A stretch of DNA of 64,000 bases from NCBI RefSeq assembly GCF_000143415.4, contig NW_003314428.1, positions 62,001 to 126,000 of the forward strand, written 5' to 3'. Each line of letters begins with the position of its first letter. The stretch's first letter is position 1. The translations under genes were made by a program, and so were the position numbers. This document shows positions 1-64,000 of the stretch, one piece after another. Under the pieces are notes generated by a model. The model was given only the letters and a program-made list of their open reading frames with translations. It was not told where the DNA came from and made no database searches. Source of the DNA: Selaginella moellendorffii. Its lineage: Eukaryota > Plantae > Lycopodiophyta.

Positions 1-3000
1 TCTCACAACTCCACCACCCATAGACGAAGTTCGATGTCCTCATCGAACAGTAAACCATTTTATAAAGTAACACCCGCATGTGTTACCATTTCCATCTTTG
101 GCACCTAGCCAATATTTGTCAATGGTTTGACATTGAAGGCTCACCATGCCTTGCCCATCCTCTAAGGAGGGTAATCTCTCCAACTTAGAGACTAATTGGA
201 CCACATGTAGTGGTTCTCTCCTTTTATTGGTTTAGTTCTTGCTAAACCTTTTAGAGACCCTTCTCTAAGTCAATCCCACTACTCCTTCTCGAGTAGTCTC
301 AATTTCCATCTATTGAACGTTTGCACCTTGGAACTTTTATTCTTTCGACTTTTGGAAGTCAATTTCCTAGGTGTCTCCAACACCTTGCATTGCACAAATT
401 GTGCAACTCCACTTCCCCATCCTAGGAAGTTCGTTACTTGAGGGCACCATCATCCTCTCTTCTATTTCGTGCCACCTTGGGCACCTAGTTCCATTTATCA
501 TACTTTGTGCTAGGGCTGTCCATGGCCCTATCATTTGGCTACCTTACTGCTCCCTCCCTTGGAGCTTCTACTTTCGCCAAATCGGAGCAATTCGGAATCC
601 ATCCTTGGAAACACACTTTCTTTCCCGCAATTTGTTAGCATCCAACACATTAATGTTCCTCACCTAACTTTGTCACTTGGATTCCTTCCAAGGGATTCGA
701 CGGCCCTATCTTGGCCACTCATCTTTTGCTCCTATCCGTTGATTGTTGCACCAAGCAACATCAAATCTCTACCTCCCTCCTTGAGGTATTCTTTTGATTC
801 CATAGCAAAGGCTCTGCTTTGCCAAGACTAGGGTGTTCACCCTTAGTAAGTCTCTTTAGCATCTTCTGCTGTGAGCTCTATCCACGGCCCAACTTCGTGA
901 CCCTCCCATGGGTCTCTTATAGAGACTACTTTCCTTGGATTCACTATGCCATTGCACGGACATAGTTTATTTCCCTTAGGTGCTCTTCCCACTTGGTCAT
1001 CATGTCCAAGCCACACCACCTTAAACAGTTGAATTTCAACATTTTGAACCAGGAACTTCATTCCTTAGCCAACCAAGGACCTTGTCCTTATTTGGCCATA
1101 CGATCACCTAGTGATCTCACCTTGGCACCTTAACAGAGTTGCCAAGAGGTATTTGGTCTTTTAGACCTTCAAATTGTTGACTATAACCCCGGGGGCATCC
1201 CCCACACTTGGCGGTGCACCCAAGCCAACCCTTACGGCCAAGGGTTCATAGCAATTGAGATTAGGTGTCCCCATCTCACTCACCACGTCCTTGGTGCCAC
1301 TTGCACCAAAGCGTTCAAGTTAGATATGCCGAGCTTTCACACTAAGCAATCTAACCGTGCATCACGACTCTGAGGCATCCCTCACTTGGCGGTGTGCCCA
1401 AACCAGTCTCCCCACTGAGAGTCCATGACCACCGAAATATGAGTGTCCTCATATTCCAAACCATCACCACGCCCTAGTGATTTGGGACTCGAACCCAAGC
1501 ACTAGAAGGTCGGGACTCGAACCCAACCTCCGTATATGCATCTACGGACGGCATCACACAAGATGCCTGGCGTGACTCCCCACGCCGGTGCACCAACTTA
1601 TTTTTAAAGCGCGCTACAAATCACAGCTTAGGAACCTAGTTCCCCCACACTGCCAAGTCCTCTCACTTGACATATCTGTGATCATGCATGGGCTCCTCCA
1701 TGCTTGGCCCCATAGGCCACCCTTTTTGAAGTTAGCACCTTCAACTAGGGTATTTGTTCCCCCCAACTTGCCAATCTCACTTAGCAAGTCATCCGGCCAC
1801 CGTAACATGGTTCATGCATAAGCGTGGAAGTCCTTAACCATCAACTTTCGTTCAAAGCCCTCTCTTTGAACACTCGGGAACTACTTCCCTAACCTTGATA
1901 GCCTTGCCTCATGGCAAGCTTCAAGACCACGCTTCTGCTGCGCCACTCTGATTTCGCGCGTTCTATGAACCATTTACACTTGTCCTTTCTAGGTACTAAG
2001 CTACTTAGAATCGTCTTTAGGAACCTTGAAGGAACTCTGTCCCTTAGCTTGCTAAGGCCTCCCTTTTTGCAAGTTTTCCAATTGCCACATAGTCTAACAT
2101 GGACAATTCCATATTTTAGACTCTCCATGGCATCACGGTTGCTAGCGGCAACACCCTCGAGCCCCCACTTGATTCTCCACTCTCAGCTGGCATAACCAAC
2201 CTTGGTTATGCCCTTCGATTTCTATGGTTCAGTTCCATCCCAATACTACTTGCCTTTTGGCCCCATATGTTTCCTTTGGTTATTCTCCTCCAGACCAGGA
2301 GGATAGCTTTGCATTTTCTATCATGCCTTAGCAAGTATTCTTAGGGATGAACCTACCCAATAGCCCAGGGAGTGGTTCCTCAATTCGGGTATGCTTACCT
2401 TATAATCCCACACACTGGGATTACATTGTTGCTTATGGGCCTTTACATGCCCATCATTAGCCTTGCCAAAATTCCATTTTTGGCTTTGTCCAACTCGGGT
2501 AGACAGTCTTCTCCTGTCTCCGCAACCTTGGACATTTGGATAGCACCTTCTATCCATCATTCGCTAGGGACTTAGTCCCTTGGGCTTTATCCATTGCCCT
2601 CGCGACATCAAACACCACCTTTTGGTGTTCTAGAGTGTTCGGGTGTCCCAATGATGGCTTTCTTGACAATGAGTATTTCCTTTTATGACATTGACTTACT
2701 ATATCACAACACAAGCAACTTATCCCCCATAAGGGTTTATCCGACTTCCCTATGCTATTAAGAAGTCTTGGGTAGCTACCTTCTACCCGTTCAACCAGTT
2801 ATTTTGCACCTCTTGCTTAGTTGCCTCATAGTTGTCAAGTCCTACAACTCATTGTTTGGTGCTTTCACACCTCCATCATTATCTGGGTCACCGCACTCCA
2901 ACTGTACGCTCTGCAGCTTAGGCTATGCCATTCCCATTTCCATTGGGATTCCTTTGGCAAGGGGTTCTCATAAACCCACCAACATAGCCTCAAGGTATCA

Positions 3001-4071
3001 CACCTTGGCACATTTGGTGTCTCCACACCATTGGCTCCACGAGCCTACCTCTATGACACTTCCCCTTCGTGTTTATGTCTTTGCCAAGACCAACACCGCT
3101 CTTTCTCATGCCAACCATCCGTTAGCATTGCACCATAGAGGTCACACACAACTTTGTGTCAAAATTGTTTTCTTCTGGGAACACCTTTCCCATAACTTTA
3201 GCATGGCACATTTTGCCATCGATGAGATACCCTCTGTTCTCATCCTTGGATCCTATGATCCCCCCCCATCCTTTGTGGGGTACAACACACCTCAGTCCAA
3301 ATGCTTCCATCAGTCCTTTTAGGACCATCCCTTGACTCTACTTGAGTCATCAGCAGTTTTGGACTTGGTTAATCCACAGACCCTTAAGGTCCTACTTGTG
3401 AGACACTAGCTCACTGGAATACACTTCTTGCATTCCTGTCCTACTCAAAAGGACTATTTTCACAAGTGTTACTCCGACACTTGATTTTGTTCTCTAGGGG
3501 CAACTTTTGCCCCTTAGGACTACTTGTCCATGCGATGAGAATACCACTCATCTCTAAGTACACCCCCCAACTCCTTGGGTTGTTCCAGCATTTATTAAAG
3601 GTAGCCCCGGCTACCATTTCAAGGACTTGAGTCCTCTTCCGTATTTGACCTCCCACGGTCATTACCTCTGGTCTCACATTCATGAGCACCAACCTCAACT
3701 ATATGAGGATAATCTTGTGACTCCTTTATTGTTTTGGAGTCTCTATTTTTCCCGTGATCCCAACTTTAGTTGTTTACCACAACAACCTTAGCCAATTTGC
3801 TGAGACAAATGCTCATCCGGATCACATCCTCAACTCAATGAGGAAAACCTTGCACTGTTCCCAAGATCCCAAAGTCGTTCCATTATTGGCCCTTTTTTAT
3901 CCACCACCTCGTCTACAAGTTCCCACATGAACTGTAATGGAGAGCCATGTCTTCCCGACTTGCTACTCCTCAAGGATAGGCCCACTCCTCGGACCTTCCG
4001 ATGCCAACACTAGTGGTGATATACTTGAGCACCAATAAAAGTCGGACTAAGGAACAGCTCCGATACCAAAT

Positions 4072-5867
4072 TGTAAGCGACTAAATTTTCCATTCTACTT
4101 TAGTCACTTAACCACACCTCTGACCACTTGGAGGAGTCTCATTCACAACCTCCATGAGTCCAATCCAGGACTTGGGACTTGCTAGCCCCGAGAATGGCAT
4201 CCATGCCACTCAACATTTGCACTTGGTCCAAGTGCTCCACGTGTCCGATCCCATGACCGACACTCAAAGGTACCACCGACATAGCAGCCTGTTACGCTAA
4301 GGCCATGCCCAATCACCTTTGCCACACTGGTAGTCCAATACCACTTGCATCACCGTCTTGGCTCTCCAAGACTAGGCAAACCATCCGTGAGTGGTCATCT
4401 CAGATCCACTCCTTAGCATCCTTAGGATGCCCACCGACAAGGGGAATAGCCTTCCCCAATATCCCTTTGTCAGTCCCCACTAAGTCCCTTTCTGCCCCTG
4501 GCCGTGTTTGCCAACACTGCCACTGGATCGAGACCCACAAGCCCGACCACTAAGTCCCACGGTCCTTTGGGACTTCCTCACCACACGACTATATCCTTGG
4601 TCACTACCCCAGAGGACTGCTCCTCTTCCTTTCCACAGTCTGGGCCTTTGGGACAACATTTCGGAACACCGTGGCCTTACGCGAGCCACCGGGGTACTCT
4701 CCTCGCCTTCTGCCCTTGGGTGCTCTAGCCATGGGTTTAGAGCGGGTTCCGTTGAGCCACACCAGGTATCCAAGTAGGTAGTGCCACCCACACTTGGACT
4801 GGGAGCATCGGCCAGTCGATCTCCCGGGGGAACTAGAGCCGGCTCTTGAACACTTCACCAAGCTACCCCGCTTGTCGGTCTGTGTTCACTCTAGTCTTGG
4901 ACTTCCCAGTGGGCAGCTCATCACCCAACACTGGGTCCGGCCTTCCTAGGCCAAACTGGCCTTTCTTGGCCAAACTGGCTCCACTACAGTCCTCCCCCCT
5001 TACTATACTTTTGGAGCTCACCAAATCCCCCAGGGTCTGGGAGACGAACGCTTTGGGCTTTCACCCTCTCAGACTCGAACTCGGACTCGGACTCGGACTC
5101 GGACTCGGACTCGGACTCGGACTCGGGCTCGGACTCGGACTCGGACTCGGACTCGGACTCGGGCTCGGGCTTGCTCTCGGCCTCGGCCTCGGTCTCGGTC
5201 TTGGTCTCGGTCTCGGTCTCGGTCTTGGTCTCGGTCCCGGTCTCGGTCTCGGTCCCGGTTCCATCTCGGACTCCATCTTGGACTCCATCTCGGGTCCATC
5301 TCGGACTCCATCTCGGGTCCATCTCGGGTCCATCTCGGACTCCATATTGGACTCCACTTCGGGTCCATCTCGGACTCCATATCGGACTCCACTTCGGGTC
5401 CATCTCGGACTCCATATCGGACTCCACTTCGGGTCCATCTCGGACTCCATATCGGACTCCATATCAGACTCCACTTCGGGTCCATCTCGGACTCCATATC
5501 GAACTCCATCTCGGACTCCACTTCGGACTCCATATCGGACTCCATATCGGACTCCACTTTGGGTCCATCTTGGACTCCACTTCAGGTCCATCTCGGACTC
5601 CAACTCGGGTCTGCCTCGGACTCCATCTCGGACACTTCCACGTGTCATGTGTTGGTCCTTTTTGGGTCCCCTTTTTGGAGCCTTGCGTATTGGTTGCCTC
5701 GTGCTTGCTCCTCGAGCACTTTGTTGGGAGTTCCACTCCCGCTCTCGACCTTCCAAGTCGGAGCTTTTAGTTCAAACGTGTTATGCTCGTTTGGCTTTCG
5801 CTTCGGCCACTACCACGTGGCACCCTTTCCGACTCCACTTTGGGGCCTAGGGATTTTGTGTCTCACA
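4072..5867 (-). repeat. Family A LTR (~1.8 kb)
   Basis: TG...CA termini; near-identical to 27564-29487 outside the minisatellite. Confidence 0.93.
5073..5632. repeat. Compound minisatellite inside LTR A: (GGACTC)n/(GGTCTC)n followed by ~12-bp CTCCATCTCGGA-type units
   Basis: Directly visible. It produces the spurious GL/SP/DR/ES repeat ORFs in all frames. Confidence 0.95.
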
Positions 5868-5939
5868 AGATGTTCCACCTCTAACTTACTATCATCATGT
5901 TTTCATCTTCCAGAGGGGAAGATGGTGTAAGGTTTGTAA

Positions 5940-8300
5940 ATACATATATGTATATACATATATGTAATACATTAATTATAGTGCTACAATATATGGACCA
6001 TCCATTTAGGATTAAATCAGGTCCATCCATTTTTATATATAAGTAGGGTCTAAAACCCTAATTAATATACCTATTTTTATATCCTAAGCACTCACAACAC
6101 TTATAACATAATAAATATAATAGAGTGCCAATTGAAATCTTAGATCTTCTACCAAGATAAAATTGCTTATAAATAAATAAAATAAACTTCTCTAAAATTC
6201 TCTAAAAATATTCCCTAAAAATATTGATATTTTTTAAATTTCCTCATTCATTACATGTTTTGGGTATTTTAGCACTAATGATATCTCTAAATAGCAAACT
6301 AAATCATTTTGTTTTATAGATACTAATTTATATCTCAAAATAGATATATTGTTTTCTTTTTTGCTTCAGATACTCCATTATTTTTTTTTTGACTAAAACA
6401 AAATTAAATTGTAAATACTAATTATTATTTTAAAATCAAAATGTACCATTTAGTAATGTCTTATACATTTATCATTTTGTAAAACCCATCTACTATCTAC
6501 ATATCTTGTGGCAACAAAATGCAATTCTAAGCAACACACTTTGTCAAGAAGTTCTAAATCCGCACTTCTGGAAGTATTATATGATTTCTTTGTCAAAAGT
6601 TTCTTATGTATAAATTTATAAAAGATTAATATAAAACAAATAGATTATAATAATATAGAATGAAATATAGAAAGAATCATGTTGAAAAGTTTTATGGGAT
6701 TTCCTTCATAATGGGTTTAGTGCTCTTTAGATTTGTAGAGAAGCTAATTGAGTTTTTTCTTGGATGGAATTATTTTTAATTAAAATATATTACTGTTGAT
6801 GTCAATTAATTACACATTACTACTAGTAGATCAATTTAGTATGTAATGTTAAGAATAAACATATAAAATAACATTATTATATTTATAATAAGATCTAGAC
6901 TCTTTAGTAGAGCATTGTATTAAGGATAAGAGACCCATTGCTAATCCATCAGAAATTAATGTTGAAAGATTGTAGCAATAACTGACAAAACATTAGTGAA
7001 GCTAACATACACAAAGAAATTGATGTAGTGCAGCTGAAATATGTTAATTCTTGAAATGTTATTACAATTAGTTGTGAATCTGACTAATACATTATTGACA
7101 CTAAATAATATGATGAAATTCCTGGAATTATTTTGACACACAATTATTTACACATGTTGATAAGTTGTCATTACTATTAGTTTTAATTGGCTATTTAGTT
7201 GTCTTATTTCTTTTTCTTTATTTCTTCATCTTTCAAATGTGAAAACTTTTTCAGAAAACGTTCTTATTATAAATAACTATTCAACAGACTAATTGCAAAA
7301 GATATATTTTTTAACTTTTTAAATAAATGCCAATACAAGAAAAGAAATTTGCAAGACAAATTCATGAATCCTTGTTAGGATTAAGGATTTTCACTGAAGA
7401 TAATTAGGGATTGTAAATTCTTTATACAAATGCATTACACTAAGAGTGCAACTTATCAATACCATAATTTTTCTCATAAAATATAAATATATAAATAAAT
7501 GATGTCAAATTCTACTAACTTTTAATGTTTATAAATAATTTTATGGAGAACATATTACTCATAAATTTCTCTATATAACTGTTTTTAAGCATGGAAGACT
7601 TTCAAAAAATGAAAACATATGAGTCTAAATTATTTTTAAAATTTAACATTGAATAAAAATATAATTAAATTATTAATTTATTAATTTATAAACTAAAATC
7701 ATAGATCTAGCACATACCATGTACATAATAATATTAACATATTTTATATATTATATTTTCTTTATACTATTATAAGAATATTATGAAGATATAATATACA
7801 TGAGGTCAATTACTTTTATATTTGCATTTCCAAAAAATATACTTTTGTATCAATCTTATCATTTGTGACTATAGTGTTATTTATTTTCATTTTATCAACT
7901 CTACTTCATGATTTTCCTTATTTTTAAATTAGATTGTTCAAACCTATATTTTAAAGAACATAAATCTTAAAATTTTAAATTAAATCTAACATACTACTAT
8001 ATACATGAATAATTAAAATATATTTTATATTGCAAGAACCACTGCTGTCTTGTAGCTGTAAGAAATTTTTTATTTATTAATACTATAGAATACCACTTTC
8101 TAAGTAAAACATAAAATATAAAAACCGTTTTCAAAAAAAATATAAAAAAATAAACATATTTTGAGCTGGAACTTATATTACATATAACATGGATGTTGTG
8201 GAAAATACTAATCTTGGAGACTAAAACTGATTTGGAAAGTTATTGTTGCTTATAAAGATTTTAAGTATAATGATATGTTAAGATATCCTCAAGAATGTTT
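5940..8300. mobile_element. Very AT-rich decayed transposon debris, possibly Helitron
   Basis: Blocks at ~6280-6560 and 7920-8030 resemble 14790-15100 and 14435-14540. 15018-15090 translates to CNNVLAWTIEIGD..IPLFART, weakly like the Helitron Pif1 segment NVIEAEILTG..VLIPRI. Confidence 0.3.
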
Positions 8301-8306
8301 TGTTTC

Positions 8307-8314
<8 letters not shown>

Positions 8315-8355
<41 letters not shown>
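8315..8355. repeat. (TA)n microsatellite
   Basis: Direct observation. Confidence 0.95.
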
Positions 8356-8361
<6 letters not shown>

Positions 8362-11101
8362 GTTATAAAATAGTGATTATTAGTGATATTATTAGCATTT
8401 TCTGAAAATATAGTGGTGAATGATATAATGGAGTTTCTTTACTTAAATGAAGAAGTAAACCTGTATTGTCATAGAAGTGCGGAAATGTCATCATGCATGA
8501 GAAAACTCCATTTTTTTTGTTACTGCTTTAATCCCAATTTCCAATGCATGCCATTGATATTACCACAATAGTAATATAACTGTTCAGTACCTACATTATC
8601 AATAATTAAAAAGCTGTACTATTTGAATTTATATTGATTATTCTGAAAGTTTTTAATTTTTTAATATCTTCATTTAAATTTATCATGGGAGGACCCTAGC
8701 ATAAATTCTATTTTTTTTTTAAGATATCTGCTATTTGTATGACATGTTGTTTCTCCTTTTTCTCTATTTATTTTTAAATTTTATTGTGCTCATTGAATAG
8801 CCCACAACTTGATAAGATTTCACACCCTTTCAGCTGTTGAATCTATGATAATAAGAAATACAACTCAAAAACAAAATCAGACTATGCTATCAAAGTTTTA
8901 CCCAAGGAACTTCATGTGCTTGGATGTACCAGCAAGGACTCCTTAGCTTATGGAACTGCAGAAGTTAGCTCGAGTTTTCTTTCATCTCTGAGAAGAAGCT
9001 AACAAAGCTTTTGCTTGTAGTAACCCGAGCATAGATGGTGAAAACTGGTGGCAAGGCCATGCACATGCTACTCAATTCCCAGCCAAGGCACTCTTAAAAG
9101 GATTGATTCACCAGGTTTAATATTTGTAGCATCACAAGTCTCCCTGCAAGCTGACTTGGTCACTCGGAGAAACTGAGAGACAATCTACTCCGTGATTGAG
9201 TTGAAGGAACTCAAGTTGGTTGTTTGGTTGTTGTTGCTGTTTGTGGGATTGAAACACCAGAGGATCTTCTCATAGATGGCCTGGGACATGAATGCATCCT
9301 TGCCAACACTGATTTTCAGGGGTTATTCATGTAAGTAGTACTCATTTCCTACAAGTTTGATACTCTACGCAGGTTGGGTCATTTGTCTGACACAGCAAGG
9401 CGTGAAATCTCATCGTTAACTCCTCACTATAGCTATGCCAATGTGGTGGCAGCAGCCAGAGAGCTTGCCTTCAAGCTTGACAGCCCGAGCTTCAGGTTTT
9501 GAAAGAAAAAAAAAGCTTGCTCTTTGCTCATGTTGTTTTCATTTCTTTAGCAGGTAGCTCTAGATCATAAAAAAAAATTGGTTTTTTTACTTCCATACTT
9601 GGTCCTGGTGGGAGTGTGAAAGCTTTTCTCTCAGATTTACCAGACACTTGCTGGATGGGAATGATGGTACATATGCATGAGTTTTGCCTCTATTGTTTTT
9701 CAATCTCTTTCTCTTTCTTGAGCAACTATGGCAATGCTTTCCAAAACTTATACACTTATTGCGGATACAGCATTCTTCCCTGCATTGATGCTGTTATTGC
9801 CTACATCTTTGAAGACGCATAGATGATAATTTGATAACATCACTTGATATCAAATCAAAATCTGGATTTGATAATTTGTAATCTGGATCTATAATACAGC
9901 ACATAGGGATGGACGGTTGAATGTGAAACTCTGCAAGAACAAGGTAACTATAGAGCTGCAAGGAAAGAACCTTCAGGAACTTACTCTATGAGGAATCAAA
10001 TAATCCAGAACACCTTCTACTTGAGGTTCCTCGGGGATATGAAGAAAGAAACATTTAGACCGTGAAAGAACACGAGAGATTCCTTACTGACCTTGCCATA
10101 AGCAAACACGTCTGCTTGGGCATATAAACTCGTCGTTTGTTATAACAATTTACTGAATGAATTGTCAGCCTGTGGTAATGAGAGTAATAACAATCTTCTT
10201 CTCAAAATCACTGATTGCTATCTTTTGATGATTCCAATGAAGTCGCATGGAACAACTTGATGTTTTTTACTATCTGAAAGTACTGAGCTCTGCTTCACCA
10301 AGGCGCAAAAACGCAGAAAAGCGAGAGTGTTGACGTTGATATCGTCATTAAACTTGTTTTTTATGACGCAAGAATGCCATTCACACAGTCTGTGAATATT
10401 GTGTTCTCGGTTTCAGTAATGTGTTGAAAGTAATTTCTGGCAACTTTCTCCACCGGTTCAAATGCAAGATGGATAATGCTGCTGTCTCTATCTGTTGCAG
10501 CAGTAATAAAGATCTGTAATTGATAAAGCATTGATACTTTGTCTAAAATTACTCAAAACTTTGTTACCATAACCGTAATTTTCCAGCCAGATTTTATGTT
10601 GCCAACTCGGATCCTGCCTCTGTTGAGACCTGTGGTACTCAGGAGGAACTTGGCAACCTCTTCAGGAATTTTCTCCACTTCTTGGCTTTTACAAGGAAAT
10701 CAATACCCTTGCAAGGCTTCTGGTTGAATAGTATGATTCCTTTCTGCATAGTGTAAAAATCTTGTAATTGAATGCCCAGTCCTTCATGCATCCCTAGTGT
10801 ATAAGGTGGAAAAGTTACAGAAGAAATTCGCAGCACTGGCGCTCTCTTACAATAAAGCAGGGATAGAGATTACGTGAAGCTCAAGGTTGTGAACACGTCT
10901 TTGACTGCACTTTCAGTTGATGCTTTATCTGTTTCTGATTCTAATGGTTCAGCAGTCTCATCCCCGACTTCTGTAGCAATAGCTCCTGCCATGGATATGC
11001 TTAGAGTGTCCGGTTCATGAAGTGGGAATGTCTACTTCAATGCCACAATTGCTCGCAAAGACATTTCTAGCAATGAAACTATAACTCTGATATCATGTCC
11101 T

Positions 11102-11201
11102 NNNNNNNNNNNNNNNNNNNNNNNNNNNNNNNNNNNNNNNNNNNNNNNNNNNNNNNNNNNNNNNNNNNNNNNNNNNNNNNNNNNNNNNNNNNNNNNNNNN
11201 N
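11102..11201. other. Assembly gap (100 N)
   Basis: Run of N. Confidence 1.
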
Positions 11202-11334
11202 GCGAACAAAAGAAGACTAATACCTCAGAGAAACGATGAATGACATGATCACCTGCGTCGCATTGAAGGCACGTTTTAAATATTTCAACGTCTAGGCAAG
11301 TATCACTAGTCCGCTTAGTGGAAGGTTTCCTAGC

Positions 11335-11355
11335 TAAACCCTAAACCCTAAACCC
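11335..11355. promoter_or_regulatory. Short interstitial telomere-like repeat/telo-box (TAAACCC)x3
   Basis: taaaccctaaaccctaaaccc, lying upstream of exon-like minus-strand fragments at ~9900-11270. Confidence 0.55.
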
Positions 11356-12089
11356 AATGGCAGAAAGAAATTTATATATACTTGAGCTAGAAAGTAATCA
11401 GTATAAAAGTTGAATTCTCTCCCTACTTGAGTAGTTTAAATAAACACTAGGCTTATTTTCATTAATAAAAAGAAAAAGATATCAAAAATTCTTTTGAGAA
11501 CCATGTTTTTCCTTTTGGATTAGCCATTAGGTTACAGCTGTATGAAAAGCTTTTCTCTTAGAGCACATGTTTGCAATGATTAACTTGGCTATTATGTAAA
11601 GATAATGCTATGAGGGATTCTAATGGCATGGATTGTCCCATATCCAAGCTACATCAAGAGCATTTAATTTCATGAATTTGAGGAGTTATTGTGCTAATCA
11701 CAAATTTAATGCCTTCTAATAAAATTAATATTAGCATAGAAAAATCTTTATTTAGGGTTTATTTATTTATCTTTATTTATCTTTATCCTCCAAACAGTCT
11801 CAAAGAAATTAAAGTAAAAAAATTGAATATCTTTTATTAAAGGTTGAGATTGACATCTTTTAGGAGTGATTTAATTAATTGATAAACAAAAGATTCATTC
11901 TTTTCTTAATTGATTTATAAGATTTAGATATATTTACAAAGGATTATTGTTTTTTTATGTGATTTTTATGGCTATGATGTTATTTACTATTCTTAGCATA
12001 GTAACTATTGAATTAGTTTTAATCCAGACCACTCACTTCTATATATAAGCTAGGGTTTTTAATTATAATTGAATACACTTCTATATTCC

Positions 12090-12560
12090 ATGCACCCACA
12101 TTGGTGGAGATGAGGAGCAATTTGGTTGTCTCTTAGGAGTGTTTAAATTTGTGTATTTGGTTTAGCTTGTGCATTGTCTAGATCTCTCTTATTCTTGTAG
12201 CCTTTCCATTTCTACTCTTTATGGCAGAGTAGAATACTCCTGTGCAGAAACATCTTCCTCTTTTGACTTTAGAATAACAATTGATGCAATTGCTTGATGC
12301 TATGTAGTTGCAACTGAATAATCAAACTTAATTGATAGTAATATTCATAGTGTAAGGTGCAACTTCTCTTGCTTTTGATGCCAATCCTTATGTCCAGCTA
12401 AATTTCTTTAGTGGGAATCTTGAAGATAATGCATACAATTGGTTTGATCACTTTATAGTGATTGTCATTTATCATTCTTGGGATAATGCCTGGCATTGAT
12501 ATGAGTTTCCTACATATCTTAAGAGATGCTATTGTAATGATACAATGGTTTGAGTGCAAC
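12090..12560 (+). mobile_element. Decayed Ty3 gag-like remnant
   Basis: ...CCCACA TTGGTGGAG resembles an LTR end plus PBS. 12436-12560 translates to NWFDHF..IYHSWDNA..EFPTYL, a retrotransposon gag-like pattern with stops. Confidence 0.35.
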
Positions 12561-12760
12561 CACTCATGTAGATTCAAACTTTCTCCCGAACATGTAGAGC
12601 CAATATTTTAGAGTGGATCAAGTTGGGGGTGTTACTTTGTCAAGATCTTATGAGACTTGTGCATGCACTTGCCCTAGTTACCCTTGATAATACTCTTTAG
12701 CTAACACACATTATGAGACATCACCTTTCCCACTTATAGTAGTACATACTTCAATTCTAC

Positions 12761-12954
12761 TGTAAGCAACCAAAGGGAACGACTCGAGAGACGATCTATG
12801 GGGTTCAAATATAGAGGGAAAGGGCCCATGAACAAGAGTGCACCCCTTTTTCCAATCGGTTAAGGGTCTTGGGATACTTGGGGTTAAGCGTCCTTGGGTT
12901 TGAATAGTACTGGGCTGGGTGACCTCCTGGGAAGTCCAAACTCAGAAGCTTACA
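12761..12954 (+). mobile_element. Cassandra-like (5S rRNA-derived) TRIM solo LTR
   Basis: TGTAAG...CTTACA termini and perfect 5-bp TSD TCTAC. The internal GTTAAGCGTCCTTGGGTTTGAATAGTACTGGGCTGGGTGACCTCCTGGGAAGTCC matches the 5S rRNA A-box/IE/C-box region. Confidence 0.9.
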
Positions 12955-15900
12955 TCTACTTCCCATGGGAGATGTTCTTATTTCAATGGAGATGGACACT
13001 ATTGCAAGGACAAGGGTGAGGATGTGGTCATGGCCATGATATTTGCTGCTAAATGTGTGATGAAGTTGGCCACATGAATTAGAGTTTTCAATGTTTTCTG
13101 AATTAGCACCATCCATTTATTGGGTCGAAGTCTTGGCATTAACAACATCATGTTAATGCTATTGTAGTGGAAGGTTTTGACATAGAGAATTTTCAAGAAA
13201 CAAGGTGTCACATGAGTAGTGGAGACTCTTGCATGAATAAGTCAATGACCACTCCATCCTTTTGGAAGTACAATTCACTTTGCATCAGTTCATCTAGTGT
13301 TTTCTTTCTAAACTCAATTTTATAATAAGAGATCCCTTATTATCTAGCTAATATAAGTTTGAGTTTATCTTCTATTACTTAACATATGTTATCATTTATA
13401 GTTGCATTATGTGGTAGAGTCAGTTTTCATTTTCTATAGAACCGGCTATACATATACATATATCTTTTTATTTTAGATTAAACTTAAAACTATTCAGCTT
13501 TAACATTTTTAAAAAAATTATTCATTATAAAAATATCAAGCACTTTGTCTTGTAAAACTGCAGCATAGAGAAATACAGCCAGATGAATGTGATGCAATTG
13601 CAAGAGAGACTCGTGAAGAGATAAGATGAAATCCAAGGAATTCTTGTTAGTTTGTACATGGTTAAATTCTTATTGTGAGAATGAAATGGTCAGTTATATA
13701 GATCTCTAAGAAGTGTTAATGCCACATTAAACTCTCAAGGGCATTAATGTATAAGCTAAACACAATGAACATCCTTATTTAATGCATTCAATCTATTTAA
13801 CTTCTTGATAGTTTGCAAGAATAATGACATACATTTGTTCAATGACAACTAATAATGTGTTAATGAAAAATGACATTTTATAGAAATAAAAATTCCCAAA
13901 ATTAAATATCTAGATTGTAAAAAATAATGTTGAGAATTATAAACTATGGTTCATCAGGATTATAATTAAGTAATATCATGCTAAAAGTTATGCTTTCAAA
14001 ATCTTTATGTTAGTTTAAAACTTTTAAAAAATTTCTACAAGATTGTCTCTTGCTGAAGGATTTTAAATCATATGTACCTAAAATTCTAGAAAATTTTAAT
14101 TTAAATAAAAAATTACTATAAAATTATTAAAAACTACTTACTATTCAGCAATTAACTAAAGGAGAACCTTATTATAAAAAACTTAGATGATAAAAAATAT
14201 TAATATTGTTTATAAACATAGAACTAGCTCATTACTATTTAAAGAATAATATTATTATAGTTTGTATATTGGACTATATTTAATATAATATAATAACCTT
14301 ATCAAAATATAATAAATTTAAGGTTATTTTTATTTTTATTTTATTTTAAAATATTAGATATTATTGTATCAAGATTATAATTTGTGAATAAAGTGTTGTT
14401 ATTGATTTTTTTCCTCTCTAGTTCTACATTCTCTAGATTAGATTGTTGATACTTTGATTATAAATAAAAGAAAAATAAAAAAATACCTAGATCTAACATA
14501 TTATAATATACACGAATAATTTAATGATATTTTTATATTTTTTAAAGTATAACTTAATATATTTATCAACATATAATATAAAGTATAAGAATATTTATAA
14601 AAGAATTACCCTAAAAAACTTATAATTCACATGTATATAGCTGGGATTTACATTAATTTTAAGCTTTATAATTTTTGAGGATTTTTATAAGTGAGAATAA
14701 TTCTCTTAAGTCTTCAAGAGTAGAGTTTTCTTGAAAAATAACGATATTTTTGAGATATAATTGTATGTTTTGTATGTATACATCACCAAAGATTTCTCTA
14801 AATAGCAACATACAGATTTACTTTTCAATATAAATACTAATATGTTTTTCATAAGATTAGCACCCTTCCTTATTCTTTCTTTCTTTAAATACGAAATCCA
14901 TTATATGATTTTTCTCTAAAATCCTTCTTTAGGCCAACTATCAACTTCTTATTTTTCAATTTTAAAAATTCACTATTCTGTAATGGCTTACTACAAGGTC
15001 TCATCTTCTCTCAGTTGCAATAATGTGTTAGCTTGGACTATTGAAATAGGAGATTGTGACCGTAGGATACCATTATTTGCACGAACTTATGATGTTAGTT
15101 TTTGTAGCAGTGGACTGTAACACATTTGTTAAGGAACATTTGATAATAAGATTGAAATGGTGACCTTTGTGGCCCAAACTTATGTTTCTATGCTCCCTGC
15201 CACCACAAGCCATTCTAAGGAAGCTCCTGAATCTAGTGTCAGGCAATGCAACTGATATTAGATCTCTTCCTCTTGCAAGGATATGTGTCTGTCTAGGTAT
15301 TCACAAAGGTGATGTATCCAATTCTATTCTTCTTAGACATTTTGTCTTGGGTGACTCATTTATCTGATTTCATTGTTTGAGAGTGAAGTGGCAAGAGACT
15401 GAAATCTCTTCTTGTGTCATTCCAACCTTGTAAGCATTGTTTTATAGTCAAGCAAAGCCACAAAGGCTACAACAGGCAGTACAATGTACTACTATTTAAC
15501 TATTTATTAGAGCAAGAAAATATCATACTACACCTTATAGTTTCTCATTCCCTAGACATTCCTCAGACGCTGCTCGTAGAATTCCAGAAGCTGTAACTTG
15601 ACTACCATAAAACATGAAAGAAGCAGTGAAAAAGTACCATTCATATTTTAAAGGATTTTTTTTCGTTATTGAAAGATATCCAGAGGTTAACACTTCAGAG
15701 CCTCACAAGCACCTTATAAATTTCCCTTAAAGAGATGATGTGCAGTTCTATGGTTCTTTAAGAATACCTGCCAGTTTGAATTTGTCTTGAACATGTCTTC
15801 ATTAGGTCCATTGGAGAAAAGGGTAAACATAAATGCAGAGTTTTTATAAATAGTGTTTCCTTCCAAAATACAGAAGCGACAGGGATGAATTAGAGTAGTA

Positions 15901-16069
15901 AAACTTCTGTAATTAAAAAAGAAAAAAAATATTCTACTGAATTGTACCTCATACAAGATGATACCCAATGTATTCTCATGCCGCCGAAACTTTTAAAGAA
16001 TAGTCTAGATGTGGCCTAAAGAAGAAAGATTATATGAAGGAAGGTTTGTATGAAACTGTAAATGTTTAT

Positions 16070-17120
16070 CTTCAATTTCTCGAGCACATTAGGATTTTGT
16101 TTTAGAAAACCATCAGCCATCAAGTTGTGACCAGTGTTTATGTACATGTTGAGGATGTCTATGATTTCAGCACTTCCAGAGCCTCTCCTTTGTCATCCAG
16201 CTCATCCATGAGCAATGAAAGAATGCTTGTTTCCTGTGGCTTTCTGGAAGTTCTTTGCTGGTTGATCAGGTCCTGGATAAGCTTGATGAGCTTTCACCTA
16301 GCCTGAGAATGGGAAAACATCACAAAACTATATAGGACAATGTGTATGGCTTTTACCTTCAAGGCTTTGTTGTAGGCAGTGTTGGAGAAGTTGATGGGGA
16401 AAGCCTGAATGCCTTGGTTGACAATGATGTACAAGGAGAAAATCTCATCCACATCAAGGCTGGAGTCTTTCCTATATAAAATGTAGAGGACAGTTAGATA
16501 CGTGAACTGTCATATCAGGAAAAACCAGCATCAACGAGAAAAATAAGACAAAGAGGAAGTAAACATCACTTACCCTTCTCATCTCAGTAAGAAGAACAAT
16601 CTTATGCTGCGTAGGCCACCTTGCAAGGCATGCTGTTGTAGGGGCACGTACTGCTTAAGCGCATTGGGATTGTTTACAGTGGACTCAGTAAGCTTCTGGA
16701 GCTTCAAGTAGCTCTCTTCAGTTAATCCCGCAAACAAATTTCGTCCAATGAGCACAACAGCGCTCTTTGGCCATCCTGTCTCAAAGCTGTCTTTGGAGAG
16801 CACGAATTTGTATGCCTCTGGTGTGGCAACCAGGACGGTGGGCTGCTAGAACAGAAACACCTTGTAAAACCCACTCGATTATACCTGAAACCAAGAAGTG
16901 ACCCATGAAAGAGTATGGTAATCCAGACTTGAAGGCTCTGAGAAAAGCAGCCATGTTTTTGGGCCATCCAAGCAGACCCGGTGGAAGTGGAGGCTGTCCC
17001 AGCTTGAGCACCGGCTTGTAGTACCACTTGTTTAAAAATCTTGAGAATGTCAGCAAAGCAGTCACTGCCATGTTGCCATGTTGCTTTCCAGTGAACAACT
17101 TGGAGGAGGAAGAACCCCAT
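16070..17120 (-). pseudogene. KAO: Cytochrome P450 CYP88-family (ent-kaurenoic acid oxidase-like) pseudogene, 5' three exons
   Basis: NKWYYKP..LPPGLLGWP..NMAAFLRAFKSG; FETGWPKSAVVLIGRN; NQGIQAFPINFSNTAYNKALK; IIDILNMYINTGH all parallel CYP88A motifs. There are frameshifts and stops, and no heme-binding exon was found. Confidence 0.82.
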
Positions 17121-18722
17121 AATGGTACAGCGTTGGTACTCAACTATGGCATCTGATTAATTGAGCGACCAGTCACGTTCATAATAGTGGCTCCAGTGAC
17201 GATAACTCAAGAGCACCACTGCTGTATTGGCAGTGCACTCCTTGTTGGGAAATTTCAAGCAATACTGGATATTTTGATCGGCTCCAAAACTGTAAAAAAA
17301 AAGTAATAAACACAAAATTTCAGGATTGAATCTCATCCAGGTCACTGCAAGAATATGGCAACCATAAATTCTCTGCCTTTCATTATAGACCTCAACGCTG
17401 AATCTCAGTAGTTTCCAATCAAAAGAACCAAAATAAATAAATCCCAGCCTTTCTACCACTCCCAGGAATAAGAAGGGAGACCTGCAATAGGAAAAACAGG
17501 CTGTAAAACACACAAGCACCTCCAAAAGCTCATTCATTGGAAATAAGAACAACTATTTTTTTTCTAGAAGTTCGACATATTCTACTTTACCGTAAATTAC
17601 CTGGACACAGTGTCATGAGTTTAAGTTGATTAAACCTGCAATCCTTACTATTATATCCTGAGATTACTTCATTTTCAGATTTTCACATCTTCATTTTCCG
17701 ATCCATCTTTTTTCCTACACAAACATCAAGCATCAGTAAGTGATCCACATCAATGAGAAAGAAAAGTGCCACAAAGATATCAGAGTCAATAACAATAAAA
17801 AGAATAGTTGTATTGATTATGAGCTATTAGCTTGAATGCCACAGCAGTTCACAAAAATAATCACAAGTCTGGATGTGTAGTTTACAGTGGCTTAAAAGGG
17901 AAGAGACCTCTCTTACCTCACTCATTTGATCGAGAAAAACATGACTTGTCATCTTTCTCTCTGGAACATACACAAAGTGAGCAAATGAAAGAAGTTGAGA
18001 ATGTAAAGGCACACATACCTGGTGAGCTCGATGACACAGCAAAAATGTCCATGCCAACATCAATCCTAGAGGCCCCACCTTGATCAGGCTTCTCGCATTC
18101 TAGAATTGCTGCTGGATCATTGCCGCCATCTTCACTTGTACTGGGACTCAACTTGAAAGTATTGATGTTTGTCAAGATAAATGCTACTTCCTTCATGAAT
18201 GACAAATATTGTTGGTGTTGTTTAGACTGAGAAGGACCGTCTCCATTATAAAGCCACACTAATAAAAAAGAGCATAAGTGAAAGCAATGGAAAACATGAG
18301 AGCAATACAGTAGTTTTATCATTGGCACCACCAAGGTTTCACTGCCACCAAGGCCAGCAAGACCAATTTCTGTCCAGCTGGTAGCCTAAAGAGATCACAG
18401 GAATTTGCAGCTTCTACCACATTCAGTTCATCATTTGGTTTTACTGTTCCTTTGAAAGATTGAATCAGCAAATCACCACAGCTGAGAACAATTTGAACCA
18501 GCTACATTCTGGCACATAAGGAAATTGGTATGCTATTCACATGGAATCATGTCAAGGAGTGAGCAACTGAAACTAAGCTTTTCACCAAGGCAAGAACAAA
18601 TAAAAAATGAAATAAAATTACCAGTCCTCCCCCCTGGTCAAGCAGATAAATGCTAATTGCTGACCCACTGCATTGGCCAGTGCTGGGTGCTTCCTAGCCT
18701 GAGTGGCATGACACAAAATCAG

Positions 18723-21700
18723 TGTCGCGAATGTGACTTCGGGTATCGAAAGTTACCTGTCAACCAGTCCTTACGGACACTCTTACCTTACTGCCACGAT
18801 GGCAGGAGGTCGGTATTGCTGGTTCCCTTTATTAGCCCCTCTTGTTCAAGTGTTAGTAAACTGGACTTTGCATCTGTACTTGGCCGGATGAGCATAAGGA
18901 AGGAATTCTTAAGTGTCTATTTAGCTGAGCATACTTGGCCTGGCTTGTTAGTTCTCTTTTGCTCTGTCTTGCACTGGCTTGACAAGAACCCTCGCGTATT
19001 GAGATTGGTCCCTCAATATTGCTACATGATAGCTTACAGTGTCTNNNNNNNNNNNNNNNNNNNNNNNNNNNNNNNNNNNNNNNNNNNNNNNNNNNNNNNN
19101 NNNNNNNNNNNNNNNNNNNNNNNNNNNNNNNNNNNNNNNNNNNNNNNNNNNNNNNNNNNNNNNNNNNNNNNNNNNNNNNNNNNNNNNNNNNNNNNNNNNA
19201 TCTAAAGACATTCCATATTTAGTAAGTTTCGAGCTTGTCCCAGAGACTAACTCCTGATACTAAGGGAGGCTTGGGGTGAAAGCCCAAAGCGTGTGTTCCT
19301 CAAGGGGGGGGGGGGGGGGGGGGGATTGTGGGGGGTTCCAAATGTATAGTAGGGATAGTGGGTAGCTCGGGCATGGCCGACCAACCTGAGGCATAGTTTA
19401 GCTCCCGCTTGTGTGCCTGTCCTTGTTCTGCGTCCGGCTTGGGTCTAAGCCCAAGTTCCATTCCATGCTAGTTGGTGGAGTACCCATATCCTTACGTTAG
19501 GCCACCGGTATGCCGAAATAGCGCCAGACTCCGTTTGGCTCCGTTTTGCATGCTGGTCCTGGCATTGGGATGCAGGTTGCTCTAGGACTGTTCCAAGTCA
19601 CTCCGGGCTCCTGTCCCTTCGCTCCTTGGGCTTTATGCTCGGGAGTTGCTCCGTGGTTCGGTTCCATCACTCTTTGGCTTCACGCTTGGGAGTTTGGCAC
19701 CGTTCCTTCGTTCAGTGGCCTAAGGCCCTGAACCTCGGGTTCTTATGGACACGTGGCATGTGACACGTGGCACAAAGAGGGTTTAGGTTCTGCTTCGTGG
19801 TGTTATCCTATGGTAAATCACCATAGGATAAAAGGTCAAAACCACGTGCGCTACATTTGGTATTAGAGAATGAGTCTCAGCGAGAGCTATTCAATGAGAT
19901 TGGGCAACTAGTCTCGTTGCATACGCAGAGATGAAAACGATGATCCGAGTGGGTATACGTTTGGTGCAAAGGGTTCACATTCGTTCCTTGGGTATGGTTT
20001 TGGTTACCTTTTGTACCTAATAATGTGAGCTTGCTCTTGGGCTCATAGGATGGATTTGAGTTGTTCCATTCGCACGAGTTTGAGCTTGGGCTCGTGAGTA
20101 AGGCGCATTAGCAACTTGATGTTACACTTTGAGTTGGCAGGATTAATGTTAGCCTATCGGTGGTTCTGTAGTAGCTTGTACCATGGGTAAAAGCAAACCT
20201 TCCTAGAGTTTGCTATGAGTGGCAAATAGGCTAGTCCGTAGCTGTTTAGCATGGCACTAGTGGATCCTTCCTAGGCATGATTACAAGTGAATCAATCAAG
20301 ACTGTAGGGATTAGTCTATTGGTTCAAGTAGTCATTGCTGTGACTCATTGCTCATGTTCATATTATACAATCAAGATTCTCTACCTTGATGCATCTTGGA
20401 GATGATGGTCTTACAAATGGTGAGTTATAGGATGGATAGTGGTGAAACACTATACCATTTTGTCTAGGCTTGCTATTGGAAGACTTGGGTTGCAATGTTC
20501 AATTCTTTTCCGGAGAACCTTGCTATTGCTCCTTGAGTAGCTTGGTGTTGGATTAGTTTTGAGTTTGGTCGGGAAGAGAGTGGCATGAGTTTGTCCGTGT
20601 TGTGAACAAAAGTTAGTGGTGTTGGGTGTTATAAATCTCTATCAGTGGAGTGTAGCATTTATGTTGCATTTTGTCGAATTGAGTTGGCACTTGATGCTCA
20701 CATAAACCTTTGAAGTGATGACATGGGAGTTACTCGTGGTGTTACTCAATTGATGATCAAGTCATTGTGATTTTATATCATATCCATGTGATAATGAGCA
20801 ATGTGTTTACGAAGTTGCTTGGTTAACGATGATCAACCCCAAAGTGGTTGATGGAGAAGCTAGTCTACTTGCACATAATAGCATTGTAGTAGCTTTGACT
20901 GGATTCTCAATGGTGGTTCATTATGCTAAGCTTAAGTTGGTTCCTTGTTCCTTGTTTCCTTGAGGGTTTGCCCATAAGGTGTTGGAAAGGGTTGTAGCAT
21001 TTGCTATAGCTCATTAGTTGATTTGTTAACACTTGGAGTAGATTGTTGGATAGAGGTGTGAAGTTGAGGCATTGACATTACTAACACTTGTGTTAGTGGA
21101 AGTGGCATTGTTATTTTAAGTGATGAGGAAGTTTCCTTAGAGCTTGATTTTTTCCATGTCATTTTTCTTGTTAGTGTTTTAGCTTCACATTGGATCTTGA
21201 AGGTGGTTGAAGAAGAGTGTTAGTGCAAATGTGGATATCCGAAGATGTGGTCTTTGTGATCAAGTCTTGGATGTTCCATGTGCATTTCACGGATGTCGGT
21301 GTTGGATGTCGGAGATATGGGCAAAAAGATGTTCAAGGCTTAAGCATACTATGGGTCATGAGAATCGGTGTTGAAGTGAACCTATGTGAAGTTGTTAGTA
21401 GGAAGAAGTTGGTTGAGTTTTGAAAGTTTGTATTCCTAGACTAAGAGTCATTCTTTCTCTAGGATGGAAAATTTTCCACAAATTTTCTTAGACTTTTCCA
21501 ATGGCTGATCTGTTATCACTTTACTCGAAAACCATTCCATTTTCGTAAGCCATTACAAACTAGTGAAGGGGTTGGAGTTGACTTAGGTTAACTTAAACCT
21601 TAGTAGGTATGCGACCCGAAAGGGATGCTGACTTTTGGGGCTAAGGCAATTGAGTTGGATAGAGTCTGGAGTTGGTGTAGAAAAGTGGCCGTTGCACTTT

Positions 21701-24700
21701 TCTAAGAAGGGTGACCCTTGTACCTTTCTTCTGTGTTATGCTTGGTGGCAGGTTGCACCCTGCATTTCGTTAGACTCTATGAGAGTAGTGAGCTCTCACT
21801 CATCTTGACTTAGTCTTGGTGTCCCTGCGCCTTGGCTGAGGATGGTGATATCCAATTTAGTTGTTTGAGTTTGAGATGTTGGTACCCATACTATAGCTTT
21901 GTTTATTAGGAGGTTGTGTACCGATATGAGTCCATCTCGTGGTCTTCACTTTAGTTTCAACTAAGTGTTGATCATGCATAGCTAGCCTCTTCAAGGCATG
22001 CTCAGAGCTATTGGCTAAATGTGTTGGTGAGCTTATTGCAGTTGAGTTGGATTCGAGTGGTCATTTAGTTCGTGCTTGTCCATGAACCTTTATCTTGTAC
22101 TGAGATATTATGTTCATGTTGGACAAGTATATGACTCAATGGCAAGAGTTTAGTGTTTGGGTCTTGTGAAGGCAAGTTGAAGAGTGATTGTTTGTTGCTT
22201 TGCAACTAGTGATTGCTTGTAGACTTCGTCAAAGGATTGTTGACACTTGCTTCACTCGATGAAGATTTATCAGTGATGGGCTTGCTTTACTAGATGGTGT
22301 TGCGGAGGATCGTGTCGTTAGACTTACATGGGTTTTCCATGTTGGCATATCAACTCTACCTTTGTCAAAATCATTTAGTTGCATTTAGTTCGTAGTGTTG
22401 GATTTCATGGAGTCTTGGATGTGGTGATTCACTCCTTGATGAAGTGTTATCTATAACTGAGTATTGTTGGAGATTTGGTTTCAGATACTGACTAAAGTAT
22501 CTTTCACTTTGGTTAGCTTGGTTGCTAGAAAGTTTCGAGTGGTGATACACTTATGCTTTCTTCTAGCTTTGTTCTAGCGTTGATGGCATTGAAGTGATGC
22601 CTTGTCATTGACATTGTTGATATTGAGATTTCAGTGAAATGAGATATGTCTTTGCAAGATTGATGTCGAGTTTCATTAGTTTTGATAAAGATAGTGTTGA
22701 TGATTTGGCTATGGCTTGTGTTATTGGCATTGGTGTATTTGCTAGTTAGCAACTATGTTAGCATTCAAACAAGCTAAGTGGCAAGTTTGAGTTAGTGGTG
22801 TTCTAAACGAGATTGTTTAGTAGAGGTTGAGCTTTGACTTTTCCTTGAAAAGTGATTTCAGTCATGGACTATGCTAACTTTACAAGAGGAAAGAGTTAGT
22901 GATTGAATCCTTGCTGGATTTTAGTTGGGATATATCAATCATTGATGATTCTTCTTATGCTTGTTATGAAGTGGGTTACGTCTTGCTAAAGATGGATTCA
23001 TAGAGGATCGTTTGGTGATCACTTGTCGAGCATAGTCTCATTATGTTTAGCTTTTGGATTGATGCAAACATGCTCTTCATTAGCTTTGCATTATGAAGTT
23101 TAGCTTATGGATGTGTTGAGAAGGATATTGTGGGTTGTATCATAATTTCTTCTTTAGCATTGAAGTTAGTTCATGCAAGACTCGTGATCATTGTTAGGCA
23201 AAAACTTAGCTATAAACTTCTTCGAGCTTTTGGTTCCTTGCGTTATCATGGTTGTGGTCCATTTGTTTGAAGTTGTTGGGGAAGGCATTTTTGACTCTTT
23301 AGCTTCAATGTTGAAGTTAGTATTTGCATCTGGCAATCATTGGTGATGATTGATTATCATCTGGGATAGTTGATTATCTTTGTCAAAAAGGTTTTGCTTG
23401 ATTATTGTTGGTATAGACTGAGTTACTATTCTTCGGGATGGTAGATTCTTTCTTCAATGATGATTATGCATCTCTTTATTGATGGGATGATTCATAATCT
23501 TTCATGATAGTCAGTTATCTCTTTGATGGCTTTTGGCTTTTCGCTAAACATATATGTACATTACCCCAATCCCAAAGGGATCAAAACAACATTGAGAGCG
23601 CACTCTCGAAGAAACTAGTGAAACTATGAGCACGAACGCCCGGCGCTGCTCTTGGGCCGTCCGCCTCCCAGGTGACTCCACCGCGGAGCTTGAAGCCACC
23701 TGCTTCGCCTTGCCACTCCTCCACTCGGTCACAATGATGTCAGGCCAGACGAACACCATGTCGATCTAGCTCGACGTCGTCGCAGCCAAGCGGTCCAACT
23801 CAAGCACGATGACCCGGCATCGCTCATGGGTCACTCGCCTCCAAGGTGGCTCCACTGCACAAGCTGAAGCCACCTGTTACGCCCCAAGACGTGATGCTGT
23901 GTCTTGGAGCGCCTACCTCCTCAGTGTACTTCCAGCACTAAGTCGGTGCCCATTGCGAACAAACTCCAAGGCGTAGAACAAGCGAGGTGTGAGCCTCCTC
24001 CAGCTCTAGACTAGAGCGTGCTACCTTGCCTCCCACACTAGACAAGTGCGCTGGCCCCCTTCAATGATATACGAGCCCCCGTTGCCGGCATCGCGACAAT
24101 CACAAGACTTGCAAGCCTCCGCGAACCTCCTCAAAGGACTAGCCCTGAAGCAAGAACCATGTGGGATCCCCTCCGCGAGCAAACCAACTCGGCCATCCGC
24201 CACTGGCCCCCTTTGTGACAGCACTCCCCTGTCACTAGATCCAAAAATGCGCCCATAGTGTCCTCCACGTCCATCCACTGCGGACACTTCGCTATGTCGG
24301 GATGTCGTCCCGAACTGTCCTCCACCAGTCAACAAAATTCCCATGACTTGGTCGTGTTTCCACGACTCAAGTCGCCAAGAACCTCCGACACATGCAGCTT
24401 CACGCTCTCCGTAGGCTTTTGGCTTTTCGCAATACCACATGTTCTTTGTGGTTTGCTCTGGATTAGTCTCTTGGGTTTGAGACATCAGTAGGATGTGGCT
24501 GACACTTGCTTAGGCAACTTGAGTTCCTTAGTATTGTTGGCTGGGATCTATTTAGATTGGCTTTTGTGATAGTTGGCAGGAATGAGTGTTTGTTGGTCTT
24601 ACCGCATTCATTCTCTTCTGTTGATTGTTGCTTGAGTTTGTTCTGATAGATTGGAATGTTATTTCCTCCGGGTGATACATTCGAGAGTATTTTGCTTGCT

Positions 24701-26681
24701 TGTCAATGATACTTGGTGTTCTTTGAGTTCCCTTTTCTAAGTTGTTTGGCATTCTATCTGCAATCTTTAATAGTTAAGTTTGGTCAATGAGTTTTCTTGA
24801 TGATACACTTATTATTGAATTTTTTTGGATGGTCATTTTTGTGTTTGCCAAATTATGATGATCTTGGTGGTTCCTATCTACTATAATACTGGTTTATCGG
24901 ATGATAACTTACTTGGAATACTTTTGTGTTCTAATCTAAGATTTATTCACTAATAATTAAGACTCTAAGATATCATTGTCTATGACTTTGATATTGTCCA
25001 TCTATTGATCTTTGAGTTTGGGCCAGTATAGGCAGACTGACTTCGGCACTTCGTGTGCATGGTGAAATCTCTAGTCATGGGGTAGCTACTATTGACTGGT
25101 CACATCACCCGCCTCTTTGTTAATGTTCCTTATTCCATTTAAAGGGCGTGACCGTGTAAACAACTCTAACTGCCTGGTTACAGTAGTCTATCTAAACCTT
25201 ACCGACGGGTTTGGTTTCTTTGCTCAGGAGGGTTGGGGCCTCTGGCTTCTCTCTCTATGTCCTTGTGGGCAGGGGCGTATCAAACTTTTGTAAGCTGGGT
25301 GACTCCCAGTGCAGCAAGGGTGGCTGACTCCATTGGTCATTTCCTTGTCGGCGACGGCCGGAAGGTGTCTGAGCTGGTAGCGCATCCGCGTTAGACAAAG
25401 AGGTTACCCCTAACTCATTTAAGTTGGTGCATTTCTCACATAGTGTGAATACCGTGAACTTTTTCTGGAGTTGTTTCCTTGGCGGTATTCTAGACTCGAG
25501 TGTGCATCGATGAGGACGTCAATCTTCCCTAGGGGGGGAGAGTGTCACGAATGTGACTTCGGGTATCGAAAGTTACCTGTCGACCAGTCCTTATGGACAC
25601 TCTTACTTTATTGCCACGATGGCAGGAGGTCGGTATTGCTGGTTCCCTTTATTAGCCCCTCTTGTTCAAGTGTTAGTAAACTGGACTTTGCATCTATACT
25701 TGGCCGGATGAGCATAAGGAAGGAATTCCTAAGTGTCTATTTAGCTGAGCATACTTGGCCTGGCTTGTTAGTTCTCTTTTACTCTGTTTTGCACTGGTTT
25801 GACAAGAACCCTCGCGTATTGAGATTGGTCCCTCAATATCGCTGGATGATAGCTTACCGTGTCTGCCAAACACCCTTGCTATCATGCCCTTTGTGTTAGT
25901 CTCATTTCGGTCCCAAATGTTATTTATGGAAAGTGTCCAAATTTGCTCATTTGGCATATCTACAGAATGTAGAGATCGTCCTGAACACAATGGTGTTCAT
26001 CCCGTGTCCAAATTTGCAATCTAGGGACATTCCATATTTAGTAAGTTTCGAGCTTGTCCTAGAGACTAACTCTTGATACTAAGGGAGGCTTGGGGTGAAA
26101 GCCCAAAGCATGTGTTCCTCAAGGGGGGGGGGGGGGGTTGTGGGGGGTTCCAAATGTATAGTAGGGATAGTGGGTAGGTCGGGCATGGCCGACCAACCTG
26201 AGGCATAGTCTAGCTCCCGCTTGCATGCCTGTCCTTGTTCTGCGTCCGGCTTGGGTCTAAGCCCAAGTTCCATTCCATGCTAGTTGGTGGAGTACCCATA
26301 TCCTCACGTTAGGCCACCGGTATGCCGAAATAGCGCCAGACTCCGTTTGGCTCCGTTTTGCGTGCTGGTCCTGGCATTGGGATGCTGGTTGCTCCAGGAC
26401 TGTTCCAAGTCACTCCGGGCTCCTGTCCCTTCGCTCCTTGGGCTTTATGCTCGGGAGTTGCTTCGTGGTTCAGTTCCATCACTCTTTGGCTTCACGCTTG
26501 GGAGTTTGGCACCGTTCCTTTGTTCAGTGGCCCAAGGCCCTGAACCTCGGGTTCTTATGGACACGTGGCATGTGACATGTGGCATCTGTCACGTGGCACA
26601 AAGAGGGTTTAGGTTCTGCTTCATGGTGTTATCCTATCGTAAATCACCATAGGATAAAAGGTCAAAACCATGTGCGCTACA
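18723..26681 (+). mobile_element. Non-autonomous Ty3-like LTR retrotransposon, family B (full length)
   Basis: LTRs 18723-19855 and 25543-26681 (TGTC...CTACA); PBS-like TGGTATTAGAG at 19858; PPT AGGGGGGGAGAG at 25531-25542; TSD ATCAG/ATTAG; no intact gag-pol. Confidence 0.92.
19045..19199. other. Assembly gap within the family B 5' LTR
   Basis: Run of N. Confidence 1.
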
Positions 26682-27563
26682 ATTAGATCACCCGAAAGAA
26701 CACAAAACTCGAGGAGTTACCTACTAATTTCTAGAGCTTTCTCATGGAACCCAAGGAGAGCCTCTTCCCACAATAGTCCACTTTCTTTTTTATTTGAACG
26801 ACCAAGGAAACAAACAGCCTGTTAGACACACTTGAGGAGAGTTACTTACCTCCTAAGCCACCTAGCTCTTTTCAATGTTGGCATATGCAACTCACTATCC
26901 TTGGCAAATAAAAGGTGCTCTGGTATATGTGAGATACAAATCCCTAAGCCCCAAAGTGGAGCTGAATGAGTGCCACATGGTAATGGCTGAAGTGGAAGCC
27001 AAAAGAGTGTAACACATTTGGAATAAAAGCTCCAACTTGAAAAGTCAAGAGCGGCTCTCAACAAAGTGCTCAAGGAATGAACACAAAGCAAGCAATGAGT
27101 GAGTCTTGTGAGTGAAAAAGGACACAAGAGGACTAGACTAACACATGACATGTGGAAGTGTCGAGATGGACCCGAGATGGACTTGAGATGGAGTCCAAGA
27201 TGGACCCAATATGGAGTTTGAAATGGAGTCTTAGATGGACCCAAGATGGAGTTCGAGATGATGGACCCAAGATGGAGTTCGAGATGATGGACCCAAGATG
27301 GAGTCTAAGATGGACCCGAAATGGAGTCCAAGATGGAGTTTGAGATGGAATTCGAGATGACCCGAGATGGAGTTTGAGATGGAGTCTAAGATGGACCCGA
27401 GATGGAACCAAGACTGAGATTGAGATTGAGACCGAGAGTCCGAGTCCTAGGCTGAGCCTAAGTCCCAGTCTGAATACTAATACAGGCTGTTAGGTGAAAT
27501 CCCAAAGCGATCATCCCCCAGGGGGAGCTGCAAGGGGTTCCAAAAGTATAGTAGGGAGAGTGT

Positions 27564-29487
27564 TGTAAGCGACTAATTTTTCCATTCTACTTTAGTCACT
27601 TAACCACACCTCTGACCACTTGGAGGAGTCTCATTCACAACCTCCATAAGTCCAATCCAGGACTTGGGACTTGCTAGCCCCGAGAATGGCATCCATGCCA
27701 CTCAACATTTGCACTTGGTCCAAGTGCACCACGTGTCTGATCCCATGACCGACACTCAAAGGTACCACCGACATAGCAGCCCGTTACGCTAAGGCCATGC
27801 CCAATCACCTTTGCCACACTGGTAGTCCAATACCACTTGCATCACCGTCTTGGCTCTCCAAGACTAGGCAAACCATCCGTGAGTGGTCATCTCAGATCCA
27901 CTCCTTAGCATCCTTAGGATGCCCACCGACAAGGGGAATAGCCTTCCCCAATATCCCTCTGTCAGTCCCCACTAAGTCCCTTTCTGCCCCTGGCCGTGTT
28001 TGCCAACACTGCCACTGGATCGAGACCCACAGGCCCGACCACTAAGTCCCACGGTCCTCTGGGACTTCCTCACCACACGACTGTGTCCTTGGTCACTACC
28101 CCAGAGGACTGCTCCTCTTCCTTTCCACAGTCTGGGCCTTTGGGACAACATTTCGGAACACCGTGGCCTTACGCGAGCCACCTGGGTACTCTCCTCGCCT
28201 TCTGCCCTTGGGTGCTCTAGCCATGGGCTTAGAGCGGGTTCCGTTGAGCCACACCAGGTATCCAAGTAGGTAGTGCCACCCACACTTGGACTGGGAGCAT
28301 CGGCCAGTCGATCTCCCGGGGGAACTAGAGCCGGCTCTTGAACACTTCACCAAGCTACCCCGCTTGTCGGTCTGTGTTCACTCTAGTCTTGGACTTCCCA
28401 GTGGGCAGCTCATCACCCAACACTGGGTCCGGCCTTCCTGGGCCAAACTGGCCTTTCCTGGCCAAACTGGCTCCACTACAGTCCTCCCCCTACTATACTT
28501 TTGGAGCTCACCAAACCCCCCAGGGTCTGGGAGACGAACGCTTTGGGCTTTCACCCTCTCAGGCTCCGGACTCGGACTCGGACTCGGACTCGGACTCGGA
28601 CTCGGATTCGGACTCGGACTCGGGCTCGGGCTCGGTCTCGGCCTCGGCCTCGGTCTCGGTCTCGGTCCCGATCTCGGTCTCGGTCTCGGTCTCGGTCCCG
28701 GTCTCGGTCTCGACTTCGGACTCCATCTCGGACTCCATCTCGGACTCCATCTCGGGTCCATCTCGGGTCCATCTCGGACTCCATCTCGGACTCCATCTCG
28801 GGTCCATCTCGGACTCCATCTCAGACTCCATTTCGGATCCATCTCGGGTCCACCTTGGACTCCATCTCGGACTCCATCTCGGACTCCATCTCGGGTCCAT
28901 CTCGGACTCCACTTCGGACTCCAACTCGGGTCCATCTCGGGTCCACCTCGGACTCCACTTCGGACTCCATCTCGGACTCCATTTCGGATCCATCTCGGGT
29001 CCACCTCGGACTCCATCTCGGACTCCATCTCGGACTCCATCTCGGGTCCATCTCGGACTCCACTTCGGACTCCAACTCGGGTCCATCTCGGGTCCACCTC
29101 GGACTCCACTTCGGACTCCATCTCGGACTCCATCTCGGGTCCGTCTCGGACTCCACTTCGGACTCCAACTCGGGTCCATCTCGGACTCCACTTCGGACTC
29201 CAACTCGGGTCCATCTCGGACTCCACTTCGGACTCCAACTCGGGTCCATCTCGGACACTCCCACGTGTCATGTGTTGGTCCTTTTGGGTCCCTTTTTGGA
29301 GCCTCGCCTTTTGCTCGCTTCGTGCTCGTTCCTCGAGCACTTCGTTGGGAGTTCCACTCCCGCTTTTGACTTTTCAAGTCGGAGCTTTTGGTCCAAACGT
29401 GTTACGCTCGTTTGGCTCTCGCTTCGGCCACTACCATGTGGCGCCCTTCCGGCTCCACTTTGGGGCCTCGGGATTTTGTGTCTCACA
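27564..29487 (-). mobile_element. Young family A solo LTR
   Basis: TGTAAG...CTCACA with perfect TSD AGTGT; near-identical to 4072-5867; inserted antisense in the 5' LTR of the old copy. Confidence 0.95.
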
Positions 29488-31603
29488 AGTGTGGGGGTTA
29501 GATTCTAGTGGAACTAGTTTGGCTAGGCAAGGCCAGTATGACCAAGGAAGGCTATACCCATGTGTTGGGCAATAATATATCCATTGAGGAGTTCAATGCT
29601 AGAGTGAATATGGACAGACAAGTGGGGTAGCTTGGTGAAGTGTTCAAGAGCTAACTTTAGCTCCCTCGGGAGATCGAATGGTTGATGCTCCCAATCCAAG
29701 TATGGGTGGCACTACCTACTTGGATACCTGGCATGGCTTATTAGAACCTCACTCTAGCCACATGGCTAGGGCACCCAAAGGTGGAAGGTGGGGAGAGTAC
29801 CCACGAGGCTCAAATAGGGCCATGGTGTTTTAAAATATTATCCTAGAGTCCCAGACTAAGGAAGGGAAGAGGAGCAGTCCTTTTGTGTGGTGACCAAGGA
29901 TGCGGTCATGTGGCAAGAAAGTCCTAGAGGCCAATGGGGTATAGTGGTTGAGCCTGTGGGCCTTGACCTAGGGGTAGTGTTGGCAAACACAACTGTGGAC
30001 AGAAAGGGATTTGGTGGGGACTGAAAAAAGGATATTGGGGAAGGGTGTTCTTTATAACTATGGGCATTCTAAAGATGCTAAAGAGTGGATTTGGGATGAT
30101 CACTAATGGACAGATAGCCCAATCTTTGAGAGACGGGACTGTGATGTAGGTGGTGTTGGATCATTGATGTGACAAAGGTGAATAGGCATGGCTTCAGTGT
30201 AACAAGCTAATATGTTAGTGGTATCTTTGGGTGTTAGTCATAGGATTGGACATGTGGAGCACTTAGACCAAATGCAAAGGTTGAGTGGCACATATACTAT
30301 TCTCAGGGCTAGCAAGTCCCCAAGTCAAGAATAGGACTTATGAAGGTTGTGAGGGAAACTCCTTTAAGTGGTCAGAGGTGTGGTTAAATGACTAAAGTAA
30401 AATGAAAAATTTAGTCGTTTACAATTTGGTATCAGAGCTATTCCTTAGTCCGACTCTTATTGGTGGTTAAGTACGTCACCACTTGATATTGACATCGGAA
30501 GGTCTCAAAATTGGGCCTATCCTCGAGAAGTAGCATGTTGAAAGAGCATAGGTTTATAAATAAACATGTTGGCAATGTGGTGGATAGAAAGGGGCCAATT
30601 TGGGAACAACTTTGGGATCTTGGGAACAGTAGATGGTTTTCTCTTAGAGAGTTAAGGATGTGATCTATAAAAACGTTTGACTTAGCAAATTAGCTAATGT
30701 GGTTGTAGTAAACATATAGTTGGGATCACAAGAATGATAAAAACTCCTAAACGATAAAGAAGTCATAAAGTTATCCTTGTATGGTTGAGGATGATGCTTA
30801 AGAATTTAAGGCTTGAGTTAGTGACCATAGAAGGTCAAATACGAATGAGGACACAAGTCCTTGAAATAGTAGTCGGGGCTACCTTTAATAATGTTGGAAT
30901 AATGAAGGAGTTGGGGATGTATTTAGAGAATAAGTTGGTATTCTCACCACATGAATAGATAGTCCTAGAAGGCAAAGGCAACCCACATGAAACAAGAAAT
31001 AATTAAGTGTCATAGTAACACTTGCAAAGATGGTCCTTGTGAGTAGGACATGAATAGAAAAAGTTGTATTTCAGTGAACTAGCACCTTAAAATAGCCATG
31101 AGGCTAGGATCTTTATTGGTCGTCAAATTAGCAAAGTCCGAAAAGTTGGATAACTCTAGTGGAGTCAAGAAATGGTCCTAAAGGACTAGTAGAAGCATTT
31201 GGACTGAGGTGTGTTGTACTCTACAAAGATGGGAAGGATCATAAGATCTAAGTATAAGAATAGTGAGTATCTCATTGATGGTAGAATGTGCCATACTAAA
31301 GTCATGGGAAAAGTGTTCCTAGAAGAAAGCAACTTTGGCACAAAGTTGTGTGTGAACACTATGATGTAGTGCTAACTGATAGTTAGCATGAGAAACATTT
31401 ACTTTAGTCTTGGCAAAGACTTAGACAAAAGTCAAGTGTTGTAAAAGTAAGCTTGTAGAGCCAATGATGTGGAGACACCAAATGTGCTAAGGTGTGATGC
31501 CTTGAGGTCAAGTTAGTGGCTTTATGAGAACCCTTTGCCAAAGGAAACCCAATGGAAATGGGAATGGCATAGCCTAAGTTAGAAGGTACATGATTAGAGT
31601 GTT

Positions 31604-32616
31604 TATAAGCCACAAATTTTTCCTTTCCAATTTGCTAGCTTACATCATCTATCCAACCACCATGACTTTGGCCTTCGTTAAGTTCCCTTGCCAAGGTTCC
31701 CACCTATTGTACCAGCTCCTACTTGGTTTTACTTGATTTTAGCAACTCATTGCACGAATAACAAAGCGTTAGCCATCCATCAATGGATTCCCAAATTTAT
31801 CCCAATCCCCCTCCCTGGGTTAGACTTGACTTAAGGTTCAGCTACACTCTTTACAGGCATAAGTAGCCAAACACACTAAGCCTCTAGGTTCTTAACATCC
31901 CTTAGTACAACAAGACTTGATTATGGGACACTCTAAATCCCAAGCCTTGAGTGCAACACTTACTCCAGGACACTAGGGGAAGCACCATGGCATAACAGCC
32001 TGGTATAGGTATTCCTACTCCCCCACTTCCATCCCGAAGGGAAGGCCCAAGCCCCTAGGAAGGGCAAGGACCAATGAGCCGCAAAATACTCAAATGGGGC
32101 ACCACTCCACATAAGCCGAGAGCACCGTAGTCGGTTTCCCTTCAAAAAGTGGGAGCTGCTCTTGAGCACTTTCTTGGGTGGCCCCTCTGGCACCCCCAAG
32201 TCTATGCTCACTCCCACCCAAGGCCCTTATGCCCTAACCTCAACCTCAAGTCAGTTTGGAAGCACCACTGGAGAGTTCCTTCAAGACTAGTTCTTAGACC
32301 TCATTATCCCTACTATACTTTTGGAACCCCCTGCAGCGCCCCCCCCCCCCCCCCTTGGGAGCATATGCTTTGGGATTTCACCCCATAACTTGTATTAGTA
32401 TTTGGACTCGATTTCAAACTTGATCTTGGACTCGATCTTGGACTTGATCTTGAAGTCGGTCTCGAAGTCGGTCTCAGACTTGGTCTTAGAGTCGGTTCCA
32501 GACTTGATCTCGAACTCAATTTTGTACTCGGTCTTATCCAATGAACTTTTTATCATTTCGGTTGTGCTTTCGAGGATACTTTAGCTTACAATACTTCAGG
32601 GAGTTGGTTCCTTACA
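31604..32616 (-). mobile_element. Solo LTR, family C
   Basis: T(A/G)TAAG...CTTACA termini interrupting the family A internal sequence; degenerate TSD GTGTT/ATGTG; carries the shared LTR core motif at 32308-32384. Confidence 0.7.
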
Positions 32617-33833
32617 ATGTGGTGACTCAAATAATGGAGGTGTGGAAGCACTAGCAATGAGTTGTAGGACTTGATAACTATGAGAAAACTAAGCAAAATA
32701 TGAAATGTAATTGATTGGATTGGTAAAAGTTAACTACTCAGACTTCTTATTGAGATAAGAATGTTAGGTATATCCTCAAGGGGATAAATTGTAATATAGT
32801 AAGTCAATATCATAAAGGAAAATGCTTATTGTCAAAGAATGCCATCAGTGGGACATCTAAACACTCTAAAATATTAGAAAGTGGTGTTTGATATCATGAT
32901 AGCATTAAATAAGGCCCAAAGGACTAAATCCCTAATGAATAATAAATAGAAGGTGTTATCCAATGTCCAAGGTTGCAGAGATGGGAGAATTTTATCTATC
33001 TGAATTGGACAAAGCCAAAAAGGATTTTGGCAAGGCTAGTGACGGGCATATGAAGACCCAAAAGTAGCTACATTAATCTTAGTGTGTCAGATTACAAGGT
33101 GAGTATATCCAGGTTGACGAACCACTCTCTATACTATCGGGTAGGTTCGCTCTAAAAATACTTGTTAAGGCATGGTAGAAAGTGTAAAGTTATCCTCCTA
33201 GTCTGGAGGAGAATAACTAAAAGAAACGTGTGGGGTCAAAAACAAATAAAGGGATAAAAATTAAACCATAGAAAGCAAAGGGCATAGCCAAGAGTGGTTA
33301 AACAAGTTGGGAGTGGAGAATCAAATGGTTATTTGAAAGTGTTATTACTAGCAATTGTGAGCCCATGGAGAGTCTAAAGTATGGAATTGTCCATATTAGA
33401 CTATATGGCAATTAAAAAGCTTGCAAAAGAAGAGGCCTTAACAAACTAAGGGATAGAGTCCCTTCAAGGTTCCCAAAGACAATTCTAGGTAAGTTAGTAC
33501 TTAGAAAGACAAGTGTAAATAGTTCATAGAACGTGCGAAATTAGAGTGGTGCAGCAGAAGTGTAGTTTTGAAGTTTGTCATGAGGCGAGGCTATCAAGAT
33601 TGGGAAAGTAGTTCCTGAGTGTTCAAAGATATGGCTTTGAACAAAAATTGATGGTTAATGACTTTCACACTTATGTAGGAAACCATGTGACATTTGTCGG
33701 GTGACTTGCTAAGTGAGATTAGTAAGTCAGGGGAACAAAGACCCTAGTTGAAGGTGTTGACTTCAAAAGAGGGGCCTATATGGCCAAGCATGGAGTAGTT
33801 CATGTATGATCATAGATTTGTCAAATGAGAGGA

Positions 33834-33857
33834 ATGCTCTATTTCGTTAAAGTGGGA
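33834..33857 (+). repeat. Left terminal inverted repeat
   Basis: ATGCTCTATTTCGTTAAAGTGGGA; 23/24 match to the reverse complement of 47217-47240. Confidence 0.95.
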
Positions 33858-34493
33858 TTTATTCAGTAAAATGGGACTAGGTACAAATTTTCAAGTATTT
33901 GAAAATGACGTGAAATTATATGTTTTTTGTCCAGGGGCTAGATATATCTGGGGCATGGTGACTAGCGCGGTGACTTTATGTCCAGACTGAGTCCATCTGG
34001 TTGTATAATAAATCTCATTGTCAAGGTGAACAAACCGAATCTGAAGCTAAAGAAGAGCGATGGCATGCGCGCACACACTATTTATTTGTTCATTGAGCGT
34101 GTGGTGAGCTTTCCAAGATGAATGTCATTCCTATTAGCCAGACATATAACTTAATAGTGAGAACATTTAGATATTATTCAATGTTATCTTTTTCTAACGA
34201 ATCTAATTGTGAAGGTGTAGCAAGAGGCATTGCTAGTCTGGAGAAGTCATTTAACTCATTTGACCCTTAGTGTATTTTCATGAAACTAAATAACATTCAT
34301 ATTATTAAGGAATTTCTCTAGTACCTTTTTTTTACGACATAGAGGCTTGCATTTTTTTCAAAGGTGATTTAGTAAAAGGCCTGAGGGCACATGCCATTCT
34401 ATTTCTCAGACCGGTATTAAGATATACTAGTGCAAAGGGAAAAAGGTATTTGGTGATCAAGTAAATGGCATGAGGGCACACGCCATTATAAGC

Positions 34494-34751
34494 CTAAGCG
34501 CTAGTGGACACCTCCTTTTTGGTACTCTCAGCGGTACTATCATCCTTCTCTGGGTCAGTTGTTTTGCTTTGGATTGTTGTCTCTGACGTTACTGGGGTGT
34601 TCTCGATAGTTGTTAATGTTGCCGTTTGTTCAGAAAAATGATCACTTGGAGTATAGTACGGGGAGTTTGGAAGACTTATATATTCTACATCTTCACCTAT
34701 CTCCTTCTCCGTCTCCTTTTCTGCCTCACTTACAGATTTTGTGCTTGCCAT
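34494..34751 (-). CDS. Small acidic/Ser-Thr-rich ORF (85 aa) inside the transposon, unknown function
   Basis: ATG at 34751, MASTKSVSEAEKETEK...EVSTSA*; flanked by palindrome copies. Confidence 0.35.
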   Translation of the reverse strand: MASTKSVSEAEKETEKEIGEDVEYISLPNSPYYTPSDHFSEQTATLTTIENTPVTSETTIQSKTTDPEKDDSTAESTKKEVSTSA

Positions 34752-34958
34752 GAGAGCGCTCTTCACCCTAAAATATGGAGTTTGTTGTGTTATAAAAGGA
34801 AACCAACACACACGCTGCAAGGGAATGATGGTACATAAAGCACGTAAGCCCACAATATGGGTTTATGTGCCATTAATATGGGCCACACGCCATATTATTA
34901 GATTTATGCACATGTGATTGGTAAATGCATATGTCACATCATCTCAGGCCACATGCCA

Positions 34959-37900
34959 TCACGCCTCCTCTGATTCAGATTCGGATTGTTCACCTTGAAA
35001 TAAAATACATTAGAAACTTAGTAAAGGAATATTCATGAATCTCACCTTGAACCCAGGTTATGAATGCTCTTGCTGCATCTCTTGCATGGTCTGGCAAGGT
35101 GATGGTGGCACTCTGCTTCCACATCCAACCATGCACAACATTATCCACCGATATGCTCATGCTGGGATCCCTTGGATTCAGCACCCATCTCTTTTCTAGG
35201 CAATCCTTCGTATATCCGGAACTTGGCTTGAACCACTCCACAGTTACATTGAAGGAGTTAGTTTCCGCGTCCTCCTCTGCATCAGTGATGCAGTGTCCCA
35301 CCCATATCATTTGTTTTTTATTACTGGGTCTGACAAGCACGACCATTCCTTTGCAGACCTGTACTGGATTGAATGCTGAATCTGGCTTCTTGTTCCTCGG
35401 CCCACAATAGTGATCCTCAACATCGTTATCTGTCACTGCATTTCTAGAGGACATTGTTCCGCTACTATCTGGTGCTCTAGGTTCTGGCCAAAAGGACTCT
35501 TCCAATTCTTCATATACAACCGGCCCATTTTGGATAGCAGATATAATCTTCTCCCAGTATTCGAGCAAAGGCTTGCACCTCTGAAAATAGGATTCTCCAC
35601 CAAACACCAACCCCCTCTTCCAGAAGGCAATATGCTATCTAATCCCGGCCACTATACTTTCCTGGTCTTTGAGTCCATCCGAGTGCATCGGCCATGGGGA
35701 ACACTGAGGAATCATAGGTTCCCCAATTATGGGATCTCTCTTGAAGAGTTCAATGCCGTCCACTGGCAGCCACACTGTGTCCCATTCTCTCATCTTGTAC
35801 CTCATCACTGGAGCACCGTCACACATGCTGAAATGAAACTGAAGAGGCTTGGAGTGGCCAATCAGCGTTTCGGATCCGTCCCTGATGTAGCCTCTTACAA
35901 ACCCCTTAAAGTCTGGAATCTCTGTCAGAAGTGCAGCTTCAACAGTGCCTTTGATGCAATTTTGGAATTCATCGTAGAGTTGTGGGAGGGTGAGGACATT
36001 GGATCGCCGAAGGGACTCTGCCAGGTGACTAAACATGGCATCGACGTCTTCATGAGTGTGCCCAACCATGAGAAAGCCAAGTGTAACCGTTTCAAATATG
36101 CCTTTGGCAACAAGCATCGCCAAGTACGCGAAGACGTACGTTTTTGTTCTCACTGCCAGCATTGTCTGTTTGGAGCAGAAGATGGGGTGGAAGGCCACAT
36201 CGGCCGCAAGAACTTCCTTGAGATTCTGCTTCGTTTGGATGAGGCTGTGCATTCACCGGGCGACTAGCCTCGTCGGAATGGCATGAGGCCTCACGTGATA
36301 ACCCTACAATCTGACGGCCAACATATTCACTGGGATGGCATGGGGCCCCACGCGATATTGCAAGCCTTTGCTCCTCCTCCAGCTGAACCCTGTATGGGGT
36401 TCGATCGACAAGGGCCTTATGCAAGGGTTGGCCGTTCAGCTCAGTCTGCGCACTTTGTAGAGACCTTAAGTGTTTTGCTAGGGACGCAATCATCATGTTT
36501 GCACCCCCGCCACCCCATAGAGGTACAAAGAAGTTCCCATAGTTCTGGGCACCATGCCCATGAGCGATTATGCCAAACAGAGACACAGGTAGCTGCATGG
36601 ATGAAGAGATTGCCTTGGGGGCAGGATTGAGTCGAGGTAAGCACGTCTTTTTCTGGTCCATTTTGTCGTGGATGATGCAGAGGTAAGAGTCAGGTCTCTC
36701 CATGGAGAGAATCCTGTTATGATAATATGCAGTCCTGCAGCTTCTCTGCTCGATGTTGTGGTCGAGCCGCCTTCTAACCAACGTCTCTCGCTCTTGAGCG
36801 ATGCAAGAATTCTTCGACAAAGCCATTTTGATAGCAGTGCACTCGTCACACTTTGAAAAGCTGGAGTACTTTCCTATACTCACATCCCTGAACCTGTTGC
36901 TCCACAATCTACTAAATCTAGATTGGCTCAGCTTCCTGTAGCCATTACTCTGGAGTTCCTGATTCACATCTTCCAATATGGCCCCCTTGGTATACATGGA
37001 AGGGAGAACTCGTTGGGTGTCTCGTGTTCCATCTTCCAAAAGGCGGGTTTTATGTGGTTGCTGCTCGCTACATGTCTCGACAAACCTCTTGAAGATTGCC
37101 TCTCCATATACAACATGACCCCTGGTTTTGTGCATACCGTCGTTCCCATGGACTGCCTGTTGAACCCTTTGTTCCTCGAACTCAGTTTTGATTCTGTAGA
37201 ATGTGGTTCGAGGGACTCCATAAATGATTCTCCATGCCTTCATGCAGACCAAACCCCTCTGGAAGACCATGCCCCCCACCTGATGTTCTGAAGCATCAAC
37301 AGATGACCGTAATGCCTCATACACAAAATTGCGAGCTGCCTTCCAGGACAATGTCTTGTATCTTGCTCTCTCCTCTTCAATAGCATCCCAATCAGCATGT
37401 TGACAGCACCTCCTCTTGCAACAAGCAACTGTTGAGACCATTCGAACTTCCATCGCCATTTTCTGCCTTTTCGGTTCGTTGCTCAGATCCCTTTGGCTGC
37501 GCTTTAGGAAGGTGTACTTTCTTTTCCCATAAAGAGATGTTCTATCATCAGTTGTAATGGTGTTTGATTGTGAATCCTTCACATTCTCAAACACTAAGTG
37601 CCTCAATTTCCACCGCACAATGCTTCCAATAGTCAGACTGTTTTCTTCTGTGTCAACAACCTCTAAAATCACAACTCCAATATCATCCCAGCCCAATTCT
37701 TGATTAGCAACCGCATCTCTTGGATCGACAACTGTGGCTAAGCCCTCAGCTACCACCTCCCCCTCGGGGTTGTTTAGAAACACCTTCGCCTGAATCCATG
37801 TAGCACGGTTCTTAAGATCCACGGAGGGAACATGCGTCGCACTTGCGCTGTCCCCAACATCTGCTTTCTTCTGAAGATTTTTCAAGGCAACAACAACATT

Positions 37901-38098
37901 TACCCCGACGACCATCTCTCCTCGTTCAATAGCGACCACATTCCCAGCGAAGACAGTCTCTACTGATACAGCAGCATTGCCTTCCCCAAGCCTTTGACAG
38001 TGTATAACAAAGTTCCGATCCATAGACACAAGGGTCCCTTTTGCAACTCTCTTCCCACCATTTAAAATGTAAACCTTTTCCCCAACCCTGAAGGCCAT
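34959..38098 (-). pseudogene. Sola-type DDD/E transposase (~1000 aa reconstructed), disrupted
   Basis: Motifs FSKCDEC, IIHDKMDQKKTCLP, LQTDNAGSENKN and FLMVGHTHEDVDAMFS. Joins ORFs 36092-38098, 35635-36252 and 34990-35610 through a frameshift at ~36140 and an in-frame TAG at 35635-35637. Probable 52-nt last intron 35045-34994; splice acceptor just before the ATG. Confidence 0.85.
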
Positions 38099-38286
38099 TC
38101 TGAAAGTGCAGAAAAGAAGTTAAGACCATATAAAAAATGATTGGAGAATGGCCTAAATCATAACATACCAAACAACCTCAATAGCATGAGGCCACATGCC
38201 ATTATTCAAACATGCTATTGACACCCACGTGAAATTTCGCATTCACAAAATTGGCATGAGCCCTCATGCCATTAGTGGTACCACTA

Positions 38287-38478
38287 ATGGCATGAGGCCT
38301 CACGCTATCTTTGGCCACTGCTAGCCTGTTGCTATATTCCTTTTGCCTTGTTGCAACTGTATATATTTTTGTGTGCGTGACTAGTCACCCATGCAAAAAT
38401 ATATACAATTGCAGCAAGGCAAAAGGAATATGGCAATAGGCTAGCAGGGGCCAAAGATGGCATGAGGCCTCATGCCAT
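38287..38478. repeat. 192-bp loop-less inverted repeat (hairpin)
   Basis: Two 96-bp arms about 90% complementary, centred on GTGACT|AGTCAC (38382/38383), each capped by the 22-bp palindrome. Confidence 0.92.
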
Positions 38479-41203
38479 CTTGATATACACATAGCTGCAG
38501 GCAAGTAAAAATATACATGACAATATGCTAGCCATGAAATTGCAAGGGCCCAAGATGGCATGTGGCCTCATGCCATTTCTAAATGTGGTCCTAAGCCATT
38601 CCATGGTGAACATACCAGGAAGCACAAGTGCCGAATATCAAGAGGAAGCGGTAGCCACACCAAAGACAGTGCCGCTCGCAACACCGCAACTGCTCGTAGC
38701 GCCGCTCGCACAAACTGCCACTCGCATAAACTGCCGCTCGCAATGGCGCTCGCAATGCCGCAACCGCTCGTAGACGCATAAACCACAGCCCACAACGCCG
38801 CTTACACAAGCAGCGCTCACTGCGCTCAGCGGAACCAAGAACACGGCGCACAAAAATGATAGACCTAGGAATGAGTTCGAGAATTCAAAAATAACACACG
38901 CTTGAACGTCACATCAAATCCTCTGACAAACCAGATTTTATGATTCCTCTGACAAATTTCAAACTGAGTAGCTTCTAGACTTTGCTGTCGGAGGTTGAAC
39001 TTTGTCACATCATGTCCTTGCCTCAATCCAACTGTGCCATGTCAGTGATTCGAACTTTGCCATGCCATGTCAGCGATCCGCGCCAAGATTATTCGCCGTG
39101 TAAAGGAATAATTATGCTGTGTGTGTACGTCCATTTATGGCAATATAAGGCCACACGCCATTCAAAGAATAATGCTAATCGAGCATTTTTTGGTGCATTT
39201 TTGGGTTAAAAATTGCATGAGCCCACACGCTATAAAGTTTACCTGTACCAAAAATAGAAACAGCTTTATTTACTTGGGAATTTAAGTGGTTGAGGCATTT
39301 TTAAACTTACAAACACATGCCCTACTTACATTCCTTTGGTTGCTTAAAATTCAAAAATATTATAAACCTTTCTTTTTGCATTTTCAATGTTTTCAATTAT
39401 GGTTTTTGATTTTCGCAGGACCAGCCTAGTAATCTATTTGCATCCCGTCATGTTTATAACTAGCTTTCGTTTGTCCCCTTCGCTAGCCTGAGATACATCT
39501 GCTCGGCATCTGCCTCTTACAGCATTTGCCCAGAAAGGGCATCTTTCTTCACGCAGCATTTGCCACATGTTTAGGGTTTAGGGTTTAGAGTTTAGCAATT
39601 CAGTAGCTTGATAAACATGCAAATACAGAACTTGATGCAAAATCCTTTGATATGTCACAATGCCCCTAGGACCATAAACACATTTCAATAGAGAGGGTCC
39701 TTTCATTTCATAACTCCTTACGTAGATCTTGGTGAAACCAGAGTTAGTGAAGTTAGTTTCTTGTGATCCCGCATCTGATTGTGATGTCCCTTTGCAGTGT
39801 CGATGGAAAGGTCAATGCACACCAAACTGTAAAATCTTGGAGCAAAATAATGGTCGGATCTATGGCAAATGCCCCTGAAACATTGTAAGGCTCGTGTGGT
39901 CTCATGTGGTGTCCGATTGAGATGCTTCTTTGCAGGGTCATCAAGAAAGACATTGTATACCATTCTGTAAAATCTAGTTGCGATCTAACGGTTGGATCTC
40001 CAGAAAACTCAAAAACATCTCGCGCGTGTCAGAATATCCTAGAAATATACTCCTATGTGCCCCTGAAAATGGCATGCGGCCCCACGCCATTCAAGAGATA
40101 ACGCCAGATGACGTCGAGAATTTTTTGGTGCATTTTTTGGGTTCAAAATTGCATGAGCCCACACGCTATAAAGTTTATCTTTGCCAAATAGAGAAAAGTT
40201 TATCTGTGTCATGTGAGGTAGTTACAGTCCTTTGTGCTCGGCATCTGCCTCTTGCAGCATTTGCACTGAAAGGGAATTTTTCTCCATTCAGCATTTGGCC
40301 CTGAAAATGGCATGCGCCCACACGCCATTCAAGGAATAACGCCACAGGACGCCTGGATTTTTGGGTTTAAAATGTTTAGGGTTTTTTGGGTTTTTTCAAA
40401 ATATTTTGGGTCCAACGTTTTTTGGGTTTCTTTGGTTCAAAATTGCATGAGCCCACACGCTATAATATTGATTTGAGAGAAAAATAGAAACAGATAGAAT
40501 TTCTTTATTTAGCTGAACATCTGCCATTTTTGGAAATACAAGATGCTTTGGAATATCCAATCATGCATGGTATAAATATAGCGAGGGTATTAAATGATAT
40601 CCCAATCATGATCTTTCTTTTGGATTTCGCGTGCATGCAGTTCGAGGAATGATGACGTTGCGGATTTCTTTTGGATTTTGCGTGCTTGCATGCGCGCGGC
40701 AATCCAGAAATTAATGGTGGCGCCCAAGTCCGAGGAATGATGATGTGGTGGGATTACCAACCGTTGTGACATTTCGCGCGTGTGAGGTTAGGTTTTGCAT
40801 TTTGCTTCGTACTCGTGCTCGCACACTCGCGCTCGTGCTCGCATCACACTCACGCTCGCATCGCGCTCTCACTCGCGATCACGCTCACATTCGCGCTCAT
40901 CTACCTTCTCTACAGGTTTCTCATGTGCATCGGCGTCCACTCGCGCTTGCATCACACTCGTGCTCGCATCGCGCTCGTGTGCATCGGCGTCCACTTCAAG
41001 ACACACCCAGTTTGTAACTTTGCCGCCAACTCCGCCGCCCACTCCGCCACCCACACGCAGCCCACTTGGCGTCTCGGGAGATTTCAGCGCCACTCTCCAA
41101 CTGTAAGTGGCAGAGTAGCCTTGCTGCTACGATCCGCTGCACACACAGTGCACATTCGCCAGCGAGTCCGGCCTCGATTGTCACGGCCTCCATTCGGCTT
41201 CAA

Positions 41204-44200
41204 ATGGTAAGTCTTTTAGGCCAAGTAGAAAATGGCATGAGGCCACATGCCATTCAGTAGCAACATTGGCATGCACCGATTGGGCTCTCGAGTGCAGTCC
41301 GGTTACAGATGGCGTGTAGCCTCACGCCATCTTAGGATGCAGCCTCAAGACATCTGATGCAGTGGTGAATGGCGTGTGGCCTTACGTTATTTCCAGCTGC
41401 TAGCTTTTCATCTGTCAGCTCTAATTGTTGTGCATTTCTGAACAGGCGAGGAATTGCGTTCTTCTTCCAGCCACTGTCAATGTGGATGCAGAGAAGGGGG
41501 AGGAGCTCACCAGTTGGACTTTCGGGATGGAAGGCGAGGATCTGATGCTGTACAACACAGATGGTGGGAGAAAAGAATGCATGGGGATCCTCATCCAAGT
41601 GACAGACACTCCATGCAGTTCCATGCAAGAATATGGACTGGCACTTGTGGTAGAGACAGCGTCCGCCTTCAAGATCCACCTTGCACATCCTAGCGGCTTC
41701 CCGGAGGGGGGCAGCGGCTATAAGGAATTCCTAGAGGGAGCTAGGGAGAGGTTGTCCAGGAGGCCCACAATTTCAAAGACGCTGCGGGTCTATGAAGATC
41801 ACATGGAATCCACGGACCTCACCTACGGCGATGTTCAAAAACTATATTCCAACATTGAGCCGTTGAGAGTGCCTCCAGTTCGCGAAGCAAAGGGGAAGGG
41901 GGTCGATCTGGAAATTACCCCGAAGCAGAAAAGGGTGGTCAAGCTCAAGCCGACGTCCGACTCTCCTGCTCCAAAAAAGAAGCTACTCGGTGATGCCATT
42001 GCCTCGGGTTCGAACACTACACCCACCAAAAAGAAGAGCCGCAAAGAGCAGAAAGAGCAAGAAGAGGTAGCAAAAATCGTCGCAAATAATAGTACTTGTT
42101 ACTATTCCAACAAAGTATATACAATCGACGTGAGCCGTATCGACATCCAAAGCAAATACAACCACAGGCTAGTATCTGATGAGTGGGTGGAGAAACTGAA
42201 GCAGAAGATGCTGGCAAGTCCAGTAACACCCGACATCGCAGACGTGATCCCCTACTACCGAACAATGAAGGGCGAGACGAGGTTTCCAGACTTGATCAAT
42301 AGGAAGGTGTTGGACGATCAGAACATCCGGTTCTATGCCGTCTCTGGGCAGCATTCTAGCTTGGCGATGCAACAGATAGTTGTGGATATTATGGTGGGCG
42401 AGGAGGTGAAGAAAGTCTTCAAGACAAGAGTTGTCCGCCTGATAAAAGGCAACTCGCCCCTCCGATCTATCATATACATCTCCCATGCGCAGAATGTCAA
42501 GCAAGAAACGTGCTACAAATCGGGTCTGCACGAGACATTGGCACGAACACGGAAGCTCTGGGTTCAACTGAAGAAGCCACAAAAACCAGGACATGGACGT
42601 GCACTAGCGGCTAGCGCCTGGCAGGTAAGCCTCGTTGCATGTGGCATAACATGTGGCCTCACGCCATTTCCATTGCAGGAATTCTTGAGTCTTCTCTCGA
42701 AAACACTGGGGGTCAATGACACACTCAGCATCCATAACATTCTACTCGCGACAAAAGTTGTTTTTGACAAATGGGTAGATGTGCTGAGGAGGTACCATGA
42801 CGGGGAGTTGCTAAACTCAATGGGTGTGGAGGACGGCCGGAAGCCCAATGATTTGAAGCTCAATGCCTTGCGTTTCTCGCGGTCTCTAGACGACGACGAC
42901 CTTCTGACAGTGGCTAATGCTCTTCTACGTGGTGAGGTAGTCTTCAACAAGACCAAAATGACTCCCGGCCATATTGTGACATACGAGGACTTGTGCACGA
43001 CTCTGAGAGCTCGTGCGCTATTGAAGGATTGGATCTTCGAGCAAGTGGCCGTGGAGAGGGTGAGCATCAACACCACGCAAAAGATGATGGAAGAGCTGGA
43101 GTTGTCAAATGAAGACATCGACGACTACGTGAAGGGGGCCCCCAAGTTCATCGATCTGCTGCGGGATGCCACGAAAAGTAAAAGCTGAGAAGTTGGATCA
43201 GTATCCAAATTTCATTAAGAGGGATGTCAACCGCCGGCTTCAGAAACAGCTCGACCCCGCAGCAGAGGCCTATCGAGAACCTTACCGGGTATACGTGAAT
43301 TCGGATGAGGATCAAAGGTGGAGGAGCATCGTTTCCAGCGGAGATGAGCAGGTCAAGAACATCTTTTGTGTGATGGACTTCACAAACGAGGAGATCACTC
43401 ATGCAGACGAAGTCAGCTCCATCATTGACTTAATGGTGGGACTTGCGAAGGTGGAATCTTCAGTCCACTATATGATTTACGACTCCGAATCTTATCACAA
43501 GTTCTGGAAGGCCTTGAACGAGGTGAAGGCTCGGTTGAAAGGCAAGGAGATGCGGGAGATCCATGGGATAATGGCTAAGAAGAAGATACTGACGAATGTC
43601 CGCATCTTCACACTCGCCCTTGTTATTGGTCCTGCAGCAGAGTGGGACTGGAGTGACTTCCCAGCTTCGTTCAACAAGGCCGATCGAATTGATCTGAGGG
43701 AGGTCAATTTACCCGTGCCTGAGGAACTGAAGACGGCTATGGAGCTTTCGAATCCAAAGAAAGCTCCAGGTGCAGCATGGGAAATGCTCAGCTGGGTCTT
43801 CAACGCAATAGCGGGTGACTCCAAGGGCAAATGCGTTGTCGAGTACAACTACGGCGGACTATTCTTTCAATCCGCACTACTCAAGGGTGTCCCGTGTGTT
43901 GCGGTGACAAACTCCATTGAAGAGGTGACTTGAATGGAGCATATAATTACAGTTGCCAAAGAAAAACAGTATCTTCTCTACGAACCTGGTGAGTACGCAC
44001 TTTAAGTTTAAATGTTATCTCACAAGCTCTGTATGCAGGAGCGTGGCCACCCCCAGATGCTGAAACGGCGTTAACAGCTACTGATGTTAGGCCGAGCTCA
44101 CAACCTGCACAAGGTAAGGTCACGTGAGGCCTCACGCCATTTTGATTATAGATCGTTGTGAATATTCAGACACGAGGACTGAAAAGCGCACTGGTGGCGC

Positions 44201-45128
44201 GTCGAAGAAGGACAAACAGACAAGCAATAGGAAAAAAGGAGGTACAAATTATATTTGTAATGGCGTGTGGTCTCATGCCATTCCTTGCAGGAGACACTTC
44301 TTCAAAGGCAAAACAGGCAAGCACCAGCCAAGCTCAAACTGACAGTGGTCATAAAAAGCGAAAGCACGTTGGACAGTCGTCGGGATCAGAGGCGTTTGAT
44401 TCGAAAAGGAAGAAGGGCAACGAAAAGATGATAGGTAATGCCTCGCGGTTATGGCGTGTGTGCTCATGCCATTCATTGCAGATCAAGGGCTGAGTGAAAG
44501 GAGCCAGTCACCACCTCCTGACTCAGATTCCTATGGCGGACTCCCCTTCCCCAATCTCAATGGAGAGGTACAATGGATGAGGGATGCTTTTCAAGTCAGG
44601 GCCACATTTTTCTCATCTCGTCGTCTTCGAAGGGTGCAAGAACGTGCAGAAACCATGTTAAGACAGTCGGGTGAGGATACGGTCCTAGGTCAAGCTCTAA
44701 AACAGGCTATGGATGTCTTATATTTTGAGATGGAGACTCGGCCAGATGATTTTCCCAAGATGGTCCTGGAAAAACAAGCCATCCAGCCTGAGCAGCCTAT
44801 GGAAGAAATGCAGGAGGGGGATGAGGAGCCAGAGAAAGATAATGAGCAGGAAGAGCAGAAGGACGAAGAGGAGGACAAAGAAGAGGAGGACGAAGAAGAG
44901 GAGGACAAAGAAGAGGAGGACGAAGAGGACTTGGATGGTCCTCACAATGGTGACGATCACAATAACGACGATGACGATGATGACGACGATGGCCAGCCTG
45001 AGGTGGCCAAAGAGCAGCGGAGGAAGGTTATACAAGACAAACCATCAGGTAAATAATAGTACATCCATTCCTAACCTTTTACCATTTCTAACATTGTCCA
45101 TGTAGGTCGCAGAAGAAATGGTAAGTAG
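41204..45128 (+). pseudogene. Multi-exon cargo gene: ParB/Srx (DGQHR-like) domain, helical region, possible degenerate N6/N4-MTase-like domain, acidic tail; one frameshift
   Basis: ATG|GTAAG at 41204; intron 41207-41445; in-frame intron 42625-42678; frameshift at ~43175 joining ORFs 41425-43188 and 43166-43933; further GT-AG introns starting ~43925, 43989, 44114, 44242, 44435 and 45049 that keep the frame. Motifs YTIDVSRIDI..NHRLVSDEWVEKLKQKM and FYAVSGQHSSLAM. Confidence 0.75.
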
Positions 45129-45347
45129 AGATTATTCAGTTGAATTAAGATACAAACTCTAGCCTTTAGTGTCGAGGAAGGATAGTGCCAAGCAAGGGTC
45201 GAAACGTATGTCCAATCCTTCAGAATCAGCAGTGCGCCCAATAGCAATTGATGGTAAATACAGTATAGTCGATTCAATGTGCTAATGAGTTTGTTTTTAG
45301 TAGCCAGTAGGGAGGATACCATCTCAATCGAAGGGAGATATTTGGAC

Positions 45348-46798
45348 ATGCATATAGATCCGCCAGTGGACTCTACTTGCCTGCAAGAGTCATTAGAGCT
45401 AGTGGAGGCTACTATCCATATCAACGCCAAGCAAGCTGACCACGCTCCACTTGATGCTGCCCATACCACTGAGTCAATCTTGTCCACGTATCCAACTGAC
45501 GGTGACTAGGCGCCATTGGACCTGCATGAGGCCGCCCCAGCCGCCAAGCCGGTCGTATCCTCATTTCCAACGGACTCAACGTGTGCCCAATCGTCTGACT
45601 ACGCGCCGTTGGAACCTCCCTACACCGCCCCTGCTGCCTGTTCGGTCATGTCCACTTTGCCAATGGAGGCACCAGCTGAAATGGCGTGTGATCACACGCC
45701 ATCGGAACCACCCCATGCCACTGTTGAGCCAGTTGTACCAGAGTCTACAGCTGAAATGGCATGTGCCCACACGCCATCGGATGCGATTGACCCCACATTG
45801 CAGAGGAGAGTATTTCCGCCCTTCACGTTTCCTCGACCAAAACCCTCTAAACGACCATCGGGAGCACCATTCGCTAATATTGTAGATGGTAAAATTGACT
45901 TGTACCATTTTTTATGCTGACGCATTTCATTTCAGAGTCACGGCGAAAGTACTGTATCATTTTTGATCTGAACGGTGTCCTTTTCTCCCATGAGCGTGGC
46001 TCGTCCTCGAATGTCACTGCACCCTCCAAAGCATGCGGTCGCAAGTTGGTCAAAAGAGACAGATTCACATTAATCACACGGGAGAAACTGTAGGATCTAA
46101 TAATGACCATGCAACACTTAAAACAGAGGGCCGGGTTCAATTTGCAATTGGGAGTTTGGACATCCATGATGCGCCACAATGCATTAACGTTGCTACAGAT
46201 GATGCACGATCAGACGCGAGTAATATTACCATTTGACTTTCTCCTAACGCAGGAGGATTGCTTGACTATGGTCCATGTGAGGGGTAGCAAGCCCATCTTC
46301 GTCAAGCCAGAGGCTGTAGTGATGAACCGGACTGCTAGGTCAAGTGAAATCCTCATCATCGATGACTCGCCGATTAAAACTGCAGCGAACACGCACACAT
46401 ATGTAGTGCACCCCATCTCTTGCAGTATGGAAACTAGGGAGAAGAAACCATATGTTCTGGGGGACCTTGCAAAACGGCTTGAAGCGATGGTGATAGAGAA
46501 CCGGCCAGTCCAGGAGGTGGCTGCAGAAATCAACCAAATGGCAGATGGAACGGTATATCAGAAGCCATTTGATCGGACAGACACCAATCATCATTTATGG
46601 CATGTATATTGTCTAGCCAAGCACTATTCGCATCTCCATAATCTGCTCAACTGGATGGGTTCTTCGACCACTAAACATGAGCGTGGACGTATTAGAGAAG
46701 AGATGGCATTACTATTGGGTTTAAATCCTGATAGTGTGGAGAGTGATAAAATTCCAAGATTATTGTATAGGCGTTGGAGGCAAAAAATAACAGTCTGA
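45348..46798 (+). pseudogene. FCP1/SCP (NIF-family) HAD phosphatase-like cargo gene with two premature TAG codons
   Basis: After the intron at ~45889-45934: KYCIIFDLNGVLFS (HAD motif I variant), LGVWTSMMRHNA (motif II) and ILIIDDSPIK (motif IV). In-frame TAG at 45507-45509 and 46091-46093. Confidence 0.8.
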
Positions 46799-47216
46799 GA
46801 TGGCATGTATTTATTTAAAAATGTAACTTATTATGGCATGGGGTTCCATGCCATTGTATTAATATTAAAAGACAATTCTTTGAGAGGATTTGCATTATAC
46901 TATAAGTGTTACAGCATGTTATTGGAAGTCTACAAAGTTGTTTTATTAATAAAGGGAAAGTAAAGATTGAATGGGGACTTGGGCTCCACTTAGACTCGGA
47001 GCAACTGAGCCAATATTAAAAGGATGGAAAGAAATTGGATGACGATAATAAGGAGAAGAGAGAGGTGAAGCAGTGGCAGGGGGAGGAGAAGTGATTGAGT
47101 AGACATTTCCTTATTTAAAATAAAATGGCATGTGCCTCAATGCAGTTGAATTTTGTTATATTTATATACTATATAAAGGTTTGGAAACCTTATTTTACAA
47201 GTGGGATAATGACAAT

Positions 47217-47240
47217 TCCCACTTTAACGAAATAGAGCTT
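47217..47240 (-). repeat. Right terminal inverted repeat
   Basis: TCCCACTTTAACGAAATAGAGCTT followed by TSD AGGA. Confidence 0.95.
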
Positions 47241-49912
47241 AGGACTTGGCAGTTTGGAGGAATTAAGTTCCTAAGCTATAATGTAATTTGGGTATAAATT
47301 GGTGCATTGGCGTGAGGAGTCATCCCAAGCATCCTAGGTGATGCTGTCCATAGATGCATATATGGAGATTGGGTTTGAGTCCCAACCTTCTAGTGTTTGG
47401 GTTTGAGTCCTAACTCACTAGGGCATGATGATGGTTTGGAATATGAGAACACTCATTTTTTGGTGGTCATGGACTCTCAATAAAGAGACTACCTTGGGCC
47501 CACCACCAAGCGGGGGATGCCCTTCTTTATTATTTACCATGCACTTTTTTAAAAGTTAAATGACAAAGTTGAAAAGTTGTTTTCCTTTCAGAGCCATGAT
47601 GTACAACTAGATTGCTTAGTGTGAAAGCTCGGCATATCTTACTTGAACAATTTGGTGCAAGTGGCACTAAGAACGTGGTGAATGAATTGGGGACATCTAA
47701 TCACAATTGCTATGGACGGGTTAACTTGGGCGCACCACCAAATGTGGTGGATGCCCCTAGGTTCATGGTCAACAACTTAAAGGTCTGGAAGATTTAGTAC
47801 ATATTGGCAAACTTGTTAAGGTGTCAAAGTGAGATCATTAGATGATCTTGTGGCTAAATAAGGACAAAGTCTTTGTTTGGTTAAGGAATAAGATTCCTAG
47901 TTCAAAGTGCTAATTTGAACTATTAGTAATGGTGTGACTTGGTCAAAATGACTAAGTGGGAAGGACACCTAAGAGAAATTAGCTATATCAATATGCTAGC
48001 ATAGTGAATCCAAGAAAGTAGTCTCTAGGAAAGACCATGGGAGGGTTACAAAGTTGGGCTATAGATAAAGCCCACAACAGAAAATGCTAAAGAAACTTAC
48101 TAAGGGTGAACACCTTTTGGATTTCGCAAAGTAAAGCTTTTGCTATGGAACCAAAAGAATACCTCAAAGATCGAGGTAGTGATCCTCTATTGCTTAATGC
48201 AATAATTAAGGGATAAAAGCAAAAGGCTAGTGGCTAAGATTGGGGCATAAAAATCATTAGAAAGAATCTAAACAGTAAAGTTAAGCAAGGAACACTCAAA
48301 TGTTGGATGCTAACTAATATTGGGAAAGGAAATATGATTTTAATAGATTCCCAAATACTCTAATTTGGCAAAGGTGAAAGTTCCAAGGGAGGGAGTGGCA
48401 AGGAAGCCAAATAGTAGGGCTGTGGACAGCCCTAGCATAAATTAAAGATAAATGGAACTTAGTGGCTAAAGTGGCACAAAATAGAAGAGAAGATGATGGT
48501 GCCCTTAAGTAAAGAATTTTTTAGGATGGGGAAGTGGAATTTCCACAACATGTGCAATGCAAGGTGTTGGAGACACATAGAAAATTGACTTTGAGAAGTT
48601 AAAATTAAAAGTTCCAAAGTGTGATGGTTATATTGTTAAAAGCTGAGACTACTCGGGAATGAGTAGTTGGATTGAGATAGAGAAAGTGTCTCTAACGGGT
48701 TTAGCGAGAACTAAACCAAATAAAGGGAGAGAACCACCACAAGTGGTTTATTAAATCTCTAAGTTAGAAAGACTATGCTCCTTGGATAATGAGTAAGGCA
48801 TGGTGAGCCTTTAGTGTCAAACCGTTGACGAATATTGACTTGATGCTAAGGATGAAAAGAGTAATATATAATAGTGCTACTTTATAAAATGGTTTATCAT
48901 TTGATGAGGACATCAAACTTTATTTATGGGTGGTGGAGTTGTGAGACACAAATCCCTAAGCCCCAAAGTGGAGCCGAATGGGTGCCACGTGGTAGTGGTT
49001 GAAATAAAAGCCAAACAAGCGTAACACATTTGGACTAAAATCTCTGATGTGAAAAGGCAAGAGTGGGAGTGGAACTCCCAACAAAGTGCTCAAGGACCAA
49101 GTATGAAATAAGCAATGAGTGAGTCTCTAGAAAAGGGACACAAGAGGACCAACACATGACACGTGGAAGTGTCGAGATGGACCTGAGATGGAGTCTCAGG
49201 TGGACCTGAGATAGAGTCTGAGGTGGACCTGAGATGGAGTCTGAGATGGAGTCTGAGGTGGACCTGAGATGGAGTTTGAGATGGAATCTGAGATGGACAT
49301 AAGATGGAACCAACTGAGTCTGAGAGTCCGAGTTCGAGTTCAAGCCCAAGTCCAAGTCCGAGTCTAAATACTAATACAGGCTATAGGTGATGTTGGATCA
49401 CCGATGTGACAAAGGTGAATGGGCATGGCCTTAGTGTAATGGGTTGATATATTGATGGTACCTTTGGGTGTTGGTCATGGGATCAGACACGTAGAGCTTT
49501 TGGACTAAATGCAAAGGTTGAGTGGCACGGATGCCATTCTCGGGGTTAGCAAGTCTCTAAATTGAGAATAAGACTTATGGAGGTTGTGAGAGAGACTCCT
49601 CCAAGTGGTCGAAGGTATGACTAAAGTTGAATGAAAAATTTAGTTGCTTACAGTATAGAGCCCTGAGTTTGTTGACCACATGCAAACCAGCCAGTTCTCG
49701 CCTCTCTAGGATGATCCTTTGACAGTAGATAGTATGCAATGCCAGCTCAATCCAGGCCATTGGATTTGAAGACATTGCAGCCAATTCTTGGGGATCTTCC
49801 CCATTCACAAGAACAAAAAATGGAGGCTGAAGTGGAATCCAGAAAAGCTAACCTTCCATATACCAACTTATAGCATGGCAGGAGAGTCCCACAGCCAAGT
49901 CATGACACAGAG

Positions 49913-50075
<163 letters not shown>

Positions 50076-50706
50076 AGCTCACAATTTGCCCTATTGCCCT
50101 AAAAACTTTCACTTGAATTGGAGCATCATCAAAAAATGAAGTGTTGCCACCTTTTGGCATATGATCTATGCTCTATTTGAAGTTTTTGAATTTCAACCAT
50201 TAGATTGTATATAATCACAAATAATATTCTCAAAATGGAATAAAAGATGCCAGATGCCATATGCTAATAGCACTTTTAAATAAGGGAGTATGATGATGAT
50301 GAGTATGATGATTAAATTAAAAGCATATTCCTAGATAATATTCTTAAAAGGAATATGTGATGCTTAGATGCCAGATGTGAAAGTACTAGCAAGGATCCCA
50401 GCTCGACTAGGATAGTTAGATGGTAATCTTAAAAAGGGAACAATTTAATAGAACTCGCTTAAGCTCTTCAATATGTAACAGGCATTCGGATTGTTTATTT
50501 TGGCTTTTTCTGTGATTGCAACCAAACACTATTTCTTAAATGGTTTACTTGAATAGAATAATACAAGTATGGACTTAGAGCTTAAAAGGATATTCAACAT
50601 ATGATGAGGTGGCTTAATTATAATCCTCAACTATCACCATCATCTATATATCATCTGGGAATTTTAGAGATAAGAGCAAGTTTGTGAGATGGAAACTACA
50701 GGCATT

Positions 50707-51250
50707 TCTAGTGTATGTGATCATAGGATAAAATTTAAATATACTAGAACCTTGGGGGATAAATAAATAAAATAGCCACTAAGAGCTCTCTTATCAAGCA
50801 ATTGCCTCTTTTTTAATTGGTTTAAGGGGGGGAGAGAGAGATAGGGTGCATTACATGTGGTATCAGAGGAAATGGCATGAGTTAGATTCCTATTGATTAG
50901 TGACTACTTAAAATATAATATACATATTCTTACCCCTAAAATTAAAATCATATGTGTTGAGTATCTATAACATCTTTCATCTTGTAGGGCATCCACAGAT
51001 GAAGGTATCTATCGTAGGACTGTAGTACAGGTGGATGACTAGTTAACTCTTAGTAAAGGTTGCTACTCAATAGTCAATGAAAACATTTGTAACACGTATG
51101 ATCATGGGATGAGATTTGGATATACTATCACTATGAATCTTTGAAATCTTGGGGGATAAATGGGGATAAAATAGCCACTAAGGGCTCTCTCATCAAGCAA
51201 TTATCTCTTTTCAAGTTGGTTTAAGGGGAGAGAGATAGGGTGTTGTTATA
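50707..51250 (+). mobile_element. TRIM (terminal-repeat retrotransposon in miniature)
   Basis: ~150-165-bp LTRs at 50707-50855 and 51088-51250; PBS TGGTATCAGAG at 50858-50868; TSD GCATT/GTATT; related LTR copies antisense at ~54525-54604 and 55131-55293. Confidence 0.75.
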
Positions 51251-51699
51251 GTATTTCTTCTAAAACTTTGCTGGTAATGAATAGTTGGTTTTGAATTTGC
51301 AAGCATTGTGCAACTAAGTATAAATGACTGTATTTACTAGTGGACTATCTATTGAGTTTATGGTGAATGCATGTAATATTTGTTTTGAATAAATGTTTGA
51401 AAAATAATGTTTGGTTTCACTATAACATGCTGAATTCTAATATTGATAATGCATTTGTCATTTATTTGTACATTTGAAATCACATGCTATTATTCTTTCT
51501 CTTTTTTTTTGTTTATACATCCTAACATTCCTATCTTGCTATAGATAATTATCAAATAGAGTTGATGTATGCTAGAAGGTGTGTTTTATTTTTTTTAGAA
51601 GTTTCATGTAACTACAAAATACACAAATAAATATCAAGAATATGGTAAAATATTAGAATGGAATCCTTATACCTTAGGTGTCAAGATCGAGTATGTAGA

Positions 51700-52062
51700 A
51701 CCTAAGCTTCTACATGTCTTGGTATTTTTCAAGCTTCTTGAAATTAAACATCTTCAAGCAGATACTATTGATGTGTAGTGAGAATGCAGGATAGTTCTCA
51801 TCTTGCATTATAGCAAGTTTCTTTGCAGCCTCTCGAAATGCAATGGCCCAAACTAACTGCTGCTATCCTTGATGTACATATTTAGAGCATACTTGAACTC
51901 TACATTGGCAGAATCAATATTGCAATAATTATAGAACCAGCCATCTACTGTTTGGGTAGTTTTCTTGCCACATTCATTGATATTGATGCATGCACTATAG
52001 CAAAACTCATCTGTCTTCATTTCCTTCATAGTAGCTATCACTATAAATAGAGGAACTTTCAA
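51700..52062 (-). pseudogene. Helitron-borne RPA70 (Rep_fac-A_C) fragment
   Basis: IATMKEMKTDEFCYSAC..ECGKK..DGWFYNYCN..FKYALNMYIKD then WAIAFREAAKKL, like the RPA1 C-terminal Zn-ribbon OB fold. Confidence 0.75.
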
Positions 52063-53889
52063 ACACTTTTAGCTGCATGTTTGGATCTTATGAAAAGAAT
52101 TACAAGCTAGCAGAGATTGGATTACAAATATCTATGGGGATCTATGTATATATATTTTCTATAAATAATTCTTCTTATTTATAGAAATTAAATTGTAAAC
52201 TAAAAAATTCTAGGTAGTACTAACTGACAAATTCCAGGTGAATTTGATCTATATACATATTTTCTTTAGGATTTTTAACACAGTTGGGATCTCTTGAACA
52301 GAATACAGAAGAGGACCATGCCCAAAAATGGGACCAATATTATTTAAAGTTTAGCCTTGCAATTTATGTATTGTGGTTGAGAATGCAAGTCTTTATGGAA
52401 GCTGTCATCTTTTTAGTATAAATGACATATCACCATCTGTAGCCTTTAATACTATTCTTGGTAGCAAAACCTTTCTTCCCTTAATATTTTCATGCACTAT
52501 ATTTTCTTCAAGAACATTTTGTAAGTAATTATCAGTTTAGTGCCATTACATAAACCCCTTTTTACATCAAGATTACATAATAGCATCACAATGTTTTTTT
52601 TTTAATTTAATTTATGTAGATGCATATCAGATGGTGTTATAGAGTTTAAATATTCTACAGAAAAGTCCAACATCTCCTCAACATAATCACTGTCAATTGT
52701 ATTCATACTTCTAAATAAAAATAGTATTCCTGACATCCATGTCTAATGAATGATCATTTAATGTTGTCAAAATTGCCTTTTGTGAGTTATTATTAGAGGG
52801 TGCAAACTTTTTACTAGAAACAGAATTTATCATAGAGGTTTTTGACATACATTTCACTGGGAGCTCTATTATATCATCTCTATAACCATCAAGTTTTGGT
52901 AGGTCACTATTTCCAAGCTTGATTAACCATTATAACTATTCTTTTTCTTCTAGTTTAACATGTATGTTCTTAGTAAGTGTGTATTTCACTATAGATGACC
53001 ATAATAAATTAGACTTAATACTGTTCTGAATGATTTATACTTGTTTTTCTCTTTTAAGTACATGTAATATCTGTCTAAAATCTCCATCAATAACAACAGT
53101 TATTCCACCAATTTTTTCTTAGCAGTCTTTGCTGTCATATATAACACATTCTACAGCATTAAATACATATTTCGATACCATGCTTTATTTCATCCCAAAT
53201 ACAAAAATCTATTTTTCTGATTTTATCAACTTCTTTTGAGTTCTCTCTTAAATCAGATATACATGTTTCTATGACTGGTTCAAGAAATTTGAAAGTAGAA
53301 TGTACTATCTGACTGCTAATCAATAAAGTGCTTGCAATTCTTATCTATGTTGAAGATAATGTTTTTTTACCAGATAATTATGCATGCATTATAAAATAAA
53401 TGAATAAAAATGATTTTCCAATTCCACCTATGGTAGAAGTTGGAGATGGAGGTGAAGACTCATATCAAATGCATGGGGGCCAAGTGTGAGTAGCAATAAT
53501 ATTCTCCTTAGCTGCTAGAAAATTTGCTTCTCGCTCTTATTATTTAAAGCTTTGCATACTTTGTCAGAAACTTGTTGTTCATCTTTATTTGGCAAACTTC
53601 TTTCTTTTTAATGTCATGATATTCAAACTCTATATTCTCATATGTGTAAGTATTATCACTTTTGACTACTTGATATATATGTGGCATGGAGATATCAAAA
53701 GCTACAAGGTATTTTCTATGTTGACCAATTAAAAGAGACAACTCTTGAAGTGTATGAATGAATGTAATGTGTTTGGTGTCAAAATTATGGATTAAATCCT
53801 CATACATATCAATCTTATATTTATTTCTATAGTTTATTTGGATCATTCATCTCATAAGAGAAAATTATCCCAAAAAATAAGCAAACAAG

Positions 53890-54520
53890 GAGCTATACTA
53901 TGCCTTAGGTTGGTTGGCCATGCCTGACCTACCCACTATCCCTACTATAGCCCCCTCCCACGCTCACTAGTATGAAAACATGCTTTTGGCTTTCACCACA
54001 GTCCTAGGGATTAGTCTCTAGGACAATCATGAAAACTTATTAAATCTGGAATGATGTTAGATTGTAAGTTTAGACACGGGAATAACACCATTATGTTTAG
54101 AACAATCTCTACATTTCATAGATATGCCTAACTTGCAAATTTAGACACTTTCATAATAGTCAGTAGGACCATATAGGACCAACATATGAAGAATGATAGT
54201 GAGAGTGTCTTGGCAAACACAGTAAGCTATCATCTAGCATATATTGAGAGGCCAAGCCTAATATAGTGGGGGTTCTGAACACTAGCAAGTGCAAGCTAAC
54301 ATATGAGTTTCTCATCTTAGGCTAAGTATGCTCAACATACTTAGGAGTTCCTACCTTATATTTATCTTAAATAAGTGTATATATAATGATCAGTTTCTCA
54401 ATTAACTTGGGTAGAGACTGATAAAGTGTCTGACCTTTTGCTGTTATGGTAGTAAAAGAAGAATATTTGAAAGGACTTATCAACAGGTACTTTTTGATAC
54501 CCACAATCACATTTGCGACA
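53890..54520 (-). mobile_element. Decayed, truncated family B LTR
   Basis: Reverse complement of ~25543-26215; ends ATTTGCGACA (= TGTCGC start). Confidence 0.8.
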
Positions 54521-54734
54521 CTAAATATTTTATCCTTATATATCCCCCAAGGTTCCATATATCCATTGTGACAATATATCTAAATCTCATCCTATAATCA
54601 CACCTCTCTTTAGAAATATCAATGTTCTTATTGACCATTGACTAACAACCCCTATTAAGCTAAGGAGAACCAATACCTCCATTTTTGCAGTGAATATACC
54701 AATCATTCTATTGTATAAATTAACTATTCTATGT

Positions 54735-54929
54735 TGTAAACAACCAAAGAGAAAGACTCGAGAGACGATCCATAGGGGTTCAAATATAGAGGGAAAGGGC
54801 CCATGAACAAGAGTGCACCACTTTTTCCAATTGGTTAAAGGTATTGGGATACTTAGGGTTAAATGTCCTTGGGTTTAAATAATACTAAGCTAAGTGACCT
54901 CCTAAAAATTCCAAATTTAGGAGCTTACA
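54735..54929 (+). mobile_element. Second Cassandra-like solo LTR (older)
   Basis: Colinear with 12761-12954; TGTAAA...CTTACA; TSD TATGT/CATGT. Confidence 0.85.
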
Positions 54930-56399
54930 CATGTGAGGCAATTAATCATCTAGTCGTACTACAGTCTCACAATGAAAACCCTTCATCTATAAATGCTTTA
55001 CAATACAAAGGATGTACTTATGGATGCCTAATATATACAATTCCAAGTTTAGGGATAGGAATATATATCTTACTCAAGGGTATATTATATTTTAAGTAAC
55101 CATTAATCAATAGGAATGTTATTTTCTCTAATACAACAACACCCTATTTCTCTCTCCTTAAGCCAAATAAAAAAGGGGTAATTTTTTTTATGAAAGAGCC
55201 CTAATGGCTATTTTATTCCCATATATCCCTCAAGGTTACAAGGATCCATAGTGACATTATATCCAAATTCATCCTATGATCATATACACTACATGCCAAA
55301 ATCTAACTCTATCTGGAACTTGGTCTTGGACTCCATCTTGTACTCAGTGTTAATAATTTTATGTGTCATGACACTTGCCATGTGTTAGTCTTTCTTTTAT
55401 CCTTTTCTAAAGATTTGCTTATCAATCACTTTGTGTTTGTTTCTCAAGCACTTCTTTGGGAGTTCCTCTTCCGCTCTCAAGTTTCCAAGTTGGACCTTTT
55501 GATTCAAATATATTATGCTCATTAGGCTTTTGCTTCTGCCACTATCATGTTCATCTATTGATGTTCTGGTTCTTGTGGCATGCATATGTGGAAAACCCCT
55601 ACCCATAGGTAAGAGCTCCTTCATTCTCACTTGTGCATGTGTTAGCCTCAGGAATGAGACTCTTTGGTATTGTAGAGAGAAAGAGTAAGAATGAAGGAGA
55701 ATCAAAGCACCTCTTACCTGCAGATAAGGGTTTCCCATATATGCCTGCCACAAGAACTAGAATATAGATGGATGAAAGTGATAGAGTATGATCAAATGAT
55801 TTATTAACTGTTGAGACAGCACCCCATGGTACTCCATCACAAGCTAAAGCAACATAAGAATGATAAAGCGCAAGAACAAAGGAGCATATCTTGCCTCACT
55901 CAGCCAACTTGCTTAAGTAGTGGATTGGTTGCATATTGATGGCAGACAACTCCACACAAGCAGCTGGATTATCCATGGAAAAATTTAGTAATTAGTACTA
56001 GGTGTTATCATAATTGGAAATGCCTCACCTACCTTCCATGCCTCCCAGAGATGGTACCAAATCCCAAGGCAATGAGGATCACCAGCATTTTAAACTAGTG
56101 TGGTGTGATCATGGATGTGAATACCTCAGCCTCTAGCCAACTCACATTCAAGTGGGAGGTTGACATGCAGAAGATATTAATTGACTAGACTGATGGTCTC
56201 ATTGATTCCTTATTATAACTGAGGTCTTGTATCCATAAATTTTCCAGCATTGATCAAAGCATTGAAGGAGCAAGTTATGCACTTGCCTTGGAGAGGAGAC
56301 ACTCCCCACAAGGCTCAATCCCGTTGGTGCCAATGTCAAAATGTGTGAGGCCTGGTAGTTTCTTGCAAACAATCAAGATGAAAATGCAATAAAAGTTAA

Positions 56400-57120
56400 A
56401 TATACCTCAGTTCACACTCCTCTTGTTCAAACAAAACTTAAGGAATGTGTGGTAGTGGAGCATGGGTGGCCTTTCTACAACCAAGAAGCTCTGGAGGTCT
56501 AGGGATCAAATAACCTCTCTATCCTTTGTGAGACTTCCAAAGTATTAGAAAATGTTTTGGATATAATAAACTCACCTGATTGGGTCCTCAAATGAAGGAA
56601 TTTTGGTTAGAACCCCAGATAGTATTCATATCCTGCTCAATGAGGTTGAAATCTGTGGCAAAATCACCCCTTATTAGTCTCAGCTGGCCAAAACGTCTTA
56701 CAGCAGAAGTGTAAATGTCATAAACAGTGTCCCCTTGCATGTTAGTGCACAATACAGCAGCAACTGCATAGTGGGAGTAGCCATTGATTATTGCATGAAC
56801 CCAAAGGTTCCATGATGCTAGCTTACACCAACCTGGAAGAAAAGAAAAATAAACATATAAACACCAAAACTGTTTCTTACTGTCAATGTGCCACATGCAT
56901 ATGGGGGCAGATACATTGTACAATTTGCGATCTATCACCTGCCAGAAACATCTCCCATGGGTTTGCAGGTCACTCATAAGAAATGCCTCTCGAACCATCC
57001 TCACAGAAACCTGTAAAAGGGTCCTATAAACATTCCAAATTCCCTAGTTGCTCCTCTTGAAACTTCACTGCAATCTGTTGTGGATTCTTATGGAGATAGA
57101 CCCCGTGCCATACAAAAAGA
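56400..57120 (-). pseudogene. Decayed eukaryotic IS3-like (IS3EU/rva_4-type) integrase-core transposase
   Basis: RKLYNVSAPICMWHID..KLASWNLWVHAIINGYSHY..NMQGDTVY..AVRRFG..LIRGDF..GSNQNSFI parallels the pattern YSVPGPNSLWHIDG.HKL..W...HG.IDG.SR...N.A.TV...A...G.P.RVRSD. Confidence 0.7.
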
Positions 57121-59671
57121 CATAATGTCTTTCACAAGTACTGCTGGGTGGTGCCTAATGCCCAGCTGATTTGCTTCAAGATTTGATCACACAAAAGATA
57201 ACGGCAAACAAGTCTCTTCCACATCCCTAATCCATTCCTCATTGCAAAGGAGGGACCATCCGCCTGTCTCTGTTGTGCTACTGTCGCTATCCCATGAGCT
57301 ATCCTCGTCATCAATAATACTCCCACACTCACTGCCACTGGAATCTACTTTTGTCTGTGCACTAGCTGCACACCTTTGGCGAACGGCCTGCTGGGCTGTA
57401 AGACTGCTGATGCCCAGGGCCAAGAAACCCTTAACAGCCCTGCAGAGCAATGACCCTAGACTTGTGACCCCGCAATGGTTGTGGCGGGAGCCTGGACCTC
57501 TGGCAAGTGATGACAGTGGCGTGGAGACCTGTGGCAGTGATGGATGCGACACAGTGGAGCTCAACGGAGGTGGGAGCTCCACAGCGATGGCAGAATGAAC
57601 CCTACCTGGAAACCCAACGAGTGACAACACACTCCAGTGGGAATTTTGAACCTGCTTGCCGCCTAGAATGACTTGTCACCATCAAGTGTCCCGGTGGCTA
57701 GGCCCATCCAAGGTGTCCTGCCCTAAAAACTGATGTCACATCAAAGGGGTGGCAGCTAGGTGCGAAATCAGCTTCACATTGGTCCATGTGCAAAAGGTAT
57801 GAAACCAAACATGACGTTGTTGCATTTTGTTATGTCTTATCCACAGTCTTCGTCTCTTATTTTTCTGATCAGGCCAGATGTGTCCTCAGCACTTTGTATG
57901 AGACAATGAGTAAAATAAAATTGATAAGATTGCCCACGCTAGTACAAAGTCTGTAGCTGGCATTGATTGCATTCAGACATTTAATATAAAGTACAGGTTC
58001 AGACTATCAAGTTGGATCTTACACGCTGGCCGAATGGATATGAATGAAAAAGTAAACCATCTGCTTAGCTAAGGCATGTCATGCCGACATTTATTATAGC
58101 AATGCTTATTAGCTGAAGCCTCAGGCTTGCAGCTACAGAAACTATCTGTTCATACCTGCAAGTACGGATCATGTAATGAAGTGACGTCCTTTCAGCAATG
58201 CCCTAGTTTTAGGACATATGGCAATCAAAGCAAATGAACTGCAGCAATGCATTAACATGATTGAGGCGCTGGTCGACACAGAGAGCGAAGCCAAGAATTT
58301 CCGGATGCATTGTCATGATATCATTAAGTGTGCGCAGTCACTGCATCCAATACTTCTGCGCCTTCAAAAGGAACTACCGGAGATTGTTGACGCAAATGGC
58401 ACAAAGTAGGAATAGAAACTGGTTTATATTGTACTTGACTTGTCCAACCATGCAGCCCAATATTCCACAAGCTCAACAAGCTGCTCGAGGAGGCACTTCT
58501 CGTTATAAGGAAAACGGCACAGTTTGGCACAATGGAAAAAATTTTGGATCATGGGGAAAGCAAGCATAAGTTGGATGACATATTAGCGAGTTTGCAATCT
58601 GCCTGTCGAGAGGTAGACCTATATTTTTTGAGAACTTCAGGCTTTTTTATGTTTTTTATCAGATGGATGCTTTTGTTGCTGGCTATGAAAACCTACTTAC
58701 ATTGGGGGAATCTAGCAATCCAGAGAAAACATCTATAGTCATTGATGGGGCACAAGAAGATGAGTCACCTCCAACATTGTTGTGAGTTTTGTCTGGTTTT
58801 TGTTTTTTAGATAAAGAGTAGTAATTTTCTAAAATATAATGTTACTCTTTATGCTCTCACCCTGGCTTATCCGCTCACTTATCATGTCAAAAACTCAAAC
58901 GTTGTTAAACTATACATTACTTCTCAATTTCCTGAAATATCACAAGCCCAAGGTCCTTTATCGTTTGGTATTAAGGAGCAATGTAATCATGTACGACATG
59001 AGGTGTAGATTTTAAATTTTTTTTCCTTTTTTGTAAGGTCAGATGACTATCTCAAAAAAAATATAGATTGAAATCGGCTAGCTGCCTATATTTCTGTTTA
59101 TGTAGATTTTCATATGGGTTAATTCCTTCCTTTTCAGGGACAGGTATTTGTTATTTGAGGCTCACCGCTGCAGCTCAGATGTGTTGTGCGAGCTTGCATG
59201 AGCAGCCTTACTAGAAGTATCTTCTTAGGCAAGCCACTGGAGCTTAAACTTATTTCTCCTAGTCAGTTTGTAACTGACCAGGAACTTTCTAGCTTCTCCA
59301 CTGCGAGAGATAAAAATGTGTCTAGAGATTGCAATGGGCAACCTGGATGAGCCAAACGAGGTGCTGGTAGGAGATTGATTTAAAGGTTGGAGTGGCATTC
59401 AGTCGCTTCCAGTCTCGTTTCTTTCAAGGAAAAAATGGCAACTTGGAATTGAGCATATCTAGTATGGTCTTCTCATGTTTTGTTTTCTCATTGTTTCACA
59501 ACAGTTTTGGACCTCAACTCTTACTCATGTCTGTGAGCTTGTCATGGCATATAATGCACATAATACAAAGTATGTCTTGTAATACTATGTAATAAATCTT
59601 GTAAATCAATAAAATATTTTCTTTTACAACTATTATATAAACTAGCAGATGAAACTGTTTACATAGAAGAA

Positions 59672-62244
59672 CTAGCAAGGATTCCAGCTCCACTGGAATA
59701 GATAGGAAATTTGTTACATTGGTGACATGAATCCTCTTTGGACATAGACATTATGGTTCTGGAGCACATTTTATCCCTTGCATTGTTCAATGGACATTGT
59801 AATTTGTTTCTTTAGTGTTCCCCTTGAAAGCACAACATAAAGTTGACCGTGGCCAAAAACTGGTTTTGGCAAGTAGATACCCACATTCCGTAATGTTTGT
59901 CCTTGAGATTTGCAAATTGTTATGGAGAACATAAGCTTTTTTGAGAATTGTCATCATTTGAGGATAAATGGCATGTCTCTATCAATCAATTTTAAAGAGA
60001 TTCTTGGTAGGAATTTTTTCCCTACCATTATGTAGAATTTCAGCTTCTATAACATTTGGTAGTGCCTTGGTTATAATCAGTTTAGTGCTATAGTGTCGAT
60101 GTTGCATAGCAATATTACGATGCATCCAGTTTTTATGTGTGCTTGTGCAGAGGCATTCCAGATGGTGTACTGAGTTTAAGGATTCTATAGGATAGTCCAA
60201 CGTCTCTTCATCAAAATCTGTTTCTATGATGTCAATGATTTTGTATGTTATTGTTCTATCAGTCATTCTTGAAAGGACTTGGTCATTCACTTGTAGAGTG
60301 AGATCATTTAAAGTTGAGAATAGCTTTTTGCAATAGCTTTGGATCATTTTGGTTGTATGTGCTTTCCAAACACATTATCTATCATTTGTTCTCTGGTGGT
60401 GGAAGAGGTAATTTTATAACTTTCTGGTTGAATCTTTGGAGGCTAGGTAGGTTACCATTTCTGAGCCTCACAAGCCATCGGGACCATTCCTTTTCTTCAG
60501 AGTTCACCCTCATATTAGTGTATAATGAGAACTTTACAAGTTTCCACAGGATTTCATGTTATTTTGGACAATTTGTGTGTGACAGGCTCTTTTTAGAATA
60601 GGTAATGTCTGTCTGAAATCTCCTCATGTTACTAATGTGATGCCACCAAATTTGTATCACAGTTTTTTATGTCATGCAAGACCCTTTTTACAGCTTTAAA
60701 AGCATGAATGGGTACCATGCTTATCTCATCCCATATAAGCAGGTCATCTCTCCTTATGACCTTGGCAGGTGCTGAATTCTCTTGCAGGTCCAAGGTGCAT
60801 GTTTCTGTGATTGGTACTAGTAGCTTAAATGTTGAATGAGCCGTTCGGCCTTCGATAAGAAGAGTACTTGCTCTTCCTGTCCATGTGACCGCTAAGACTT
60901 TCATGTCATAAGCAGTGGCATATTTTATTAGCATGTTAAAATGGTATGATTTAGCCGTGCCTCCAACACCATCAAAGAATAATCTGTTTGTTTCGTTTTG
61001 TTTTTTTTTTTTTTGTATTGCATTCAAGACGTTAAATATGTGAAGTTGTTCCATATTCAGTCTGGTTTTTGGCATGCATGGCACACAACTTGTTTTAGTT
61101 GTTTCGTTATCTACTACAAAATCTAGATCTGGTAACTTGTAGTTGAAAAGTTTCTTGCCATGTTCCTGGAGTAATATAGACATTTCATGCAATCCATGTT
61201 GCACTGCTGCTTCATACAAGTCTTCATACATGCCTTCCTTGAATTTATCCCATAGTTTTTTTGGGATCAATGAGCTCACAAAACAAACACATGACAACGA
61301 ATAGATACCTTACTTTTGCAGGCATCTTAAATGTCAAGAACTCTTTTAAGCATTTATCCCACTCACAATCATCCTGTAGAAGTCCCATTTCTTGTGTGGT
61401 AGAATGGTATGTGTCATATGCAACACCGTTTAATACCTTTAAATTTCTAAAACTTGTAGCACCTTTTTTGTAGAGGAGCATACATAGGTAGAAACGTTTA
61501 GAGTCATGCAGTGATATAGTGTACATCTACCAACCACCTTGAATGCACGTTGGCATGGTATCCACATTCTATTTCATGGTACAAGAGTGTCCTTGCAAAT
61601 TCATCGGTCTTGTTTAGTTCAAACCATTCCATCAGTTTGGTTTTATCACCACTTTGTAATGCAATCTCTTCCTCACCTTCATTGAAATAAATACTTTAAA
61701 GGTTTTCCAGGTGGATGTCCATTCTCTCGATAAAATGTGATCTCCCATGCAAGTCATATCCATAGATCCTCCATATTCCTTTTGATGTGGAGACATGGTG
61801 GCAGTTTTTTAAAGCCTCTATTTCATCCCAGTCTAGTACTTGTTCAGGAGTTGAATTCTCATCCCTTCGAAGGTGTACCTCTAGACAATCATGTCCCTTA
61901 TATAATATTACTTGACACTTTTTACAGTGGAACACTCCTTGACATTTATGTGTATTCTGTATTTACATAAGAGGTATTTATTATATGGCATGACAAACCT
62001 GTTGTTGATGGATTTGTTCTTTATTAGAATGATATGTCCTTCTTGGTGCCTTCTATACTTTGGAAACTGACCCTTGACATTCTGAATTTCTTCACAGTAA
62101 TCTCTTGGGTAGCGTGACTTATATTTGCCATCCTTCGTGCATGGGCTGTTTAGAAATTCAGGCCCACAAGGGTGGTGTATCATGTGCTTTTTAACCAATT
62201 CATACAATTTTGGGTAGGTATTTCTGCAGTAACTATATTATCTA
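59672..62244 (-). mobile_element. Decayed Helitron (Rep and Pif1 helicase)
   Basis: KHMIHHPCG..SPCTKDGK..YPRDY; YNKYLLCKYRIHINV; FYLCMLL..KGATSF; FFDGVGGTAKSY; IWDEISM; 3' hairpin ATTCCAG-CTCCA-CTGGAAT with CTAG at 59672-59675. Confidence 0.9.
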
Positions 62245-63320
62245 CTATCAAGGAATCCAGCCTCTGCTGGCATAGATAGTAATTATGTTTTATTTAATAT
62301 TATCATTTGAAATTTTTTTTATAGACTATGTTTTTTTGTGTACACAATTTTATTTTGCAGGAAACCTTGTTCCTTACATTGTTTGTGTCTTTGATGGTTC
62401 TATTCAGAGTGCAACATAAAGTTGACCGTGGCCAAAAACTTGTCTTAGAAAGAATATCTTTATATTTTACAGTGTTTGTCTTTAGGATTTGCAAATTGTA
62501 ACAGAGAATGCAAGCCTTATAGAGAACTACTACCATTTATAATGAATGGCATACCTCCATTTTTTGGTTTCAAAGAGATTCTTGATAGAAGTTTTTTTTT
62601 ACTTGCATATCATTGTATAAGATTTTAACTTCAATGATGTTTGGTAAAGCCTTGGTTATGGTAGTTTATTTGTGTTAATATTATATAAGAGTATTATGAT
62701 ACAGCTGATTTTTATGTTTAGCTTATGTGGAGGCATTCCAGACGGTGTTCCCAAGTTTCTGAACTCCATAAGATAGTCAAGCATCTTCTCATTTGATTCT
62801 GTTTCTACAGTATCAATTCTTTTGTATGTTATAGTTGCTCATTCTTGAAAAGACTTAGTCATTTACTTGTAGAGAGAGGTCATTTAAAGTTGTGAGAATA
62901 GCCTTTCAAAATAGGCTTAAGTTGCTTGTCTCTATGTTTTTTTCAAACACACTATCTATCAATTTTTCTCTAGTAGTGGATGTTAGTGGTACTCTGGATG
63001 TCTTGGGAGGTTAGAGAGATTGTCATTTCCTTGGTTCACAAGCCATCTTGACCATTCCTTTTCATCTGGGTTCACTTGTATGTTTACATGAAATGAGAAC
63101 TTTAGGAGTTTTGACCATATTAGTGAGGATTTAACACTATTTTGAATGATTTGTGTATGGCAAGCTCTTTTAAGAACAGGTAAGGTTTGCCTAAAGTCTC
63201 CCCCTGTCATCAAATGTGATAACACTGAAATCCTTGTCACAATTTTTGATGTCACAAAAAGCATGTGGTTACCATGTTTATCTCATCCCATATGAGTAAT
63301 TCAGCTCTTCAAATATGTTC
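62245..63320 (-). mobile_element. Third Helitron copy (helicase 3' part)
   Basis: GGDFRQTLPVLKR..; paralogous to 59800-60740; degenerate 3' terminus ACTATCAAGGAATCCAGCCTCTGCTGG at ~62244-62270. Confidence 0.8.
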
Positions 63321-64000
63321 AGCAGATAAAAGAATTTTCTCTTAGGTCCGATGTGTGTGTTTCACAAAAGAACCCTGATATAAATTCTCTTTTTTCATAT
63401 ATATTTAAATGATATATTTCTGAAAATATAAATCCAGACTGGTCATAATATAAGGAGATAAGAAAGTAAATTTTGACATACAACACATCAAATAAAAACA
63501 AAAAAATATGCTAATTTTAGTTCTTTAAAGCTATATATAATTGGTTCTTGTTAATGAAATAGCATTAAAACCAGATTTCTCCAATTTTTTATCCTTCTAA
63601 ACCTGGCAAGAAAAAAACCACATAGAAAAAACTAAGCTTTCCATTAAAATAAGAAAAGAAAGTGATAGATAGATAGATGCGCATGTTTAAGCATGGGATT
63701 GACTCAAAAGAGCCATGCAAAGAGCTTTTAGAGCTAGGGTCCTATAAAAGCTAGGTTGGATGAGATGAAGCTGTATTTGCTCTGTCTGTAGGAGTCTACT
63801 GATTAGTGTGGCCTTTGATGGATTACCTAGAAAAGTGGATGTAGAAGTCTAGTTATGGAAAGTTTAGATGCAGCCAAAAGCATAGGGGATGTCTTCAACA
63901 CTACATGTTGAGACAGTACACTGATGTATAGTAACTTACGAATCAATCTATTCTCTACTACGTTCATGCTCTATATGACTTGCACGATTCAATGCCACGC

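Follow-up and report, generated by a model that had tools for sequence, protein, structure and literature searches.

Element-confined palindromes in a DUF7869 transposon of Selaginella moellendorffii as candidate sites for an element-encoded protein with a predicted ParB-type fold

What are the many copies of one 22-bp palindrome doing inside a single transposon of the lycophyte Selaginella moellendorffii? The window analysed here is a stretch of 64,000 nucleotides (NCBI RefSeq assembly GCF_000143415.4, contig NW_003314428.1, positions 62,001 to 126,000), for which a first-pass annotation had listed about 28 dispersed copies and had seen none outside the terminal inverted repeats (TIRs) of the element. 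All 29 listed positions proved to be real. Window-wide, the motif has 12 exact matches (0.00 in shuffled sequence) and 23 matches with at most two mismatches (0.06 in shuffled sequence). At up to three mismatches there are 28, comprising 26 inside the element and two outside it, at 1567 and 47307, which are paralogous positions of the flanking repeat and score 1.9 and 5.6 bits, compared with 15–37 bits for the inside copies on which the scoring matrix was trained. Good copies are thus confined between the TIRs, with none in 50.6 kb of flank; viral contigs contained no exact match to the 22-mer.

The host of these palindromes is a whole TIR DNA transposon of 13,407 bp (33834–47240), one decayed copy of a multi-copy family. 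Its left TIR (33834–33868, plus strand) has a perfect 22-bp core at 33836–33857, which recurs at 47217–47238 in the right TIR (47207–47240, minus strand); the ends read AT..TT, and the 4-bp target-site duplication AGGA (plus strand) stands at 33830–33833 and 47241–47244. An empty paralogous repeat at 1374–2496 of the window allows the two flanks of the element to be joined up against it, and the joint (33829>47241, found in run X1) has four letters in common. With TIRs, a target duplication, an empty site and a DDE-type transposase all present, the element belongs to the TIR cut-and-paste class. The transposase gene (34961–38098, minus strand; about 1,030 amino acids; Pfam DUF7869, E = 3.6e-30) contains a small predicted intron (34994–35045) and is frameshifted near 36139 in this copy, where family contigs differ by an indel. 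Thirteen homologs were found, 12 of them at 28–41% identity. DUF7869 is, we presume, linked to Sola-type DNA transposons, which resemble the element in their DDE-type core with a GHTH motif, short TIRs and 4-bp duplication, and differ from it in that the present element spans 13 kb with a large accessory gene. The 4-bp length of the duplication fits Sola1, but the single site seen is AGGA and not AWWT, the hallmark of that group (PMC3845634). Membership of the CMCT clade (EnSpm, Plavaka) was rejected on the features given in PMC12730594, as the ends are AT..TT and the transposase CxxC precedes the first D. Most family contigs are 95–100% alike and lack most of the breaks of this copy; the family is young and multi-copy. 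Relative to them, this copy has lost about 434 bp at 34945, and C>T and G>A changes make up 162 of the 219 differing places, an excess indicating that this copy was probably methylated despite its palindromes.

The copies are spread along the whole element. The left arm (34060–34959) holds palindromes at 34060, 34376 and 34465 and right-half sites at 34872 and 34938; the last of these, which overlaps the transposase stop, is a full site with one mismatch in family contigs and is cut here by the deletion at 34945. Two copies, 36278 and 36335 (36278–36356), lie in a variable linker of the transposase coding sequence, and five, 38181, 38251, 38287, 38457 and 38555 (38181–38576), lie in its putative 5′ UTR intron, together with an inverted repeat with 96-bp arms (38287–38478). 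The intergenic region (39140–40463) has a right-half site at 39140 and palindromes at 39212, 40069, 40148, 40307 and 40442. It is followed by an accessory gene (41204–46798, plus strand) that runs divergently from the transposase and for which splice sites and frames predict 12 exons and about 1,620 amino acids. As the first-pass annotation claimed, its intron 1 has three copies, 41232, 41309 and 41369 (41232–41390), and its introns at 42625, 44114, 44242 and 44435 have one each, at 42646, 44119, 44260 and 44451 (42646–44472); these are the 47–56-nt introns 2, 4, 5 and 6. Two further copies, 45681 and 45756 (45681–45777), sit in a 75-bp coding duplication in exon 10, and the right arm (46800–47146) has a half site at 46800, directly after the accessory gene's stop, a palindrome at 46833 and a degenerate one at 47125. 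The palindromes, like the element as a whole, are recorded without strand.

The first-pass annotation had described the copies as concentrated in introns. Within gene bodies this is borne out, with seven copies per 787 intron bases compared with four per 7,946 coding bases (p = 1e-5), and coding sequence holds only 4 of the 26 copies; the largest share (13 of 26), however, lies in the 3.3 kb surrounding the starts of the two divergent genes (p = 0.005), both p-values taking as independent copies that form 20 flank-independent groups. Six of the 11 accessory-gene introns, predicted from GT–AG ends and frame continuity, have no palindrome. Sequence X20, only guessed to be RNA, crosses intron 1 unspliced and is uninformative either way. 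An introner-like origin of the motif-bearing introns was set aside because the position of intron 2 appears to be common to homologs. Enhancers typically show a concentration close to promoters and within first introns, and the same pattern here could mean that the palindromes recruit a host transcription factor. That explanation is very unlikely in our judgement, given the absence of good copies from the flanks and the occurrence of an unrelated sequence of 18–26 bp, longer than the usual sites of plant factors, in each clade of related elements.

The description of the motif also calls for a correction. Its 8-bp arms had been described as separated by a 6-bp spacer of varying sequence, a description that fails because the centre is conserved: G or C occupies positions 10 and 13 in 49 of the 52 half sites after symmetrisation (1.68 bits), and much variation is found only at positions 9/14 and 11/12. 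The constrained "spacer" makes the motif a 22-bp palindrome built from half sites of 11 bp each. The first-pass annotation had pointed out that the R/Y positions create CpG/TpG; there, among 40 half sites, we counted 21 CA, 17 CG, one TG and one CC, and the palindromes of two related loci (L002 and L004) have no CpG. Complementary pairs match the independent expectation at every position (for example, 11 versus 11.0 at 6/17 and 9 versus 9.2 at 9/14), and no covariation between palindrome halves was found here or in nine related loci. Nor did any of the 26 copies have target duplications around it, apart from AA/AAA runs at three related copies. Both observations argue against an RNA hairpin and against a MITE and, with the confinement between the TIRs, they support the earlier proposal of a dyad in DNA bound by a dimeric protein. 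A role as RNA hairpins, in splicing control or as small-RNA precursors, would suit the intronic location, the long hairpin at 38287–38478 and the pairing at 6/17 that most of the 14 copies within the two predicted transcription units can form on the transcribed strand when G–U is allowed. It is nevertheless the least credible of the explanations considered, given the lack of covariation, the many intergenic copies and an Rfam search that returned no family at its cut-off and only 19 weak matches (18 generic miRNA-type hairpins at 38245–38578 and one snoRNA-like).

How the copies arose is a separate matter. The first-pass annotation had argued against duplication; on the contrary, 9 of the 26 copies fall into three groups with shared flanks, site 34060 stems from an inverted duplicate of the last transposase exon and the site in it, and the palindromes of relatives stand in tandem arrays with periods of 47–143 bp. 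The shared flanks and the arrays would also be expected if local duplication had produced the copies neutrally, or if they were what is left of a tiny MITE, an explanation to which we give little credence: the copies form 20 flank-independent groups with a median flank identity of 0.30, they are under strong position-specific constraint, intron placement recurs with different sequences, and target duplications are missing beyond the short A runs noted above. The copies are likely to have been sourced by duplication and filtered by selection on the dyad.

If a dimeric protein binds these sites, the accessory gene is a candidate source. This copy of it is broken at about 43180, 43931, 45507 and 46094; family contigs differ at the first three breaks, and 46094 is not among the 40 of 232 differences listed. 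Its product consists, in order, of an N-terminal region, a basic linker, a ParB-fold domain, a helical domain, an alpha/beta region, an acidic tract and a HAD/NIF-like tail. The annotation of a ParB-like gene gains support from structure prediction: the front region of the protein is predicted to share the ParB/Noc-type fold (42094–42515, plus strand; model residues about 23–162; AlphaFold2 mean pLDDT 80.7), with a Box I-like Arg, a Box II of G-Q-H-S/T and a Box III-like Asn. The top Foldseek matches of this model are Noc and ParB (best E = 1.3e-3), with phage Spo0J/ParB at E = 2.7e-4. It aligns to Caulobacter ParB with Z = 11.0 (r.m.s.d. 2.2 over 97 residues), to PadC with Z = 10.0 and to KorB with Z = 9.1, and VIA-align gave Z = 10–11.4 for chromosomal ParB and Noc, compared with 6–7.6 for sulfiredoxin. 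Sequence profiles alone miss the fold (best match phrog_1033, E = 0.087). Box II reads G-Q-H-S/T, without the GxxR arginine, in all 15 sequences that cover it. Loss of this arginine abolishes nucleotide binding in tested ParB folds (PMC12704722), which makes clamp loading by the accessory protein doubtful.

The helical domain (42520–43185, plus strand) is a candidate DNA-binding domain; some ParB alignments extend over it to model residue 326, but with an r.m.s.d. of 8–15, and a second structure model (mean pLDDT 59.8; best Z 7.1, to unrelated folds) gave no clear match that would confirm a helix-turn-helix. A putative N6/N4 methyltransferase likeness of 43190–43930, noted by eye, found no support in Pfam, PHROGs, NCBIfam or structure comparison. 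The tail has a NIF/FCP1-like phosphatase-fold region (45950–46420, plus strand; Pfam NIF, E = 0.0019, below its cut-off) whose motif IIFDLNGVL reads DxN instead of DxD. Pfam, PHROGs and NCBIfam gave no match to a 2OG-dependent oxygenase, the model of that region being of low confidence. Compared by words with 7,993 candidates, the accessory protein had no match. With phmmer, representatives gave 20 matches, two of which (P0016 and P0019) were set aside because they are repeat proteins without relation to it, and comparisons by sequence with PDB, plasmids and phages brought up no meaningful match. No ParA gene was seen.

Because sites are spread over the whole element, with no gap above 1,846 bp, and ParB clamps have been suggested to bridge DNA (PMC10770331), the ParB-fold protein might instead compact or bridge the 13-kb element and pair its ends for transposition, rather than control expression. 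We consider this quite unlikely: half of the copies surround the gene starts and not the ends, and the acidic and phosphatase-like regions of the protein would suggest regulation.

Related loci allow the association of palindromes and genes to be examined more widely. These loci were collected by their transposase, which is therefore present at every palindrome locus by construction. A test for dispersed palindromes was passed by 16 of 40 related loci and by none of three window-flank controls; these are the only natural controls, and because the shuffles do not keep tandem repeats, some of the 16 positives (L064, L065 and L079) may be minisatellites. Among L001–L030, 9 of the 14 loci with at least 600 bp upstream passed. 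These relatives carry their own, different palindromes of 18–26 bp, each motif type within one transposase clade; since kin share motif labels, this pattern shows turnover rather than co-evolution. The 80 related loci hold no arrays of the present 22-mer, the best match being an isolated one, with one mismatch, in the duplicates L064 and L076. In three further clades (L023/L027; L026; and L031, L034, L048, L075 and L079), copies lie in transposase introns or coding gaps, and the L026 palindrome overlaps the stop codon, as does site 34938 here. In the distant loci L045 and L046, a broken, divergent ParB-like gene stands some 8 kb upstream of the transposase (E = 5e-6 against that region). These near-duplicates of one locus are the only 2 of 80 in which such a gene was found, with a weak trace in L048 (E = 0.07); for most of the 80, shortness or decay of the sequence precludes a verdict. 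Six TIR-bounded relatives have a conserved left arm that showed no ParB-like frame, and two TIR-bounded elements of about 10 kb (L036 and L040) have retained palindrome arrays while yielding no detectable ParB-like gene, which fits either binding by the transposase or supply of the binder in trans.

It is an appreciable, if unlikely, possibility that the palindromes are bound, as regulatory or end-recruiting sites, by the transposase or one of its splice forms, as in Spm TnpA and AtMu1. Besides its presence at every locus and the arrays without a ParB-like gene, the arrays of relatives stand mostly directly upstream of the transposase, its N-terminus weakly matches Transposase_23 (E = 0.28), its homologs carry PF26133, and transposases can act as sequence-specific activators (10.64898/2026.08.24.746577). 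However, the half site shows no relation to the TIR core (best match 5 of 11), and only 3 of the 26 copies lie within 500 bp of the element ends, whereas TnpA motifs are terminal. Binding by the transposase would also leave the ParB-fold gene unexplained, and a ParB fold and inverted repeats are paired once more, with an unrelated transposase, in 10.1101/2025.02.11.637652.

That second pairing is PAG3, which occurs on red-algal Plavaka (EnSpm/CACTA) giant transposons and also on Mutator and Zisupton elements. Both cases have a eukaryotic DNA transposon, an accessory gene with a ParB-like N-terminal part and inverted repeats in the element; the best match of PAG3, 7BNR, is also among the top matches of our model, and the same self-binding hypothesis is a proposal in both. 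The ParB-fold idea is thus already in print and is extended here to another transposase group; literature searches that covered few subscription journals and Repbase reports turned up no publication connecting DUF7869 or Sola elements with ParB genes or with dispersed palindromes. The present element differs in its DUF7869 transposase, 4-bp duplication and AT..TT ends, in having homologs in liverworts and a lycophyte, in palindromes dispersed through introns and the intergenic region rather than arrayed beside the gene, in the motif turnover across clades and in that no 2OG oxygenase was detected. VANC21 and VANC6 of Arabidopsis VANDAL elements (PMC5735166) likewise combine an accessory gene with a family-specific motif in introns and intergenic regions that spreads by tandem duplication, and here too the family-specific motif is concentrated in non-coding regions. 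VANC motifs, by contrast, are 8–9 bp long, same-oriented and non-palindromic, on Mutator-like elements, and binding and demethylation have been demonstrated for them; the 22-bp palindromes of this DUF7869 element with its 4-bp duplication are putative binding sites. Spm TnpA and the AtMu1 transposase resemble the present case in clustered, family-specific motifs bound by an element-encoded protein, although TnpA motifs are non-palindromic and their binder derives from the transposase (10.64898/2026.08.24.746577). Finally, the bacterial systems ParB/parS, Noc/NBS, KorB/OB and VirB/virS (PMC12704722, PMC11790492 and PMC10770331) share the predicted nucleotide-binding-domain fold, and their palindromic sites are likewise scattered over the replicon that carries the protein's own gene. 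VirB is loaded at virS, a palindrome, and acts against silencing by H-NS (PMC10770331); KorB exerts repression over a distance from its operator (PMC11790492). Against these, the accessory protein has no GxxR arginine, a DNA-binding domain that is only a candidate, a 22-bp site, no ParA gene in view, large extra domains and a chromatin context.

Taken together, we see about an even chance that the palindromes, found only inside the element, are family-specific double-stranded DNA sites for a dimer of the accessory protein, serving self-regulation and most likely directed against host silencing. The helical domain would read each 11-bp half site; the protein would load at sites never more than 1.85 kb apart and cover the element, and its other domains may act on chromatin or transcription. 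New sites would be born by local duplication and kept where coding is undisturbed. Motif and protein would change together, such that tagging, whether in cis or in trans, stays within the family. In a bolder version, which we hold only tentatively and think unlikely, the DUF7869 transposons of land plants would possess a ParB/parS module of bacterial type, whose clamp, gated by nucleotide and altered in its chemistry (GQHS), loads at family palindromes, slides through chromatin along the 13-kb element and prevents silencing, with motif and reader forming a private, co-evolving address code.

VANC and TnpA are the only cases in which transposon self-marking and evasion of silencing are known in detail. 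The present element family offers a precise 22-bp site beside a candidate reader with a predicted bacterial clamp fold, so that the ParB-on-transposon hypothesis, put forward for red algae, can be tested directly in land plants, and the related clades with different palindromes permit tests of cross-specificity. Should the protein prove to slide, eukaryotes would have a ParB-type clamp that works on chromatin; should it prove to lift silencing, it could supply orthogonal epigenetic tools addressed by sequence.

The palindrome copies lie in a two-gene terminal-inverted-repeat (TIR) DNA transposon at 33834–47240, delimited by flank joining, the target-site duplication and the TIR cores. Its flanks (33002–33833 and 47241–48500) both match a single continuous repeat at 2496–446; joined, they reveal a 4-bp duplication, AGGA, and a perfect 22-bp TIR core lies within each end. 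The empty-site joint (33829>47241) is present in X1, a sequencing run with family contigs; for X1 contigs matching the stretch, 57,677/63,604 were at least 95% alike. The stretch is present in 20 of the 24 runs listed, with RNA on record for none of these. The window copy carries C>T or G>A at 162 of the 219 places where it differs from family contigs, and the element is one decayed member of a young family with many copies. It may have an affinity with Sola, a question on which PMC3845634, PMC5751038 and 10.1101/2021.09.26.461848 bear. Its termini and motif order set it apart from CMCT as characterised in PMC12730594.

Several further features were observed in the window. Several copies of one repeat, with tandem arrays of 6, 11 and 12 bp, stand in both orientations at 4900–5900, 28540–29250, 32390–32530 and 49160–49390, and the element is inserted in one of these copies. 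Broken minus-strand frames at 59982–61309 and 56588–57043 bear a resemblance, judged by eye, to a PIF1-type, Helitron-like helicase and an integrase-core-like transposase, respectively. At 41100–41139, contigs of three runs agree over this interval alone and part to either side of it; it may be a promoter element conserved among related families.

The minus-strand gene (34961–38098) encodes a DUF7869 transposase. The plus-strand accessory gene (41204–46798) has 11 predicted GT-AG introns and forms a single frame if family differences are allowed, with one stop in exon 11 unverified. The end of this gene (45950–46420) has a NIF/FCP1-like phosphatase fold with DxN replacing DxD, which could have a bearing on how RNA polymerase II is regulated. 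Named homologues in Calypogeia, Riccia and Selaginella suggest that the host is a non-seed plant. Downstream of the transposase stop, a short Ser/Thr- and acid-rich minus-strand frame behind a good splice acceptor (34497–34815) may represent a third gene or else an alternative exon. In the putative 5′ intron of the transposase, two nested inverted repeats (38246–38478; 96-bp arms, 90% complementary) are a possible hairpin and small-RNA source.

The motif, ATGGCRTG-N6-CAYGCCAT (22 bp), has 12 exact matches in the window and 23 with at most two mismatches, spanning only 34060–46854, against shuffled-sequence expectations of 0.00 and 0.06. Allowing three mismatches gives 28 matches, 26 of them within 34060–47146. 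The copies listed in the first-pass annotation were recovered, including three real half sites; that at 34938 is a full site in family contigs, which carry ~434 extra bases at 34945, and is halved here because a deletion of that length cut it. At two mismatches no match lies outside the TIRs. At three there are two (1567 and 47307); these are paralogous sites of the flanking repeat and score below 6 bits, versus 15–37 bits for inside copies, on a matrix trained on those copies themselves. The look-alike at 47307 lies 67 bp from the insertion site and the empty paralogue has one too; this may be coincidence or may hint at how targets are chosen.

Positions 10 and 13 are conserved in 49 of 52 half sites; the centre is therefore constrained rather than freely varying, as had been supposed, and the motif is built from two half sites of 11 bp each, ATGGCRTGWGS and its complement. 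Half-site CG changes to CA in 21 of 40 cases and to TG in 1 of 40, indicating that one base is constrained while change at the other is tolerated; reading of a methyl group may lie behind this. Remnants of a small MITE are not indicated: none of the 26 copies is framed by a target duplication of its own, and by their flanks they sort into 20 unrelated groups. A host factor, neutral duplication or RNA structure is, even jointly, a rather improbable account. Complementary pairing at each motif position equals the independent expectation and an Rfam search returned no family at its cut-off; duplication does have a visible route, an inverted copy near the left end (34006–34067) that takes in the last transposase exon together with its splice acceptor and the site after it. 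The introns at 42625, 44242 and 44435 all contain the motif and a similar 9–11-nt run up to the acceptor, as if copied as one unit. The palindrome set is real and non-random, and it is probably functional.

Coding sequence makes up 59% of the element yet holds only 4 of the 26 copies (p = 5e-6), all four of them in either a variable linker or a short duplicated coding stretch. Thirteen copies surround the divergent gene starts and three lie within 500 bp of the element ends, with a largest gap of 1,846 bp; given this placement, ParB-mediated pairing of the ends seems quite unlikely.

The front of the accessory protein is predicted to adopt a ParB/Srx fold. A phmmer search with the front half gave 20 matches, 18 usable. 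The AF2 model (mean pLDDT 80.7) best matched Noc and ParB in Foldseek (top E = 1.3e-3; phage Spo0J/ParB, E = 2.7e-4), and VIA-align gave Z 11.0 against Caulobacter ParB (rmsd 2.2 over 97 residues) and Z 6–7.6 against sulfiredoxin. All 15 of 15 sequences have GQHS/T as Box II, without the GxxR-type arginine that PMC12704722 describes as required for nucleotide binding in tested folds. A helical domain after this fold may be the DNA reader; a second model confirmed neither this role nor a methyltransferase-like fold later in the protein.

A metagenome scan with the transposase alignment yielded 308 relatives, of which 80, many of them near-duplicates, were kept. None of these 80 loci has an array of the window's own motif; many carry their own 18–26-bp palindrome. 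A dispersed-palindrome test on 40 of the 80 (L001–L030 plus ten more, chosen without duplicates and without the bulk of one large subfamily) was passed by 16 of 40 loci and by 0 of 3 window-flank controls, with shuffles that do not preserve tandem repeats, whereas many copies in relatives are arrayed at 47–143-bp periods. Among L001–L030 with at least 600 bp upstream, 9 of 14 passed. In a tree built from 60 of the 81 rows, after removal of short and near-identical ones, each motif type is confined to a single clade. Three other clades have copies within introns of the transposase gene or gaps in its coding sequence; in L026 the motif overlaps the stop codon, as in the window element. One decayed ~10-kb subfamily (L031, L036, L040, L066, L079 and kin) carries a 26-bp TIR of its own and a 46–49-bp tandem unit in which two palindromes alternate. 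In L009 the contig turns back over its transposase gene (2105–3880), through either an inverted duplication or an error of assembly.

The analysis establishes the confinement of the sites, their symmetry, their placement and their turnover, and it predicts the fold. We consider it about an even chance that the sites are read by the ParB-fold protein and regulate the element. By analogy with VirB, KorB and VANC, this protein would bind the palindromes, spread and counter silencing. L045/L046 have, upstream of the transposase and divergent from it, a ParB-like gene that is broken; in the TIR-bounded L036 and L040, palindrome arrays are kept and a ParB-like gene was not detected. The transposase itself could be the reader, TnpA and transposases being described as motif-binding activators in 10.64898/2026.08.24.746577, but we regard this as unlikely. 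For reading by the ParB-fold protein there is a parallel in the red-algal genome preprint (10.1101/2025.02.11.637652), which reports ParB-like PAG3 genes on Plavaka adjoining inverted-repeat arrays and proposes self-binding. A comparable pairing, with a predicted ParB fold, is seen here on a DUF7869 element in land plants; our literature search found no such report for DUF7869 elements. Our analysis would carry the proposed ParB-on-transposon idea, binding itself being presumed by analogy, into land plants and over to a further transposase group, and adds comparative evidence that the palindromes turn over family-specifically.

Follow-up and report, generated by a model that had tools for sequence, protein, structure and literature searches.

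Accessory genes that join a prokaryote-type ParB-like binder to a DNA- or chromatin-modifying domain have recently been described in brown, red and green algae, and to our knowledge nobody has shown the targets or the function of such ParB-like transposon genes. Likewise, we know of parS binding, CTP-dependent spreading and ParA partners as established in bacteria only. A literature search joining ParB, N6_N4_Mtase and transposon found no paper. Among the closest described systems is the Ectocarpus element Sola1-1_Ec32 (21.5 kb long, bounded by AACCG..CGGTT and having a terminal inverted repeat of 282 bp), which is reported to carry, opposite its transposase, a gene for a 1104-aa protein with ParB-like and N4C/N6A methylase domains; its authors propose that this protein attaches to the element encoding it and modifies it (Dinatale et al. 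2025, PMC12477816). In red-algal Plavaka (EnSpm) transposons, the accessory gene PAG3 is described as combining a ParB-like domain with a putative 2-oxoglutarate (2OG) oxygenase. It has no InterPro match and is adjoined by tandem inverted-repeat arrays, and HHpred sees its domains only weakly, with E values of 0.29 and 0.016; the cassette is reported to move between transposon families, and a separate methylase gene, PAG2, carries PF01555 and SET (Petroll et al. 2025, bioRxiv 10.1101/2025.02.11.637652). Fungal Starship elements are described as carrying DUF3723 (PF12520) as a conserved cargo gene (Gluck-Thaler et al. 2022, PMC9156397).

We analysed a 64,000-nt stretch of the Selaginella moellendorffii assembly (contig NW_003314428.1, positions 62,001 to 126,000; hereafter the window), in which an earlier note had read positions 43270-43925 as a possibly dead beta-class DNA methyltransferase domain fused downstream of a ParB-like domain. 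On balance we favour a gene-level explanation, namely that this queried stretch is the middle part of a multi-exon transposon accessory gene, the product of which is predicted to bind 22-nt palindromes. The gene lies in an apparent 13.4-kb DNA transposon bounded by candidate terminal inverted repeats (Table 1). The terminal repeat amounts to one 25-nt pair; the outer flanks of its two arms are unlike, and no clear target-site duplication was found at the element ends. Near-identical copies are numerous in public runs. Pfam searches of the larger flanking ORFs returned unrelated transposon genes only.

Divergent from the ParB-like accessory gene, and on the opposite strand, is a DUF7869-type gene with 13 homologues at E<=0.001, including P0005, P0006 and P0013 (830-1074 aa), whose matches to PF25273 DUF7869 have E values of 1e-44 to 1e-45. 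Relatives of its protein are encoded in 428 of 600 candidate metagenome stretches, and the protein is probably the transposase. Searches of the literature for DUF7869 and PF25273 found no paper, and going by these searches only, the family appears undescribed. The accessory gene shares with its algal counterparts a place inside a transposon opposite a transposase-like gene, as well as adjoining inverted-repeat arrays. Pairing of the two genes is not general, because 80 metagenome loci (829 kb) carrying DUF7869 relatives gave no match at E<=10 when searched by tblastn with the read-through accessory protein. The 3' side of the element holds coding pieces of a NIF/FCP1-like phosphatase-like protein; a TAG at about 46092 interrupts their frame, and FDLNGVL stands at what we take to be the place of the DxDxT motif of the NIF family. 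These pieces belong either to the same gene or to a second accessory gene.

Table 1. Features of the element and its candidate accessory gene (window positions)
Feature	Position	Strand	Remark
Candidate left terminal inverted repeat	33836-33860	.	25 nt, 96% complementary to 47214-47238
Candidate right terminal inverted repeat	47214-47238	.	Pairs with 33836-33860
Transposase-like gene, DUF7869 family	34990-38098	-	Main ORF 36092-38098
Likely further exons, DUF7869 gene	35635-36252, 34990-35610	-	
Divergent intergenic region, rich in 22-nt palindrome ATGGCRTGNGGCCNCAYGCCAT	38181-41390	.	14 of 24 palindrome sites
96-nt hairpin within intergenic region	38287-38478	.	
ParB-like accessory gene, first large exon	41425/41527-42624	+	Holds part coding for ParB-like domain
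Part coding for ParB-like domain	42100-42624	+	Residues 226-400 of ORF 41425-43188; language-model features
Predicted intron, in-frame, 54 nt	42625-42678	+	GTAAGC..TTGCAG; palindrome end 11 nt before 3' splice site
ORF with queried stretch, orphan domain	43166-43933	+	255 codons
Extra A, private to window copy	43180	+	Shifts frame between ORFs 41425-43188 and 43166-43933
NIFCVMDFTN, place of 'motif IV' in the earlier note	43358-43387	+	Profile score -8.7, rank 63 of 263 placements
NPKKAP..SIEE, place of 'motif X/I/II' in the earlier note	43751-43924	+	I-II block -14.9, rank 8 of 237
TGA stop, private to window copy	43931-43933	+	C at 43932 in other copies
Same gene, continued: five exons (K/S-rich, helical and acidic parts)	43934-45049	+	After intron removal
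Predicted GT..AG introns	43989-44038, 44114-44151, 44242-44290, 44435-44481	+	Removal keeps frame open
NIF/FCP1-like phosphatase-like coding pieces	45914-46798	+	PF03031 NIF E 0.0019, short of cut-off

The window copy of the accessory gene is decayed or decaying: one inserted base and a stop codon break it. The 255-aa ORF at 43166-43933 is present in the window and contains both peptides quoted in the earlier note, and the upstream ORF 41425-43188, on the same strand, is read in a different frame. The A at 43180 that separates these frames was absent at all depth in public runs X19, X6, X16 and X4 and in half of run X1 (193708 of 391212 depth). Position 43932 was compared in four runs (X19 has no coverage there) and was C rather than the G of the window in X1 (528195 of 528351 depth) and at all depth in X6, X16 and X4. 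The frame of the accessory gene is open from about 43134 and does not change past 43933; removal of the four downstream GT..AG introns adds 310 codons after the TGA, with no stops, up to 45049. Because other copies lack the A and carry the C, the intact gene would extend from about 41.5 kb to at least 45049, and it is predicted to be a multi-exon gene of about 1,100 codons with short introns. The fusion to the ParB-like part proposed in the earlier note therefore holds in the other copies only, since in the window the two ORFs differ in frame. Its supposed C-terminus, SIEE(VT), was an artefact of a decayed copy, ending at a TGA that is private to the window whilst the frame itself runs on.

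Differences between the window and the other copies were mostly C>T or G>A on the window side (25 of 32; 10 at CpG), and within 43166-43988 residues were changed by 10 of 12 differences, the stop being one. The copy in X4 differs from the window by two indels in the coding sequence (15 and 12 nt), both of which keep the frame, as expected for a gene held open in the family. Contigs from two public runs, guessed to be RNA, were unspliced. An intron at 43178-43201 linking the two ORFs was considered and rejected, given that its 24 nt are a multiple of three and the reads differ by 1 nt.

Homology searches gave little for either part of the accessory gene. No homologous protein was found for ORF 41425-43188 in the protein search, and no related loci were found for ORF 43166-43933 in viral or metagenome contigs. 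A HMMER search of the 255-aa ORF against 1.84 billion representatives yielded one match at E<=0.001, P0003 (E 6e-07), which we rejected as spurious, this being a 1787-aa W/C-rich repeat protein in which every repeat matches the stretch AEWDWSDFP. PDB sequence searches with the accessory gene returned nothing below E 0.85, and PHROGs and NCBIfam returned noise only. For a DNA-modifying partner domain (PF01555 or 2OG oxygenase), Pfam, PHROGs and NCBIfam were blank above noise, and no histidine stands in the ORF at the distance that we assume for an oxygenase fold.

The ParB-like call of the earlier note is supported by language-model features (0.92-0.96) but not by Pfam, which matched neither a ParB domain nor DUF3723 at E<=1 in this part. 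Scores reached 0.96 both to eukaryotic hypothetical clusters and to a DUF3723 cluster, and 0.92 to a ParB_N cluster, 35% of which carry ParB_N; a score of at least 0.95 is attained once in 100 shuffles. At what we presume to be the arginine-bearing GxxR box of ParB the protein reads FYAVSGQHSSLAM, with SGQHS supplying a glycine and a histidine without the arginine, and the domain, if ParB-like, is thus a divergent one. From these features we infer a ParB-like N-terminal domain in the accessory protein, a call that is better supported than the methyltransferase reading, if still indirectly. Approximately 270 residues lie between this domain and the queried stretch.

The foremost alternative concerns what the queried domain is, and can hold alongside the gene-level explanation. 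It takes the stretch for a beta-class (PF01555-type) N6A/N4C methyltransferase domain from which motifs IV and I have been lost and which acts as a DNA-binding reader, adaptor or decoy beside the ParB-like domain, and we regard it as a minority possibility. A profile was made from an alignment (A1) of E. coli YhdJ and 17 phage enzymes, taken from phage records because a search for YhdJ homologues gave close relatives only (68-100% identity). The earlier note had suggested a check against PF01555; no such row appeared in Pfam at E<=10 for the ORF, whether or not the private stop was read through, and hhalign against the 18 family members gave a probability of 0.11% (E 0.5). The whole-domain HMM scored -1.3 bits, which was matched or beaten by 1508 of 3000 shuffles, and the scores of the C-terminal and N-terminal block HMMs were reached by 2937 and 2162 of 5000 shuffles, respectively. 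Methyltransferase HMM scores were at or under the shuffle median, and substitution of the letters of other copies left the outcome unchanged. The NPKKAP block, whose score was reached by 1122 of 2000 shuffles, was the only one with its best placement in the register of the earlier note. The motif parallels quoted there accordingly stay within chance. Its statement that the catalytic motifs are degenerate came off better. No [DNS]PP[YFWH] (motif IV, (D/N/S)PP(Y/F/W)) occurs in the three reading-frame pieces of the gene, the place reading DFTN, and no [FYVIL]xGxG (SAM-binding motif I, FxGxG) occurs anywhere in it, the place reading YNYGG in the window and YNCGG in other copies. The domain, if methylase-derived, is dead by these motifs.

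Two single-sequence AlphaFold models had mean pLDDT values of 38.3 and 39.6, too low for the fold to be read, and Foldseek of the first, a low-confidence model (pLDDT 38-40), against the PDB gave 0 matches at E<=0.001. The closest named language-model clusters were PF01555 fragments (0.80-0.82), and the ten best family-bearing matches all belong to one family or clan. Scores of about 0.8 are, however, attained by one third of shuffled proteins, and the 102-112 features shared by these matches fall in the range of chance matches or distant relatives; they rate as a lead only. Further points in favour of methylase descent come from the arrangement of the weak matches. Of 257 placements for the HPxxKP block, the one on NPKKAP is the best, and the top stretch in hhalign, although insignificant, is query 86-119, aligned to the helix and strand after DPPY; because of where this falls, the weak matches run in family order, from DFTN (71) through the helix-strand (86-119), NPKKAP (196) and YGG (229) to IEE (251). 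The spacings between them are within a few residues of those in YhdJ (alignment A1), and EHIITVAKEKQ follows the private stop in frame, where the family has its last helix. The published analogue Sola1-1 of Ectocarpus, as described, is also of similar size and of the same orientation to its transposase (PMC12477816). Against this, Pfam, hhalign, the HMM shuffles and the register ranks were all at chance, and among the 4539 ORFs of the metagenome loci examined above, which encode relatives of the transposase-like gene, the HMM found no methylase. No sequence test supports the methyltransferase reading of 43270-43925. Descent of this domain from a beta-class methyltransferase can accordingly be held only tentatively, and otherwise it would be another alpha/beta domain.

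The palindromes are sharply confined to the element. At up to two mismatches there were 18 sites, compared to 0.00 expected (100 shuffles), and at up to three there were 24, all at 34376-46854 and hence between both arms, with the remaining 50 kb of the window free of them. Four of the five predicted introns carry a palindrome ending 9-11 nt before the 3' splice site, including three of the four introns in 43934-45049. Because so many introns carry one at a fixed distance, the palindromes could be relics of intron spreading or splicing aids. On such an account they would be unrelated to the protein, being the cores of introner-like self-copied introns or hairpins that aid splicing, and the product would act elsewhere. 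The introns are short (38-54 nt), and four of the five consist of little besides a 5' splice site and a palindrome, followed by a T(T/C)CNTTGCAG-like tail. We nonetheless consider this account improbable. More than half of the sites are intergenic (Table 1), several of them in close arrays and in a single 96-nt hairpin, an arrangement that does not fit an intron-only role, and the motif is missing from the remainder of the window.

Under the explanation we favour, the ParB-like domain would bind the 22-nt palindrome, in 24 copies across the element, as ParB reads parS, and the queried stretch would be its non-catalytic partner module, as suggested by the absent motifs in a domain of unrecognised family. 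Binding may then serve the regulation of the element itself, through the divergent promoter, chromatin state or control of transposition. A more elaborate version, somewhat less probable again than the intron account, is that of a transposon with a system resembling a partition complex, in which the 24 parS-like palindromes are loaded with a ParB-like protein whose relic methyltransferase domain does no more than read or clamp DNA. The element would conceal these sites in its divergent promoter and in nearly every intron of its genes, there at a constant distance from the 3' splice site; if true, one protein could sense copy number and silence or protect the chromatin of the element, and this control could be coupled to the splicing of the element's own messages. 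Least credible is a PAG3-like protein that, once bound to the inverted repeats, would modify the transposon it comes from; behind its ParB-like domain would stand a 2-oxoglutarate/Fe(II) oxygenase or some other domain that modifies DNA or chromatin. The red-algal Plavaka gene, as described, shares the layout (bioRxiv 10.1101/2025.02.11.637652), Pfam is blank here too, palindrome arrays adjoin the gene and one HxD exists (HAD, ORF residue 79). That HxD is, however, the only one, no Pfam oxygenase family matched at E<=1, and the nearest clusters by language model are fragments of methylases rather than of oxygenases.

The locus is a compact case of such an accessory gene, with a sharply defined candidate site, a 22-nt palindrome found 24 times and in the element only, a partner domain without recognisable enzyme motifs, and sites that sit, oddly, within short introns of the element itself. 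Should the protein bind the palindromes, self-recognition by a transposon could be put to a direct test; a partner domain proving to be a relic methylase would illustrate the decay of such cassettes into non-enzymatic readers.

Compared with Sola1-1_Ec32, to judge from its description, the Selaginella gene is likewise predicted to encode a large protein (about 1,100 codons against 1104 aa) with an N-terminal ParB-like domain, on the opposite strand from that of the transposase. The methylase domain recognised in Ectocarpus has, in contrast, no detectable counterpart here, and the element is smaller, at 13.4 kb, with different termini of about 25 nt. With PAG3 it shares an N-terminal ParB-like domain seen by sensitive methods only, the absence of a Pfam match, and inverted repeats beside the gene. 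It differs, again by description, in that no oxygenase, SET or PF01555 was found in the gene and in that the accompanying transposase-like gene is of the DUF7869 family. The ParB-methyltransferase fusions of phages and plasmids, and beta-class enzymes (PF01555), resemble it in the order and approximate spacing of the weak matches and in the upstream ParB-like domain. Here, however, there is no significant profile match, no (D/N/S)PP(Y/F/W) and no FxGxG, and the gene is eukaryotic, with predicted introns and some 270 residues between the domains. DUF3723 is alike in the language-model score of the ParB-like part (0.96, with 183 of 256 features shared with the DUF3723 cluster) and, as far as described, in being an accessory gene of large mobile elements; it is unlike in that Pfam gave no match at E<=1 and in that Starships are reported to move by a tyrosine recombinase rather than by a DUF7869 protein. 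Finally, whereas the candidate sites here lie in the introns and divergent promoter region of a transposon, the locus resembles bacterial ParB-parS in that a ParB-like gene adjoins many copies of a palindrome of about 20 bp.

The queried gene, which contains the stretch at 43270-43925, is best read as an accessory gene of a transposon, present here as a decayed copy and lying opposite a DUF7869 transposase-like gene (see table of features). To compare copies, contigs of public runs were aligned to the window. One A at 43180 is missing in other copies (all depth of runs X19, X6, X16 and X4; 193708/391212 in X1), and at 43932 the window carries G where the others carry C (528195/528351 depth in X1 and the full depth of X6, X16 and X4; X19 has no coverage there). 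Both the shift of frame separating the two ORFs and the TGA closing the second are therefore private to the window copy. The peptides quoted in an earlier note, NIFCVMDFTN (43358-43387) and NPKKAP..SIEE (43751-43924), are present. The fusion of a ParB-like part with the stretch that it proposed does not hold in the window copy, where the frames differ, but the frameshift responsible is this copy's own; similarly, the supposed C-terminus does precede a stop in the window copy, but one private to it. The frame of the second ORF is open upstream to ~43134 and continues past the private stop, where removal of four short GT..AG introns yields 310 open codons, to 45049, followed by another GT. With the ATG at 41527 as its start, an intact copy of the gene would comprise about 1,100 codons or more. 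Contigs are unspliced in both runs presumed to be RNA, and the introns are predictions. The coding part of the subfamily copy in X4 differs from the window by two in-frame insertions, 15 nt at 43816 and 12 nt at 44083, sizes that keep the frame in both cases; the former adds five codons in a loop immediately before the strand-like stretch CVVEY.

Features of the window discussed in the text
Feature	Position	Strand	Remark
ORF, 668 aa	36092-38098	-	opposite strand to accessory gene
ORF, 587 codons (first ORF)	41425-43188	+	one frame off from 43166-43933
ORF, 255 codons (second ORF)	43166-43933	+	contains both quoted peptides
Predicted intron, 54 nt, in-frame	42625-42678	+
Predicted GT..AG introns	43989-44038, 44114-44151, 44242-44290, 44435-44481	+	removal keeps frame open
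Apparent copies of one intron design	42625-42678, 44114-44151, 44242-44290, 44435-44481; also 41207-41257
Candidate terminal inverted pair, 25 nt, 96% complementary	33836-33860 / 47214-47238		outer flanks unlike
NIF/FCP1-phosphatase-like coding pieces	45914-46798	+	inside element; score under Pfam cut-off
PIF1-like helicase fragment	60632-61297	-	PF05970, E 9e-27

Decay is evident in the window copy. At 32 listed places between 41000 and 45200 it differs from nearly all others; 25 of the differences are changes of C>T or G>A in the window copy, 10 of them at CpG, and 10 of the 12 differences in 43166-43988 change a residue. Such substitutions resemble what deamination would leave in a silenced copy. 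One X1 contig bridges an 86-nt skip (41579-41666) with TTTAGGG-type telomere-like repeats between both sides, hinting either at plant-type telomere repeats in the host or at a healing event in one copy of the element.

The 668-aa ORF had 13 homologues at E ≤0.001, and relatives of 830-1074 aa (P0005, P0006 and P0013) matched Pfam DUF7869 at E ~1e-45. The family, represented in the window at 34990-38098 (minus strand) and in metagenome loci L022-L101, is widespread, with relatives encoded in 428 of 600 candidate metagenome-contig stretches. Its proteins are ~1,000 aa long, and IHDKMD and HGH are invariant in the 13-sequence alignment A2. We infer that the ORF encodes the element's transposase. 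In a literature search, no publication that mentions DUF7869 or PF25273 came up; DUF7869 is probably a transposase family whose published name in Pfam terms is still missing. An element delimited by the 25-nt inverted pair would measure 13.4 kb, and no clear target-site duplication was seen at the pair. Within the element, the NIF/FCP1-like pieces read FDLNGVL at what we take to be the family's DxDxT position, the second aspartate being N, and their frame is interrupted by TAG at ~46092; they may represent another enzyme-like module that has degenerated, or a second accessory gene.

The surrounding window is eukaryotic in style and patchy in composition (GC 0.22-0.57), with satellite arrays and sparse long ORFs. 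A very AT-rich block at 6001-16000 (GC 0.22-0.34) adjoins blocks of GC 0.46-0.57. Four satellite arrays of related 12/23/35-nt units (TCCATCTCGGAC and its reverse complement; 4939-5633, 27163-27426, 28431-29256 and 49174-49308) flank the element on both sides, each yielding long spurious ORFs in several frames. The PIF1-like fragment is probably a Helitron remnant.

Pfam returned no match for the ParB-like part, and the presumed place of the ParB arginine box reads SGQHS in the first ORF. In a language-model comparison, residues 215-400 of this ORF scored 0.96 with clusters of eukaryotic hypothetical proteins as well as with DUF3723; the score was 0.92 with a cluster in which part of the members carry ParB_N. 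DUF3723 is described as a conserved fungal Starship cargo gene of unknown function (PMC9156397).

The 22-nt palindrome ATGGCRTGNGGCCNCAYGCCAT was found 18 times when up to 2 mismatches were allowed (0.00 expected). Allowing up to 3 raises the number to 24 sites, every one of them within 34376-46854, with none in the remaining 50 kb of the window. By analogy with ParB at parS, the accessory-gene product would likely recognise these palindromes of its own element through the ParB-like domain. The main rival reading is that the palindromes are cores of self-copied introns or splicing aids: of the accessory gene's five predicted introns, four contain one, ending 9-11 nt upstream of the 3' splice site, and these short introns look introner-like. 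Against a role confined to introns, the divergent intergenic region 38181-41390 contains 14 of the 24 sites. The introns (38-54 nt) seem to share one design of 5' splice site, 0-20 nt spacer, palindrome and T(T/C)CNTTGCAG-like tail. Some of the intergenic sites belong to a 192-nt hairpin at 38287-38478 (arm pair 96 nt, 90% complementary, no spacer), which is built around palindrome copies.

In the recognition scheme, a partner module lacking enzyme motifs would be encoded by the queried stretch. The earlier note took it for a catalytically dead beta-class methyltransferase, a claim that is unproven. Family searches came back blank: Pfam did not report PF01555 for the stretch even at E ≤10, whether or not the private stop was read through, and PHROGs and NCBIfam searches gave noise. 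Against a profile combining YhdJ of E. coli with 17 beta-class enzymes of phages, hhalign returned a probability of 0.11% (E 0.5) and the HMM -1.3 bits, with 1508 of 3000 shuffles equal or better. Taken alone, the C-terminal and N-terminal motif blocks were reached by 2937 and 2162 of 5000 shuffles, and substituting the letters of other copies made no change (3159, 2812 and 2664 of 5000). Nor did the motif parallels fare better in the register proposed: motif IV scored -8.7 (rank 63 of 263 placements) and motif I-II -14.9 (8 of 237), while the sole block ranking first, NPKKAP (257 placements), had its score reached by 1122 of 2000 shuffles. (D/N/S)PP(Y/F/W/H) and FxGxG are absent throughout the accessory gene. 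HMMER against 1.84 billion representatives gave one match at E ≤0.001, a repeat protein aligned to a tryptophan-rich stretch, judged spurious as a homologue; viral and metagenome scans for relatives of the stretch gave nothing. Searches around 80 relatives of the DUF7869 gene in metagenomes turned up neither the accessory gene nor a methylase. Two single-sequence AlphaFold runs reached mean pLDDT 38.3 and 39.6, too low to judge the fold, and Foldseek with the first, low-pLDDT model gave 0 matches at E ≤0.001. We regard descent from a methylase as rather unlikely, with several points in its favour. PF01555 fragments are among the nearest clusters in the language-model atlas (0.80-0.82, a lead only by the tool's calibration), all ten family-bearing matches fall in one clan, the weak motif matches follow the family's order with compatible spacing, and the frame after the private stop resembles the family's last helix. 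There is also a published precedent: PMC12477816 describes, in Ectocarpus Sola1-1_Ec32, a 1104-aa protein with ParB-like and N4C/N6A methylase domains opposite the transposase, and cites similar proteins for transposons of green and red algae.

Further precedent comes from red-algal Plavaka elements: as described in bioRxiv 10.1101/2025.02.11.637652, PAG2 combines PF01555 with SET, and PAG3 combines a ParB-like domain with a putative 2OG oxygenase, has no InterPro match and is adjoined by inverted-repeat arrays. The partner module may descend from a methylase, from an oxygenase-type domain like that of PAG3, or from something else. Algal DNA transposons have been known since 2025 to encode ParB-like accessory proteins with adjoining inverted-repeat arrays; in contrast to these, the gene described here has a partner domain without detectable family, is paired with a DUF7869 transposase-like gene, and carries a palindrome in nearly every predicted intron at a fixed distance to the 3' splice site.
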